A DNA stretch of 63,651 nucleotides, the filler included, from Vannella sp. (taxonomy: Eukaryota): NCBI GenBank assembly GCA_023345925.1. It is 8 parts of 8 records of this genome, joined end to end, with 100 filler letters (N's around TTAATTAATTAA, not from the genome) between each part and the next. Parts side by side here need not be neighbours in the genome. Positions count along the whole stretch, not along the records: positions 26,306 to 36,619 come from JAJQQN010000993.1; 7 more parts are not named here. The stretch is one strand, 5' to 3'. How positions within the stretch are numbered: the stretch's first letter is position 1; each line of letters starts with the position of its first letter. Position numbers and translations under genes: made by a program. The notes under the pieces are model-generated. The model searched no databases, was not told the origin of the DNA, and was given only the letters and a program-made list of their open reading frames with translations. This document shows positions 1-63,651 of the stretch, piece after piece.

Positions 1-270
1 TCCACAAAGGATATGCCGCCAAGATCCTCAAGCCATCCGTATCCTTCACACAAACCACAATCACTTCATGTGGCGGTCGTCCTGCCCTCTCTATCGGCCT
101 ACAGTCCATGAAAGCTCTCCTATCCTTCCTTCAAGACACAAACAAGTAAAGCATGCTGCCATTAGAAGCCAGAGAAGGCGGGGAAAGCTCATTCTTTCAT
201 GCGTCGAGGGCAGAAGCCAGCGGACAAGGCCAGCGCCCTGAAGGTGGCTTTGAAGGCGCAGGTTGGCGAG

Positions 271-3200
271 ATGGGAGGCCGCTTAGTAGAGGCTATGGCG
301 GGAGGGTCTAATGGAGTGTCCCGGGAGTTCTTCTTGCAGCTGCAAGCGGTGGGGAACGCCCAGAGTAAGGAGGAGGAGGACGCCTTGGTCCGTGAGGAAG
401 CAGTGCGGCTGAAGAAGCTTCTCTCTTCTTCACCACCGAAGGAGAAGATGAAGGAATACGTTCTGCGCCTTCTCTATTGTGAAATGCTGGGCTATGAGGT
501 CGAGTTTGGCTACGTTCATGCGCTTACTCTCACTCAGAGCTCCAATTTGCTCGAGAAGAAGGTGGGATACCTTGCAGTAGCTTACTTTCTACACAAAGAC
601 CACCCTTTGATGATCATGGTGGTCAACTCCTTCCGAAGGGACCTCGAAAGCGACAACTATTTGGTTGTTTGTGCTGCTTTGACCACGATGAGCAAGCTGC
701 TGACGACTGAGACCATTCAGACGGTAGTCACGATTGTTATCAAGCTTCTCACTCACCCCAAGTACGTTACAGCGTCCCCAATCATTCGAGTCTGACATTC
801 AGAAGAGAGCAAGTGCGTAAAAGAGCTGTCTGTGTTCTACACTCTTGCTGGAGACTTCAAGGGAGTAGTCTAGATGATGTAATGGATCAAGTGCGGAGGG
901 CGCTGTGCGATCGCAATCCCTCCGTTATGGTGGCGGCGCTGAACATGTTCGACGAGATGATCGATGTTCACGGTCGCGAGCGCCATTTGGATCTTATTTC
1001 CTCGTTCGTGTCGATTCTGAAGCAAGTTATTGATCGACGGCTACCCCAAGCGTACTCCTACCATCTAATTCCGGCTCCTTGGGTCCAAATTCAACTGCTT
1101 CAAATCCTCAGGAAGCTTGCCGCAGGAGATTCAAAGGCTTCACAGCATGTGTATGAAGTCCTAAAGTCGACTATGAAGGAAGGACAGTCAGGAACTGCTA
1201 TGGGGTATGCTATTCTCTATGAATGCGTCCGGACAGCTGCAGGAATCTATCCAGATGCAGGAACTCTCCAGCAAGCGGCCGCTTGCATCGCTAAATTCAT
1301 ATCTCAAGACAACCGCAACTTGCGTTGCGTTGGGTGCGTCAGAAAGTGCCTTTTGATAGCTCTAACTCACTTCCAACAGAGTAGCTGGATTGGCAGCCAT
1401 TGTCCAGGTGAATCCAGCGTTTGCTTCAGAGCACCAAATGGCAGTTGTCGAGTGTTTAGGAGATCCTGACGAGACCCTGCAACGAATCACTTTGGAGCTC
1501 CTGTTCACAATGACAACGGCGCGGAATGTCGTCGCCATCACCGAGAAGATGCTCAAGTAAGAGCTTCATAACTTGATGAAAAGCGTTCTCATTGGAGCTA
1601 AGAGCACTTCGCTGCTCTCAAGATCGTGTAGTGAAAGAGCAATTGGTCAAGAGAATAGCTGAAAGTGCCGAGCGGCACTCGCCCAACTTTGAGTGGTACG
1701 TGGAGACGTTGAAATCAGTGTTTTTCGTGGGAGGAGTCTTTGTAGATAGCAGTGTATTGGTGGGATTCTGCCGGGTCCTCACTGAAGGAACGGGGGAAGA
1801 CAGTTTAAAGGATAATCGGCTCCGAATTCATGCCATGAACGTGTTCCATGCAACTTTAAAGCATCCTGACTGTCCTGCAAAGGTGGTAGAGATAGCTTGT
1901 TGGATACTGGGCGAGTTTGCTCATCTCTCTCCCTCTTTGGACCTTTCTGAAGTAATAGTGGAGATCTGTTCGTTGCTGGAAACCTCCAATCTTGAGCAAG
2001 CTGACCGAAGCGTCATTATAACTGCCTTGTGGAAGCTTCTCGCTCGGGATTCTTCTCTTTCAGAGGATGTGAAAGAGATCTTGTTAGACCAAAGGCACTC
2101 CCGCTCTTTCAGTACCCAACAGATTGTGTATGATTCCCTCGCCCTTTTGGAAGATCCAGAGTTACTCTCGCTTTGCTTGTTCCCTGCTGGTGAACTCGGG
2201 AGCTTCAAAATGGACACGAAATTGACCTTCCTCGATGACTATGTTCAAGAAGCTCTTCGTTGTGGTTCTCTCCCTTACCGCTCTGCTCAGGAGCGATTTG
2301 AGACACCATTTAGTCTCGAATTGGAAACGCATTTGGGAGAAGAAGGGCTGAAGTGGGAAGACTACCCTCAAACTCTTCCCGACTATTCAAAGCCTTTGGT
2401 TCCATTACAATCACATCATTCCTCGTCAGATACAGCTCAGGACCAGGGAGACTCTATCCCTGCCTTGATTCCCGTCGCCTTGGGACGAAGAAAGCAGAGG
2501 AGTGTCTGGTCGGCCAAAGGCTTCTCTGGGGACCTCTCTAACGAGACAAAGATTGAAGACAGACCAGTTTACAGCAGCTTTACAACTGTTAGCAAATACT
2601 CTGCACCCAAGTCCTCCAGCAATAACTCAGCCGAAGTTGCGAAGTCCCAGAAAACATCCAGAAAGCCTTCTCGTCGAGCTAGAGAGGCCGCGCTGCTCTT
2701 TGGAACACCTACCGAGATAGTCCATGAACCTTTGCCTGTGTCTTTGGCTCCAGAATCTCCGAATCCCTCTCTGGAAGTGCCGATTGCTCGACTTGTCCGA
2801 AATACTGTTGGACCTTTCGTGTTCCTTGAAGGTGCCGGAATCACGCTTCCTGGAGGGGCCTTGCTTCCCCCAACAGCGCTTGAAGCTATTTCTAATTACC
2901 CAGTCACCCATTACCCCTCTCAGTATGTGTCCAGTGACTCGCACATTGCGGTATCGTACTTGATGGCCAAGAAGGTGAGTAGAATAGCTTGCCTTCCTCA
3001 CTCACTGCCTACTCACCCCCTTTCAAAGGAAACTTGTAATTCTATTGTTTTCTTATTCTCTTCATCTTCCTGTCCCAATGCACTTCTCAAAGGCACTCTC
3101 CACATTTCTCCTTCCCTTGAGTGTCAGATAGAAGGCGGCACTATTTCCCAGCAGGACTCTCTGATCGAACATACCATTAACTTAGTCAATGGAATGGTAA

Positions 3201-3736
3201 AATCGATCCCTCCTTTCTAACAAACCACTTCTCATCCTTTTGGTAGGCTGCCCTCGTATTGAACTGCTCCGTGAGAGTACTAGAAAGTCCTTTGGAGATC
3301 AAATTGGATCTACAGTATCAAACAAGCACTAATTCGACTCCCCATGATCTCAGTGCTTGCTTAACCCTCTCATTATTTGACTTTTTGAGGTGCGTTGGGA
3401 TTGAGTTTCTCTTTTCTCGCTAATGTCGGATCTAGGCCACTCACAATCTCACTTGGTGATTATTCTACACTATGGAAAGCCACTGGACCACTTCAGCGTG
3501 TGACAATCTCCCTTCACTTCTCCCAATCGGGAGACGTCCAACGCTATTTGTCCTCCATTCTGGGCATGCAAGTCATTCAGGCCATTGAATCCGAGACAGT
3601 ATGTGCAGCAACTGGCTTAGAAGAGAAATCAATCCTCTGTCATTGCAAGCAACTCCCAAACGCACTTCAACTCACGATGAAGTCCCCCAACTCGTCCCTA
3701 ATCGAAGCGCTCGCTCGCCAGCTCGCGTCAATCTAA
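271..3736 (+). CDS. AP4E1: AP-4 adaptor complex subunit epsilon (multi-exon)
   Basis: N-terminal SREFF..VGNAQSKEEED..KMKEYVLRLLYCEMLGYEVEFGYVHA..EKKVGYLA is typical of epsilon-adaptin. It is followed by the adaptin trunk (YHLIPAPWVQIQLLQIL, ACWILGEF), a disordered hinge and a C-terminal appendage. ORF breaks coincide with GT..CTRAC..AG introns. The start could be ATG 199, 271 or 295. Confidence 0.9.
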
Positions 3737-3795
3737 ACCTGCGTCTTCTATTCAGCCGGGCAGACAACACTGAGGGGGCACTGGAACGTCATTTA

Positions 3796-5681
3796 ATGGA
3801 AGGCGGGGACCTTTCGGTGCGCGTGTCCGTCACTCACGCCAGTTTGGTGAAGACTTTCAGCTTTCGCTCGGATGCCACTATCCGAGAAGCTCTGTTTGCA
3901 ACAGCACGGACGTTGACGGAGTCGGAAGCGTGCGAGGTGCTGGATGTTATCAACTTTAACTTCAAGTTTGAGCCGGGTCTGTTCACCTTCCCCACCCAGT
4001 CGTACGCCGTCTAATGGAGATGAAGCTATGCAGAAGTCTACTATCAAAGGCTCTGGCTTAGGGTTTGATCCTTCCGAAACCTTCTGGTTGAAGAAGATGA
4101 AGACTTTCGCCTCCTACAACTTTCCCAATAACGTCGTTCTCTGCTTCGAACGAGCTTCAGGTGAGTGTTCAGAGCTTCTCTCTTTCGTTCTCTATGTATC
4201 TTTTGCAGGGGAAACGCCAACTCTGCTCCTAACTTGACCTCAGACTTCAACTCGAAGGTAGCGGAGACTCGGGCGGCCTCGGAGAGGGACCAGAAGAGTA
4301 GTGGACTCAACCTTAGTGAAGAGAATGAGAAAGTCAAGTTCTTGAGTGAGTGAAAACGACCAAATAGTCCTCCTTGCACTCATCCTTACGGAACAGCCAA
4401 GGGGCGATTCACTCGAGACCAAGCTGCCAGGGAGATTGTTACCACAGAGAAGACCTACGTAGAGCAACTAAGGACACTGCTTGAAGAGTTTGTCAACCCA
4501 ACCAACCAAAAGTGTCTTATCGACGACGACGACTTGAAGATCATGTTCTCCAATGCCCGGCAGATCTACAAGGTCCACAGAACGATGCTGAAGGGAATGG
4601 AAGAGCGTATCGAGCATTGGTCTTCTGCCACAGAGCTGGGAGACTTGTTCATGCAGTTGGTGAGGAAAACTCATCCGGCTTTGTGTGATCGACCCTCACG
4701 ATCTTAAAGGAGCCTCATTTGAAGGTTTACGGAGATTACTGTCTTTCTTATGAGCGCAATGTAGCCAAGCTTGAGACTCTTTGCCGAGCCAGCCCTGAAT
4801 TACAAGCTTGGGTGAAGGTATTTTCTCTCTTCTGCTGTCGTGACCCTTCAATTGGACTGATACATTACAATAAGGAGTGTGAAGCCAAAGAGACTATGCC
4901 ACTGAATAACATAGGTGCCTATCTTATCGTCCCAGTGCAGAGAATCCCCCGTTATCGGCTACTTTTCGAAGTAAGAGCCTTCTGCCTGTAGAATGGGAGT
5001 GGCGCTCACTGTGAATATCCTTGCAGGCACTTCTTAAGCTCACTCCTGAGACTCACAGCGATTTTAAGGCTCTGGAATCAACGTTGCAGATTGTGAACAA
5101 GGTGGCCTCTTACGTGAATAACTACAAAGACCTCGAAGCAGATCTGTTAAATGCAGTGAAGCGTATCAGCGACTGGCCATCGAACGTACCCAAGATCATT
5201 CCTGGACGCCGGGTGGTACATGAAGGAGTCTTGCGCAAGTCCCAGGAACGGAGAGTCTTCCTCTTTAACGACATGATCATGTGTTGCGTTAATAGCAAAA
5301 AGGACAAGTTCGCATACAAAGCGCACATTGTGCTGGACGGTTCTACTTGGGTCCAAGATTTGGAGGATGGCAGTGAGTGGGCTTTTCTCCAAGATGGCCT
5401 CAACCACTAATCTAGAAACGCAGAGATGAAACACTCCTTCCAAATTGTTGCAGAGGACAAAACTCACACTTTCCAGTCTCTCAATGCAGCGGAGAAAACA
5501 AAATGGATGGAATCATTGTCCACTGTATTTGCTGAGCTGGCAGAGGCGTCACCGGACGCGGGTGAGTCTTCTTCGTTGAACCACTAAGTGGCACCTAATT
5601 CCATTGGGGACAGGAGAGAAATACGAGGTGAAACTGCAAAGTCGCAGCACCATTTGGAGAAAGATCAAGAAGGACGCATAA
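3796..5681 (+). CDS. RhoGEF (DH-PH) with N-terminal talin F0/ubiquitin-like domain (multi-exon)
   Basis: DH motifs AREIVTTEKTYVEQL, IMFSN, YLIVPVQRIPRYRLL and LKLTPETHSDF. PH motifs VHEGVL..RVFLFNDMI..EKTKWMESL. Spliced last exon ends in TAA at 5679-5681. Confidence 0.88.
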
Positions 5682-5757
5682 CTCTCGAAACGGCTCCAAA
5701 GGATTCTTCAATCAAATAACGATAAAAGTAAAACGATTAACACCAGAATGATAAAAA

Positions 5758-5830
5758 CGCCCACCGGGGGGCTCGAACCCCCGACCATACGGTTAAAAGC
5801 CGTACGCTCTACCAACTGAGCTAGACGGGC
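5758..5830 (-). tRNA. tRNA-Lys (anticodon UUU)
   Basis: The reverse complement GCCCGTCTAGCTCAGTTGGTAGAGCGTACGGCTTTTAACCGTATGGTCGGGGGTTCGAGCCCCCCGGTGGGCG folds as a 73-nt cloverleaf with anticodon loop CTTTTAA. A T5 Pol III terminator follows. Confidence 0.96.
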
Positions 5831-6267
5831 GCCAATTCCTACGTGAAAATTTCGTTTTGTACAGTTTTATAGGCTCTCAGCAACACTGAAGAAAACGAGC
5901 TTCTTTTTTCGGAAAACAACTTAGTTTGGACCAGGTTTGGCAGCGGCTTGTTTACACGTCGGGCACAAGACAGTTTTGGAAGTGCACTTTGAGAGAAATC
6001 GTGAGTGGTGGGGCTTTTCCCCTTGTTTTGGTCCTCGCTCATCCAAACAGTGAAAAAATGGAACCAGTCCAAATGCTTTTCCTGAGAGATGGAGGGCATC
6101 AGGACAAGCTCCGCAAGAGATGGAGGGCATACAAGCTACGCAAATACGAGTTCTGACCCTCTCTTGCCCTTCATGTGGATTTTCTCCCCTTCTCTGATGG
6201 AATCCCTGCAACCCGTTGATGATGTCATCATTTTCTTTCTATCCTTATTGTTTCATTGTTTGAGAGA

Positions 6268-7791
6268 ATGGAGTGGGACGCTGTGATTGTGGGAGGCGGA
6301 CTGTCAGGACTGAGGACGGCAACATTGTTGAACCGATTGGGGAAGACAGTTGCTGTCTTGGAGGCAAATGACCGAGTAGGAGGAAGAACAAAAGGCAAGA
6401 TGAGCGGACAAGGTGTACAGTATGATGTGGGTGGCCAGTGGATCGGCCCCACGCAGGACCGAATGTATCGCCTCTTACGCGAGTACAGCCTCTCTCACTT
6501 TCCACAGTTCACGGATGGTCTCCCTTATCAGCATCTGAATGGTTGTTTATATCGGTCCCGCACTGTGGACATTCCTGGCTCCATCCCGCTGCTCCAATTT
6601 CCGTTCTTGGGAGTAGCAGCTCTCTATCTCGACCATCTAGCGTGGCAGGTGCCTGTAGATGCCCCTTGGAAAGCCCCAAGAGCCGTGGAATGGGACTCTC
6701 ACACGGTGGAGAGCTGGATGCGGGGAAGCTGGTGGGCTCCCACTCAAGTTGTCAAAGACACCATTCGGCTGGTCAGCTGGGCTCTTTTCTGCACGGAACC
6801 TGCACGTATATCATTCCTCTGGTTTCTTTGGTTCATACACCAAGCCAATGGACTCATAATCTTATGTTCTACGGCGAATGGAGCTCAGCAGGACCGAATT
6901 CAAGGTGGAGCGGTGCAAGTAGCTCAGCGAATGGCTCTAGATCTGGGTGACAGTCTTCACCTTTCCTGTCCTGTGGCAGAGATTCAGCAAACAGATGATC
7001 TTTGCCAGGTTGTGACGGAGGACGGGCGCATCTTCTCTGCCAAACGGGTCATCTTGGCCATGGCACCGACACTCTCCGCTCGTATCCGCTTTACACCTGA
7101 ACTGCCTGTTTGCCGCGATGCTCTCACTCAAGGGCACATGATGGGACATGTCATTAAGGCCTTGGTATTCTACGAAAAGCCTTGGTGGAGGGAACGGGGA
7201 CTTTCCGGGGAAGGAGTGTCGGATGGTGCCATTCGTCTTACGTTTGATGCATCCTATCCTGAGAAGGATATTTGGGCTCTTGTCGGTTTCTACTTAGGAG
7301 ACTCGGCTTTGGAATGGTCTGACAGAACGGAAGAAGAGCGAAAGGAAGGAATTGTTGCTCATTTTGTTAGTGTCTTTGGATCTGACGCTGCCAAACCAAT
7401 AGGATACTTGGAGAATAACTGGTGCGCTGAGATATACAGTCGCGGTGCCTATATGTCAATTCCTGCACCCAATATTCTGACTCGGGTTGGTCCTGCTATT
7501 CGCGAACCCTTCGGTCGCATTCACTTTGCAGGGACAGAGACCTCCACAGAGTGGTCAGGATACATGGAAGGAGCCATAGCTGCCGCTGAACGAGTTACGG
7601 AGGAGATTTTGGAGCACCCCGCCGTTATCTCGGATTATGGAACGCGCGGTTTCAACCGCGGACTCCGGCAACCTGGACCACTGGATCTCTCTCTTGGTAA
7701 CAAGTTCTCTTGGACACACAGCACTTTGATCATTGCTACTCTAGCTGGCACCGCTGCTCTCCTGTACAAAGGAAAAGTGACATTCCACTAA
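6268..7791 (+). CDS. Flavin-containing monoamine oxidase-family protein with C-terminal membrane helix
   Basis: GGGLSGL dinucleotide motif, LEANDRVGGRT, DVGGQWIGPTQ, GRIHFAGTETSTEWSGYMEGAI, and a hydrophobic tail TLIIATLAGTAALLY. Single exon. Confidence 0.93.
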   Translation: MEWDAVIVGGGLSGLRTATLLNRLGKTVAVLEANDRVGGRTKGKMSGQGVQYDVGGQWIGPTQDRMYRLLREYSLSHFPQFTDGLPYQHLNGCLYRSRTVDIPGSIPLLQFPFLGVAALYLDHLAWQVPVDAPWKAPRAVEWDSHTVESWMRGSWWAPTQVVKDTIRLVSWALFCTEPARISFLWFLWFIHQANGLIILCSTANGAQQDRIQGGAVQVAQRMALDLGDSLHLSCPVAEIQQTDDLCQVVTEDGRIFSAKRVILAMAPTLSARIRFTPELPVCRDALTQGHMMGHVIKALVFYEKPWWRERGLSGEGVSDGAIRLTFDASYPEKDIWALVGFYLGDSALEWSDRTEEERKEGIVAHFVSVFGSDAAKPIGYLENNWCAEIYSRGAYMSIPAPNILTRVGPAIREPFGRIHFAGTETSTEWSGYMEGAIAAAERVTEEILEHPAVISDYGTRGFNRGLRQPGPLDLSLGNKFSWTHSTLIIATLAGTAALLYKGKVTFH

Positions 7792-7927
7792 CTTGAATTG
7801 ACTTTCGTCCAGAGTGGACTGGGCGAAGCCAGACTCTCCCATTTCCTCTCTTTTTTGAATATAAACCGTTGAAAGATTCTTTCTTTCCCGTTTGAGGCGA
7901 TTTGGAGCATTTCCCGAGGAAGAGGAA

Positions 7928-8122
7928 ATGTCATTCGTTGGTGGCCTGGTTCAAGGAGCGCTCATGGACTACTTTCTTGCCCTCCTCTATCTACTCATGG
8001 CTGCTATTGTGGTGAAGATCATCCACGGGAGTGTCACCAAGCAGTCTACCCACAGGACACCCAAGGAGATCGCTTCTGAGGTGAAGCAGAAGGTCAAGAG
8101 CAAGATCAAGAAGGCTGATTGA
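7928..8122 (+). CDS. Small (64 aa) single-pass membrane protein, unknown function
   Basis: ATG-initiated ORF with one hydrophobic helix (YFLALLYLLMAAIVVKII) and a Lys-rich tail. It fills an otherwise empty gap between genes. Confidence 0.55.
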   Translation: MSFVGGLVQGALMDYFLALLYLLMAAIVVKIIHGSVTKQSTHRTPKEIASEVKQKVKSKIKKAD

Positions 8123-8274
8123 TAAACACGCACACAGAGCCTTTCTATTGCTTCTTAACATCCACCTCTCCATGGAAGAGAGAGTTTCGCCCATTCGGTC
8201 ACTTCGCCACAGCGCAAACGAGGAAAGATTGGATCTCCAAGAGACCAGTGTCACCACGTTTCTCTCATACCACT

Positions 8275-11011
8275 CTATTTGGCCCTTTTAGGTTCTGGTG
8301 GCTTCGCCCACTCCTGATCTGAATAGAAGTGTACCAAAAGCGTAGTTTCTCTCCGAACGCGTCTTCCAACTGCGTTGCGGTTGGAAGTGATCCCACCAAG
8401 AGCACTCCTGTTCCCTTTGATGTCTCTCTTAAGAGCTACAAAGAAAACAATCTGTGGAATGAAGCTTTTAGGTGGTTTGAGGCTTAAGAAGAAGTGCCAC
8501 TTGCAAGAGCTTTTCCTCGCAAAGAATAGTTGCTCTTTGGGTGTCCAAAAGGGCTTGTAAAGTGAATGCATTCTCCGTGAGCGTCTCATTCAAAGTAGTG
8601 GAAGGACGATAAGAAAAGTCACTGGCAGAGTAGAAGATGCGAAGCGCTTGAGGTAATCGGACAATGACTTTTGGTGGTTTGAACTTTTGAACGGTTTGGT
8701 ACGGCAAATCGACCATTTTCAAGTGGTGGGTTGTCCGGAAATGATCGATGAGGAAGTTAGTGGAAAGCAGGGGATCTACAAACTCCATTTCTACTTCGGG
8801 TTGTGTGCGTCGGGGAAGACGGAGATAAGATTCGGCAAAGTGATGTAACAGCTTTTCTTCCTCTCCGAGAAGGGCGCAGCGAACCGAATGCTTCTTTACC
8901 ACTGCACCAGAGTCCTGTGCTTGGATGGAGTTTTGGAGAGATGCGAGCATAATGCTCGAGTAAAGCAACTGCAGTTCAGCAAACTGGTTACTGATGATCT
9001 CAAGGCGTGTCTGAAGCAGACTGACAGGCTCAAAACCATAAATAGGGCTTGTTCGACTTTGTCGGTCAACAACCAAGTTTGTTTTTCGGCCAATGTGCTG
9101 CGTGGCAGCGCCAACAATCATTCCAAAGACATCGTCTAAACGTCCCATTACTTCATTGCATACTTGCTTAAAGTGAAGCTCAATGCAACGCTCCAGTTCT
9201 TCTTCATAGCGAGGAGAAGTAGGATTCAACATTTCATCCGTATACCGCGGCATCTGTGACTGAGCCATGGCTATTCCCTCGATTGAGTGGAGCACAGGAA
9301 GTTTCAACTCTGGGAAGCAACCTAAAAGTTCATCAACCTGGGAACTACAAAGGAGCTTTCCAAACAGAAATCTCTCAGCAGTGAGTGTCAGCGGCTTATC
9401 AAACTCTTCGAAGATGCTCAGAAAGATGCCAGACGAAGACTCTGCACTTCGCTTGAATCCTGAAGTAAGACGTCGGATTCCTTTCTTGATTTTGCCGCCG
9501 GATCTTCGTTTGGACTGGGAGAGTGCGCTATGAAGTAGATTGCGTTGATTAACAAGGTGCTCGTGAAGAGCCAGCACGTAGGATTTTTTGCGGCTCCGGA
9601 TGACTTCCAAACCCTGCTCAAGAGCGTTAAGGTCGACTGGCTCTTCTGTGGACGAAAAGGTAGTTCCCATCTGCGTTTGGCTGCGTTGTATCTGCAATTG
9701 CTCTGACGTGCTTGTTAGCGCCTCAGAAACTCGGAGTAAACGGGCAGCTAAGTGCATTGTGAGCTGCGAAAGAAGCTGATTGAATCGTTTGACGATGAAG
9801 CGTGTGTCAATTCGATCGTAAATCTCATTCAGAAGAGACATTAACAAGGAGGCCTCCAATGAACAATCGCGCATAGCTTGAAGTCTCTTTTTCCGTTGCT
9901 TGCCGGCTACCATTCTCAGATAGCTGCTGAAAGGAATCAGTTCGTCTTCCTCTTCACTAGTTAGCTCTGCTTCAGAATCCTCTGAGGACTCAGAAGCGCA
10001 AGTGCTCCCTTCCTTATATCCTGGAGGAGTGAGGAAGCTCCCAACGTGTGACATGACCAAAGTATCCAGTCCCTTCTCAATATGCCGGCGTGTCCTCTTG
10101 TTGAAATGAGCGATTTGATACATATTGAGCAAGGAAATAGCAGGGAAGAATCTTTGATGAACAATCTGGCCCAGTCTTTGACGTTTTTCTTTGAGAATCC
10201 TGTCAATAGGAATGTTGTTCGTGGCGGTCAGAGCCTCGTCAAACTTTGTAATACAAACGACTCCATTTGGGCACCATTCTTCCAATGTGTGGATGTCATC
10301 AGAGATACTCCGGTCCATTTGCATGAAGGAAGTCAAGTAGATCCAGCCATGAAGGTTGCTATTCCGAAGGACTCTTTCAGTACGAATGTCACGCTGACCA
10401 CCTAAGAGATCTTCACCTTGCCCTGGAGTGTCCAAGATAGTAACTGATCGGAGAATAGGATGGTGAATAAAGAGCTTCACTTCTTTGATGAGGCGGCAAC
10501 GCATCGGAAAGCAGTTTGCCGCTGATTGGGACAAGAATTGGCAGAGAGACTGGTCGTTTTTTCGCTTGCTGAGTGAAGGATCGTTTTTCCAAGTGCAAGA
10601 GCCTTCCGGGAAGCTCTTGCAAATTCGATCATATTCCTTTGCAGCGTTGAGAAGATCAGATTCTACGCGCTCTTTACTCCTCTGAAGTCCCTTCCACTTC
10701 TCTTCACTAGACCAGTGGCTGTTAGGGCTATTTTGCTCCACAAGTAGGTCTTCTTTACAGAGATCCAGCTCTGATGTGAGTGTAGTAGCATCCATAACTC
10801 TCGACATCTCTGTTGATAGTGGGGATAACGTGTATGTTGCATGTGGTCCGCGCGGACTCTTAAAACTGAGTGCTGTGACCGACACACTTTCAGTGGTTTG
10901 GAGAAAGAACTTTACGGGGAACGTGCATCGCGTCGATTCCTCTTCGTCAGGATTCGTGGCCATCTTGAACTCTCCTTCAACATTATACGACGACCAGAGG
11001 ATTCCCTCCAC
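8275..11011 (-). CDS. Dynamin-like GTPase-fold protein, G1 P-loop not seen; 5' end uncertain
   Basis: 847-aa ORF with LIKEVKLFIHHPILRSVTILDTPG (G3) and VCITKFD (G4), followed by a helical stalk. A probable last exon reaches 8275 via an intron near 8465-8500. No GxxxxGKS in frame. Confidence 0.7.
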
Positions 11012-11105
11012 TTCTATTCTTGTGTTTGATGAGGCGGGGACTCAGCTTGGCAACTTTTCAGGAGCAAGCGTGTTTAATCGGGATGTTTGCATCGACGAGA
11101 TCACT
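10776..11105 (+). CDS. Fragment of a beta-propeller protein, antisense to the 5' part of the dynamin-like ORF; runs off the contig
   Basis: Blade-like repeats LDISVDSGDNVYVACG, VHRVDSSSSGFVAIL and ILVFDEAGTQLG..RDVCIDE. No clear ATG. Confidence 0.5.
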
Positions 11106-11205
11106 NNNNNNNNNNNNNNNNNNNNNNNNNNNNNNNNNNNNNNNNNNNNTTAATTAATTAANNNNNNNNNNNNNNNNNNNNNNNNNNNNNNNNNNNNNNN
11201 NNNNN
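11106..11205. other. Artificial contig linker (N44-TTAATTAATTAA-N44)
   Basis: Six-frame stop linker, identical at seven sites. Confidence 0.99.
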
Positions 11206-13881
11206 CTTCCCACTGGAATCGGTGGTCCTTTGGGCTGCTCGTAATCTCCGTCGTCTGAAAGATCCCGAGGAGATCGAGAGAGAGTCAAGCAAGTGGAGGT
11301 TGTTCGTCGCTCAGTTTTACCGAATGGTCGTCGCGAAGCTCCTTACCTCGCCCACAACTACAATTGGGGATCAAATTGAGGTTTGGAACCAAAGTGAATC
11401 CAGTGCATGGGAACAGGTTGGGCGCTATCTATCCCCTCAGCTTTCAGGACTCTTCCAAGAACTTGTTTCTCTTTACCAGTTCCGGCAGGGAGCACTGAAG
11501 GAGCATCCAGAGAACCCCTTTCTCTGCTCTGTCATTCCAGTCCTCTCCCACGCACAGCAGCCTCTGGCCCTGCGCCAAGCTCTATCCATTGTCCCTTCTC
11601 CATCTCAAGCAACTCTCGATGAGTCTTTGTACAAGGTCAGAGGCTCGCCAGTGGTAGCATTTTGGGACTCACTGTGCTTCAGCTGTTCTCAAGTCCTGGG
11701 AAAACAAGCAAACCTGCTCTGGAAGAATGCTTTCGCATTCTGATAGATTCTGGTGCACAGTTTACAGGGACTACTACGGGAGAGGCTTGGGGGGACACTG
11801 TTTTGTTGAAGGCAGTGCGCCAAGGACATCTTATTGGTTGCCAATTGCTTCTACAAGAAGCTCCTTCATTGATGAGTGAAGCTCATCGTCAAACAGGAAA
11901 TTCTGTGTGCCATGAGGCTTGCTTACACCGTCACTTTGCGATTCTCCAAGTCTTGCTCGAAGGTGGAGCATCTGTTAATGAGCGTAATTTGGATAAGGAC
12001 TCTTGTGTCCATAGCTTGTTGCGGGGGCAAATCGGGAGTCTTGCGCTTTCTCGCAGCGCTACAATGGAGACTGAGAGATTCTTGGAACTGCTGTTGACTT
12101 ATGGAGCTTCTCTCGACGACATTAATGCCTTGGGAGAACTTCCTATTCACCTTCCCTCAGCCGGTGCTTCCCAGGTGAACTGGATTCTCCAGCATGTGGA
12201 GGAACAGAAGGGGAATGAAGGGTGCGTTGCAATGCTCAAGGCAAAAAACTCAAACGGCCGGAATGCTATTCAATGTGCTGCCAGTCAAGGAGATCTTGGC
12301 CGAGTTGCTGGTTTATGGGAGCGGTACAAGCAGGCCAATATCTCCATAGATTTAGGAGATATCACTACTCCAACTGGGGAGACTATCCTGCATCTTTGTG
12401 CAAACAGCGAAGAGTTTGCTGGGCTCTGCGAAAACCTCTTGATTGAAGCTAATTGTCCTGTTGATGCTTCTAACCAGAGTGGAGATACTGCCCTTCACTT
12501 TGCTGTGAGAGCTGATAATGTTGAAGCTACTTATGCCCTCTTGGAGAATGGCGCAAATGCTACCCTCAAAAACCAAGCAGGACTTTCTCCTATTTCTGTG
12601 GCACTCCAAAGGACTGCAGTAGGATCAATCTACGCACTTATCGTGAAGAGGAAAAGTGACTTGGTGGATCCTGATTTAATCTCTTCTCGCCATCACGTGA
12701 CTGGAGTCCCTCTCATTCACAGAGCAGTCGAAATTGACCAACTTAACCTCGTTTGGGAGCTCATCTTGCGCGGTCAAGACGTTTCTTTGGCAGTGGAGAG
12801 CGATGGATTTGAGGACGACGGTACTCCCTTGCATTTTGCAGCACGAAGAAGTAACCCCTACATCTCAGACTTACTTCTAGGCTGCCCTAGTATCTCTCTC
12901 AATGCCAAAACCTCCTATGCTGGGAATACGGCTCTTCATCTGGCCTGTGAGGCTGGCTCGGTGGACTGTGTTAAGCTCCTTGTGAGAAGACCCGAAGTTC
13001 TCTTGGATCTTTTGAACAATCGAGGAGAGTCTCCCCTGGAACTTGCACAAGGTGGCGGCCATGACGAGATCGTCCAAATACTCCAAACGCACCAGGAGAG
13101 CAAGAGAGAACTGAAAGACTTAGCAATCCGAAAGCCGACTATCTTAATCTTTGGAGGAGGGTTTGTGGGAAGCCGATTATCTCAACTCCTTTCCTCTTTC
13201 GGATTTACTGTGTATGAGACCCATCGCACTCTCAAGAGTACTTCAGAGCATGCCACTCAAGTGCTCTTTGATCTGGGACAAGAAAATACTTGGGCGAACT
13301 TACCAGCCCAAGTCAACTTTGCGATCATCACTATGGCGATTGATGATACATTACTACTTGAGCGGTTCCAATCTGCATACTTGTCTGTCCAAGTAGAGCA
13401 TGTTATTGCTTACGGGAGTACTTCCCGTTACCTAATCCGCGAGGTTGGAGGAGAAGTGACGGAAGACACTGAATTAGATCTCATCAAAGAGCGCGTTCGC
13501 TGCGAGGAATATCTCCGCTCTCACTCTTGCGCTGTGCTTGTACTAGCAGGAATCTATGGAGAGCAAAGGCAGCCTTTCAACTGGTTTAAAGCCGGCCGAA
13601 TCTCGGATTACCGAAAGTACTTGAACATGATTCACATCGGTGATATTCTTGAGAGCACCATTGCTACTATGCTCCGCTTTGAGGCGTTGAAACTTGGGGG
13701 CCAAAACATTAACGCTTGTGATGGAGATCCCAAGTGGATGGAAGACATTGCCCGTTTCTTTGACTGTCGGGTAGAGCCCATTGCCAACCAGGAGCTCCCC
13801 TCTGATAGCAAAAGAGTCCAAAATACTAAGCTCAAGACTATTCTGCCCAATGGATACACTTTCATTGATCTCCTCAAGTAG
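11206..13881 (+). CDS. Ankyrin-repeat protein fused to a C-terminal atypical SDR/epimerase (YeeZ-like) domain; 5' truncated
   Basis: Many ankyrin motifs (GDTALHFAV, GNTALHLAC, GTPLHFAA), then ILIFGGGFVG, YGSTSRY, LAGIYG, LNMIHIGDI and DSKRVQNTKLK in one ORF. An upstream exon joins via an intron near 11636-11692. Confidence 0.88.
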
Positions 13882-13892
13882 AACTGGCTTTT

Positions 13893-14926
13893 TCAATTGC
13901 GGTGCGGAGAAGCTGACCCTTTAAGCGGGAAATAAATGCCAGAGTGAGTTAGAGTATTGATAGGAAGGAACCAAAGAGCTGGATTCGTCCCAAAGACCTC
14001 TGTCCAGTTGCGATACTTTCCCAAGTCCCAAGGACTGTAACTCTGGTCCAAATGATTCAGTTATCACCCAAATAGCCAGGAAAGTAACTTACATCGATGA
14101 AATCCTTTTCGAGGCACTCAATAGTAGTGAGATTAGAGAAGGTGATCCGATAGTGCATCCTAGTTGACTCATTAGAGAGCAAAAACATCAGCCCTCGTTC
14201 CAGTCTCACCAGATAAATCCCAATAACATCAATCCGAAGACTGCTGCAATGACAGCTGCGGCTAGAACTAAGATCTGCTGATACTGCAGCTCCTTTGGAT
14301 GGTCATGGAAGTTAACTTTGCACCAAATGGGAGCAAAAAGAGAAACTCACAGTCCAATCCCACATCATTATCATCGGGGGTAGCATCATAGTGATTCCAG
14401 TGACACAAAGAATGAACGTGTAAGTGGTAAAGAGCATAAAATACTTGTAATTGTGCCAGCCAACACAGTTATTGACCCAAGGGCAATGGTGATCCATCTT
14501 CAAAACGCAGCGTTTGCAACGGCTGCAATGATGTGATCGATCAGGCTTGTCTCTTTCGCACTTCTGACAGTGACGGAGCCCGTCCTCCTTCCTCTTGCGT
14601 TCGAGGGAGATCTCGGTCAAGGGTGGTTCTTCTTCCGTGGGTACTAGCGAGTCGTTCTCTGTCTGATAGCTCTCTCGAGTCTGATGATGAAAGTCTACAG
14701 GTACAAAGGAGGTAGTGAATACACAGCGCAGGTATGAGACGATCACAAGCGCGAGTAACAGGTGAAAGATGACCAAGTAGATCACTGGCCACACCACAGA
14801 GTACTCAAACAGCGGCAGGCACACACAAGTCACAAACACCCCATCACAATACCCCAGCATCACAAAGACAACGACCACCATCGACCAGTTCACCACAAAC
14901 TCTGCCGGCCTCTCCCACCATGACAT
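13893..14926 (-). CDS. DHHC palmitoyl acyltransferase (multi-exon)
   Basis: [44 protein letters not shown], four TM segments, the TTIE motif and C-terminal [19 protein letters not shown]. Confidence 0.95.
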
Positions 14927-15126
14927 CGCGAAATGCCCACTTAGAAGCTCTTAGGAGGGCCAAGGCTTGTCCAAATAGCTCCATCCTTGACAATCATCTG
15001 CATTGACACGCACCTGGTCGAAGAGGTCACAATCAAAGGTGGGTGAACCCTAAACCCTAACAATAATCTGTTTATCGAAAAGTATCTTCAATCAAGGTTG
15101 AAAACTATTAATGCCAGATGCTTCTT

Positions 15127-17800
15127 TTAGGTGGTCATGCCTTTGGGTCTCCGAGAAGACTTCGAAGGTGCCGACAAGTCCTTTTTGTTCAGAGAGTTCA
15201 ACTCGTTGCTGATTTGGGCTGCTGATGGCCTTTCACTTGGATTAGCTGCCCAACACTGCTCGATTAAAGTTTTTAACTTTGCTGGGAAGGAGGGTGCGAA
15301 AGAGGGCCTTGCGTTATGATTGACGACAGCTGCCTCAATCGCAGCGTTGGACTTGAACTCTGTGAAGAAGCGAGCTTGTGCCACAATCTCCCACATGACC
15401 AAAGCCAAGCTGTAAATGTCTGCTTTCTCTGTGTACTCTTGCCTAGAAAGTGTCTCTGGGGCCATCCATTTGATAGTACCTTGGCCAATGGACATTGTTG
15501 AATCCATCTTCCTCGCCAATCCAAAGTCAGCAAGCTTTGCTGACCACTTGTGAGAAATCAGAACGTTTCCAGGCTTGAGATCGCGGTGAATGATAATTGG
15601 GGATTGAGAATGCAAGTAGCTCAAAGCGCGTGCAATATCTTGGAGGATGCCCAGCTTAATCGTGGAAGTAAGACCTACCAAAGGGTCATAGAGAACATCT
15701 TCCAGAGCTCCACGGATAGCATATTCACAAACAATCGATGGTCGATTATCTTCTGAACCGATGTAACCCCCCATTAGCTGCACAATATTGGGATGGCGGA
15801 GGGAATGTAGGATTGCCATCTCATGATAGAAGTTATCAGCTTCCATTTGGGAAAAGTTATCGTACAATCGCTTGACTGCTACAACAGTTGTCTTATTCCA
15901 AGTACCTCGGTGTACACTGGCAGCAGCCCCTTGGCCAATAAGCTGGCCGATAACAATATCGCTCTCTGCAATACGAATATTACTGGGAATCTGAAGTGAA
16001 GAATACTGCTGCTCCAGGGAGAGAGATTTCTTCTGTTTGAGAGTGTCTTGAATAACTTGATACCAACTGTGGGCAGTCTTGAGGGATCCTAATCCCAGCC
16101 AAAGTGGCCCTCTATCTTGAATCTTCAATAACAATAGCGATGATTTCGCCTTAAACTTGGACGGAAATAGTGGTAACTCTTCTTGCAGGATTTTTTCGTT
16201 CTTTCCACAAGAAGATACCAGAACCTCTTCCACTCTAACAACCGAAACAGTTTGGAGAGGATTTGAGTCAAAGGGAGTTTCAAACACTTGTAGATGGCTG
16301 CTACTAAGGGTGACAAATTGAGCTTCCCAAGCCTTATCTCGTTGATTGTATACCATCATTGTATCCTGTAAAAGGGTACCAGCTTGTCGATTGGCAATTT
16401 TGACGTCGCTCTTGGCATGTACTTGTCGTACTTGAACTTTTAGAGCAACCTGATTGATTTGGTTGAGGAGATTGGAAAACAAAAGAGTCAATAACCCAAT
16501 ATTGGTTTGCTGAAAAGCATCGGATGCTTCAAGATTGGTCACGTACAAGCTTCCCAAATGCCTTTGCTGGCCATACACTGGAAGGCACAGGAGTGACTCA
16601 GGGCTATCATTGTGATAATAGTCAGATCCGACAGCTTGCACCTCCGTTGCATTGCTGAGTATCAGAGCTTTTTCAGAGCATTCACACTCCAACAGAATGT
16701 TTCGAGAGAACAGTTTGCAAGAAGAAAGGGGAACACCTTGCAGTAACGACCAAATCTTATTTTGGTCCAGAGACGCCTCCAAGACCTTTCGATTGGCCAT
16801 CGTTGTGCGGACTAGAAAGAGACTATCAGCTCCACAATAGGCAAGTACTGCTCGCAGTACTTCGCGTGTGATGTCTGTAATGTTAACCATCTTATGGAAT
16901 GCTGAATTACAGCGAGCCAAGAGTGTTTCACTGTCCATCGCCAGAAGTGAGTTGGATTCTGAAACATCTCTTCGAAGCATTTGGACTCTTTTCGGAGCGA
17001 CAGGCTCCACAACATTCAAGTTTGTGCTTGGATCCGAATTCCTCCCTTTCAGTCTCTGGCGGGGCGTACCTGATTGTGGCAAAGAGGAACCTGAACGTGA
17101 TTGATTGCCACGTCCAGGCTGTACTGTAAAGCCAGCTTGAAGTCGGAGAGCCATTTGATCTAATTCTTCCGATCGAGAATTCGGAATCCTTCCTTCATTT
17201 CGGGTTATTGCAGCCCCTAATGGAGAGTGAGACGCGTTGAATCAAAAAACCTCATTGAATACCTTCAGATCGGGTCCGAATGGTCCTTGCATCGGACATG
17301 AACTTCAAAAGCGTTCTTTTTTTCCCCTCTGGAGACTCAAAGGGCTCCTCAATGGGTTCCAACGAACGGATTAGGTGATCTTGAAGCTCTGCTGGACATA
17401 ATCGAACGCTGTGAGCCTGAAACCACTTCTCTAGGGTCTCTCCTATTGCCAGTTCCTCCCCATGGTTGGAATACAGCTCGAGGAGACCTCGTTGAGGGAA
17501 AGGAGACTCAAGGACGATCGCCTTTGAGGCAACCAGCTTCAAGGGCGTCAACTTCGACTCTTTAGAAGCGACCTGACTTACGTTATTGATGCATGAAGCG
17601 AGCTGGCCGAGGTTCAAGGCAGGAAGAGGCTGAGTCCAGCCCACCAACGTGTCGCCCAATGGCACCACGTCAAGCACAAACACCTATTCACACGTGAGCT
17701 AAAGCCCCAACCACCCCAACCCCTTCCTCCCTACCAATTGCTTCCTAATCGAACAGCATTTGCGAACCGAGATCAAACAACGATCCTCCCTCCCCGCCAT
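15127..17800 (-). CDS. GAF-PH-TKL protein kinase
   Basis: Kinase motifs IGQGAAASV, VAVK, HRDLKPGN, ADFG and GTIKWMAPE. GAF: SLLCLPVYGQQRHLGSLYVTN..AF. PH: WEAQFVTLSSSHLQVF..AHSWYQVIQ. Two upstream exons (17252-17683 and an ATG at 17800) are inferred from splice signals. Confidence 0.85.
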
Positions 17801-17963
17801 CGCCTTCAAAAATGAGTTTTCCAAACACCACGCTTTCAAACATTAGCTGCTCATAAAAAGAAGTTTTTCATTGCGTTCCTTGAATGGTCCGTTCACTTCC
17901 TTTTTGAACATTTTTTCAGAGCGTCCATCGCAGCACCTGACGTGGTGTTGGACTCCATTGGAC

Positions 17964-18868
17964 ATGGGGAAGAGTGAAATGAGTGGAGTTGGTCGTTCTG
18001 CGGGAAGGTTGCGGCGAGGGACCAAGGCTGGGGACTCTCCGGTGGTCCCTTCACCACGAGGTGCGCGTTCAAACACAGTCACGGAGATGGCAGCGACCCA
18101 GGCTCCTGAGTCGCAGCGTCGCGCTTTGCAAGGGAGGCGTGGAACAATCATATCTCCAAGAAGCCCTCCTCCGCCACTGGTGGAGACAGTGGAACCAGAG
18201 AACAACTTGGTGTACACCGAAACACAACGTCTTCGCTTCTGTCTTCAGGCTATTGGGCAGCTCAAGATGCAGCTCTCTCGAGAAACCAACAGGGACTCCA
18301 CCGCGCAAAGGTCAGTCCCTCTCCCCTACTGCCCTCTGCTCTCGCTCTCACCAACACGTCCTTACCAGTATGCACAAGTTCATCACTGTCAGTCCAGAGC
18401 CCTTCTGTCCTCAAGAGAGCAAAGAGCGGTCCAACCCGTTCGCCGTTGCTGCTGGACGTCCAAGTGAAGGTGAGCCGCAGAGGTCCAGCAAGAAGCTCTC
18501 TAAGCAAGGATACAGGGAGCAAACTCATCGACAAACACTTGAAAGAGGACGATGCAAAACGTCCAGGCTTCTCGCTTGATTTTCAACATGGCCAGAGGCC
18601 TGTGGTCTTGCTCAGTCCGCCTAACTCAGAGGTCGAGCACTTCTTTTGGGAGAGCATTTTAACTTTCTCAGATCCTGTAGCTGTGCAGGGAACTGCACAA
18701 AGAGCACTCTCTCGCCGAGGACGAAAAGTGATCCTTCGAAGCATCATTGCTGCTCAGAGGGCTGGTTTGCCGGTATCTCCCCTTGCACTTGCTGCTTTGA
18801 AGGATTTGGAAAGGGACTTGGAGATCTCTGAGACTCGCAGTCTCATCGAAAAGCTTTGGATTGAACCA
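17964..18868 (+). CDS. Hypothetical protein, 3' truncated by the contig end
   Basis: Two overlapping ORFs linkable by an intron near 18311-18368, divergent from the kinase gene. No recognised domain. Confidence 0.5.
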
Positions 18869-18968
18869 NNNNNNNNNNNNNNNNNNNNNNNNNNNNNNNN
18901 NNNNNNNNNNNNTTAATTAATTAANNNNNNNNNNNNNNNNNNNNNNNNNNNNNNNNNNNNNNNNNNNN
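18869..18968. other. Artificial contig linker
   Basis: N44-TTAATTAATTAA-N44. Confidence 0.99.
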
Positions 18969-19113
18969 GCGAAAATAAAAAGGAGGAGATGAGCGCGAAG
19001 TCGAAAGTTGAGCGAAAATTTTCGGCTCGAATCACTCCTGTTTAAAAGCCATTTAACACTATCGCACCTGGAGATGTGAAGACAATTTATCGTACATTTT
19101 GCTCTTGTATTGA

Positions 19114-20268
19114 ATGGAGGAGTTTCGGCCTCCCCGCAAGCTCTTGGGTTGGGGTACTTTCGCCTCCATCTTTGCTTCTGAAGACCTGGATGTAGCTATT
19201 AAAGAGGGATCAAAGGTCAAAAGTGTTATGCCAACCAACATCCATGAGTATGAGATACAACAACGCCTTTATCTTTCCTTCTCTCGCCTTGTGGAGAGAG
19301 GTATTGTTCTGTCCCACCCAGTGCCACGCCCTTCGCTCTTCCGTTGTGATGAAAGATCCATAACCTTTGAAATGGAACGCCTGTATCCCTTAACGGGACA
19401 CACCCGCCTCTTTCAACTCCACACAGGACGGGACAACGATGAATGGGAGGAGCCAAAGGTGATGATTGGTCGTCCAGTTGGATTAGAGGATCTCCGAGAG
19501 TTCTTTAGTGAGAATAGGAGATGGAGGTATCTCCCAGTAACTCAGGACAACCCTTTTTCAACCCCTGTGGAGAGAATTCTCCACGACATTGGTTTCATTT
19601 GCGGGGTTCTCCATCACTCTTGCCATGTTGATGGCCACGATTCTGAGTTTGTACTGGTTAAGCGCAGGGAAGACTGTGAAGATACCTGTCGCCTCTACTT
19701 GATCGATTTTGATAAGAACGAGCCAATTGACATTTCTCCATCCCAAGGAAACCCAGTTGCTGCTCAGATTCTCGCTCCCAAGCTCTGGAGTTACGTTCAA
19801 AACCCTTATGTAATGATCCCTGATCCTTTCAATCACCCTACAGAGTTCTTAATGGTCGAAGGAGGCTATCTGAGGGGGCACCAAGAATCTTTGGTCCCTT
19901 TTTCAGATGCACCTTCCCATTCGTTTCTTGCCATCTCAGACATCTTCTTACACCACATTGACTTTTGTCTTGGCCCTTACCGGGACAAATACCTTCGGGA
20001 ACGCTGGGAAGACGAGATCTCTGGCACCTTACGATTTGAGGTTCTTCGATGTTTTGGTGAGCAGAAGATTCCCACTGCTCGCAGCATCTACCAAAAGATA
20101 ACACGCAGCCAAGAAGCTTGCTTGTCACCTTATGAGATCCAGGAGAGCTTGGATTGTGCATTAGCAATTGCTTGGGGAGTGCAGGAATCTGAATTGGCCG
20201 GCTTGATTGCTTCTCAACTCGTCAGCACATCAGAACAGCATCCATTTGACTTTGGTGTATTTGAATAG
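19114..20268 (+). CDS. Atypical kinase-fold protein, DUF3669-like
   Basis: LGWGTFASIF (Gly loop), VAIK, HEYEIQ, MERLYP, GVLHHSCHVDGHDSEFVL and LYLIDFD. The LH..DG.D.EFVL...LIDFD pattern matches DUF3669 as I recall it. Single exon. Confidence 0.65.
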   Translation: MEEFRPPRKLLGWGTFASIFASEDLDVAIKEGSKVKSVMPTNIHEYEIQQRLYLSFSRLVERGIVLSHPVPRPSLFRCDERSITFEMERLYPLTGHTRLFQLHTGRDNDEWEEPKVMIGRPVGLEDLREFFSENRRWRYLPVTQDNPFSTPVERILHDIGFICGVLHHSCHVDGHDSEFVLVKRREDCEDTCRLYLIDFDKNEPIDISPSQGNPVAAQILAPKLWSYVQNPYVMIPDPFNHPTEFLMVEGGYLRGHQESLVPFSDAPSHSFLAISDIFLHHIDFCLGPYRDKYLRERWEDEISGTLRFEVLRCFGEQKIPTARSIYQKITRSQEACLSPYEIQESLDCALAIAWGVQESELAGLIASQLVSTSEQHPFDFGVFE

Positions 20269-20308
20269 AGGGAGTTACGACGTAACTAGTGACGAATCAG
20301 TCTTTTCG

Positions 20309-21205
20309 TTATGAATGAGGTTCCTTGGGAAACTCTTTCTGTTCTAAAGGGATGTCCTGGGACACTTGGCTTTGCTCGTTTCTGATTCTTTCCTTTGCTT
20401 CTTCTAGCAGTGCACTTTGAGCCTTCTGCCGGATCTGCTTCCCAACTTTTTCGAGATTTAGACCAGAGGCAGAGTGGAATGTGTCTGCAAGCTCCTTCCC
20501 CACCCTCAGTGAGGAGCTAAGTACGGTTCCTGCTTGCTTCCCGAAAAGGTGGTGTCCCATTGACTCAACTGCCTCAATGGAAGAGTCCGTTAGCCGTTGC
20601 CGAGAGGAATCGACCGATTCTACACTCTCTTGAAGAACCGCTGCTGTAGCTTTGGCAAGGCCACCGATAGCCCGTATTGTATGAGACGAAGAACCAGCTG
20701 TGCTTCCGTTTGGGAGGGGGAGGACTTGGGCAACAGAGGCACCAAGGACTGCCCCAAGTCCGGTCAGTGTCCCCACAGCGTCACGTACAGTCTGAGAGAG
20801 ACCCTGAGTGTGTCCTATAGCGTAGTGGAGGGAGTCTTCCATCGATTGCGGTACCAGTTTAGTGTCGTCATCTACTAGACGGGGCGCAAAGCCCCGGATG
20901 GTTTCCGCACTTCCTCTAATCGCAGAGGACGCGAGGCCCTCCCCATGTCGCACGGAAGCGTTGAAAGCTTCCCCTCCGGTTTGAATTGCGTGCGAGAGCT
21001 GGTCCACGCCAAAGCCCACGATTGAGTCGATATCAGCGAAAACTCGCCTTTGAGGCGTAGAGGGTTCCTCTGTCTCCCCCTGAACAGGAGAGTTGACTTC
21101 TATGCTTGAATCTAAGAGAGATCCTCCTTTTTGATCGCCATTGCTTGTACACAATCCTCTAAGTAGAACTCGGCCTTGGTGCCCGCAAGCGGCCCTCCGC
21201 AACAT
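20309..21205 (-). CDS. Senescence/spartin-associated domain protein with a mitochondrial-type presequence
   Basis: Arg-rich, acid-free N-terminus MLRRAACGHQGRVLLRGLC. Amphipathic helices end in MGHHLFGKQAG (compare the HKYG..AG motif of senescence domains). Confidence 0.6.
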   Translation of the reverse strand: MLRRAACGHQGRVLLRGLCTSNGDQKGGSLLDSSIEVNSPVQGETEEPSTPQRRVFADIDSIVGFGVDQLSHAIQTGGEAFNASVRHGEGLASSAIRGSAETIRGFAPRLVDDDTKLVPQSMEDSLHYAIGHTQGLSQTVRDAVGTLTGLGAVLGASVAQVLPLPNGSTAGSSSHTIRAIGGLAKATAAVLQESVESVDSSRQRLTDSSIEAVESMGHHLFGKQAGTVLSSSLRVGKELADTFHSASGLNLEKVGKQIRQKAQSALLEEAKERIRNEQSQVSQDIPLEQKEFPKEPHS

Positions 21206-21405
21206 GCCCAGAATAAATGGTGTTCATTGTGTGGACCCCTTATCTGGTTGATCTCACTCTTTCCATTGTACGGGCCCTCCATCTGCTTATCTCCCTTGTC
21301 AAAGCTGTGCAGATGGCGATCGGGAGGCACAGAAAAGGGGAAAGTGTGCGAGAGTGGGCATTAGAGAGACATATATATCGAGGGGCACTTCGAGAAGTGT
21401 TGCCT

Positions 21406-22143
21406 TTAGGGGATGGAAGCGACAAGTCTATCCACCAGATCGTGGAACTCTCGCATGCTTATTCGACCGTCTTTGTCGCCGTCAATGCTGTCAAACTCAA
21501 GCCCGATGGGTGTGCTTCTGAACTTGTAAGGAATCATGGAAGAGAAGAGTTGGAATTCCTCGGGAGACATGTCCAGCTGCCCATCCATGAACTGACATTG
21601 GGCTTGGAGCTGAAGAAGCAAGATCTTCTCTTGATTGCCAGTCACCTCCTTTGACTGATCAAGTAGGGTTGATTGCTTCTTTACACACTCCTTCTGTTCC
21701 TCTAGCGTCTCATTCAACGTTCCAATGACCTTGGTCATGTCCAGATTGTGGTCGCGCGCGTAGTTCTCCAGCGCCAGCTTCACGGCATCAAGCCCCTCCA
21801 GTGTGCCTCTCAAGCTTTCCAACTCTTGGCCAAACTTCTCATTCTCCTGCGCCAAAAGGTCTGAGACATCCTTGAGCTTGTTGTTCTGTGTTTGGAAGTT
21901 CTCAACGTTCTCGGCCAACCGAGTGTTCTCTTCAGTGAACTTCTCTACCTCTGCAGTGAGGGCTATTGTGGACGCCTCCAGTTGGTCTCCTGATGCCTTC
22001 AACCTGCCGTTCTCTCCCTGCAAAGCATCCACGCTCGACTTCAACCGTTTGTTCTCCTCATCAAAGCGATCCAGACGCTCCTGGAACGACTCAGGAGCGA
22101 GCAGGTGAGCTTCTTCGTCTGAAGTGAAGCAACAGAAGCCCAT
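21406..22143 (-). CDS. Coiled-coil plus C-terminal EF-hand protein, paralog A
   Basis: N-terminus MGFCCF, heptad repeats (EENKRLK, EENTRLA) and a canonical EF loop DGDKDGRISMRE. Confidence 0.85.
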   Translation of the reverse strand: MGFCCFTSDEEAHLLAPESFQERLDRFDEENKRLKSSVDALQGENGRLKASGDQLEASTIALTAEVEKFTEENTRLAENVENFQTQNNKLKDVSDLLAQENEKFGQELESLRGTLEGLDAVKLALENYARDHNLDMTKVIGTLNETLEEQKECVKKQSTLLDQSKEVTGNQEKILLLQLQAQCQFMDGQLDMSPEEFQLFSSMIPYKFRSTPIGLEFDSIDGDKDGRISMREFHDLVDRLVASIP

Positions 22144-22304
22144 CACCCTAAAAATGGCAGATATTACAATACAACAAACAAGCTCATTGACCCATTATGA
22201 CACAATAATTTCACAATAATGCCTCTTTTGGCCTTGAATGATCTCGATCTCCATACGGCGGTAACGGAGAGGACCGAGCTGTATTTCTATCTTGTTCTGA
22301 CGTG

Positions 22305-23042
22305 ATGGGAGCCCTTCTGTCATGCTTGTTCCCTGAACCAAAGGTTTCCATTGAAGACTTGGACCAGAGACTTCAGAAGTTTGATGAGGAGAACAAGAGG
22401 CTCCAAGAGAGCGTGGACACTTTGCATGCAGAGAACGACAGACTCAAAGGCATTGCTGACCAGTTCGAAGCGCAAACTCAGCAGCTTACTGAAGAAGTCA
22501 CCAAGTTCACAGAGGAGAACACCAAGTTGTCTGAGAACGTGTCTACTTTCCAAGAGCAAAACAACAAGCTGAAGGACCTCTCTGACCAACTCCATGAAGA
22601 GAACGACAAGTTCTCTCAAGAGCTGAAGAGTATGAGAAGCACCTTGCAAGGTCTTGAGACTGTCAAGCAGACTCTGGAAACCTACGCGAAGGAGAACATG
22701 CAAGACCTCGGCAACGTGATCAACTCTTTGAATGAAACCCTCGATGAGCAAAGAAACTGCGTGAAGAAGCAATCTGCTCTTCTGAAGCAGGCTAAGGCTG
22801 TCACTTCAAGCCAGGAGAAGATCTTGTTGATGCAACTTCAATCCCAATGCCAGTTCATGGATGGACAGATGGACATGTCCCATCAAGAGTTTGAGATGTT
22901 CGTACACATGATCCCCGCCAAGTTCCGCAACACTCCCGTCGGGCTCGAGTTTGATAGCATTGACGCCGACAAGGACGGAAAGATCAGCATGCGCGAGTTC
23001 CATGATCTGGTAGACAAGCTCGTCGCTACGATCCCCGAGTAA
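22305..23042 (+). CDS. Coiled-coil plus C-terminal EF-hand protein, paralog B
   Basis: N-terminus MGALLSC (myristoylation consensus MGxxxS), heptads and EF loop DADKDGKISMRE. Colinear with paralog A. Confidence 0.87.
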   Translation: MGALLSCLFPEPKVSIEDLDQRLQKFDEENKRLQESVDTLHAENDRLKGIADQFEAQTQQLTEEVTKFTEENTKLSENVSTFQEQNNKLKDLSDQLHEENDKFSQELKSMRSTLQGLETVKQTLETYAKENMQDLGNVINSLNETLDEQRNCVKKQSALLKQAKAVTSSQEKILLMQLQSQCQFMDGQMDMSHQEFEMFVHMIPAKFRNTPVGLEFDSIDADKDGKISMREFHDLVDKLVATIPE

Positions 23043-23134
23043 TAAAGATCCTCCCAGACTCTCAACCCGATCGACTTCCTCGACAGAGGGGCGGCAAGCT
23101 CGGTCTAACCAGCCTTCCCACCCGTACAACGTTG

Positions 23135-24077
23135 TCATCGTGAAGGAAGTTGTTGAAAGAGCCACTGAGCGAAAGAGCGGAAAGCTGTCTGATACCAGAT
23201 GAAGCAATGCGGAGCGCAGATGGATGGACAAGCATCTCGAGAGGTTTGCGTTGTTGAGACCAAGAGGTTCCGATATCCATCCACAGGAGAGCATCCGCCT
23301 TGTACATACCTTTCAAAGGCGTGAGTAGATCGGCAGAAGACCCTTGGAACAAGTAGAAGTGGCAACTCACATCACATAAAGGAAGGCATCTCGCTCACGT
23401 CCATGGATGAGGTAGAAGTTCACAAGCTGGAGGCGCTTGTGGAATCCGTTCCTTTCATAGAAGAGCTGAGCTGTCCTGAAGGTCCAAGGGAGTGGTCAAA
23501 AGGGGCAATTGCGGAGAGTCGGGAGGAACTAACGTGTTGGTGTCCAGGACGTGAAGAAAGATGGCTCTAATCGATGAAGGGATCTGGTTGTGGATGAAGC
23601 GAAGCAGTTTGGTGCCAATGGAGCGGCGCTGATAAGCTTGGTCGACTACCAAAGTCATAATGTACAAAAGCTCCCCGCCCTCCCATTGGCAATCCACGAT
23701 ATGATGTTGCTGCAGGCCATGTTAGTGAGTGAGACTTCTCAACTCCCTTTCTGCGCACCCGCGAGTTGTATTGGCTCTCCACGCGTCCGATGCACACTCC
23801 GATCAGATGTTCGCCCTCGATACACACGGCTGTGATCAAGCCAGAGGCTGGGGACACCATTCGATCATAGTAGCTGTCTTTGTACCTGGCCAGGAGGGCT
23901 CTGAGTCGGTGGAGAGGGTTGCTCTGGCAGGTCTTCTCACCTCACCGGCAAACCAGCTTCGTGAAGGTCTCGAAGGCGCTCTTTATCCTCTGGCAAGACC
24001 CTACGAAGACGCGTTTCGCTAAAGGGGGCTCCCACTCGCGCTAAAAGGGCTTCTTGGGCCTCTTCCAGTCCAAACAT
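23135..24077 (-). CDS. NAA60: GNAT N-terminal acetyltransferase, NAA60-like (multi-exon; ends approximate)
   Basis: LYIMTLVVDQAYQRRSIGTKLL (AcCoA motif), RAIFLHVLDTN, FYERNGF..VNFYLIHG and YVQGGCSP (compare YVNGG.SP of NAA60). Confidence 0.7.
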
Positions 24078-24311
24078 GCAAAAAGGCGGGAACAAGTAAT
24101 GAGGAACCTCTCACTAAATCACGGGATGATATGCTACTAGTAATGGGGAGATCTGATCTATGTTCAGCGCTGAGGTGAAAAACAATGTCATCAAGATTTT
24201 ACTCAGATATTTGTGCCTCCTACGCCTGATTGGTGCCTTTACGTTCTCTCAAGACAAACGATTCAGTTTCACACTTTTCCCGGCCATTTGGGTGCTCATT
24301 GACGCCATCTT

Positions 24312-24472
24312 GACTTCGAACTTCTTCTCCAACTCTCCTATCTTCGCGTCATCTTCGCGTCCATCTTCGCATCCATGGCCTCCAGCAGCTTCCCATTCGA
24401 AGAGAGTTGGAGAAGAACCTGAATGCGAAGACGGACGAGAAGACAGGAGAGTTGGAGAAGAAGTTCGAAGCC
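24312..24472. repeat. Intergenic inverted repeat / fold-back hairpin
   Basis: 24314-24339 CTTCGAACTTCTTCTCCAACTCTCCT is the exact reverse complement of 24445-24470. Pairing extends inward to about 50 bp with few mismatches and an 11-nt bulge. Confidence 0.9.
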
Positions 24473-24661
24473 AACCATCAGTTTGCGACGCAACAAGATG
24501 TGAGGAAATGAATCCTTCCAGTTTCCCTCGAAGGAACCCAATGATTAAAGCTCCATCAATACCTCCCAAGACAACGAACCCCTTTATCGGTCGGTTAAGG
24601 AGGCAAAGGAACATGAAGGAGGCATTTACTACTCCACAAGAGACGACAGGGAAGGTGTGCT

Positions 24662-26116
24662 TTAGGCAGAGAAGCTTGCGAAGCTGCTGAATCCACTTGC
24701 AGAGATGCCAGCAGCGTAGGCGTGTTTCTTGTCTAGATTGAGGGAGGGAGTGAGGGAGGGATGAAGGAAGAGGCAGGAAGTGCGTACCGGTTGTAGAGAG
24801 ATCAAATGGAAGGAAGTTCTCAATCTGGGAGTCAAGGGTCCACGTCAAGCCGTCTGTGGTCTTGTAGAACTGGCCTTGGAGTTTGCCTTGGAAGTCTCCC
24901 TCAACGAGGGCACCACCAACCCAACCAAAGGTGGAGCTAAGCATCTATGAGAAGCAGTGAGTACTCAAAGAGACGCTTTCAACAACTCTCGTACGCTGAC
25001 AGAGGTCAAAGAGCCACCGGGGACGGTCAACTGGACGGTGTAGGAGGCCCAAGCGTTGTTGGTGTAGTAAACAGATGCAGTAGCATTGCCATGGGCATCC
25101 ACGCCCTCGAGAACGGCCCAGCAGGTGTTGATGTCGGTGCAATCGATCTCGTTGAAGTAAAGTCCTTCGTTGGTCTGGTTCAGGACGATCTTCCACGTGT
25201 TGCCGTTATTGGAGACGGCAGCAATCAAGGCAGAGTATCCCAAGAGGTAGGGGCTGCTGGCTTGCTCCGCACGACGGTCATGGAAGTGTACCCGGCGAGT
25301 GAGAGAGTCTGCAGGCCTTGTAAGGGACCCTTTCAAGCACAAAGAAGGAAAAGACTTACTCAGAGACAGATGGCGGGTCAAAGGGAACTCGGTACGGAGG
25401 GATTCAGCGGTGCGGACGTTGGAAGCATCTTCAGCCCAGATACCAGCCGTGACGTAGCCAGCATCCTTGCTGAGGAAGCTGCCATAGCGTACAGGGATGT
25501 TGTTAGTATCTCCGTTGATCTCATCCCAAGTCTGGCCTCCGTCTGTGGTGATTTTGATGCCGTTGCCGGAGAAGTCGCGTCGGTCAGACCAAGAGCCGAT
25601 GAGGACAGCAGTTAGACCATCATCAACAGTGGAGACACCTTGGAATGCGCAGAAGAGGGAGCTAGTGGGCCTGTGAGCCTCATTGTTGAGGGAGAGGAGA
25701 GGAAGCGCTTCTTACGAGGACTCTTTCAGTTTGTACCAGTTCTGTCCGTCATTGGTGGTGGCACCACAAGGTAGAGATACAAAGCCAAGGCCACCAGCAA
25801 CACCCCACGTGGGGCTCCCCATACGGAGGGAGAGGAGAGTGCCAATGGTGGAATCGTTCATTCCATGGTTGGTGAAGGAGGAGCCTCCATTATCGGTGCT
25901 ATTACACACGAGTCAGTGAACGAGAGTGGCAAGGAAGAAGAGCAATGCGTACTAAAGAAACAGAGGTTGAGCAGAGCCGCTTCCGCCAGCAACAATTCCA
26001 ACATTGTTCGCAGTGAACGAAGTGGCCAACGCAATGGTCCCATCATCCTTCTTAACAACAGTCCAGGTGCAAACTACGAAGGAGACCAAGCAAAGAGCCA
26101 CCAACAGAGTCTTCAT
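24662..26116 (-). CDS. Secreted BNR/Asp-box beta-propeller protein (multi-exon)
   Basis: Signal peptide MKTLLVALCLVSFVVC. Asp-boxes TDNGGSSF, TNDGQNW, TTDGGQTW, SNNGNTW and TTDGLTW. Confidence 0.85.
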
Positions 26117-26159
26117 AACGGAGAAGCAAAACAAATGGCCCATTTCCATTCCTCCGTTG

Positions 26160-26190
26160 ATTGGTCCAATCAAAGGTCTGGTCACGTGAC
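26160..26190. promoter_or_regulatory. Paired CCAAT boxes plus palindromic E-box GTCACGTGAC
   Basis: ATTGGTCCAAT at 26160-26170 and GTCACGTGAC at 26181-26190, about 45-75 nt upstream of the BNR gene ATG. Confidence 0.5.
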
Positions 26191-26205
26191 ATTGGGTTTT
26201 GGTGT

Positions 26206-26305
26206 NNNNNNNNNNNNNNNNNNNNNNNNNNNNNNNNNNNNNNNNNNNNTTAATTAATTAANNNNNNNNNNNNNNNNNNNNNNNNNNNNNNNNNNNNNNN
26301 NNNNN
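26206..26305. other. Artificial contig linker
   Basis: N44-TTAATTAATTAA-N44. Confidence 0.99.
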
Positions 26306-26466
26306 TCGATCATCATTCGCCCATCTTTACTCTCTTCCTCATCATCCTGCTCATCACGCGGCTTCAAGTTCTCCAACCAAGCCTCTTCTTCCTCAGCTAG
26401 ATCATCCTCATCGTCCAATTCCGGGCCAATGTAGTTGCCGAACTCATCATACAGCGTATCTTCCAT
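26306..26466 (-). CDS. EFTUD2: U5 snRNP 116 kDa GTPase (Snu114), N-terminus only
   Basis: MEDTLYDEFGNYIGPEL followed by an acidic tract is the diagnostic N-terminus. Truncated at the contig end. Confidence 0.92.
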
Positions 26467-26688
26467 AGCACCTGCAACTGTGCGTTCAATAACAAGAGGA
26501 ACTGTTGCCTCCCTCGGTTGGCAACCAAAGAATGACCCATTTTTCGACCAATGAGATGGGCGGAAACCGCATTTTCTGGAATCTGATTGGCTAATGGGGT
26601 AAACCCTTCTGGGCCTTCGTTTAGGTTGAGTGGGGATGGTTTATGGAGCAGTGGTCAATTGTATCATCAAAGGAAGTCAGGTGTACGC

Positions 26689-27884
26689 TCAGAGAGTGAT
26701 CAACTCTGTCAAGCAGGCAGGAAGGGGCGGGAAAAAGGCTTCCATTGGCAAGACCGCGTTCTCGGAGAAGAAGAGGAGCCCAATGCTGAGAGCACATGCA
26801 GTGGATAGCACATACAGCGATTCTGTGAAGGGAATGGAGTCTGCTAGGGCATTCTGTTTGGTCCACCACTTGGGGCTGTTCAAACGGAGGGATTGCCACC
26901 ACCGGAACGGTAGAACGGCACAGTACGACATGCGAACAATAGATGGCATGGGTACCTGAGGTACTATCAGGGCGTAGGTCACCAGAGTCAATGCGTTATG
27001 GATGTCGACCGCCTTCTCCTCCCCCACTATCACCACTGAGGTGATCTTACCGCCTTTAGCATCACCAAGGCGATCGGGTATGTTCATGACTATCATACGC
27101 AATGCACTGACAAGGAAGAAGGGAACAAGGCACTGAGCAAATGCGAGATCCAATCGTCCCCCTTGAATAAGTAGTCCCACGCCGGGGGTAGCAAACGTAA
27201 GGACTTGTCCAACGTTAGCTACAACACAAAGGAGCTTTCTTCTTACGTACCATACGAGACAGCGACCTCTCCAAGCCCGTTTGCAGAAAAGTGGAGTGGA
27301 GGAAGGGAGTAGGAGATGGCTACGAAGAGGACACTCCATCCCAAAAGCACGAAGTGCCAGGGAAACTGCTCAGAGACCATAACTGCGAGGACACGCGCTG
27401 GTGTGAGGAGAGAGACGAACTCGGCGATCCCTTCGGCTGCCAGAACTTCCTCAGGCAGCAGACCCGGAGTCAGACTGACGAAACGATACACCGTAACCAC
27501 ACCAGAGGCAAAGGCGATCACAAAGGTCACCGTACCGCACGCTGCTGCGACCCAGTTCGGGAGCCATCCTTTGGCCAGGACCTTCGATCCTCCTGTCCAC
27601 GAGGTGGCGTTCTGGTTCATACGGTCGACTTCTACATCAGCATACTCGTTCCAGAAGTGAGTCATCACGTGGGTGGTCCAGATTGTCAGCTGCAGAAGGC
27701 CAAACAGTGGCCAGTCAATCGACAAGCCTTGCTGCGAGGCGCCATACGCCACCCCGACCATGTGACATGCCAAGCTATACACCAGAAACTTGATACGGCC
27801 CAAACGGATGATCTTCATCAACACAGAAGCCTCTGCCCATCCGTCCTGGACTCTCTGAGCCTCGCCTTTGGTCGGCTTCTTCAT
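26689..27884 (-). CDS. UbiA-superfamily (MenA-like) integral-membrane prenyltransferase or UbiA-type terpene cyclase
   Basis: RLGRIKFL; first Asp-rich motif THFWNEYADVEVDRMN..WTGGSKVL; YSLPPLHFSANGLGE; second motif NIPDRLGDAKGGKITSVV; multiple TM helices. One 47-nt intron (27204-27250) restores the frame (..VSY/VLTF..). Confidence 0.92.
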
Positions 27885-27976
27885 AAGAATGAAGACTCTC
27901 CCTCATATCACCGATTGCACACCTCAGGGAGACGAATGGAAGCCCCCTTTTGGACATTTCCCCTTCCTTCGCCCTC

Positions 27977-29344
27977 ATGACGGAGGAGGTGGAGGTGGCG
28001 ATCGTTGGAGCGGGGCTGGGAGGCCTTTCTTTGGGTATAGCACTGAAGAAGATGGGTGTGAAAGGCCGAGTGGTGGTCTTTGAGGCGCGGGGCGATGCGG
28101 AGTGCGAGAGTGGGCAAGGAATGAGTGTCATCGGGCACTCATTAGTTCTCCTTCGCGAGCTGGGGCTCCATCTCCAGCAAGTAGGCGAAGCACAGAGTAA
28201 CATCAGCCTTAGAGCTGCTGCTAGAGCTAACCAGGTCCTCTATCAAGTCCCCCTGCAAGCTGACACCTCTCTCGCGGCAGAGTTCGAGAACACAGTCCAG
28301 TACAACGTGCAGCGAGGGGATCTCTTCCGTGAGCTGATCTCTCTATACAAGCTCAGCGGTGGCGAGCTACGGACGAACCATCGCCTCGCTGCTTTGGAGG
28401 TGGATCCGACAGGAGGACCTGTCCTTGCGCGGTTCGTTGGGGACATCGAGCCAGTGACATGCCATATGGTAGTAGGGGCAGATGGTGTCCATTCTGTTGT
28501 TCGCCGCTATGTCCTGGCCAAGTCCTGCAGCGATGTATTGAATGCTACCGCTGCTTCTCGCCAGTATCTTCGGGACAGTGGCTACAGCTGCTGGCGAGGG
28601 ATTCTAGAGGATACAGAAGAGATATCAAAGCCTCTTGGAGGCAAAGTGATGTTCAAGACAGTCGTCAGCCCAGCAGGAACTTCATTCACTTCCGGAACAG
28701 CCAAAAACAAGCGATTCTGGCTTCTTGATGTGTCCGGCACACGCCGTCCTCATACAAGAGCACTCGAACGACACCAAGGCACCGTTTTTGAACCAAAAGA
28801 CACTCAGGGCTCTGACCTAATCGAAGAGATTGTCTCGGCCATGGAAGGATTTGCACCAGAAATGATTAATGTGGTGAAAGCAACCGATCCAGCTTCCATT
28901 ATTACCACTGATGTGTTTGACGGCCGATTGAGCGCGTTGCGTCGGTCGTCCAATGGACGGCTGGTGCTGATTGGCGATGCGGCCCATCCTGTCGTCCATC
29001 ACTTTGGTCAAGGCGCGTGTACCGCCTTTGAGGATGCCATCGCCCTTGCGATGTCTGTAGATAAGATAGGAGTGGATCGGATAACAACATCAGCGCATCT
29101 AATGACTTTTGACTTTGATAGCTGGCCTCGATGGCTCAGATGTAGCGCCATTCTACTCCTCTCACGAACATGCGGGGCGTTATATATGAGCCATTGGACG
29201 GCAATCACTCACCCTTTCCTCACCATCTGCCTCAGCTGGCCAATGTGTGTGGCTTTCACTCTCCTCGTCCGACTTCTCCTCTTTGCTTGCGGTTCCCATC
29301 TGCGCCAGTTCGCTGTTGATCGCCTGAGGAAGGCGAGCTGTTAA
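27977..29344 (+). CDS. Group A FAD-dependent monooxygenase (hydroxylase/epoxidase) with a hydrophobic C-terminus
   Basis: VAIVGAGLGGL, VGADGVHSVVR (DG motif) and LIGDAAHPVVHHFGQGACTAFEDA (GD motif). C-terminal hydrophobic helices. Single exon. Confidence 0.92.
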   Translation: MTEEVEVAIVGAGLGGLSLGIALKKMGVKGRVVVFEARGDAECESGQGMSVIGHSLVLLRELGLHLQQVGEAQSNISLRAAARANQVLYQVPLQADTSLAAEFENTVQYNVQRGDLFRELISLYKLSGGELRTNHRLAALEVDPTGGPVLARFVGDIEPVTCHMVVGADGVHSVVRRYVLAKSCSDVLNATAASRQYLRDSGYSCWRGILEDTEEISKPLGGKVMFKTVVSPAGTSFTSGTAKNKRFWLLDVSGTRRPHTRALERHQGTVFEPKDTQGSDLIEEIVSAMEGFAPEMINVVKATDPASIITTDVFDGRLSALRRSSNGRLVLIGDAAHPVVHHFGQGACTAFEDAIALAMSVDKIGVDRITTSAHLMTFDFDSWPRWLRCSAILLLSRTCGALYMSHWTAITHPFLTICLSWPMCVAFTLLVRLLLFACGSHLRQFAVDRLRKASC

Positions 29345-29422
29345 ACCAAACTTGACTGACACTTTGTGACTCTTCCTGAGACTGGGCTGATCCTGGCGCG
29401 GCCAACTCCTGCAAAAGAGGGT

Positions 29423-31160
29423 TTATTCGATAGTGAGTCGCTGCATGATAAGTGAGTCCAACTCAGGAAGACCAGCAGAGGCTATTGTAGCTATGATATC
29501 ATCGCGAAGTCCAAGCAGGAAGGTTCGGGTGTAGGGCAGGGCTTCGGTGTCTGTAATCCACGAGCAGGCCTCATGAAGATCCTCGTCAGACAGCTCCTCT
29601 TCTCTCTCATACAGCGCCATCAGATCTTGATAGCGCCCCAAGCGCTGCCGGACCATATGAATGACTGGAAAGGAGAACTTCTTCTCGTGCAGGTCGTCAC
29701 AGAAACCCTTTTCCTCCCAGTAGGATTTGCTCGTCAGATTGATGTAATCATCACGCACCTGGAAGAAGACGCCAATTTGGTCAAACAGGTGGCAGATGGA
29801 ACGTTCTGTTTGGGATGGGAGTGACTTAGTCACTGTTGCGACTTCGATAGTGCGAACCGCATCACTGGAACGGTATCCGGAAGCAAGCGTTGGTGATTGG
29901 GACTTTGCTATTGAGTTCAAGTGGTGCTCCAGTGTAGCAGGAGCAATGATTGGCTTGAGTAGGAACATCCCAGCCCCCAGGAAACCCAAAAAGTTCAAGA
30001 AAAGGAGCATCCAGCGGAGAAGTACTTCGAACACTCTTTGCAATTGGAGGCGCCAATCGGAGCAATGAAGGAAGAAGAGAGCAGCAATCATGATAAAGGG
30101 AGTAGAAGTCTTACCCCGAATCATCCCGATGTACTCCTCCTCAGTGGGACAGTGCCGGTGGTCCCGCCAATAGATATCCAAGCCCTGCCCTTGGTGACCA
30201 GAGACGCACCCATGCAGCAAGAGCTCCCTTGACTTGTCATGGTGGTCACGGAACATGTGTGGCACCGAATCGAGCATCTTAAACATGCAAAGATACGCTG
30301 AATTGAGTGTGAGCGGCGTCCCGAACTCCAGGTACGCGCATTTCGAGTCTCTGCGCAACATGGAAGCGTCTTCGATATCATCAATGACCAAGGACACTTC
30401 GTGGACCCTCTCTACACAGTACTGCAACGACGCCAAGTCCCCAGGATCGATCCGGAAGTGTTTGGCGAGTACCAAGAAGCTCTGTCCCCGTACACCCTTG
30501 CCCTGTCGGTCAAACGTGTACATCATTGGATCAAGAAGGGCAAAGTCCACCAAATCGTCATGCCGATACGATCGGACATCTGTCGAGCCGGCTGGGTAGG
30601 CTCTGGGAGTGCTCTTGGCTGCTCGTTTGAGTTGTGAAGCAAGTGGACGGTACAGAGACGCTATCGTTGTCATATCATCGTCCAAGAGAGCCTTCTTTCC
30701 ATTGCTTGAAGCGAGAGAAGAGCGCAAGTCGTCCAGGGAGGCTTGATCAAGCGTGATCCATTGGCTGTGAGACTGTAAGAAGGAATCAAGTTGACTGTCA
30801 TTGAAGCACGCGAAGAAGAGGAAGTGGAAGCGGTCGCTCTTCTCTGGTAAGATGCTGACGAGCGCTGGAGCTTGATCCTGTGGAAGACCCGCATTCGTAA
30901 GCGTAGAAGTAGCTAACTGGAGTATACACGGAGTATCCAACGACACCTCCGATGCCACAGCAACCCCAAGAAGCTTCGCACCAGCATCCAACAACGTCAC
31001 CGGCTCCGAGTACTGTCTCAGAAGCACCCGCCCGCTCTCTGACACCACCAACACACTCAAGCGAACACCTTGTATCAACGTCTGCGTCAGGTATGGCCTC
31101 ATCCACAAGGGGATCAGTGTAATGCCCCAAAACCCTGCCAGCCCGCAGTTTTGAGGGCAT
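29423..31160 (-). CDS. Type III-like geranylgeranyl diphosphate synthase with an N-terminal Nudix/IDI-like extension and an internal hydrophobic insert
   Basis: GKGVR, FARM SLVIDDIEDASMLRR, GQGLDIYWRD, CPTEEEY..GKT, SARM FQVRDDYIN and KGFCDDLHEKKFSFPVIH. The start is either ATG 31102, or ATG 31160 via a putative 52-nt intron. Confidence 0.92.
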
Positions 31161-31238
31161 CCTTCTAGTCACTTCCAGGAAGTTCCTTTTTAATCAAAGA
31201 AGCTAGAAAATAGAGTAAAAGTAATTTTATTGGCTTTG

Positions 31239-32216
31239 ATGTGGTTGGCGGCTTTGGGTGTCGTCTTGGGGGTGCCGGGATGCTTGCTGGTGCGCTTGGC
31301 GTACCTCTTTGCGTTTCGGAACAGTGATAGGACGGTCTCGTTTGAGGAGAGTGTGGTGGATACAGAGTTGGAGACCCTGGCGACGGTGTCGGACATCGAT
31401 AATGACATTTATGATCGTTTGGCTCATCACTGGTGGGACCCTACGAAGGCCTTCTCTGCTGGCTTGCATGCCATGACACGCTTACGTGCTCCTGTGTTCC
31501 TGAACTACTTTGAGACCGTCCAGGGAAGCCTGGATAAGCGGCAGCAGCTCTGCATTGTCGATGTAGGTTGTGGAGGGGGCATTCTCGCCGAGGCTCTCGT
31601 TTGTGAAGCAAAGAAGAGAGGCTGCTGTGAGGTCTCCTTGATCGGTGTTGATCTAGCGGCTGGAGCGGTTCGAGCGGCTCATGAGCACGCTCAAGAAACC
31701 TTTGGCCCCTCCTCTGTTGCTGAGAACGGACGCAGTGACGAAGGAGTGAGCATAAACTACCGTGTAGGTAACGCTACTCGTCTTTCCTCTGCTGTTGCGG
31801 AGCACAGCGCTGACATGCTGGTGATTGCGGATGTTCTTGAGCATGTTCTGGATCTGCCTTCGGTGATGAGGGAGATCTCTCGAGTTTTGAAGCCAGGCGG
31901 TGTTCTTGTGTTTGATACTGTTAATAGGACAAGCCTAAGCTACATCATTGCCATTCTACTGGCCCAGGAGGTTCCATTCCTCAGCTTACTTCCATCACAC
32001 ACTCATGACTGGGCCTTGTTCCTTCGTCCTGACGAACTAAAACAGCTCTGCGAAGCCAATAGGCTACAACTAAAGTTCATAGAGGGATTTAGACCCTCTC
32101 TAGATGCTTCCTTGCTGAGAGGACTGCTTTTCCGAAGCTCATTGCATCGAATGTCGTTCACCACCTCCCCCGACCCTTCCGTTCAATACCTCGGATATGC
32201 TGTCAAGTCACTATAA
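31239..32216 (+). CDS. UbiG/Coq3-like SAM-dependent methyltransferase with an N-terminal membrane anchor
   Basis: IDNDIYD..HWWD..LHAM..R, VDVGCGGGILAE, DVLEHV, RVLKPGGVLVFDTVNRT, THDWALFLRPDEL and YLGYAVK. Hydrophobic N-terminus MWLAALGVVLGVPGCLLVRLAYLF. Single exon. Confidence 0.92.
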   Translation: MWLAALGVVLGVPGCLLVRLAYLFAFRNSDRTVSFEESVVDTELETLATVSDIDNDIYDRLAHHWWDPTKAFSAGLHAMTRLRAPVFLNYFETVQGSLDKRQQLCIVDVGCGGGILAEALVCEAKKRGCCEVSLIGVDLAAGAVRAAHEHAQETFGPSSVAENGRSDEGVSINYRVGNATRLSSAVAEHSADMLVIADVLEHVLDLPSVMREISRVLKPGGVLVFDTVNRTSLSYIIAILLAQEVPFLSLLPSHTHDWALFLRPDELKQLCEANRLQLKFIEGFRPSLDASLLRGLLFRSSLHRMSFTTSPDPSVQYLGYAVKSL

Positions 32217-32860
32217 ACTACACAAAAGACTGGAGTACAGAGCATCCAAGCATGGATGCCAAAAGACACATCTGGGAAGTGATATACTCCCTTCCCCTCT
32301 CCTGGCCGGCCCAGATAGGCACTCACACGGAAGACTTGTATGATCAATAGAAAGGCTATCTAGGCAGCTTTCGAGATAGCCTCATGAATGAAAGGGAACC
32401 AGAACGCCAAGAGTACTTTTTTGAAGAACTTGTGGGCTGGTGAAAGCTGGTTTACTGTGATTGTTCTAACCTTCCTGGAAAGCATGCAAGGGTGCTTTCC
32501 CATTGGGATGTGGTACCTAACTTCCACATTGCTTGCAAGCTGAGGAACCAAAGGATGAGGAGGACGGGATCGCTTGCATCGTCTGTGCGGAACCCCAATC
32601 CATCAATGAGGGAGCATTGCTGCTTGCAAGGACTGAGCTTGAACGCTGAAACAATGGAATGATTCCAGTCTCATCAAATGAGCCCATTGAAGAGTCGTTC
32701 GAACAATGACGTCCTCAAAAACACCTTTTTCAGGACAGAGAACCAAAAACGCGAGGAACTTGTCTTTCGAGTACCCGTTCGTCGCTTATAACATGAACTA
32801 GGGATCGATTCAAGCTGTATTTGAAAGGACATGTCTCGGTCAACAGGGACGGAGCCTCTA

Positions 32861-33490
32861 TCAGACGTTCATCAGCGGCCATGTGGAGTCGTCAGCATTA
32901 GAGTGGACGCTACTGAACAAGTCAGAACTTTCGCAGAAGCCCTCATACCAGTCGCTACCAGAAAGATCTGCAGAAGTTGGGTTTTGGTGCAGCTCTCCCG
33001 TGATGCTCTCTTCTTGAAGCGAAGAAGAGTCGAGAGGGGCCTTCGTTTCTTCGACACCCTTTTCACAGTAGAGAAACGTGAAGGTGGAGCAGGTCTGGAC
33101 CACACGGAGGTTCCACATCTTGAAAGAAGGCGGATGCATGGGAGCATGTGCGTTCTTGGTTTTGTTGGCTCGAGTATTGAGCTTCCGCATAACAACTGTT
33201 GTTGTTGCGTCAAGAACTACAGCGATTCTGGCATTGCATTGGCGCCATATCCAATGGTCCTCCTTTGGCAACTCATCAGCACTGACTGGGTCGTACGAGA
33301 AGCGGAAGAATCCAGAAGGGATCCCTTGTTGGGGTATCGGCTTGCTGTTGAGGATGTCTAAGTGTTTGGGCCAGTGATCGAGTAAGAACTGAAGAGTCCG
33401 CTTCTTTTCAGGTGACAAGTCAGAGACCATGACCTCCTTGGGCGTTGCCGCCCGACGAAGGTCATCCATCTGGAACATGACGATTGACAT
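32861..33490 (-). CDS. Hypothetical protein, possibly a transcription factor
   Basis: 209-aa ATG ORF with a globular basic/aromatic core and an acidic-aromatic low-complexity C-terminal tail. Confidence 0.6.
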   Translation of the reverse strand: MSIVMFQMDDLRRAATPKEVMVSDLSPEKKRTLQFLLDHWPKHLDILNSKPIPQQGIPSGFFRFSYDPVSADELPKEDHWIWRQCNARIAVVLDATTTVVMRKLNTRANKTKNAHAPMHPPSFKMWNLRVVQTCSTFTFLYCEKGVEETKAPLDSSSLQEESITGELHQNPTSADLSGSDWYEGFCESSDLFSSVHSNADDSTWPLMNV

Positions 33491-33800
33491 CGAACAGATG
33501 GTAGATGGGATGTACTGAATGACAACCTTCCGATTCTCTTGAGGTCCCTTTGTACAGCAAATCCTCAGCTTAATAACCGTTTCCTGTTGGAGATCAGATT
33601 CCCACAGACATATAAATGGCTATTTTATCAACGCAGTGATCCTGTGGCGCGTCGAGAATTAGGGTTAGGAAGGTGTTTAGGGTTTAAGGGTCATCGGAAG
33701 AGGAGTGTGTTGATGGAAAGGCCTATCAATCAGGGAAAGGCAGTTTCGATGCTGATAAACACGTCGACGTTATATCTCAAAGCTACTCAGGAAGGGGGGA

Positions 33801-35792
33801 ATGGTCGGGGAAAAGCTATCTCGAAGAGAAGGAGGTCATCAAGGACCACCTGAATCAACACGAGAGTCAGACGTTTGGGAGACCCTCTTGGCCCCTTCCT
33901 CGTTGGTTGAAAGAGAGAGGAGGGGAGGGGAGGACGGGAGGAGATCCTTTTTCTTGGAACACTTTCACGTCGTCCGCCATTCATGTCCGCATCCCTTTGG
34001 CAGAGCAGCCTCTTTAAGCCCTCTGCAGTCTTTGTAGCCTTTCCAGAGGTTGTAAAGAGTCGGAAAGAGGGGAAGGAGCCGGGGAAGAAGCGCTTCTTGT
34101 GGACTGGAGAGGAGGACGGAGTCTTCTCTCATCTGACTCATTGCCAGCGCTTCATGGGCAGCCATAGTGAAGGTAGGAGAGAGACCATACCCGTCAGGTT
34201 AACTTGTAACTCTTCATGAAGCCTTTCACTCCGGGGATCCCTCAGAATCACCCTGCACGAGGATTCTCTTATTGATAAGCATGTTGTACAAGACACTTTA
34301 CATTTCCTTTGAAGAGAAGTGTACTCTCAAAGACTTAGTGATGCAGAATGACCCGCGAGTGTACGCAACACTGGAGTTATTTGAAAGCCATCACACTCTT
34401 TATGCCTTCCAAGAAGACATTCGCCTCCTTCTCGATTCCCTCGCCAGCAGCACCGTTCAGGAAGCAGAGGACTGTATCACTAGCAGTCCGTTTTCTGTAG
34501 ATTCTACTGCAGTTCACATTCAGAGGACTGAATGGGTCCATTCAAAGTGGAAAGTGAATGTCAATTCACTTTGTCGGCAGGGACATCTTGAGTTGAAGAG
34601 GGTCGCCGCTCTTTCTCTTGAGAATTGTGTGGTCGTCATTAAATCAGGATGGCCTTCGCCAACAAACGATCGAGACTGGGAATGGAGCTCTTCGTCCGTT
34701 CCTCAACGCCTTCTGGAACTCCACAATAATGGGTTCGATATTCTCCTTCTCTCCTCCTTGGAGATTCCTTTATCAAGTGAAAGGTGAGAGAACTAAGACA
34801 GAGCCTCTGCTTAACCACTGAAGATCTACAGAAGCTATTCTCATCATGGCAAGGATCGAGTCAATAGTTGCTAGTTTGAGTGGAATCCCAATCTCTGCAG
34901 CCGTATCTATCAAAGAAGATTATGCAAAGATCCCTCAGACGGGTCTATGGGACCTGATGAAGGCCAACGCAGATCAAAGTCCCCAATTTTTTGTGGGATC
35001 TTGCGCTGGGAGACTCCAGGACTCCTCTGCAGCGGACCGCAAATTTGCATTGAATCTGAGAGTACCATTCTATACTGTAGAAGAGTTCTTCCTGCAGCAA
35101 AGACCACAAACGTATCACTTAGGGTTTACCCCATTTGCTTGGAATCTCTCTGCTGACTCTTCTCCTCTTTCTGCACACATTCCTGAGGATCTCAAAGACT
35201 CTGAGTGTTCTTTAGTCCTTCTTGTTGGCCTCCCTTCCTCCGGAAAGACGTGAGTTACCATCAGAATGTGAATTTCCTTGATGAGGGACATCTGACACTT
35301 CTGTAGATGGATTGGCCTTCAATTAGCCGAGGTAATGAAATGTTCGCTTGTGAACCTCAATCTCGATAGCTCAGAGTGCATGTTCGATCGTCTATCGTCC
35401 ATTGAGTTGATGCTTCAGAACAGTCAATCGGTTGTAGTGGAAGGGTCCTTTCCCTCTTTCCTTTCCCGCCAGCGACTCGTCACACTCACCAAGTCCCACT
35501 CTAAGAGATGCCATTGCATCTATGTGGATGTCTCCCTAGATCTAGCCTTGCACTTGAGCGCGTATCGAAACGTAAGAACCGCTTTCACCCTCACGCTTCC
35601 AACGCACTCATCCTCTTCAAGAAACTCTCCAACGGCATCATCCCTCGTGTTCCTATGTCTGATTATCTCGCTTTTCAACGCCAATTTCAAGCGCCCAGTC
35701 CTTTAGAAGGATTCTCTCATTCCTCGATTCCGTTTTTGCCCTTTTTCAGCTCCCAAGAGCGCAGGGCTGCCTTCCAGCAGTATTTCATTTAA
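33801..35792 (+). CDS. Degenerate polynucleotide kinase/3'-phosphatase (PNKP-like), multi-exon; 5' end uncertain
   Basis: DWEW..VPQRLLELHNNGF, KIPQTGLWD, FFVGSCAGR..DRKFALNLRVPFYTVEEFF, P-loop LVGLPSSGKT and FQAPSPLEGFS. Confidence 0.8.
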
Positions 35793-35906
35793 GAATCAGA
35801 TTGAAGTGCATTAGAGTGAAGAACTCTTTGGCGCTCGCCTTCATCGTAGAGCTCTGAACGTTGCTATTCGTATCTCATTCCACGTGTGTGGTGTATTCTT
35901 GTCGAT

Positions 35907-36619
35907 TTAGATGAGTTGGAAGCCATCTTTGATGCTCCAAGTGAGCTGGTTCTCGATTAGATTGGTCTCCCGAGCCTTGACCTTGCTCCCAGTGGCGTAT
36001 TTGTGGCCCGCAGCGAAGAGTGACTCCCAGAGAACCTTCTTGAAGACAGAGCCATTCTCATGGATGAGATCCAGCTCTACTCTATGAGGTATCTTCGTCT
36101 GAGGGAGTAACGAGGGAAACAGGAAGAGGTGGAATGATTCCTCCGGACTGGAAGGACATTGGAATGGGAGAAGTGAATGGAGACAGGTGTAAGAGGGATG
36201 GCGACGGGGCTTACTAAACTCAGAGAAGTAGAGCTGAGCCTGATTGCCTACCAAGGGCGTGATACGGAACGTGAAGCCGATGATGCGATGTTTGCGGAGG
36301 TTGTAAAGAGTGATTTGCCTCGATTTCCCCATCTTTTTGAATGTAAAGTCGCTCTTTCCCTCGAAGGGCCTGTGGATAGACCCCCTTTGCTGGCAAGTTA
36401 ACCTCACCCTCTCTTCCGGTGGAAGCGGGGTGCAGTTGTCCTCTGGAGTGGGGGGTGAGTCGTTCTGTTCAGAAGTGATATAGGTAGATTCAATCTGAGG
36501 CATTCCATCAGCAGACCTCTCGAAGCTGATCACTTGAAACTCGGGGAGAGCGCGGCGGGGATGCGTCATGTGGGATTTGAAAAAAATGTACCGGTCCGTC
36601 ACCATCATAGAAGACACAA
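35907..36619 (-). CDS. Hypothetical beta-rich basic protein, possibly 5' truncated
   Basis: 236-codon open frame that begins at the contig edge and converges on the PNKP-like gene. No recognised family. Confidence 0.55.
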
Positions 36620-36719
36620 NNNNNNNNNNNNNNNNNNNNNNNNNNNNNNNNNNNNNNNNNNNNTTAATTAATTAANNNNNNNNNNNNNNNNNNNNNNNNN
36701 NNNNNNNNNNNNNNNNNNN
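36620..36719. other. Artificial contig linker
   Basis: N44-TTAATTAATTAA-N44. Confidence 0.99.
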
Positions 36720-36767
36720 GAGCATACCAGTCCCTCGGGTTCGTGGGTTCGAGTCCCACAGCTTGCA
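36720..36767 (+). tRNA. 3' half of a long-variable-arm tRNA, probably tRNA-Leu (truncated by the contig start)
   Basis: Variable arm CCCTCGGG, T-arm GTGGG-TTCGAGT-CCCAC, acceptor 3' strand ending GCTTGC-A (A discriminator), then a T5 terminator. The anticodon is not visible. Confidence 0.8.
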
Positions 36768-36821
36768 TCTCTTTTTCTTCCTTCTCCCCTTTTTGCTGCT
36801 TTGCCAGTATCTCCAGAGGGG

Positions 36822-39800
36822 ATGCTGGCTTCGTTAAATTGTGGAAGGTCATTTTTTCTAATGGGAGAGGGACTCGAAGGCTTCTTGGCCCTCCACACAG
36901 AAGTTCTTCTGGAAGAGGGCTGCTTGGAAGGCGAGCCCTACGCAAAGTTCTGGAACAACCTGATACTCTCTTCCAGTGGCATTTCCTTCTTCGTCACCGC
37001 CACCATCGGGCAGTTCCTCTTCCTCTCCTGCGGGCAGCATCGCACCGGCTCATTCCCTGATTTCCTTCAGCGCCTGGGCCAGCCGAACGGCCTTTCACTC
37101 AAGGAACTGAAAGCTAGTGAAGACTCACAAGCAGATATCCTCCTTCCCGCCCTTTCTCATCGGAAGCCTCCCTCCATTTCCTTGACTCCCGTGCACAGGA
37201 GACTCTGAACCGACTCTACAACACAATCATGGTCACTTCCCTCTTCTATAACGTAACAGCAACAGATGAAGTGGTGAATGCAGTCCAACATTGGAGCCGC
37301 TTTGCCATTCTCAATACCCAACGGAGTCTCGTACTCGATGTAGGGTTCCCTCTTCTCTTCCAGGCTGTACTAAGGAGTGATTAAGTTTCTTCTGCAACAT
37401 GTGGTTGAAGCCAGAAGCTCGAAGAACGCGCGACTGATGTGGTTGGTGGAGAAAATGTATTTGTTTATGGCTGACGGCTCGCTCCCCTCCTCCCAAGACC
37501 GCGAATATGGTACGGACATCTCCCATTCCCATTTGCACCTCTCCTTATCCTTTCTTTAGTGGTCGCATCCTCTTTCCACGCTTACCTCCGCTATGTGCTT
37601 TACACAGACCCACAAGGTGTTCAAGTGATCTTCGAAAGTATTTCCATGTACTTGGGACACCCCAACACGACAAAAGGAGTTATTTTAGCACTTCTCCACG
37701 CCTTCCAACAGTTTGTCGTTTATGTATGCATTCTTACTCCCTCCATACTCCCAGTTTGGACTAGTGAGTGAGTGATTGACTTTCTCCAGCATCCGGGGAT
37801 GAATTCCACTGTCATGGAGGGATCTTATCAGCTGCTGCAGCGGAAATATTATCTCTGGCCTCTTCCTTATAGCAACCTAGCTCACCGCCTCCTCCAAACA
37901 CTTGTCTTGGAAAAGAAAGCTGCCGGAAGCGCGCTTCGCCAAAGATTCATTACCGAGCACCCTGAGCTCTTAGGAGGTCCTTCAGATGCACTGTAAGAAT
38001 TCGAAGACAGGTATCATACTGACTAGAGTAGAGCCACTACAATCTACTTCTTCGTTGATTCAAAATGCCCCAATGCAGAGTTGGTGTCGAAACTTGTTGA
38101 AATGGGACAAGATTCAACCACTTATACCACCTTAGAGATGCAAATCCATTTGTTAGCCAGTAAGCAGGGGGCTGGCATTTGACTATTCGCTGACTGGCTG
38201 TTCATCGAAGACATATTTGAGTGGGAGAACCAGGCTAACCCGGAACTTTTGGGACTCCAGTACTTGGACTCCCAGAGTGCCCAACGATATTTAAACCACG
38301 CTATTCGTATTCTCAAAGAAGCAGTTATGATGTAGGTCACGTGCAGCGTTAGGCGATGAGTGCAAACTCACCTTCAAAAGGTCTCAAGAGGATGCCACTC
38401 ACTTCAAAACGCGGCAACTCACCAGCTTACAAGACGAAATTCTTCTTTTGAAACACAGTAGCAACTCAATCCAAACGAACCTGCGCAAAGGAACGCCTCG
38501 CTTGCCACATCTGAAGATTGTTATGTCGATTGTAGCCTGCGATAACACTCAGCCTCAAAGGCAGGCCATCCTAGAGTCTGGAACGCTCCTTCCTGACAGA
38601 GCCTTGGCTCTTCACATCGATGCTATTTTTCAAAAGCATAAGCCTGCAGAGGGTCAAGAAGGTCGCCCTCCAGCCCTCCTTCGAATGGCACTTTGCGGAA
38701 ACGATGCCACTCTTCATCACCTCTCGGGAGCCATTGCGCAGTATCACCGTGCCAACTCGTATAGGGACTTTGAAATCCGCTTTTATTTCCTCCCAGTGGG
38801 CCCTTCTGTCTTTGCCAATTGGCTCAGCAGGCAGGATCCTTGGTGGGGCCGGAGCGTGGCAGCAACAATTCAACAATTGGCTCACTTGTATCCCTCCCTT
38901 ATCCCCATTCCTGGCGATTCAAAGTACCACGCTAACTTCAAGAAGCTTGCTGAGCTCTCTTCCTCTCCTATCGAGCCCCAGCGTCGAAGTAGATCCATTA
39001 GTAACGATCCAAAAGTTGGAGAAATGCAACGCAAGCTTCTATTGTGTCACGTGGGAGGCTCGGAGAAGAAGGTCAAATCCAATATGATGCTTAGAGTCAA
39101 GGCCAATCGCACGGCGTTTTGTAGTCCGTACTCTCCCAACTATAATCTCCGCTTTGAAATGGAAAACTTCTTTCGAGAGGCTCAGATGGTCTTGCCTCTG
39201 TCTCTCTTCCGATGTGAGATATGGCTGAGTGAGAGCCTTCAATGTGATATCGTCATTCCCTTCCTTCTGCATGCTGAGATCGGCTGCCGAGTGGAGAGCC
39301 TTCAGGTACATTCATTCTAACTCCTTCCTTACGAAGGTCTTCTCACCCTCTCCTAGGAGTCTGGTTCAGAGCCGGAAGGTCGAATGTCCTCCTCTCGAAT
39401 GAGATCGTTAACTCCAGCCCTCAAGATAATCTACAGTCTGGTGAGAGGCCATTTCCCAATACCTGCAAGTCACTTTGGTATTTACTCTCTTGGGCATGCC
39501 AGGTGGACTTTAAAGGCTCTCGTAAGCAATATGTCAACATTCATACCAAAAGCTATTCAGAGATCTTCTTCTCCAACGTCCCCGTGCCGGGAAAGGCATT
39601 TACTAACTCTGCGTCACCTTGCTCGCCTTCTCTTACGGCGCGTCTGCAAGAATACGACGTAGGTTACCTTCTTCTTGACCTGTGGTACCTAATTGGCCTC
39701 CGTAGAAACGGAAGAAAGCCTTGCCACCGCCGGTAGACATGACAATCTCCACCATGGAGCTCTGCGCCGAGGAGGGCGCCCGTTTCGCCCTGCAATTAGA

Positions 39801-39996
39801 CGGGCAACCCTACGGGCCTTGTCACAAGATTTTGTAAGAGACTATGACTACGTTTCACTCGCCAGGGTTCCCTAACGACCTTCACAGGATCTCCTCAAAG
39901 GAGTTGGTCTACGGCAGGCCCACCAGCCTGCCCCTGGTGAACTTCTTGCCTCTACGAGAAGATATGACGCTTCATGAGACGCTCTCGTTGGTGTGA
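36822..39996 (+). CDS. PI3K class IB regulatory subunit (p101/p84)-like protein (multi-exon)
   Basis: Colinear p101-like blocks: YLWPLPYSNLAHRLLQTLVLEKKAAG..E, LRMALCGND, IRFYFLPV..QDPWWGRSV, FFREAQMVLPLSLFRCEI..FLLHAEIG, FALQLDG, and C-terminal SLPLVNF. Stop TGA at 39994-39996. Confidence 0.72.
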
Positions 39997-40241
39997 TCAC
40001 AGAGAGAACGCGAGATTCTCATCTGCCCAAACGTGCGATCGAAGAATGGTGTTTGCTCTCTGCCAGGGAGGCAGTGGGGTCTTCTAAACGTCTTTGCCTT
40101 CAGAGACTAGTTCCATCACTAAGCTGGAAAGGTTTCCTGTCCTCTACAGTCCCTCAGGACGGTCCTCCACGATCAGAAGGGCGCAAGCATTCGGGTGGAG
40201 GTGTATAAGGTCAAGGGGTGAACAAAGAGGGGGAGAATTCA

Positions 40242-40724
40242 TTACTCCTTAGTCAGGGCAGTGTTGTAATCGATTCCGTGGCGCTGTTTGTAGTAAAAGT
40301 CCTTCTTCCATTGCAATCGCTCCTTGATCAAGAAGTTCCTTGCCGCCTTCCTCGCACGGCTTGTCTCCACAGGCTCGTTGATGAACTCGATGCGAGCAAC
40401 AGGCACGTCGTCCCCGATACGGTTGTACAAAGGCGTGATGCGGCAGTAACCACCAGCACGGTCAGCGTACCGGTCTGCCATCACATTCCACAGCTTCTGT
40501 ACGGGCTCTGTAGTCTGTAAAAAGTCTCCCGCCTTCCTGCGCGAGAGCAAGTTGTTCGTCTTCGACATCGTCACCAAACGCTCCACCACCGGGCGCAGCG
40601 CCTTTGCCTTCGACAGAGTCGTCTTCATCGACTCATTCATGATCAACTGACCACACATCGTCCGCAGCATCGACATACGATGCGAAGACGACTTACTCAG
40701 CTTCTTGACCGTGTAAGTGGGCAT
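40242..40724 (-). CDS. MRPL17: Mitochondrial ribosomal protein bL17m
   Basis: [59 protein letters not shown]. Confidence 0.93.
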
Positions 40725-40830
40725 CCTCTCCTGGCCACCAAGAAATGACCATTCCCAGACCCTTCCTCCACTGCCAGCACCTTCCTATTTCTCTTTCTTT
40801 TGTTTTTCTTTATTTTTTGGGCGTGTGGGG

Positions 40831-43800
40831 ATGGCTGGTGCTCGGTTGGAAGCTGTGAAGGAGGCTCAGCGTCTGACAGAGAACATCCGCAACGTTTGTA
40901 TCATTGCTCATGTTGATCATGGTGAGGGGGAGAGGTGGGAAGGGGTGGGAGGTGCTGACAGGGCGAATGCAGGGAAGACTACGCTTTCAGACTCGTTGAT
41001 CGCTGCGAACGGCATCATTTCAGAGCGTCTGGCGGGGGATATCCGCTATCTGGACAATAGAAAGGATGAGCAGGAGCGTCTTATCACTATGAAGTCGTCG
41101 AACATCTCGCTGCTCTTCCGTACCTCTCCTGGTAAGCCATGGCCACTCTGTTTATCGTCCAGCTCACCTTGCCCTCTCTCCAGACCTGCCCCCTTACCTT
41201 GTCAACCTCATTGACTCGCCAGGGCACGTGGACTTTAGCGGTGAAGTCTCCTCAGCAGTGCGCCTCTCTGACGGGGCGATCGTTGTGGTCGACGCCGTTG
41301 AAGGAGTGTGCAATCAAACACACACTGTGTTGCGCCAGGCGTGGGAGGACAAGGTGAAGCCCGTATTGGTGATCAACAAGCTTGATCGGCTCATCACAGA
41401 GCTCCAACTCTCTCCTGAGGAGGCCTATCAGCAGCTCCGTCACACTTTAGAGAGCGTCAACGTGATCATGGCCACTCTCTTCGCAGAGGAGTTCCTCCGC
41501 AATGAGAGAGAAGCCGATCCAAAGGAAGCCGTCCACAGCCAACAGCTCTTGGTGGACGAAGGCATCCTCACAGAAGCCGAAGTCGACGACTCGGAGGTTT
41601 ACTTCTCTCCTGAGCGTGGGAACGTCCTCTTCGCGTGTGCCAAGTACGGATGGGGCTTCCGCATCCAGCACTTTGCCGAAATCTACGCCAAACGGCTCCA
41701 GATGAAGCGGGATGTGCTCGTCAAGTGTTTGTGGGGAGAATACTTTTTCTGTGCCAAGGAGAAAACCATCAAGCGGACCTCGAACGGCGGGAAATACCCT
41801 CGCATGTTCGTCCAATTCATTCTTCAGAACCTTTGGCACGTCTTTAAGGTCGTTCGGGAAGAGCGCTCACGGGAACAGACCGAGAAAGTGTTGAAGGTCC
41901 TCGGCATTAAGATTGCTGACCGCGAGATGCGCTTCTTTGACAGCCCAGCGACCACCTACACGGGCAATTTGGAGATGAAACTGGTCACAGCCATCTGCAA
42001 GCAATGGTTGCCTCTCTCTTCTGCACTCATCCGTTAGTCTCTCCCTTATTTCCCTCTCCAATGACTAACAGAGCCCTCCCTGTCCCCAGATATGTGTTTG
42101 GAGCAGCTTCCTAACCCTCGAGAAGCGCAAGCTCGAAGGATCCCAAAGCTTTACAATAGCCAGTCTATGTCCGTAGAGGGCAGTGAAGATCAGCAACAGC
42201 TCCAATCTCTGTGAGTGAGTCCTCTTGAAAGGAGACAAAGCTGACCAGAAGCAGAGAGAAGAGTCTCTTGGAGTGCCGAACGGATGCGGACGCTCCAGTG
42301 GTTGTCTTCATATCAAAAGTAGTTTCTTCTCCACTATTGCACAACGAAACCTCGGACAGCGGCCCCCGCATCTTCCGGCCTGATGCAAGAAACATTCCCT
42401 CCTCCCCAGAACTTGATGGGAAGGAAGACACTTCAAAGGTCAACCGCTTTATCGGATTTGGTCGAATATTCAGTGGAGTACTCAAGCGAGGGGCAACAAT
42501 CCACGTTCTAGGCCCTCGCTATCATCCTTCCAATCCCGACAAACATATCACTTTGATGAAGGCAGAGGTAGGCTGAGGTCTTCCAAAGTAGTGGCAGTAT
42601 GAGCTGACTGTTCTTAGGAACTTTACGTGATGATGGGGCGAGGGCTAGAGCCTTTAGAGGAGGTTCCTGCGGGCAATATCTTTGGCTTGGCCGGAGTGGA
42701 CGACCACATTTTGAAAACGGCAACTCTCTGCAGCAGTCCAATGTGTATGCCAATGCTATCGGTCCAATTTGTAAGTTCATCCACCCTCTTTCTGAGGTTG
42801 CAACTGACAAGGGAACTTCTCTATCTTAGTCACAGTCTATTGTACGCGTTGCGGTGGAACCCAGAAATCCTGGAGATATGCAGCAGCTGATGGAAGGACT
42901 GAAGAAGCTGAATCAATCAGACGCCTCGGTGGATATCTACATTCAGGAATCCGGAGAACACGTTATCAGTGCTGCTGGCGAAATGCACCTTGAACGCTGC
43001 CTGACTGACTTGCACGACTTTGCTCCCATCAACATGATAGTCTCTCCTCCCATTGTCAGCTTCAAGGAAACAATCACTGAGCCAAGTAGAACTGTTCGAT
43101 GCCAAACTCGCGGAAAGGTCTTTCAAATGACCCTTTCTGCCAGACCCCTGCCCCAAGAGATTGTCAGCTTTCTCGAAAGTCAAGCGGGGCCTATTCGGAG
43201 TGTATGTCACCAAGCGACTCCCTATTCTCTTCCTAACTCTCTCCAGATCTTCCGGAAGAAGCAAAACAAGAACACTTTCCAGTTCACTGAGTTTCAGAAG
43301 AAGCTTGTCGAGACCTTCACCAAAGCTGGCTGGGCCAAGGAGATCGACAAGTAAGAACATTGATTCCTGCAACTCCCTTGAGCCCAACTCCTTTACTAAC
43401 TGGCAAACAGGATATGGAGCTTTGGACCCAAAAGATGCGGCCCCAACATTCTTTTCAATCACTCTTCCATCTCAGAAACCAAATTTTGGCGTTCTGTCTG
43501 CAGCCAAGAAGACGCCATTAAACTCACTCGCTTCCAGACAGGAAGCGATGAGTCTGTCACTACCGAAGCAGAAATTGATTTGGCTAATCACCAGATGAAC
43601 GACGACGAACATTGGAAAATGAGTCTCCTTCAGTCGCTCGACTTTAGTCTCACAAATGGGTTTCAATTGGCTACCAGTGCTGGCCCTCTCTGCGAAGAAC
43701 CTCTGTCCGGTGTGGCTTTCTTCGTGGAGTCTCTAGAAGTTACTCGAGTGCCAGATGAGGAGCTGAACAAGTATGGCCCCTTCAAGGGACAGATAATGCC

Positions 43801-44334
43801 GACTATTTGCCAGGCCCTTCGAGACGCCTTCAACGGCAGCAAACCTCATTTGGTTGAGCCATTCTATAGCTGCCTATTGCAAGTGCCCAGTAAGTGTCCC
43901 TTCCCTCCCTGTCAGCAGCATTTCTCATGGACAATGGTGTAGCACGGTGGTTTGGGGATGCCACTTCTGTTCTGATGAAACGTCGCTCGAAGATAACCAA
44001 CGAACAGTTCCTGGAAGGGACAGACATCTGCCAAATATCCGCTGACTTGCCTGTCGTCGAGTCATTCGGCTTCATTCCCGAGATGATGCAAAAGACTTCC
44101 GGTGCTGCTCGGTCCCAACTGCAATTCAGCCATTGGGCCATCTTGCCACAAGACCCAAGCTGGCAACCCACCACAGAAGAGGAGAAGGAAGAGTTTGGTA
44201 CCAACAGCGAAGCCAAAGGGGACAACATTGCCCGACTTTTAGTTGACGACATTCGGAAGCGAAAAGGCCTCCACGTTGAAGAGAAGCTCGTGGAGCACGC
44301 CGAGAAGCAACGAACTCGCTCGCGCAAAAAGTAA
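40831..44334 (+). CDS. EFL1: Elongation factor-like GTPase 1 (Ria1), multi-exon
   Basis: [73 protein letters not shown] and C-terminal [21 protein letters not shown]. Confidence 0.95.
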
Positions 44335-44511
44335 TAAACTGAGGGCAACCCAAAACCCAAAACTGGCGTTCGACTGAAAGACAGACCTTTCCAAAACAGG
44401 ACTGGTTCATCCTGATTGGCTATTCTGGTTTTTTTCCAGAAACTCGCAGAAAGGAGGTTTCCGCTCGGACTTGCAGTTTCCTCATTCTTTTGGTTCTCTG
44501 GTCTTGACAGG

Positions 44512-44611
44512 NNNNNNNNNNNNNNNNNNNNNNNNNNNNNNNNNNNNNNNNNNNNTTAATTAATTAANNNNNNNNNNNNNNNNNNNNNNNNNNNNNNNNN
44601 NNNNNNNNNNN
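44512..44611. other. Artificial contig linker
   Basis: N44-TTAATTAATTAA-N44. Confidence 0.99.
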
Positions 44612-44737
44612 CTTCTCATGAGGCTCCTGTCTTCTCCAAATAGGCTCTAATCGTTATCACGGTGCATTTATAAGACCCTTTTCTTGTTATCCATACGCCT
44701 GCTGGTCACTCGGGGAAATTCTCGACTTTGGCATTTC

Positions 44738-45838
44738 ATGGCGGAGGGCTTCTCTATCAACGTGGCTCTGGACGAGCTGGAGAGCGCCGCAGCTCTTCAG
44801 CAGGACGGTTGGGAGGAGAACGTTGGGGATGGGGATGGGGATGAGGTGGAGTTGGGAGTGGAAGTGGAAGTGGAGTGCGGTTCCTCTTCATTGGATGTCT
44901 CCCCTATCAGCACCCCGCCAGTGCGCACTATCCGCTCCCTACGGAGGCTCCCTGAGTCGCCATTGTCTGGGCTAGACGATGAAGACGAGGATCTACACCA
45001 AATGAAGACAGAAGCAGCGGACACGAGACAGCTGCGGTCTGACATCCACGCCAAGATGGAGCAGGAGGTACGAGGGGAGACCTCTGTGGTTGTGTTAGCC
45101 GTAGAAGAGCACGAGTTCCTCGGTCTCGTGGAGGAAGTGCCCTTGGAGAAGGCAAAGAAGCAGAGAAGTCAAGGCAAGGCTCGAAAGCGCCTTCCCAAGG
45201 TTGATTTCAGCACCGCTGCGGACGTAGTAAGACTACCACGCATCAATGCATCCTTCTTTGGAGAGGGAGCCTTCACAGAACGACTACCAGAGCAACTGGA
45301 GGGCATTGTAAGCTAGGATTGGCTCGAATGAAGGATTCTGACACTGTTTGCCACGCAGCTCACTGAGGAAGACTATCAAGAGACAATAGGTCGCATCAAT
45401 CAGGTGCTCAATCGCATCCCCACCATGCGTGTGGCCCTTTATTGGCTTCCTTGCGTTGTCCTTGTCTCCATCGTGCTCTTGGGACTTTTCTTTGGATACA
45501 AGAACCCTCCCTTCTTCCCCTTGATGGCAATCTTCAGCATCTGGTGTCTCTGTGTACTCGGAACGCTCGTGGGGTTCGCGTTATACTATGTGGTCAGTCC
45601 CCCTTCAAGCCTTCCGCCTTCAATCGTAGCCTAACACCCATTTCATAGTTCCAGCGAGAGTTTCACATGGCTGTATCGAAGGAGGACGTGCTCCACTTCC
45701 ACAAGGGAGTCCGCTTTGCTCTCCAACTTCACGATCGTCGTGCTGTAAGTGTCCCTCGGCTTCTCATGAGAGCTCAGAAGGCTCACCGACTGTTAGCTTT
45801 TCATTATCATTGAGACAGGAGAGCTTCGAGATGAATAG
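44738..45838 (+). CDS. Membrane protein with an Erf4/Golgin-A7/CHIC-like domain and acidic N-terminus (multi-exon)
   Basis: FTERLPEQLEGI/LTEEDYQETIGRINQVL followed by two TM helices and FHKGVRF. Three short introns are inferred. Confidence 0.6.
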
Positions 45839-46078
45839 AACCTTGTACTTCTAAGACTTCTCTCCCTCTTTGGTTTATCAGGCGAGGGAGCGTGATCTGA
45901 GTTGGTTTGGAGGGTTTAGCAACTAACTATAAGTGAATAACACTAGGAGAGGGTCTGGACAGCGGAGTTCCACTCCCCCTGACGAAGAGAAGGACAAAAT
46001 AGAGAGTTCATTGTTCGCAAGCCTTGATAAAGTACACAGGGATGGTGCAGAGGATCTTCACCCCAAGAAGAGGAGAAA

Positions 46079-46417
46079 CTAGTTGCGCATGCGCTCGTCC
46101 TGCAGCACATGGCCGAACTGCTTGCGAAGGAGCTCAGGATCGTCACTTTGGACGATACCGATCGTGGGAGCCTCCGTCAGGGTCTCCGGCTCGATGTTAA
46201 AGTGGTTGTCACAGTGTGGACAGAACTCATCTTGCTCTTGCCAATCACGCAAGTCCTTACGGAAGACCTTCTTACACTTTTTACATCCAAAAACCAATTC
46301 GAACACGCGCAACAGCGTATGGTTCGCCTTCTCATCATGGCACTGTGTGCAGTCGAACCATGACTTGCAGCAAGGTGCCCGAACAGAGACCTGTGCATTA
46401 GCGATGTGCTTACACAT
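46079..46417 (-). CDS. CHY zinc-finger protein
   Basis: MCKHIANAQVSVRAPCCKSWFDCTQCHDE..H..CKKCKKVFRKD..CPHCDNHF. Confidence 0.9.
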   Translation of the reverse strand: MCKHIANAQVSVRAPCCKSWFDCTQCHDEKANHTLLRVFELVFGCKKCKKVFRKDLRDWQEQDEFCPHCDNHFNIEPETLTEAPTIGIVQSDDPELLRKQFGHVLQDERMRN

Positions 46418-46449
46418 GGAGAGAGAAACAAGGAAATGGAAATCCCTAT

Positions 46450-46485
46450 GGCGGGAAACCGATCACGTGACCCAAATTTCCCGCC
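46450..46485. promoter_or_regulatory. Bidirectional promoter module: E2F-like site / E-box / inverted E2F-like site
   Basis: GGCGGGAAA (46450-46458), TCACGTGAC (46463-46471) and TTTCCCGCC (46477-46485), lying between the divergent CHY and LYAR genes. Confidence 0.6.
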
Positions 46486-46579
46486 TTTTTGTTGGAGCTT
46501 TTTGAGGGAGCTCTAATTGAACGATTTTAGTGCAGATTTTCTGTTGCACCTTCACTTTTCCTTGTTCTCTGTGGGAGGA

Positions 46580-47300
46580 ATGCCCTCGTTTTCGTGTGAT
46601 GGGTGCGAAGGGCTATTAGTCGTGGAGAATCGGGCTGATGGGAGCGGAATAGGTGCAATGGAGTGATTAAGAAGCCAAAGTTGGATGCGCACTCGTGGCA
46701 GTGCCACTACTTTGTTGGGAGCTTCTCCTGTATCGACTGCTCACAGCGATTTCTGTCCCAACCGGAGTGGAAGGCTCACACTCAGTGTATTACGGAAAAG
46801 GAGAAGTACCATGGGGAGTTCCACACTCCAAAGAAGAAGCGCGGGGGCGATCAAAGTGGCTTTGGAGCTCCTCCGCTGAAAAAGCAGAAGATAGAGGCCG
46901 CTACCCCTGCTCCTGAGCCATCTCCATCTGCTAAGAAGAAAGAGAAGACCACTGAAGTAGCAGAAAAGACTGAGGCTGTGGTCGATTGGTCCTCTCTCTT
47001 GCAACAACACCTGAAAGCTGTGCGTCACTCAGTTCTTCTACCGATCGCCTCCCACTGACTGTCTGTTGACCTTCTTAGAGCTCCACAGGCAAACTGAGTG
47101 CAGCCAAGCTTAAGAAAAGGGTGATCAAAGGGCTTCTGGCTGACAAAGAGTCTCTTCAAACCCTTCTCGAGCAAGAACTCGATCGGCAGGTGAGTTTTCC
47201 CTCGTTAGAGGGTGGTAGGAGCCCTTGCTGATGTCCGGAGAAGATCAAAGGCAACAAGCACATCAAGGAAAAGGGTGACAAAGTAAGCTGGAAGGAGTAA
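46580..47300 (+). CDS. LYAR: LYAR-type C2HC zinc-finger nucleolar protein (multi-exon)
   Basis: MPSFSCDG/CNGVIKKPKLDAH..C..FSCIDCSQRF..KAHTQCITEKEKY followed by a Lys-rich tail. Confidence 0.88.
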
Positions 47301-47390
47301 AGGGTGAATACATTGCTTTGACGAGGAATAGGCTTTGACACTGTGTCCTTCAACAAGTGCAAGCTCTCATGGTCAGTGTGTGTGGTCTGA

Positions 47391-48185
47391 TCATGCCACA
47401 GCCACAGGAGCGAGGCGTGTCTTCTTGCTGGGCTTGATGGGAGAGATCTCTGGGTAGATCCGCCGCTTCTGTGGAGCAACTGAAGGGCCTTTGATGTCAC
47501 TCAAGGTGTGCTCGTTGTAGCAGCTGCGGCAAACAGCGACGTACTTGTCAGATCCACCAATAACTTCAACTTGGGTCTCCATTGACAGTCGGTAAGAGAA
47601 GCAGGCATCTCGCTCACAGCAGGACATGCAAACAGCGCTTAGCTTGGTCACTCTCTCAGCGATAGGTACCAGTTGCAGCACGTGTCCAAAGGGCTTCCGT
47701 TGGAATGTCCCATCCAAAGCCGCGACAACGACTATCTTGCCTTCGTCTGACCACTTCTCGCAGTAGTTATAGATGTCAGAGAACTATCATCCATTGTCAG
47801 AAAGAGAGCGATCCTCCAAGGCCCAAAGGATGGGAGCACCTACGAATTGGCCTTCGTCAATCCCAATCACATCGTATTGCTCTGCTTCCTTGACAGCTTC
47901 CTCCAGTTTGGTGCATGGAAGAGCGTCGCAGGTGACCCTGAAACCTGTTGATGAGTCCTAACGAGCATAATCACATGAAAGGGAGACGAACGAGTCATGA
48001 GTAGAAGCCTTATCTTCGCTGTAGCGCGTGTCTGCCTTGTACTTGATAACTAAACACTTTCGCTGAGCGATCTTGTACCTCCTGATACGTCTCATCAACT
48101 CTGTTGTCTTGCCCGAGAACATAGGCCCAAAGATAACTTGTAAACTTCCATTGGAAGCGTCCGAGAGAGTGAAACTGGTGTCCAT
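47391..48185 (-). CDS. TK1: Thymidine kinase, TK1 family (multi-exon)
   Basis: [55 protein letters not shown] and [15 protein letters not shown]. Confidence 0.96.
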
Positions 48186-48259
48186 GTGGGCTACTACACT
48201 ATGATGACCTCGTCAAGCGACATGACAGAGGCAGCCGACGTTGGGGAACGGCCACTTCC

Positions 48260-48297
48260 TTTCCCGCCTTCTAACGGCTCGAAAATGGGCGGGAAAA
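48260..48297. promoter_or_regulatory. Two inverted E2F-like sites upstream of thymidine kinase
   Basis: TTTCCCGCC at 48260-48268 and GGCGGGAAAA at 48288-48297. Confidence 0.65.
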
Positions 48298-48321
48298 TGG
48301 TTTATCAAAGCTTCCAGTGAC

Positions 48322-49455
48322 TTAGATGGACCACTGGGCTATCTCACTTGCGATGCGATCAACTTGGTCCTCTTGAAGGTGGGGATGGTGTCCACCAGAA
48401 GGAGTGACAACACATCGAAGCTTGCGAATGGCAGTGAAACGAGCGGCAAGTTCGTGAGCCGCTCGAACCTTGGAGAGGAAAGGAAGCAGACGGCGTCCGA
48501 GCAATGGCATGCAAGAAGAGAGCCAGACGGCGTAGTACAACCAACGAAATAGAGTTCTCCCGCGGAAGGTCGTGATCATCGTCGGCTTAGCTCCGTAGTG
48601 GCTGAAGAGACCATCCTTAGTTAAGATCAAGAGTACAGGGCACTCGATCCGGGCTAAGAAGCTCTGCAGCACTGGCTCTGTCAGCTTCAAACGGGAGGGA
48701 AGCTTCAGCGCGTCATCAAAGCTCCAAATCACGGGGATGGCGCTCTCTGCTTGGCCTTCTTTTGTTACCGGAGGGTCTTGTGAAGGCTCCAGGCGCCACA
48801 CCTTGAACGAATCAGACTCTGACAGCAAAGTACGAGCCGGAGGAGGCGCCTCTTTCACTGGCACAGTCCCTCTTGAGACCAGGATAGAAGCTGCGAGTCT
48901 GGGTAAAGGTCCAACAACGTTGCCAGCCATTCGACGCTGAGTTGCCTCCTCTGCTGAGGCGTAGATCTTCTTGGGAGGGGGAACAGTCAACATTTGCTTG
49001 AGGGACTTCTCCAGGCCTGATGGCACCGCATAAGAAGGATCTGTTGTAGGCCCTAGACCCTCTAACATCACGAGACGTGTGATCCGTCCCTTCAACGTGC
49101 TCGACAAGACAGAGGCGACACTTTGCCCCAGGGAATGACCCAAAACGCTGAAGTTCTTCCACCCCAGCGCTTCCACGAACAAGAAGGCATCCGCCACGTA
49201 GTCAACCAAGTAGTAAACACCTCCAGGACGGTGAGAGGAGTGCCCATGACCGATCAGATCAACACAAACAAGCTGCGCACCACTTGGCATCCGTTCCAGA
49301 AGCGCAGGTGCTAGCAAGTCGAAGCTACTCGCATTGTCCATCCATCCATGTATGAGAAGCCAAGGTTCTCCCTCCTCAGAGCCCCAACGCTTGGCCGCCA
49401 TCGTCGTTCTCACTCCTGCGCGGTCCACCTCGACCAGAAGCTCTTCAGCCATCAT
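48322..49455 (-). CDS. Alpha/beta hydrolase (SERHL-like)
   Basis: LIHGWMDNASSF, DLIGHGHSSH, nucleophile GHSLG and catalytic GGHHPHL. Confidence 0.92.
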   Translation of the reverse strand: MMAEELLVEVDRAGVRTTMAAKRWGSEEGEPWLLIHGWMDNASSFDLLAPALLERMPSGAQLVCVDLIGHGHSSHRPGGVYYLVDYVADAFLFVEALGWKNFSVLGHSLGQSVASVLSSTLKGRITRLVMLEGLGPTTDPSYAVPSGLEKSLKQMLTVPPPKKIYASAEEATQRRMAGNVVGPLPRLAASILVSRGTVPVKEAPPPARTLLSESDSFKVWRLEPSQDPPVTKEGQAESAIPVIWSFDDALKLPSRLKLTEPVLQSFLARIECPVLLILTKDGLFSHYGAKPTMITTFRGRTLFRWLYYAVWLSSCMPLLGRRLLPFLSKVRAAHELAARFTAIRKLRCVVTPSGGHHPHLQEDQVDRIASEIAQWSI

Positions 49456-49510
49456 CTAAACAACAGGAAATGCCTTACTTTCCCAGCCAGAGCACTTTGT
49501 GAAGGCGTGC

Positions 49511-51532
49511 ATGGCGGTGGCAGCCTGCGCCGCTGCGGTTCAAGCGTTTGTTCGATACACGATGCTTGTTCAAGGGGATCCAGAGCAGTATGCGTTAGCT
49601 GTGGAGGTGTTGCAGAGGATGGAAGAGCATAAAGCGGCGCTGGAAGGCTCTGTGTCGCCCATTCAAGATGCTCCTGACTTCAGCGGGGAGCTGAAGTTCC
49701 CTCGCAAGTCCTTCTTGACGTTGAAGGGCTTGATAAGAGAGAACACTATGGAATCTTACACGAGACAGCCTCACTTGCTCCAGCAGACAGTCGACGAGCT
49801 CATCCGCATCCTCGGAAATGGTAGGGAGTTGCTCTTTGCCGCTTTGGAGTGCTCCCCTTGGTTCGCACACACTCAGAACGACCGGCAGTCGAAAGCTAGA
49901 CACAACTTCTTGTTCTTCGTCTTTCGAGAGAGCTCTACCACGTGCCTGGGCCTAGAGAATCAACATGCTGTCCGTCGGAAGGAACTTTTCGCTGTAGAAG
50001 GCAAGGAGGAGTGGATTGTAGGACGAGAGATCCGTAGCTTTATAGACCTATCTATGAAGAACCACTACCGCTATGTTGCAGCACTCTCACATGAAAGGAA
50101 CGCGATATATTGCACCCCTTCATGGGAGTCTCTTCGTCAACTCACTCAAAACGGGGCTTCCCTCTATCAGACTCGCCAGTTCCTCACGCGCACGATGGGA
50201 CAAGCTATTTCTCTGGTCTCTGAACAGGAGAAGAAGAAGAGGGCAGCCAAGAAAGTGGACAAGAAGAGGAGAAAGTTTGACTTGGAACAGTATCTTCTTA
50301 CTACAGAGGCCCAGCAAGATGTCTTCTTGTTTACAGAGTGTTTTGGTCTCCTATTTGATTGTGGGCGCATCCTTTTGGGGCAGTCCTTGCTGGAACAGGA
50401 AGATTGGGAGATTTTGTCACAAGAACCTCCGCTTCCTTCTCCAGAAAGCGAGCGTTTGACCTCACTTGAATCTTTGGAGCAGGTTTTACAAGGTTTTAGA
50501 GACTCTGTTTGCTACCATCTCCGCCAAACGACGTTCAGTGGGAACGCGGACTCTGACAAAGTCCTTTTTACTTTGACTTTCTCTCTGGCTAGAGTCCTTG
50601 AGAAGGCCCTGTCCATGAGTTCCACTCCATTCTCGAATGCCTCCCCTCCAGGTCTCTTGCAATCACTCCAAGGATGGATGGCAAAGCTGCGACAAGAAAA
50701 GAGTTTGCTGGAATTGACTGAAGCTATCGCAGGAGAGTCTCTCGAAGACTGCCTTGACAAGCCAACGAATGTTTTATTGTCTGAGCTGATGAGTGAGATC
50801 GGAACGCCGCTGAACAGCTTGCAGAAACAGCAAATTCTGTTCTTAATTGAAAACGGGAGTCGAATGTACAATCTCTCTGTGCCTGAGAGTGACCGAGACT
50901 ATATTGCCGTTTATGCCTCGCCTACAGGTTCACTTCTTGGTGCGCTTGAATGGCCTAAAGAGTCTATGGATAATCGGGGGCGCCAATATGAGATTGAGCA
51001 TTGCTGCTACGAAGTGCGGATGTTCTGCGAGTTGCTGCTCAAAGGCAATCCCAGTGTCATTGAGCTTCTCTTTAGTGAGCGCGTTGCGTTCCAGTCTGGT
51101 GCATGGCAAATGCTCGCAAGGAATCGGGAGCGGTTTATATCAGAGAAGGTTGTTAATCAATACGTGGCTTGGATCCGCTTCCATCTCAAATTGATCGAGG
51201 CGAACCGCAATCCTAGCAAGAACTCCAAGTACCTTTACCACACCTTTCACAAACTCTTTGAGTTGCGCCGATTGGTTCACAGGAAACCCATCTCTGTAAT
51301 GGTGAAAGGAGAAGAAAGAGAGTTCATTATGCTCATTCGGGGAGATGCAGAAACCGCATCTCCTATGAACGAGCTATTAGAAAAAGCTAAGATGGATTTG
51401 AAGGGTTTATTAACTGAATTGAGTGAAAGGGACTGGAGATATCCGGAAGGAGGAGATTGGCGATTTCTGCAAAACTGGCTCCTTTCTGTTCGCCGAGCAA
51501 CCTTCTCGCTGGAAGAACTCCACTCGTCTTAA
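49511..51532 (+). CDS. Pol-beta-superfamily nucleotidyltransferase (RlaP/YcgL-like) with an N-terminal degenerate copy
   Basis: C-terminal half: ENGSRMYNLSVPESDRDYIAVY, YEVRMFCELLLKGNPSVIELLF, KYLYH..L and LLSVR. The N-terminal half shows a parallel pattern (LLFAAL..FVF..CLGL..GREIRSFIDL..KN). Single exon. Confidence 0.8.
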   Translation: MAVAACAAAVQAFVRYTMLVQGDPEQYALAVEVLQRMEEHKAALEGSVSPIQDAPDFSGELKFPRKSFLTLKGLIRENTMESYTRQPHLLQQTVDELIRILGNGRELLFAALECSPWFAHTQNDRQSKARHNFLFFVFRESSTTCLGLENQHAVRRKELFAVEGKEEWIVGREIRSFIDLSMKNHYRYVAALSHERNAIYCTPSWESLRQLTQNGASLYQTRQFLTRTMGQAISLVSEQEKKKRAAKKVDKKRRKFDLEQYLLTTEAQQDVFLFTECFGLLFDCGRILLGQSLLEQEDWEILSQEPPLPSPESERLTSLESLEQVLQGFRDSVCYHLRQTTFSGNADSDKVLFTLTFSLARVLEKALSMSSTPFSNASPPGLLQSLQGWMAKLRQEKSLLELTEAIAGESLEDCLDKPTNVLLSELMSEIGTPLNSLQKQQILFLIENGSRMYNLSVPESDRDYIAVYASPTGSLLGALEWPKESMDNRGRQYEIEHCCYEVRMFCELLLKGNPSVIELLFSERVAFQSGAWQMLARNRERFISEKVVNQYVAWIRFHLKLIEANRNPSKNSKYLYHTFHKLFELRRLVHRKPISVMVKGEEREFIMLIRGDAETASPMNELLEKAKMDLKGLLTELSERDWRYPEGGDWRFLQNWLLSVRRATFSLEELHSS

Positions 51533-51781
51533 AGTGAGGACTGTTTGCTTTCCAGCAAGATTGAAGTGAAAAATTACTCTCAATCTTACTTCATAAATAT
51601 CTTTAAGAGATGGTCTGCATTCTTCTGCCAATATGCCCTCTCTTTCTCTCCTAGACATTCTTCCATCCCGTTAAGATTTTCCTTCTCTCTACTTGAGAGG
51701 TGATTATCTCCCTCGCCGGCGATCAATCGCGTCCGGATCTGTGATGTCGAAGACTCAGGTCCGGGGGAAGGAAAATAAATA

Positions 51782-51881
51782 NNNNNNNNNNNNNNNNNNN
51801 NNNNNNNNNNNNNNNNNNNNNNNNNTTAATTAATTAANNNNNNNNNNNNNNNNNNNNNNNNNNNNNNNNNNNNNNNNNNNN
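51782..51881. other. Artificial contig linker
   Basis: N44-TTAATTAATTAA-N44. Confidence 0.99.
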
Positions 51882-52966
51882 ACAGAGCAGCAATCCAGAT
51901 TAGGAAGCGACAACGCCTCTTCTATGTCACGTGTAAAGCGGCGAGAGACTTGGATGGACCTGGCGGAAGTAGAAGCAGTTGCAATGGAACTTCCGATTGC
52001 CATGCTGAACCTAAATTGAAGTCTCTCGAGCTTCTGAAGTACTTGAGAATACTTCTTCTCGCTTTCTTCTAGAGAAGAAGCTACAATGACCAGTTCCACA
52101 CCGGAATAGTGAGGAATCCGATCGAATGACGCTAAAAGCCCTTTCTTCAAAGCCGCTCTCCCGTCGCCAAGGTACTCGAGAATCTCTTCTTGAAGCTCGA
52201 CCGGAAGATTCGTTGCTGAAGCCAGAGACTGCTTTGCGGCTTGGAAGCTCTCCCATTGACGTTGAGCTTTCCTATGAAGATTTCTATTACGTGTGAGACA
52301 TAAGCAGGTTGCTTCCCCGCCCAAGAGGACATCAGGAGCGAGCAACTCTCGCAAATCGATTCCGGCGAAGTATTCCAGGTTCAGTTCGAATGCTTCAAGG
52401 GAGTGGACGATAGAAAGTTCACTTCTGTTCGCCTCTTTGCTTTGAGTTCCACATCGAAGATCAACATCAGAGAAATCTGGACTTATGCATCGAAGATGAA
52501 CATCAGAGAACTCTGGACTTATGCAGATTGTTACGGAACGAGTGTCGATTCGGTCACTCCGTTGGAAGAGAAGACGGGCATTACCATCTACATCAAAAGC
52601 CGAATGAATGGGATAAGCAGCTTCAGATTTCTCGGTGGGGAAAGAACCAGGGAAAATGGACTCCTCTTTGAAGCTTAGGTTTCGAGGAAGGTAGCACTTG
52701 CGGACGTTCCTTTCCATGAATGTGAACGGAAAACTTGTGCATGGCAAGGACAATTCGGTGTTTACATGGGTGGCGATCATGGTCGAGACCAACGGGAAGG
52801 AGCAGAAGGTTAGAAGGCGACTTGGGAAGTCGCCGCGGATCATCAGAACCCAGATCCTCGATTCCATCCCATTCCACACCCTCTTCTCCCACAAAGTCCA
52901 GCCTAGGGATGACCCCCATTTGCCAGAAAAATGGATCTTGACGGGACAAAGTGCCCAAACCTCCAT
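51882..52966 (-). CDS. Hypothetical protein with an internal F-box-like motif; 3' truncated, start uncertain
   Basis: Long open frame containing TNLPVELQEEILEYL and an in-frame 12-aa duplication. Confidence 0.5.
52452..52525. repeat. 36-bp tandem duplication (2 copies, 2 mismatches)
   Basis: CATCGAAGAT(C/G)AACATCAGAGAA(A/C)TCTGGACTTATG x2, encoding CISPEFSDVHLR / CISPDFSDVDLR. Confidence 0.95.
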
Positions 52967-53099
52967 GACACCAGAAACTGAATTCCCCTTCTCTTCCCCT
53001 TTTCAATCCACTTTACTTCCCCTTTCAATCAATTTGACTTCCCTTCCTCCAAACCCCGAGAGAGCTGCACCTCCATCGCCTCGAAAATGAGCACGCCTC

Positions 53100-53211
53100 G
53101 CATTTCACCCTCCACCAGGCGCATTTCACCCTCCACTAGGAGCATTTCACCTAAAGGGGAAATGTGGTTTCCCTCAACATTCAACCGGAGTTGACGTCAG
53201 GTGAAATGCTC
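53100..53211. repeat. 21-bp-period array of GCATTTCACC (3 direct copies plus 1 inverted)
   Basis: Copies start at 53100, 53121 and 53142. The inverted copy GGTGAAATGC at 53200-53209 abuts TGACGTCA (53192-53199). Confidence 0.9.
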
Positions 53212-53268
53212 TTCTCTGGAAAGCAATTTTGTCAACATAGTGGCATTCTTTGTTGTCCCCCTCTGCGC

Positions 53269-55020
53269 ATGGGCGCTTTGAGTGCTTTGGGCGTGTGGGC
53301 TGTTCCGATAGCGGTTCATTGGTACAAGTGCGCGAATGGGCCGCCTTTACACTGGGGGTTTGATGAGAAAGGTACGTTACGGTATCTGGAGAGCCAAACA
53401 GGGCCTCAGGGATCGTTTCGAGTAGCAGTTCCCGTCTTTGTCTTGACCCGGCGGGAAAGCATTGATCAGATCTTCTGTGCCATTCTGGCACAGGATCCGA
53501 GCCTTCCTAGAGTGTGCAGCATCGATGCAGAGTGGAAGCCCAACCAGATAAAGGGAGAACCGCCCAATCCCGTTGCACTTCTGCAAGTTGCTGTCCCCAA
53601 CGCCGTTTACATCATCCAGTTGCTCCACCTTGAAGGAGACTTACCTGATTCACTCCGTACCTTCCTCAGTGACCCCTCCTATATGAAGGTTGGGGTTGGA
53701 ATCATTCCGGATGCCAAGAAGCTCGCCCGGGATCACACTTTGGAGCTTCGAGGTTGTGTTGAATTGAGTAACCTGGCAACAAGAGTAGCTCCCGAGCACA
53801 CAGGAGGCTCAGGCCTCAAGTCTTTGACTTCCTACTTCGCCCGTCTCTCCATGCCGAAGAGCAAACAAACTCAGCTTAGTGACTGGTCCGTGCCAGTCCT
53901 CTCTGAACAGCAGCGTTACTATGCAGCCGCTGATGCCTGGGCTGGCCTCCTTGTTTTCGAGCGCCTTCTTCACCTCCATCTGGGGAGCCGCGAGCTGAAG
54001 CTTTCAACAGCGAACTGGTGGAAGCTTCCTTCTCACGTTCCAGCAATCTCGCAGCTTACTGACGACCTGCGAGATTGCAAGGCATTCAATAAGACAGACA
54101 AAGGCACTACCAGCGAGACAAAGATCAAAGGCAAGGGCAAAGGGACTAATCCCAACCGTCCTCTTTTTAATGAGGACGCTTGCAGGAAGAGTCCTTTGTA
54201 TGATGGGTGCCAAATGATAGCCCCTGACGGTACTCACATATCCTACTGCAATAAGGACAAGGTTCAATGGTATTTGGAGAAGGAAATAGCTGACCTTGTT
54301 CCTGGGAGTGACCCAATGGTCATCAAGCTCCGCTTCTTCCCCAGTGGAGCAACAGGCTCAGAAGCTGTAGGATTTAGGGCGTCAGAAACAACCTCTGGAT
54401 CACCCGATACGGTCAATCGTTGCGTCATTTGCGGAGGTGAGAACAGCTATCAGAGATTCTTAGTCGTCCCTCGCTGCTACAGGCTGCACTTTCCTGCCAA
54501 CGCAAAGTTTCACTGCTCTCACGACATTGTTTTGCTGTGTCCAAGCTGTCATTTTCGCGCCTCAGCCGCTACGAATCTCTTCAAAGACAAGATTGCTGAA
54601 CGTTATGACGTTCCTGTGTCTGGGGTTGGTCCAAGATTTGTCTACGATCATTGGATTACCTCTGTCTTCACTGCAGCGCGTGAATTGAAGCGAGGTAAGG
54701 GTACTCTGAGTCCACAGGAAAGAGAGCAAAGATTACAGATCCTCCGGGACCACTTCAAGGCAGAGGAGGTGACAGAGGAAATGGTATCTAAGGCAGCTAG
54801 TCTTTGTTCCCGGGCCCAGAATCCTTCTTATCAACCGCACGGAGAAGCTGTAGTGGCTATACTGCTGCAAGATCCTGCGGAGCTTCAGCATTTTGTTTTT
54901 CTTTGGCGGAAGTACTTTGAAGAGACTCTTCAACCAAAGTTCCTTCCTCCTTACTGGGACCCCAATCATGAATGGGAGGAGCAGCATGGCTCTGGCATAC
55001 GAGCCACACCAATCTTCTAA
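53269..55020 (+). CDS. EXD2: EXD2-like 3'-5' exonuclease (DEDDy plus HNH-like C-terminal domain)
   Basis: SIDAEW, KVGVGIIPDAKKL, QLSDWS..YAAADA; RKSPLYDGCQMIAPDG, WYLEK, NRCVICG and SHDIVLLCPSCH. Confidence 0.92.
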   Translation: MGALSALGVWAVPIAVHWYKCANGPPLHWGFDEKGTLRYLESQTGPQGSFRVAVPVFVLTRRESIDQIFCAILAQDPSLPRVCSIDAEWKPNQIKGEPPNPVALLQVAVPNAVYIIQLLHLEGDLPDSLRTFLSDPSYMKVGVGIIPDAKKLARDHTLELRGCVELSNLATRVAPEHTGGSGLKSLTSYFARLSMPKSKQTQLSDWSVPVLSEQQRYYAAADAWAGLLVFERLLHLHLGSRELKLSTANWWKLPSHVPAISQLTDDLRDCKAFNKTDKGTTSETKIKGKGKGTNPNRPLFNEDACRKSPLYDGCQMIAPDGTHISYCNKDKVQWYLEKEIADLVPGSDPMVIKLRFFPSGATGSEAVGFRASETTSGSPDTVNRCVICGGENSYQRFLVVPRCYRLHFPANAKFHCSHDIVLLCPSCHFRASAATNLFKDKIAERYDVPVSGVGPRFVYDHWITSVFTAARELKRGKGTLSPQEREQRLQILRDHFKAEEVTEEMVSKAASLCSRAQNPSYQPHGEAVVAILLQDPAELQHFVFLWRKYFEETLQPKFLPPYWDPNHEWEEQHGSGIRATPIF

Positions 55021-55075
55021 ATGACTTGGACTAATCAGTCTTATGGGACGTCCCAAAGTGCAAAGACTTTTGGCT

Positions 55076-58000
55076 TTATTCGATCGTCTTGGAGGGAGGG
55101 AGAGAGAGATTCTTTAATCTATCCAAGCGCACAATCACTTCAGAGAAAGAGGGACGAAGAGGAGCGTTTTCATCCCAGCAATCTTGGATCAAAAGTTGGA
55201 GTGGAGCCGGCAGCGCGCCCATGGCCGGACGAAGACCTTCCGAGATGATCTTGTACATGAGTTGTGCCTGGTTGAGAGGTAAATCACTGTAAGGAATGTT
55301 GCCAGAGTAGATCTCAAGAAGGAGAACAGCGAAGGAGTAAACGTCTGCTTTGGTGGAGTATTTGTCTTTGGTAAGCACTTCTGGCGCCATGTAAACTGGC
55401 GTACCAATGCAGGTCATCTTTGTTGTGTGGCCACTGATGGTGCTGATACCAAAGTCCGCGACTTTACATTCCCATTTCTCGTTGACCAAGAGATTCTGCG
55501 GTTTCAGATCTCGATGAATCAGATTGACAGAGTGCAAGTATTCCATTCCTTTTGCTGCATCTTTGGCAAGTTTCCAGCGCAGTTGCCAGTCAAGGTTTTG
55601 CCCTTTCCGATCGATAACGTCGCGAAGATTTCCGCGATGCATCAGCTCTGTCACCAAGTAAAGATTGGTCCCTCCAGGAGCGACACATATCCCTAAGAAC
55701 TCGGCAACATTCGGGTGCTTCAGCAAACTCATCAACTTGATCTCTGACAGAAACTCTTGTAAAGCTTCGTTACCCAAGTCATCAAAAGAGAGGAGAAGCT
55801 CCTTCACTGCCACTTCACGAGGAATGAGGCTTTCTGGAAGGGTCCATAAAGCCTTGTGAACCACACCCGAGGCTCCAACTCCGAGCCGTTCCAACAGTTG
55901 GAGATCAGAAAAAGGGATTTGGACAATAGACGGATCGAACAGGATATCTGGTTGTACATTTGTTAGCTCCTGTCGCAATAAGAAACAGACTTTTACCTTC
56001 TAAGGAGACTTGTGGCTTTCCATCTTGGAAATCAAGAATCTCTCTGCGCGTGAGAAGGTACATGGCACGCTGGCGTCTGTAACGCACTGTTGACACGATC
56101 AATACGATTCCAAAGATGCAAGCGATGACTGAAAGAAGCACAGCGATGACAATCTCCAAGATGTTTGTGGTAGAAAACTTGGGAGGGGGCACTTTTCATA
56201 ATGATTAGTCTAAAGGCTCAACAGTAAGAAGGATGACTTACCATAGGCACAAGTATCTTCCGCAATTCCAACTAATACTTCGTAGTTGGGAGGACAGTCA
56301 TTCATCTCCACATAGCATCCAAGCAAGGGAACGTTGTTTGTAGTATTCGATCTGGTCACCAGCAGAAGGCTGCAGTCTGTTCCATTCTTTCCTTGCAGCG
56401 CAATGCTGTTGAACTTGGCTTCTCCAGTCTCAGTTTCGTAGATTGCATTTGGGGAATCGTCGTCAGCAATCCAGCAAGGCTCGTCCTGCTTTGCATAGAG
56501 CCGGGCAACAAAATTGTACTTCTCAAGCAGCGGACCTCGCACTCGAGTCTGGAACGCGTCGGTCATGACCAATGAGATGCCAAAATGTGGCTGATTCAAG
56601 GTCAGAGTTGAGGGGCACGTTTCAACAAAGCTTGAGAGGACGGGCATTGTTGCAAATCCTTCCGTGGTGGCATACCCGACAGGATTCTGCATGCCAGGAG
56701 CTCCAAAGCTGCATTGGAAGCAAAAGTACGAAGAGTTTGCCGAGGTTGGAGGAAGCTCGCCATCCCATGTTGCAGGAGGAAGCGACCAGGCAGCGTTGTA
56801 TCCTCCAAATACTCCCGAATTTCCCTCAAACGAAGATCCGGACATCCACTGACGGAGGGAAGGGCTTAAATTGGACAAACTTCCCACAAACACTCCTCCG
56901 CCCAGTCCGTTTGCAACATTGTTGTGAATTGTGGCATTTCGGAAAGTAACAGAAGGAAGATGGTAAGCGGCATAATAGATTCCTCCTCCATACTTGGATG
57001 CTCGATTGAAGGAGATGTTGCAGCTGTCAAATGAAGTCCATCCGAAGCGCCTATCAAAGCCAATAGTCTCATCCCGATCAGCTTCAAAAATACTGCCAAT
57101 GTTGGGAGTCTCGATTTGAAGGTAAAGGCCTGCTCCCAGAAAGGCCTCATTTGAAAGGATGGAGCAATTGACACAGATGGAGCTATTCAGGAAGGAGAAA
57201 ATTTCCCCTTCAATGAACATCCCTCCTCCAGACGGTGCATGGTTCTCTGTGATCTCAAGATTGGACAAAGCGAGATGAGCTCCTTGGTAATAGATACCAC
57301 CGCCAGCAACGGATGCATGGTTGTTCATAAAGTGGCTGTTCGAGAAAGCTCCTTTTGAGAAAGTACCAGAATACAATCCTCCCCCGCCTGCTGCAGAGTT
57401 ATTGTAAAAGGTGCAGCGGTCAAGATTTACGATCACTTGATCTCTAATGATCATCCCACCTCCTTGCTCGTTCGCAGTATTGCCAGTGAGATGAATATCT
57501 TGAATGTCTGGAGTGCTGAGTCCAGCAAGGGTAATGCAGCCCCCTTCTCCTCCAGAGTGATTGTCCTCGCAAGTGAGAGATTCAATGATAGCTCTTGAGG
57601 TTCCGCCAACGTAAATCGCTCCGCCTGAAGTGGATGCGTTGTTCTTTCTGAAGGTACATCCAATGACAGGGGCCCACTCAGATATGATGTGAAGAGCCCC
57701 TCCTACGGGTGCTGTGTTCTCTTCGAAAACACACTTGTTGATGACAACTTGAGTGAAGTCAATGATTGACATCGCTCCTCCTGATCCAATGACAGCCTGA
57801 TTCTTCACAAAGGAGCAGTTGTTGAGGAACGCAAAGGCACGAACACACGCATGTAATGCTCCTGCTCCGGATTGCGCAGCGTTTTCAGAAAACAAACATT
57901 CATCAAACGTTGGAAACACAGAATCTGTGAGGTACAAAGCTCCTCCTCCCGTTGCATTATTCTTGGAGAAGGTGCAGCGAATGAATCGTGGAGTACAAGT

Positions 58001-59879
58001 ATTCACAAAGGATGCAGCCCCGCCATAGCCACCAGCTGTGTTGCTTTCCAAAGTTGTGTCTTCAATGTGAGCGGATGACTCAGAATCAAAGCTGATGGCT
58101 CCTCCAGCACCCTTTGCATAATTCGATCTAAAAAAGGATTGCTGGATAACCGCATAACTCATTCCTGTTAGGTCAAGCGCTCCGCCTCCATTGGACGAGT
58201 TATTGTTGGTGAACTGGCATCCAATGAATGTGAAGTTGGCAGAATCAGCAATCCCAATTGCTCCTCCGTGTCCCTTGGCCCTGCTCCCGTCAAAGGAACA
58301 GTTCTTGAATTCTGCAGCTGCGTTTCCATCTCCGAAGACGCATCCACCAATATTGGCTACGTTTGAGTGGAATACAGTGTTGGACCAAGTGGAAGTTGCC
58401 GAAGCTCCGAGATAAGCCACTCCTCCTTGAATTGCTGTGTTATTCCTGAAGACGCAGTCTCGAATGTCCACTGTACCCAAAACATGCAAACAACCTCCAG
58501 ACTGTGGGGACGCGTTATCCAGAAAAGAGACGCCCTCAATGGTTCCAAAAGCATTCACAACCGAAAGGCAGCCTCTTGGACCCGTAGCAGAGGTTTCCGA
58601 GATGATTGAGTCTCTGATGGTGAAGAAGCCGTCAGTAAAAAGGCCTATTTGGCTGTTGGCATTGCCATGGAAAGTGCAATTCTCCACTAGTAGATCATGG
58701 TCCCCACTAGCCTGGATTAAGGTCGTGTTGGTGTTTGAAGAAAAGGAGGAACTCTGAACGGTAACGTTTGAAGAAAGCGATTCAATGCAAGTTAAAGCAG
58801 CAAATGATCCTCCACTGTTTTGATAAAAGCGAGAGTTCATAATGGAAGCCGAGCTGGTCGCACCAAAAGAGAGCAAAGACGCCTTGGATTTTCCGTTCTG
58901 GAAGAAAGAGTTTGCGATGATCACTTCACTCTTAGCCAAGTTCCCTGGGCTGGATGCCAATTCTTCAACAGATCGAATCAGATTGGAATCCGTCTTTGTA
59001 AGATCAAAAGACAGAAGAGTGCAGGAATCCATGAAGAAGCTTCCTTGCAAATCAAAGATAGCGAGGGCCCCTGTGCCAAGTGTCTGATCCTCAATCAAGC
59101 TTGATCCAATCTTTGGTGGTGTCAGAACCACTGGCAAGAGAGGAACACATTGCGATACCAACCTTGACCGGCCCTCTCCCTTTCGAGGAAATGAGAGTTC
59201 CACTGTTGGACAGGAACTGAGACGCCAAGACTGACAGTGATGCTCCGCCATCACCAAAGAGGAAAGGGCTCGATGTTCCTCTGACAATCAAGTCCACTGC
59301 TTTGAACTCCGCTGAAAGGCTCCTTCATCAGAGAAAGTCACAAAGAGGCATCTAAAGGAGGATCTTACCTGGCCCTGAGACACTGAAAAGAGGCGTTCTT
59401 TCTCTTTCTAGAGCTGGTGTGGCTTCTGAAAGCACCGTGAACCCCTGGATCGTGACAGTAGAGGGGGAGGAGGATGCAATGGCGAGGAAGGAAGCTGAGG
59501 AAATGAACAACGATGTATCATTCGGTCCGGATCTTGCTCTGAAAGGGATGAGTATGGCCCTACAGCCCTCTCCCGAGGATACGTACTCGATGACAAGGGC
59601 GATGCCTGTAGCGTTCCATTGGAGGCCAGAGTTAGCGCTTCCGGTGTAGTTTCCAGGTTCACAGAGAACTTTGACCGCAGTTCCACTTTCCTGCTGCGAC
59701 GAGATCTCCACAGCTGCCTTCAAAGACGGGCAAGGGCACTCCTTTGCTCCACAAACCGGGTTGGAGCAAGTAGAAGATGAGTCAGTGTAAACTACAACCT
59801 CTGTCCCCATCACGTCCCCAGCCAACACACAGATCCCCGCGATAGCCAGGAACATCGCCAGGGACGGCATCATCCTCAT
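55076..59879 (-). CDS. Receptor-like TKL kinase with an extracellular PMP-like right-handed beta-helix (multi-exon)
   Basis: Signal peptide; many FxxN..GGA(I/L) repeats; TM helix ILEIVIAVLLSVIACIFGIVLIV followed by RYRRQR; kinase motifs LGVGASG, VAVK, HRDLKPQN, DFG and GTPVYMAPE. Confidence 0.92.
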
Positions 59880-59893
59880 CGACCTTCAAGGGG

Positions 59894-59993
59894 NNNNNNN
59901 NNNNNNNNNNNNNNNNNNNNNNNNNNNNNNNNNNNNNTTAATTAATTAANNNNNNNNNNNNNNNNNNNNNNNNNNNNNNNNNNNNNNNNNNNN
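59894..59993. other. Artificial contig linker
   Basis: N44-TTAATTAATTAA-N44. Confidence 0.99.
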
Positions 59994-62154
59994 AAAGGAG
60001 TCGGTTCGCTCTGAATTTGAATATCTCCCATCGCGAAGACGATAGACAAGCTCTCAAGATCCTCCTCTTGTTTAGGCACGACAATTGAGAGTGATTTGGC
60101 AAGAAAATCAATTTCGAGCGGCAAGCTGGCGTTGTAAAGGATTCGATTGGCCCTTCGCTGAGTCTGGCGTCTAGCTTCCTGAAGCTGTATAAAGAAAGCT
60201 AACTCAAAATCTTTTCTAGAGTTTGCAGCTACAATCGGACGGAAGAAATGAATGATTCCTCCAAAGAAGGAAGAAACGAGAATCACTTGAACGCACTGAA
60301 GATTAGCGCAAACTTTCAATTGATTACCTCCTTGTGAATGAGACAACAAAATTCGGGAAGAAAAAAGAGGTTGGTCACAGTCAGATCCAGGCGAAGCGTG
60401 GATGAGTTGGCGAGGTTGACTCCGAGTTTGATCAAGGAGAACACAGTTTCCAATAGTCAGAGCAAAGCTACTCATCTCTTGGCTCATCAATAACGTTCCT
60501 TCACAATTGCTTAAAGACAGGTTACTTAGAGGTAACCTTTCCTTTGCGTTCAGCTGAAATGAGATCTGACCAAATTTCACTTCCAGTTGATACCTGACGC
60601 GCTAATTGCGATTAGAAAAGAAACAAATTGAAGAAAGGGGTGCTACCTTTGGACTAACGATGGAAGATTTCAGGAATGAGGTGGCCTTCTTCCGGCCAAG
60701 TGCAAAGAATGACTTGACTTTGTTTTGCGTCTTCTTTTCACGTTGGCACATCTCTTTAGATACTTTGTCCATGGCAATCTCTCGGAAGAGGATAATGTCT
60801 TCGAAACTGTGAAGCATCTCAATCTTATGAAGGGCTTCAGTCTGCTCAGCGGTCTTTAAAAGATTAGATAAGAACATTTGGATGAAGGAATACATACCAG
60901 CTTGTTTTTGGTGACAGTAACCATCTTTGACCTATAATAAAGCTCGGTATAGATCTTTCTGTGTCTTATGAAGTTGGCTGTACTCTTCCAAGTAGGATTC
61001 CTGCACTTTTGGCGCATTCCAAGAAAGAGATATCTCCACCACTCCTTGGGGGTATTGATGTAGCTTTGTGAGGGCCTTCCTAAGCCTAAGAACGGACAGG
61101 ATTTGGAGTACTGATGAAACTGCTCCAAAATTGATTGAATCTCGTGGTATTGGCGTTGGCTGAGAAACATCTTCACCACCGGCACTTCGCAGGATATCTT
61201 CACCTTTGGCATGGAACCTTCAGCATCTATCAAGCTTTGGTTCCATTGAGTAAAGATCTCTCCACTAAAGGGAGCAACCAAGTAGTCGATGACAGAGATA
61301 GCCCGCCCTTCTTTACAAATCTTCTTTCAGTTAGTATACTATTAAGACCAAAGTGAAGACGGAGGCTATTACCTGGCCTTCCAAGAATGCTATCATATCT
61401 ACTGTAGTGGAAAGCACTGGAGAAGGGGAGAAGGAGTTCCAGTACACAGCAAACCGATGGAGGCTGGCTAACTTGTACAGGAAATCAGCATCTAACCGAG
61501 CCTTGCATGGCAAACGATTACAATCAACAGTATCAACTACAAGTTGATCCAAAGTCACTCCAAATGCGAAAGGCGAGACTCCTTCCCCTTGATACCGCAT
61601 ATGGACGTTCGAGATAGTCAATTGGAGGTTAGCAAAGATCTTTTTCGCTGTCTTTCCCACAAAGGATTCTTCTTCATCTTCAAAGGAAGCAGGGCGGTCG
61701 TTCATCTCGGCAAGTTGAAGAAGGCGCTGTTTGGTTTGACGAAGCTTTTCTTGAACTTGAGCGGGTGTAAGCTGTTTCTAGAGATGTAAGAAGAAAGAGG
61801 TTGACAGATTATACGTACGTGGGAAGATTGGCGGGGTCCAGCTAGAAGATAGACACCCGAAATCTCGATGATGGTCGGTTTCGCGCCTAAATCAAACCAA
61901 GGAATGGAGACTCTCATGCGCTGTAAGCAACCTACGCTAAGTAAGTATCAAGTGCGTATGTAGGACAAAGTGACCCAACCTGAATGCATCGTGACAGGGA
62001 GCTCGAGGTCATCCAAGACTTCGGCGCGCAATCGGAGGTCGTTCAGCACAAGATTGCCGTCCTTTACACTCAACGCCAAGTTCTCCTCTTCCAGACCTTC
62101 AACATATCGACCCAGGTACTTGCTAAGCAGAGTAGCCACAACCTTCTTCAACAT
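59994..62154 (-). CDS. VPS13: VPS13-family lipid transfer protein, N-terminal (chorein) part; truncated
   Basis: MLKKVVATLLSKYLGRYVEGLEEENL..GNLVLNDLRLR..LELPV, IPW, NLQLTISNVHMRY, FAFGVTL, AVYW and PKEWWRY. Confidence 0.9.
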
Positions 62155-62271
62155 TCACGACAGCCGCCTCCACTGAAGGGTAAATGGCAAATGCACCCTT
62201 TTTCTCATCTTCCCTTCACTGGTGGATTTCCTCCTGGCAAAAGGAACTTTATTAGAGTCAAGGTTGTGGGT

Positions 62272-63521
62272 TTAAAAGCCCTCTTGCATCTCTACCAAGA
62301 ACCTGGGCACAAATTAGTCACTCAAGGAAGAGGCAGAGACTCTCCTTGTCTGGAGGAATGGATTGGTTGTCCACTCACTTGAGCTGGAGACTCATAAAAT
62401 TAGCAACAAATCCTTCCAAATGGAAGATCTCCTTTGATCCCCCTTGCAAGCGATGCTCATAGAAAGCTGCCAAATGAGCGACGTCGGGCTTCAACTCAGA
62501 ATCCAGTTTCGGCAACAATTCCAAAGTCAATTGAGTCATTATTGTTTCCGCCGGAACGCAGTGCGATAGCAACTCATACAGGCTTGTTCTCACCTCCATC
62601 AATCTGTTTGTGAGACCCTTAGTAAGAGAGGCAGTCACTCAAAGGGCAAACGCACCGTTGCGGCGTTTGCTCGGCATGAATGCTGACAGCCATTTTGGCA
62701 ATGAACAGCTCCCATTCTGCTCGTGGAGGTTTCTGACCAAGTACAAAAGGGTATTGAAGGACTTTGGCTGCTTCAAAGGCAAGAAGAGCCCTTCTGAGGT
62801 TCCGATTAGCGTCCCGCGCGATCATGATGGCCAGGGGGGAGGGTAGAATGATCCCTTGCTTCTTTGCTACATCTGTAAGGATTGTAGTGATCTCGTTGTT
62901 GCTTGGTGCAGGCACTCGCATCACCAAACAACGAGAACGAAGCGGTTCGATGATCTTCGTTGTGGAAGTGCTGGTCAGGATGATCCGGCATCCCACTGTA
63001 CTCTTCTCCATAGTCCTACGCTGAACGAGAGTCAGAGGCTACACCATTTGCCGTACTCAGACACTCACAAGAGCGTGCTGGGCATTGCGAGAGAGACGAT
63101 CCACTTCATTGAGGACGATGATACGGAACGTACGCTTGCCAGAGATGTTGTCCGTGATGGGAACACTGGCTGCTATCTCCTTGATGACGCTTTGGACGAC
63201 GAGACTGTCGCGAGAGCCAGCATCGGCTGGGGTCAACTCGATGTGGTTGGCGGAGGAGAGAATGGTGAGCTCTACTGTGGCCTTTGGCTCTGTGAAGTTA
63301 AAGACCTTCTGTTGGGCCTTCACTTTCTCTGCAGATACACCGTAGAGTTCGCGTAGCAAGGCGAGGATTCGGGTCTTCTTTCCAGCTCCAGAGGGGCCGC
63401 AGAACATCAAGTGGGGGAGATCTCCACTTTCAGCCAGTCTCTTCAATCGTGTGTTGAGCCCTGTGTGCAGCTCCATCTTATCAAAGGAATGAGGACGGTA
63501 TTTATCAACCCACAACGCCAT
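62272..63521 (-). CDS. RFC3: Replication factor C subunit 3 (yeast Rfc5), multi-exon
   Basis: MALWVDKYRP, PHLMFCGPSGAGKKTRI, LRSRCL, RNLRRALL and YEHRLQGGSKEIFHLEGFVA. Spliced last exon FLVEMQEGF*. Confidence 0.95.
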
Positions 63522-63547
63522 CCTCGCCAGTCACCCAAAGAATGGGC

Positions 63548-63562
63548 TTTTCCCGCCCATTT
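63548..63562. promoter_or_regulatory. E2F-like site upstream of RFC3
   Basis: TTTTCCCGCCCATTT, identical to the reverse complement of 48283-48297 in the TK1 promoter. Confidence 0.65.
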
Positions 63563-63651
63563 CCAGACGCATCTCGAACTCGGCTCTGGCGTCGTCCTTT
63601 GGGAGAATTCCGCTTTGCTGTGGCTGGGGGAATAACGAAGAGGGGGTTTAG

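What the first reader, a model, noticed from the sequence alone, without database searches (positions are those of the whole stretch)
26689..32216. Four-gene isoprenoid/meroterpenoid biosynthetic cluster in a protist: UbiA-type PT/cyclase + FMO + GGPPS + UbiG-like methyltransferase
Seen: four consecutive enzyme genes in 5.5 kb on a single contig, arranged as two head-to-head pairs (about 92 bp and about 78-136 bp between start codons). The inner genes converge 78 bp apart, the genes have 0-1 introns each, and an unrelated gene (EFTUD2) flanks the cluster. Established: GGPPS supplies C20 prenyl diphosphate; UbiA-superfamily enzymes either prenylate aromatic acceptors (MenA/UbiA/XimB) or cyclise GGPP (EriG-type diterpene cyclases); group A FMOs hydroxylate aromatics or epoxidise prenyl chains; UbiG-like enzymes O-methylate prenylated catechols. 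Inference: a dedicated, co-regulated pathway to either a geranylgeranyl-aromatic (quinone-like or meroterpenoid) compound or an oxidised, methylated diterpene, separate from mitochondrial CoQ synthesis. I do not know of this architecture being described from amoeboid protists.
Basis: partly seen in the sequence, partly recalled or inferred. Interest (0 to 1): 0.92.

Follow-up and report, generated by a model that had tools for sequence, protein, structure and literature searches.

The report
Conserved protist prenyl-quinone gene cluster
A single-celled eukaryote, likely an amoeba, carries four adjacent intact enzyme genes that likely build an unknown geranylgeranyl-aromatic (quinone-like) membrane lipid, probably separate from ordinary coenzyme Q, and genes of three of the same families also sit side by side in a distantly related choanoflagellate.

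Summary
The four genes are real, intact and physically linked: Logan contigs bridge every junction. They are a MenA/UBIAD1-like UbiA prenyltransferase (one 47-nt intron), a group A flavin monooxygenase, a 559-aa GGPP synthase and a membrane-anchored UbiG-like methyltransferase. (1) The GGPPS is a fusion: a degenerate IDI1/Nudix domain plus an inserted membrane helix. Its protist family is sister to giant-virus GGPPSs, apart from housekeeping GGPS1-type enzymes. (2) The linkage recurs: in Salpingoeca rosetta this GGPPS ortholog (PTSG_04558) follows a UbiA (04557) and an FAD monooxygenase (04556). The same UbiA clade abuts a related methyltransferase on another contig, and a bacterium fuses the two. 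(3) Bacterial UbiA relatives often sit beside HPPD (32 of 80 loci) and separate cyclases, which favours aromatic prenylation over cyclisation. Best reading (0.6): GGPP plus an aromatic acid, homogentisate being the leading guess, gives a hydroxylated, O-methylated geranylgeranyl-quinol. Co-regulation is only weakly supported. The product is untested. The 2013 S. rosetta annotation lists no COQ1/2/4/6/7, so a replacement respiratory quinone is possible.

The parts
27251..27884 (-). UbiA-superfamily prenyltransferase, exon 1 (ATG 27884); first Asp-rich motif NxxxDxxxD at residue 79 and YSxPP at 192
   Evidence: aligns with full-length relatives P0002-P0004 at 41-45%
27204..27250 (-). 47-nt intron, GTACGT..CTAAC..AG
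   Evidence: one of two candidates with a branch point, and the one that restores the family's SYVLTFATP stretch; allelic differences at 27241 and 27244 lie inside it; no RNA check possible
26689..27203 (-). UbiA exon 2; second Asp motif DxxGD at residue 255; whole protein 382 aa, multi-pass membrane
27885..27976 (.). 92-bp divergent gap UbiA/FMO
   Evidence: bridged by X1 contig
27977..29344 (+). Group A flavin monooxygenase, 455 aa; GxGxxG, DG and GD motifs intact; predicted C-terminal membrane segment (417-435)
29423..31102 (-). Long type III (GGPS1-like) prenyl diphosphate synthase, 559 aa; DDIED and DDYxN intact
30620..31081 (-). N-terminal Nudix-fold domain (residues 8-161), a degenerate type 1 IPP isomerase remnant without the catalytic motifs
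   Evidence: VIA-align Z 11.8, rmsd 4.1, 137 aligned to Nudix protein 3i9x; family member P0020 hits IDI1 (TIGR02150 2e-12; human IDI1 2e-9 with the CCSHP and GEHE motifs replaced)
29957..30013 (-). Predicted membrane helix (residues 364-382) within an insertion of about 80 aa in the GGPPS domain
   Evidence: present in 4 of 4 nearest relatives tested (P0010, P0012, P0013, P0014); P0012's cluster includes a transcript, so likely coding, not an intron
31103..31238 (.). 136-bp divergent gap GGPPS/MT
   Evidence: bridged by X1 contig, allelic indels at 31216-31224
31239..32216 (+). UbiG-like SAM O-methyltransferase, 325 aa, predicted N-terminal membrane anchor (3-21); non-canonical subfamily
26306..26466 (-). 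5' end of EFTUD2/Snu114, flanking eukaryotic housekeeping gene (not part of the cluster)
   Evidence: Pfam EFTUD2 2e-7

Best explanation
The four adjacent genes likely form a membrane-bound, non-mitochondrial pathway that would attach a geranylgeranyl chain to an aromatic ring and then hydroxylate and O-methylate it, giving a predicted short-chain methoxy-prenylquinol lipid. Shown: four intact linked genes, their families, intact catalytic motifs, the degenerate isomerase domain on the GGPPS, and recurrence of the linkage elsewhere. Inferred steps: (1) the membrane-tethered GGPPS makes a prenyl diphosphate, probably C20, next to the prenyltransferase, with the degenerate IDI domain perhaps a scaffold; (2) the UbiA enzyme C-prenylates a host-supplied aromatic acid, most likely homogentisate from tyrosine breakdown (about 0.35 within this reading; 4-hydroxybenzoate, a naphthoquinol or a polyketide resorcinol are the alternatives); (3) the flavin monooxygenase adds a ring hydroxyl (or epoxidises the chain); (4) the UbiG-like enzyme methylates that hydroxyl. 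The GGPPS-UbiA-FMO trio would be the core and the methyltransferase a lineage-specific addition. The likely role is a membrane redox or antioxidant lipid, or a defence compound.
For: Conserved linkage: in S. rosetta PTSG_04556 (FAD monooxygenase), 04557 (UbiA, best hit a DHNA octaprenyltransferase) and 04558 are consecutive, flanked by an unrelated phosphatase and kinase. PTSG_04558 is in the same GGPPS clade as the window gene (41% over 386 columns; 97/93). With 2 UbiA, 3 polyprenyl synthase and 7 FAD-monooxygenase genes among 11,629, chance is about 2e-6. L040 has a UbiA of the same eukaryotic clade (100/100) tail-to-tail with a methyltransferase of the same broad subfamily (35%) and an ABC1/UbiB kinase. 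P0255 fuses such a methyltransferase to a UbiA of the wider family; P0259, P0261, P0308 and P0342 fuse other methyltransferases to it. An ENA long GGPPS (P0014) and an ENA methyltransferase of the Paramoeba atlantica cluster (P0358) both list a longest contig of 94,998 bp (indirect). Of 80 bacterial loci, 32 carry HPPD and 32 a separate cyclase (tocopherol-cyclase-like 13, squalene-hopene-like 13, Pyr4-like 6), 26 both. All four proteins have predicted membrane segments, and none has an obvious mitochondrial presequence by eye. S. rosetta has HPPD and separate housekeeping GGPPS, FPPS and IDI.
Against: No product or activity is known for any member I could trace. The eukaryotic UbiA clade is not nested in the HPPD-linked bacterial clade: it sits on a long branch in an unresolved fork. 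The 80 loci were picked with a bacterial query, 67 are Actinomycetota, and 41 had none of my nine markers; one locus has a type III PKS instead. The sequences of PTSG_04556 and 04557 were not available, so their orthology to the window genes is untested, and gene order differs. No methyltransferase is adjacent in S. rosetta, and L040 (3.4 kb) shows no FMO or GGPPS. Of the 6 metagenome loci found, 4 hold a eukaryotic-type UbiA; L041/L042 have unrelated neighbours and L045 is too short. S. rosetta GGPPS does not co-vary with UbiA, and its gene model lacks part of the second Asp motif. FMO relatives were not surveyed by homolog search. Chain length is not shown (Val instead of Ala five residues before the first Asp motif).
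Confidence: 0.6

Rival explanations
1. The UbiA protein is a UbiA-type terpene synthase that cyclises GGPP; the monooxygenase and methyltransferase tailor the diterpene.
For: No acceptor-supplying gene lies in the cluster. Laurencia UbiA-type terpene synthases sit beside GGPP synthases and FMOs and carry the same NxxxDxxxD and DxxxD motifs, so motifs cannot exclude it (bioRxiv 10.64898/2026.10.28.762581). The long stem of the eukaryotic clade (1.06) allows a change of function.
Against: Bacterial relatives come with HPPD and with separate cyclases. The partner methyltransferase is UbiG-like, a family that acts on phenolic hydroxyls (established knowledge), and one is fused to this UbiA family in a bacterium. 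No characterised terpene synthase was in my trees.
Confidence: 0.15
2. The cluster makes the organism's own respiratory or vitamin K-like quinone (a plastoquinone-4- or MK-4-type molecule) in place of canonical coenzyme Q.
For: S. rosetta's 2013 annotation lists only two UbiA-family genes (PTSG_04557 and COX10) and three polyprenyl synthases (GGPPS, PTSG_04558, FPPS). It has no entry for COQ2, COQ4, COQ6, COQ7 or UbiG/COQ3 signatures, yet keeps a UbiE/COQ5 gene, five ABC1 kinases and complex I. L040 places an ABC1/UbiB kinase beside UbiA and MT. The only UbiA in PDB matched by the clade's profile is UBIAD1 (E 0.0098).
Against: S. rosetta expression is low and cell-type-biased (UbiA 5-46 FPKM, FMO 3-8), not housekeeping-like. 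No mitochondrial presequences are evident. A bacterivore could take quinones from prey (inference). The absence rests on an automated annotation, searched with InterPro numbers I recalled plus word searches. PTSG_02816 is labelled a demethylubiquinone methyltransferase. The window's own genome could not be searched.
Confidence: 0.13
3. The core trio is a pathway, but the methyltransferase is an unrelated neighbour (or acts on another product).
For: No methyltransferase flanks the S. rosetta trio. Short divergent gaps are common in this genome.
Against: UbiA-MT adjacency in L040, the bacterial fusion P0255, and the shared 94,998-bp contig length for GGPPS and MT.
Confidence: 0.07
4. The genes are divergent canonical COQ1, COQ2, COQ3 and COQ6 that happen to be clustered.
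For: The four activities parallel the CoQ pathway. The MT passes the UbiG model cut-off (135.5 against 102.95).
Against: The synthase is GGPS1-type (1e-43) not decaprenyl-type (1e-7). No 4-hydroxybenzoate prenyltransferase model was hit by 3 of 3 full-length UbiA relatives. The FMO scores 53 against 225 bits for the UbiH/COQ6 model. The MT falls outside the canonical UbiG clade (no COQ3 in that tree).
Confidence: 0.03
5. Chimeric assembly, or a bacterial or viral insert.
For: Low-coverage metagenome. The GGPPS clade is sister to giant-virus enzymes.
Against: All junctions are bridged. There is a spliceosomal intron, EFTUD2 is next door, GC is 52-55% against 48-55% for eight other window ORFs, and nearest relatives are protist transcripts. 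Viral GGPPS genes had no UbiA, MT, FMO or IDI neighbour in 39 of 39 loci.
Confidence: 0.02

Closest known systems
Laurencia UbiA-type terpene synthase clusters (bioRxiv 10.64898/2026.10.28.762581; parts 1-3 of 4 read, supplements closed)
   Same: Eukaryotic cluster of UbiA + GGPP synthase or FMO, same Asp motifs, UbiA of apparently foreign origin.
   Different: No methyltransferase; haloperoxidases instead; confined to one genus, whereas this core spans an amoebozoan-type genome and a choanoflagellate; sequence relationship untested.
Homogentisate prenylation in tocotrienol/plastoquinone synthesis (MGGBQ; described in PMC9235831, part 1 read)
   Same: UbiA + GGPP on an aromatic acid; bacterial relatives of this UbiA sit with HPPD and tocopherol-cyclase-like genes.
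   Different: Scores 21-30 bits against 226 for the homogentisate phytyltransferase model; no cyclase in the cluster; O-methyltransferase and FMO instead of C-methyltransferase; non-photosynthetic host.
Actinobacterial and cyanobacterial phenolic-lipid clusters: Actinoplanes alkyl-O-dihydrogeranyl-methoxyhydroquinones (title seen in a reference list; enzymes recalled), Streptomyces srsABC (passages), hierridin hid (passages)
   Same: Methyltransferase + flavin hydroxylase, sometimes + UbiA, making methoxy-hydroquinone membrane lipids; one bacterial locus of this UbiA family has a type III PKS (L150).
   Different: Built around a type III PKS, which is absent here; the prenyl donor synthase is not a fused, membrane-tethered GGPPS.
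Fungal meroterpenoid clusters with UbiA + GGPPS + FMO epoxidase + Pyr4-type cyclase (recalled, no call)
   Same: Same three core enzyme classes; FMO with C-terminal membrane segment.
   Different: No PKS and no Pyr4-type cyclase in the cluster; different UbiA branch.
UBIAD1/MenA menaquinone-4 synthesis
   Same: Nearest solved UbiA (E 0.0098); uses GGPP at ER-type membranes (established knowledge).
   Different: Far below MenA model cut-offs (at most 62 against 277 bits); partner is an O-methyltransferase.
Dictyostelium DdTPS8-CYP521A1 cluster (PMC6524965, abstract only)
   Same: Precedent for a terpenoid gene cluster in an amoeba.
   Different: Two genes, class I terpene synthase + P450, volatile product.

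Membership tests
UbiA superfamily | Multi-pass membrane protein with NxxxDxxxD and DxxxD motifs; PF01040 | tested here: met
   Motifs at 79 and 255, five hydrophobic stretches; PF01040 on both exons and above cut-off for full-length clade member L040 (79 bits)
MenA / UBIAD1 | Scores above curated MenA models | tested here: not met
   Exons 23 bits or less against cut-offs of 264-555; full-length relatives at most 61.6 against 277; TIGR00751 18.8 against 102; UBIAD1 E 0.0098
COQ2 / UbiA 4-hydroxybenzoate prenyltransferase | Match to 4-HB polyprenyltransferase models | tested here: not met
   None among the 13-14 NCBIfam families hit at E<=0.01 by 3 of 3 full-length relatives
Homogentisate prenyltransferase (plant/cyanobacterial) | Score above NF009525 | tested here: not met
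   20.6-30.3 bits against 226; 'works like' rests on gene context only
Homogentisate prenyltransferase (plant/cyanobacterial) | Prenylates homogentisate | not testable with these tools
   Needs assay
UbiA-type terpene synthase | Groups with characterised fungal, bacterial and algal synthases | not tested
   No reference sequences were available from any tool; preprint supplements closed
UbiA-type terpene synthase | Cyclises prenyl diphosphate without acceptor | not testable with these tools
   Needs assay; motifs do not discriminate
Type III GGPP synthase (GGPS1-like) | DDIED, GQG and DDYxN motifs; fold | tested here: met
   human GGPPS E 1e-43
Housekeeping GGPS1 orthologs | Groups with cellular GGPS1-type sequences | tested here: not met
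   Long clade 97/93, joined to giant-virus enzymes 100/99 and 96 under LG+C20; 55 and 41 rows, subsets of the 89; long-branch attraction not excluded
COQ1 long-chain prenyl synthase | Closest to decaprenyl/solanesyl synthases | tested here: not met
   Decaprenyl synthase 1e-7 against GGPPS 1e-43; solanesyl model 33 against 383 bits
Type 1 IPP isomerase | Nudix fold | tested here: met
   Z 11.8, rmsd 4.1, 137 aligned, residues 8-161; single-sequence model was unusable (pLDDT 44)
Type 1 IPP isomerase | Catalytic Cys and Glu motifs | tested here: not met
   Replaced in P0020, unrecognisable in the window protein; which residues are catalytic is recalled
Group A flavin monooxygenase | GxGxxG, DG, GD motifs; FAD_binding_3 | tested here: met
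COQ6 / UbiH | Score above TIGR01988 | tested here: not met
   52.9 against 224.65 bits
UbiG / COQ3 | Score above TIGR01983 | tested here: met
   135.5 against 102.95 bits
UbiG / COQ3 | Groups with canonical UbiG/COQ3 | tested here: inconclusive
   Outside the canonical proteobacterial UbiG clade in a 91-row FastTree, but no COQ3 sequence was included
Eukaryotic biosynthetic gene cluster | Adjacent non-homologous enzymes with conserved linkage | tested here: met
Eukaryotic biosynthetic gene cluster | Co-expression | tested here: inconclusive
   S. rosetta UbiA-FMO Spearman 0.71 (p 0.047, n 8), both listed as up in attached cells along with 1,410 genes in all; GGPPS-UbiA -0.17
Eukaryotic biosynthetic gene cluster | Joint product | not testable with these tools
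   Needs heterologous expression

The most novel reading that the evidence does not exclude
Bacterivorous protists across two supergroups (amoebozoans and choanoflagellates, including the model S. rosetta, whose annotation shows no canonical coenzyme Q pathway) make their own non-canonical short-chain quinone with this cluster, using a membrane-tethered IDI-GGPPS fusion shared in ancestry with giant viruses; it would be an unrecognised eukaryotic electron-carrier pathway.
Probability: 0.13. Interest if true: 0.95.

Novelty: new variant of a known kind. Interest (0 to 1): 0.76.

Why it matters
Gene clusters for small molecules are barely known in heterotrophic protists. A three-gene core kept together in an amoebozoan-type genome and in a choanoflagellate implies selection on a shared product. 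S. rosetta makes it testable at once, since it is genetically tractable (recalled) and the UbiA gene rises about five-fold in attached cells. It also gives a first handle on a UbiA subfamily with no characterised member that I could trace, and on a new enzyme architecture (degenerate isomerase + membrane-anchored GGPPS). If the apparent lack of canonical CoQ genes in S. rosetta holds, the cluster bears on what quinone the closest relatives of animals respire with.

Tried and rejected
No whole genome is held, so COQ genes and a housekeeping GGPPS could not be sought in the host. No RNA holder was listed. X4-X7 held only small shares; X4 and X6 gave a few 151-nt near-identical pieces and X5 none. 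Viral scans with UbiA alignments found nothing, nor with the L040 kinase, so L040's origin is open. The first genome scan, with eukaryote-specific patterns, found nothing. The viral MT hits were mostly canonical ubiG. A viral cluster origin was rejected for want of partners in 39 loci. The GGPPS insertion as a retained intron was rejected (conserved, transcript-supported). A bidirectional-promoter argument was given little weight. Folding the N-terminal domain alone failed; Foldseek listed only GGPPS domains. My first ORF clustering of bacterial loci was swamped by spurious high-GC frames and was redone. Support labels may be displaced by re-rooting, so the UbiA and GGPPS supports I quote come; the MT tree was not redone. 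Atlas answered only for the FMO (generic group A hits). Plasmid neighbourhoods were uninformative on substrate. HPPD-UbiA co-expression in S. rosetta is not significant (Spearman 0.40). Ten literature searches found no description of this cluster or of PTSG_04557/04558 in main texts; subscription journals are mostly not covered. The myxobacterial alkylpyrone paper was not held. Six look-ups of earlier findings gave nothing relevant.

Full report
Observation. The window is a string of eukaryotic contigs joined by N-linkers; the finding lies within one, 26306-36619. All four genes are there with the stated spacing. The UbiA gene needs one 47-nt GT-AG intron with a branch point to give 382 aa, and its two exons align end to end with full-length relatives. 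Logan contigs from three runs of one study bridge each junction, and allelic differences fall in the intron and the GGPPS-MT gap. These runs may be the source of the window. The only sequencing-run search listed no RNA holder. Short divergent gaps are normal here: 55, 106 and 161 bp in the three other pairs measured.

Host. No genome is held. Nearest named relatives are amoebozoan transcripts: Pellita catalonica for UbiA and Vannella robusta and Paramoeba atlantica for the methyltransferase. A discosean amoeba is therefore likely but not shown by marker genes.

GGPP synthase. It is GGPS1-type (human enzyme E 1e-43) but 559 aa long. A search returned 116 proteins, of which the top 14 share the long architecture or its insertion; they include Salpingoeca rosetta PTSG_04558, two Choanoeca species and Abeoforma. 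The N-terminal domain folds like a Nudix protein (Z 11.8, rmsd 4.1, 137 residues). In family member P0020 it is recognisably type 1 IPP isomerase with the catalytic motifs replaced. An insertion of about 80 aa carries a hydrophobic helix in the window protein and 4 of 4 close relatives tested, but not in P0016, P0018 or P0020. In ML trees the long family (97/93) joins giant-virus GGPPSs (100/99; 96 under a mixture model), apart from cellular GGPS1-type enzymes. Long-branch attraction is not excluded, and none of 39 viral loci had the partner genes.

UbiA. Both Asp-rich motifs are intact. A profile search found 2,822 representatives at E<=0.001 and listed 150. Eleven sequences including the window's form a clade (100/100) on a long stem, in an unresolved fork with mostly bacterial-type MenA-like proteins (50 of 121 rows). 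It reaches no curated cut-off for MenA or homogentisate phytyltransferase, and no 4-HB prenyltransferase model was hit. UBIAD1 is the only UbiA-family PDB match. The best 80 of 427 bacterial loci show HPPD in 32 and a separate cyclase in 32, both in 26; 41 had none of nine markers and one had a type III PKS. Five of six HPPD neighbours tested pass the 4HPPD cut-off. These loci are mostly actinomycete and are not the eukaryotic clade's closest kin, so they show what the wider family does, not the substrate here. Five of 15 long representatives are fused to methyltransferases, one (P0255) to a UbiG-like one.

Monooxygenase and methyltransferase. The FMO is a group A enzyme with all three motifs and a C-terminal hydrophobic segment, nearest to aromatic hydroxylases and far below the COQ6/UbiH cut-off. 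I did not survey its close relatives. The MT passes the UbiG cut-off but belongs to a protist clade, mostly with an N-terminal hydrophobic segment, inside a broad subfamily outside canonical UbiG; no COQ3 was in that tree.

Conserved linkage. In the supplements of PMC4054682 (rows of files 2, 4, 5, 10, 11, 12; passages of the text), PTSG_04556 is an FAD monooxygenase, 04557 a UbiA protein whose best hit is a DHNA octaprenyltransferase, and 04558 the long GGPPS; 04555 and 04559 are a phosphatase and a kinase. With 7, 2 and 3 such genes among 11,629, chance adjacency is about 2e-6. Orthology is shown only for 04558. A metagenome scan gave 6 loci. L040 (3.4 kb, 20% GC, no introns seen) has a clade UbiA tail-to-tail with a related MT and beside an ABC1 kinase; L041/L042 have unrelated neighbours; L045 is too short; L043 and L044 are bacterial, with HPPD and a methyltransferase next door. 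P0014 and P0358 share a longest-contig length of 94,998 bp, an indirect hint of GGPPS-MT linkage in a Paramoeba-like genome.

Expression. In S. rosetta, UbiA (log2 2.47, p 5e-7) and FMO (1.10, p 0.027) are up in attached against colonial cells, among 1,410 thecate-upregulated genes. They co-vary (Spearman 0.71, n 8). The GGPPS follows the housekeeping GGPPS (0.86), not UbiA (-0.17). Co-regulation is thus partial at best.

An unexpected absence. The same tables list no COQ2, COQ4, COQ6, COQ7, UbiG/COQ3 signature or long-chain prenyl synthase for S. rosetta. They do list UbiE/COQ5, five ABC1 kinases, HPPD, IDI, FPPS, a second GGPPS and one unlinked gene labelled demethylubiquinone methyltransferase. 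This rests on a 2013 automated annotation and on InterPro numbers I recalled, backed by word searches. One literature search on it found nothing.

Mechanism. Taken together, a membrane-tethered synthase likely feeds GGPP to a UbiA enzyme that prenylates a host-made aromatic acid, after which the FMO hydroxylates and the MT O-methylates, giving a methoxy-geranylgeranyl-quinol (0.6). Homogentisate is the leading acceptor because of the bacterial gene context and because a host with HPPD needs no clustered supply gene; this step is inference. A terpene-cyclase role (0.15) has a precedent in Laurencia. A substitute respiratory quinone (0.13) is the bold reading.

Novelty. Each enzyme class is known, and UbiA + GGPPS + FMO clusters are known in red algae (read) and fungi (recalled); an amoebal terpene cluster is known from Dictyostelium. 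Ten searches found no report of this cluster, the UbiA clade or the isomerase-GGPPS fusion; the library lacks most subscription journals, and the preprint's supplements could not be seen. I rate it a new variant of a known kind, interest 0.76.

Noticed in passing
S. rosetta annotation tables (PMC4054682 supplements 4, 5): No COQ1/2/4/6/7 or UbiG/COQ3 signature is listed although complex I, COQ5 and ABC1 kinases are; possible loss of canonical coenzyme Q synthesis in a choanoflagellate.
   Followed up: partly
L105, L118, L120-L122, L125, L136, L141-L143, L145, L149, L151 (UbiA near 8001-9100): Streptomycete clusters of HPPD + O-methyltransferase + UbiA + tocopherol-cyclase-like gene, often with a polyprenyl synthase: candidate bacterial tocochromanol-type pathway (13 of 80 loci).
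   Followed up: partly
L085, L090, L095, L097, L103, L108, L114, L123, L124, L126, L134, L140, L144: Actinomycete clusters of HPPD + UbiA + polyprenyl synthase + squalene-hopene-cyclase-like gene + flavoenzymes: candidate homogentisate meroterpenoid pathway (13 of 80 loci).
   Followed up: partly
L074, L131, L137-L139, L148: UbiA directly followed by a Pyr4-like membrane terpene cyclase in a myxobacterium and actinomycetes; five also carry a dehydroquinate-synthase-like gene.
   Followed up: partly
L040:168-3183: AT-rich (20% GC), intronless contig with ABC1/UbiB kinase, clade UbiA and UbiG-like MT; giant virus or AT-rich protist, unresolved.
   Followed up: partly
L155:9968-11029: A UbiA of the wider family lies on a conjugative, transposase-rich plasmid of Candidatus Megaera polyxenophila, an endosymbiont of protists (host range recalled); a possible route of transfer.
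   Followed up: no
L126: A MAG labelled Melainabacteria holds a locus with the same gene families and order as actinomycete locus L090; probably misbinned.
   Followed up: no
P0133: A methyltransferase labelled as the haptophyte Dicrateria rotunda groups among Vannella-type sequences; probably an amoebal contaminant of that transcriptome.
   Followed up: no
window 32861-33619 (-): ORF without Pfam match just downstream of the cluster; several diverged copies appear in the laid contigs, so it is likely a multi-copy family.
   Followed up: partly
window 21406-23042: Two near-identical coiled-coil, EF-hand proteins with MG-starting, Cys-rich N-termini arranged head to head (inverted duplication).
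   Followed up: no
window 34203-35706 (+): Polynucleotide kinase 3'-phosphatase gene on the same contig, marking the right-hand housekeeping context.
   Followed up: no
window 55076-59885 (-): Receptor-like kinase with beta-helix/PMP-repeat ectodomain, of a type I recall as common in amoebae.
   Followed up: no
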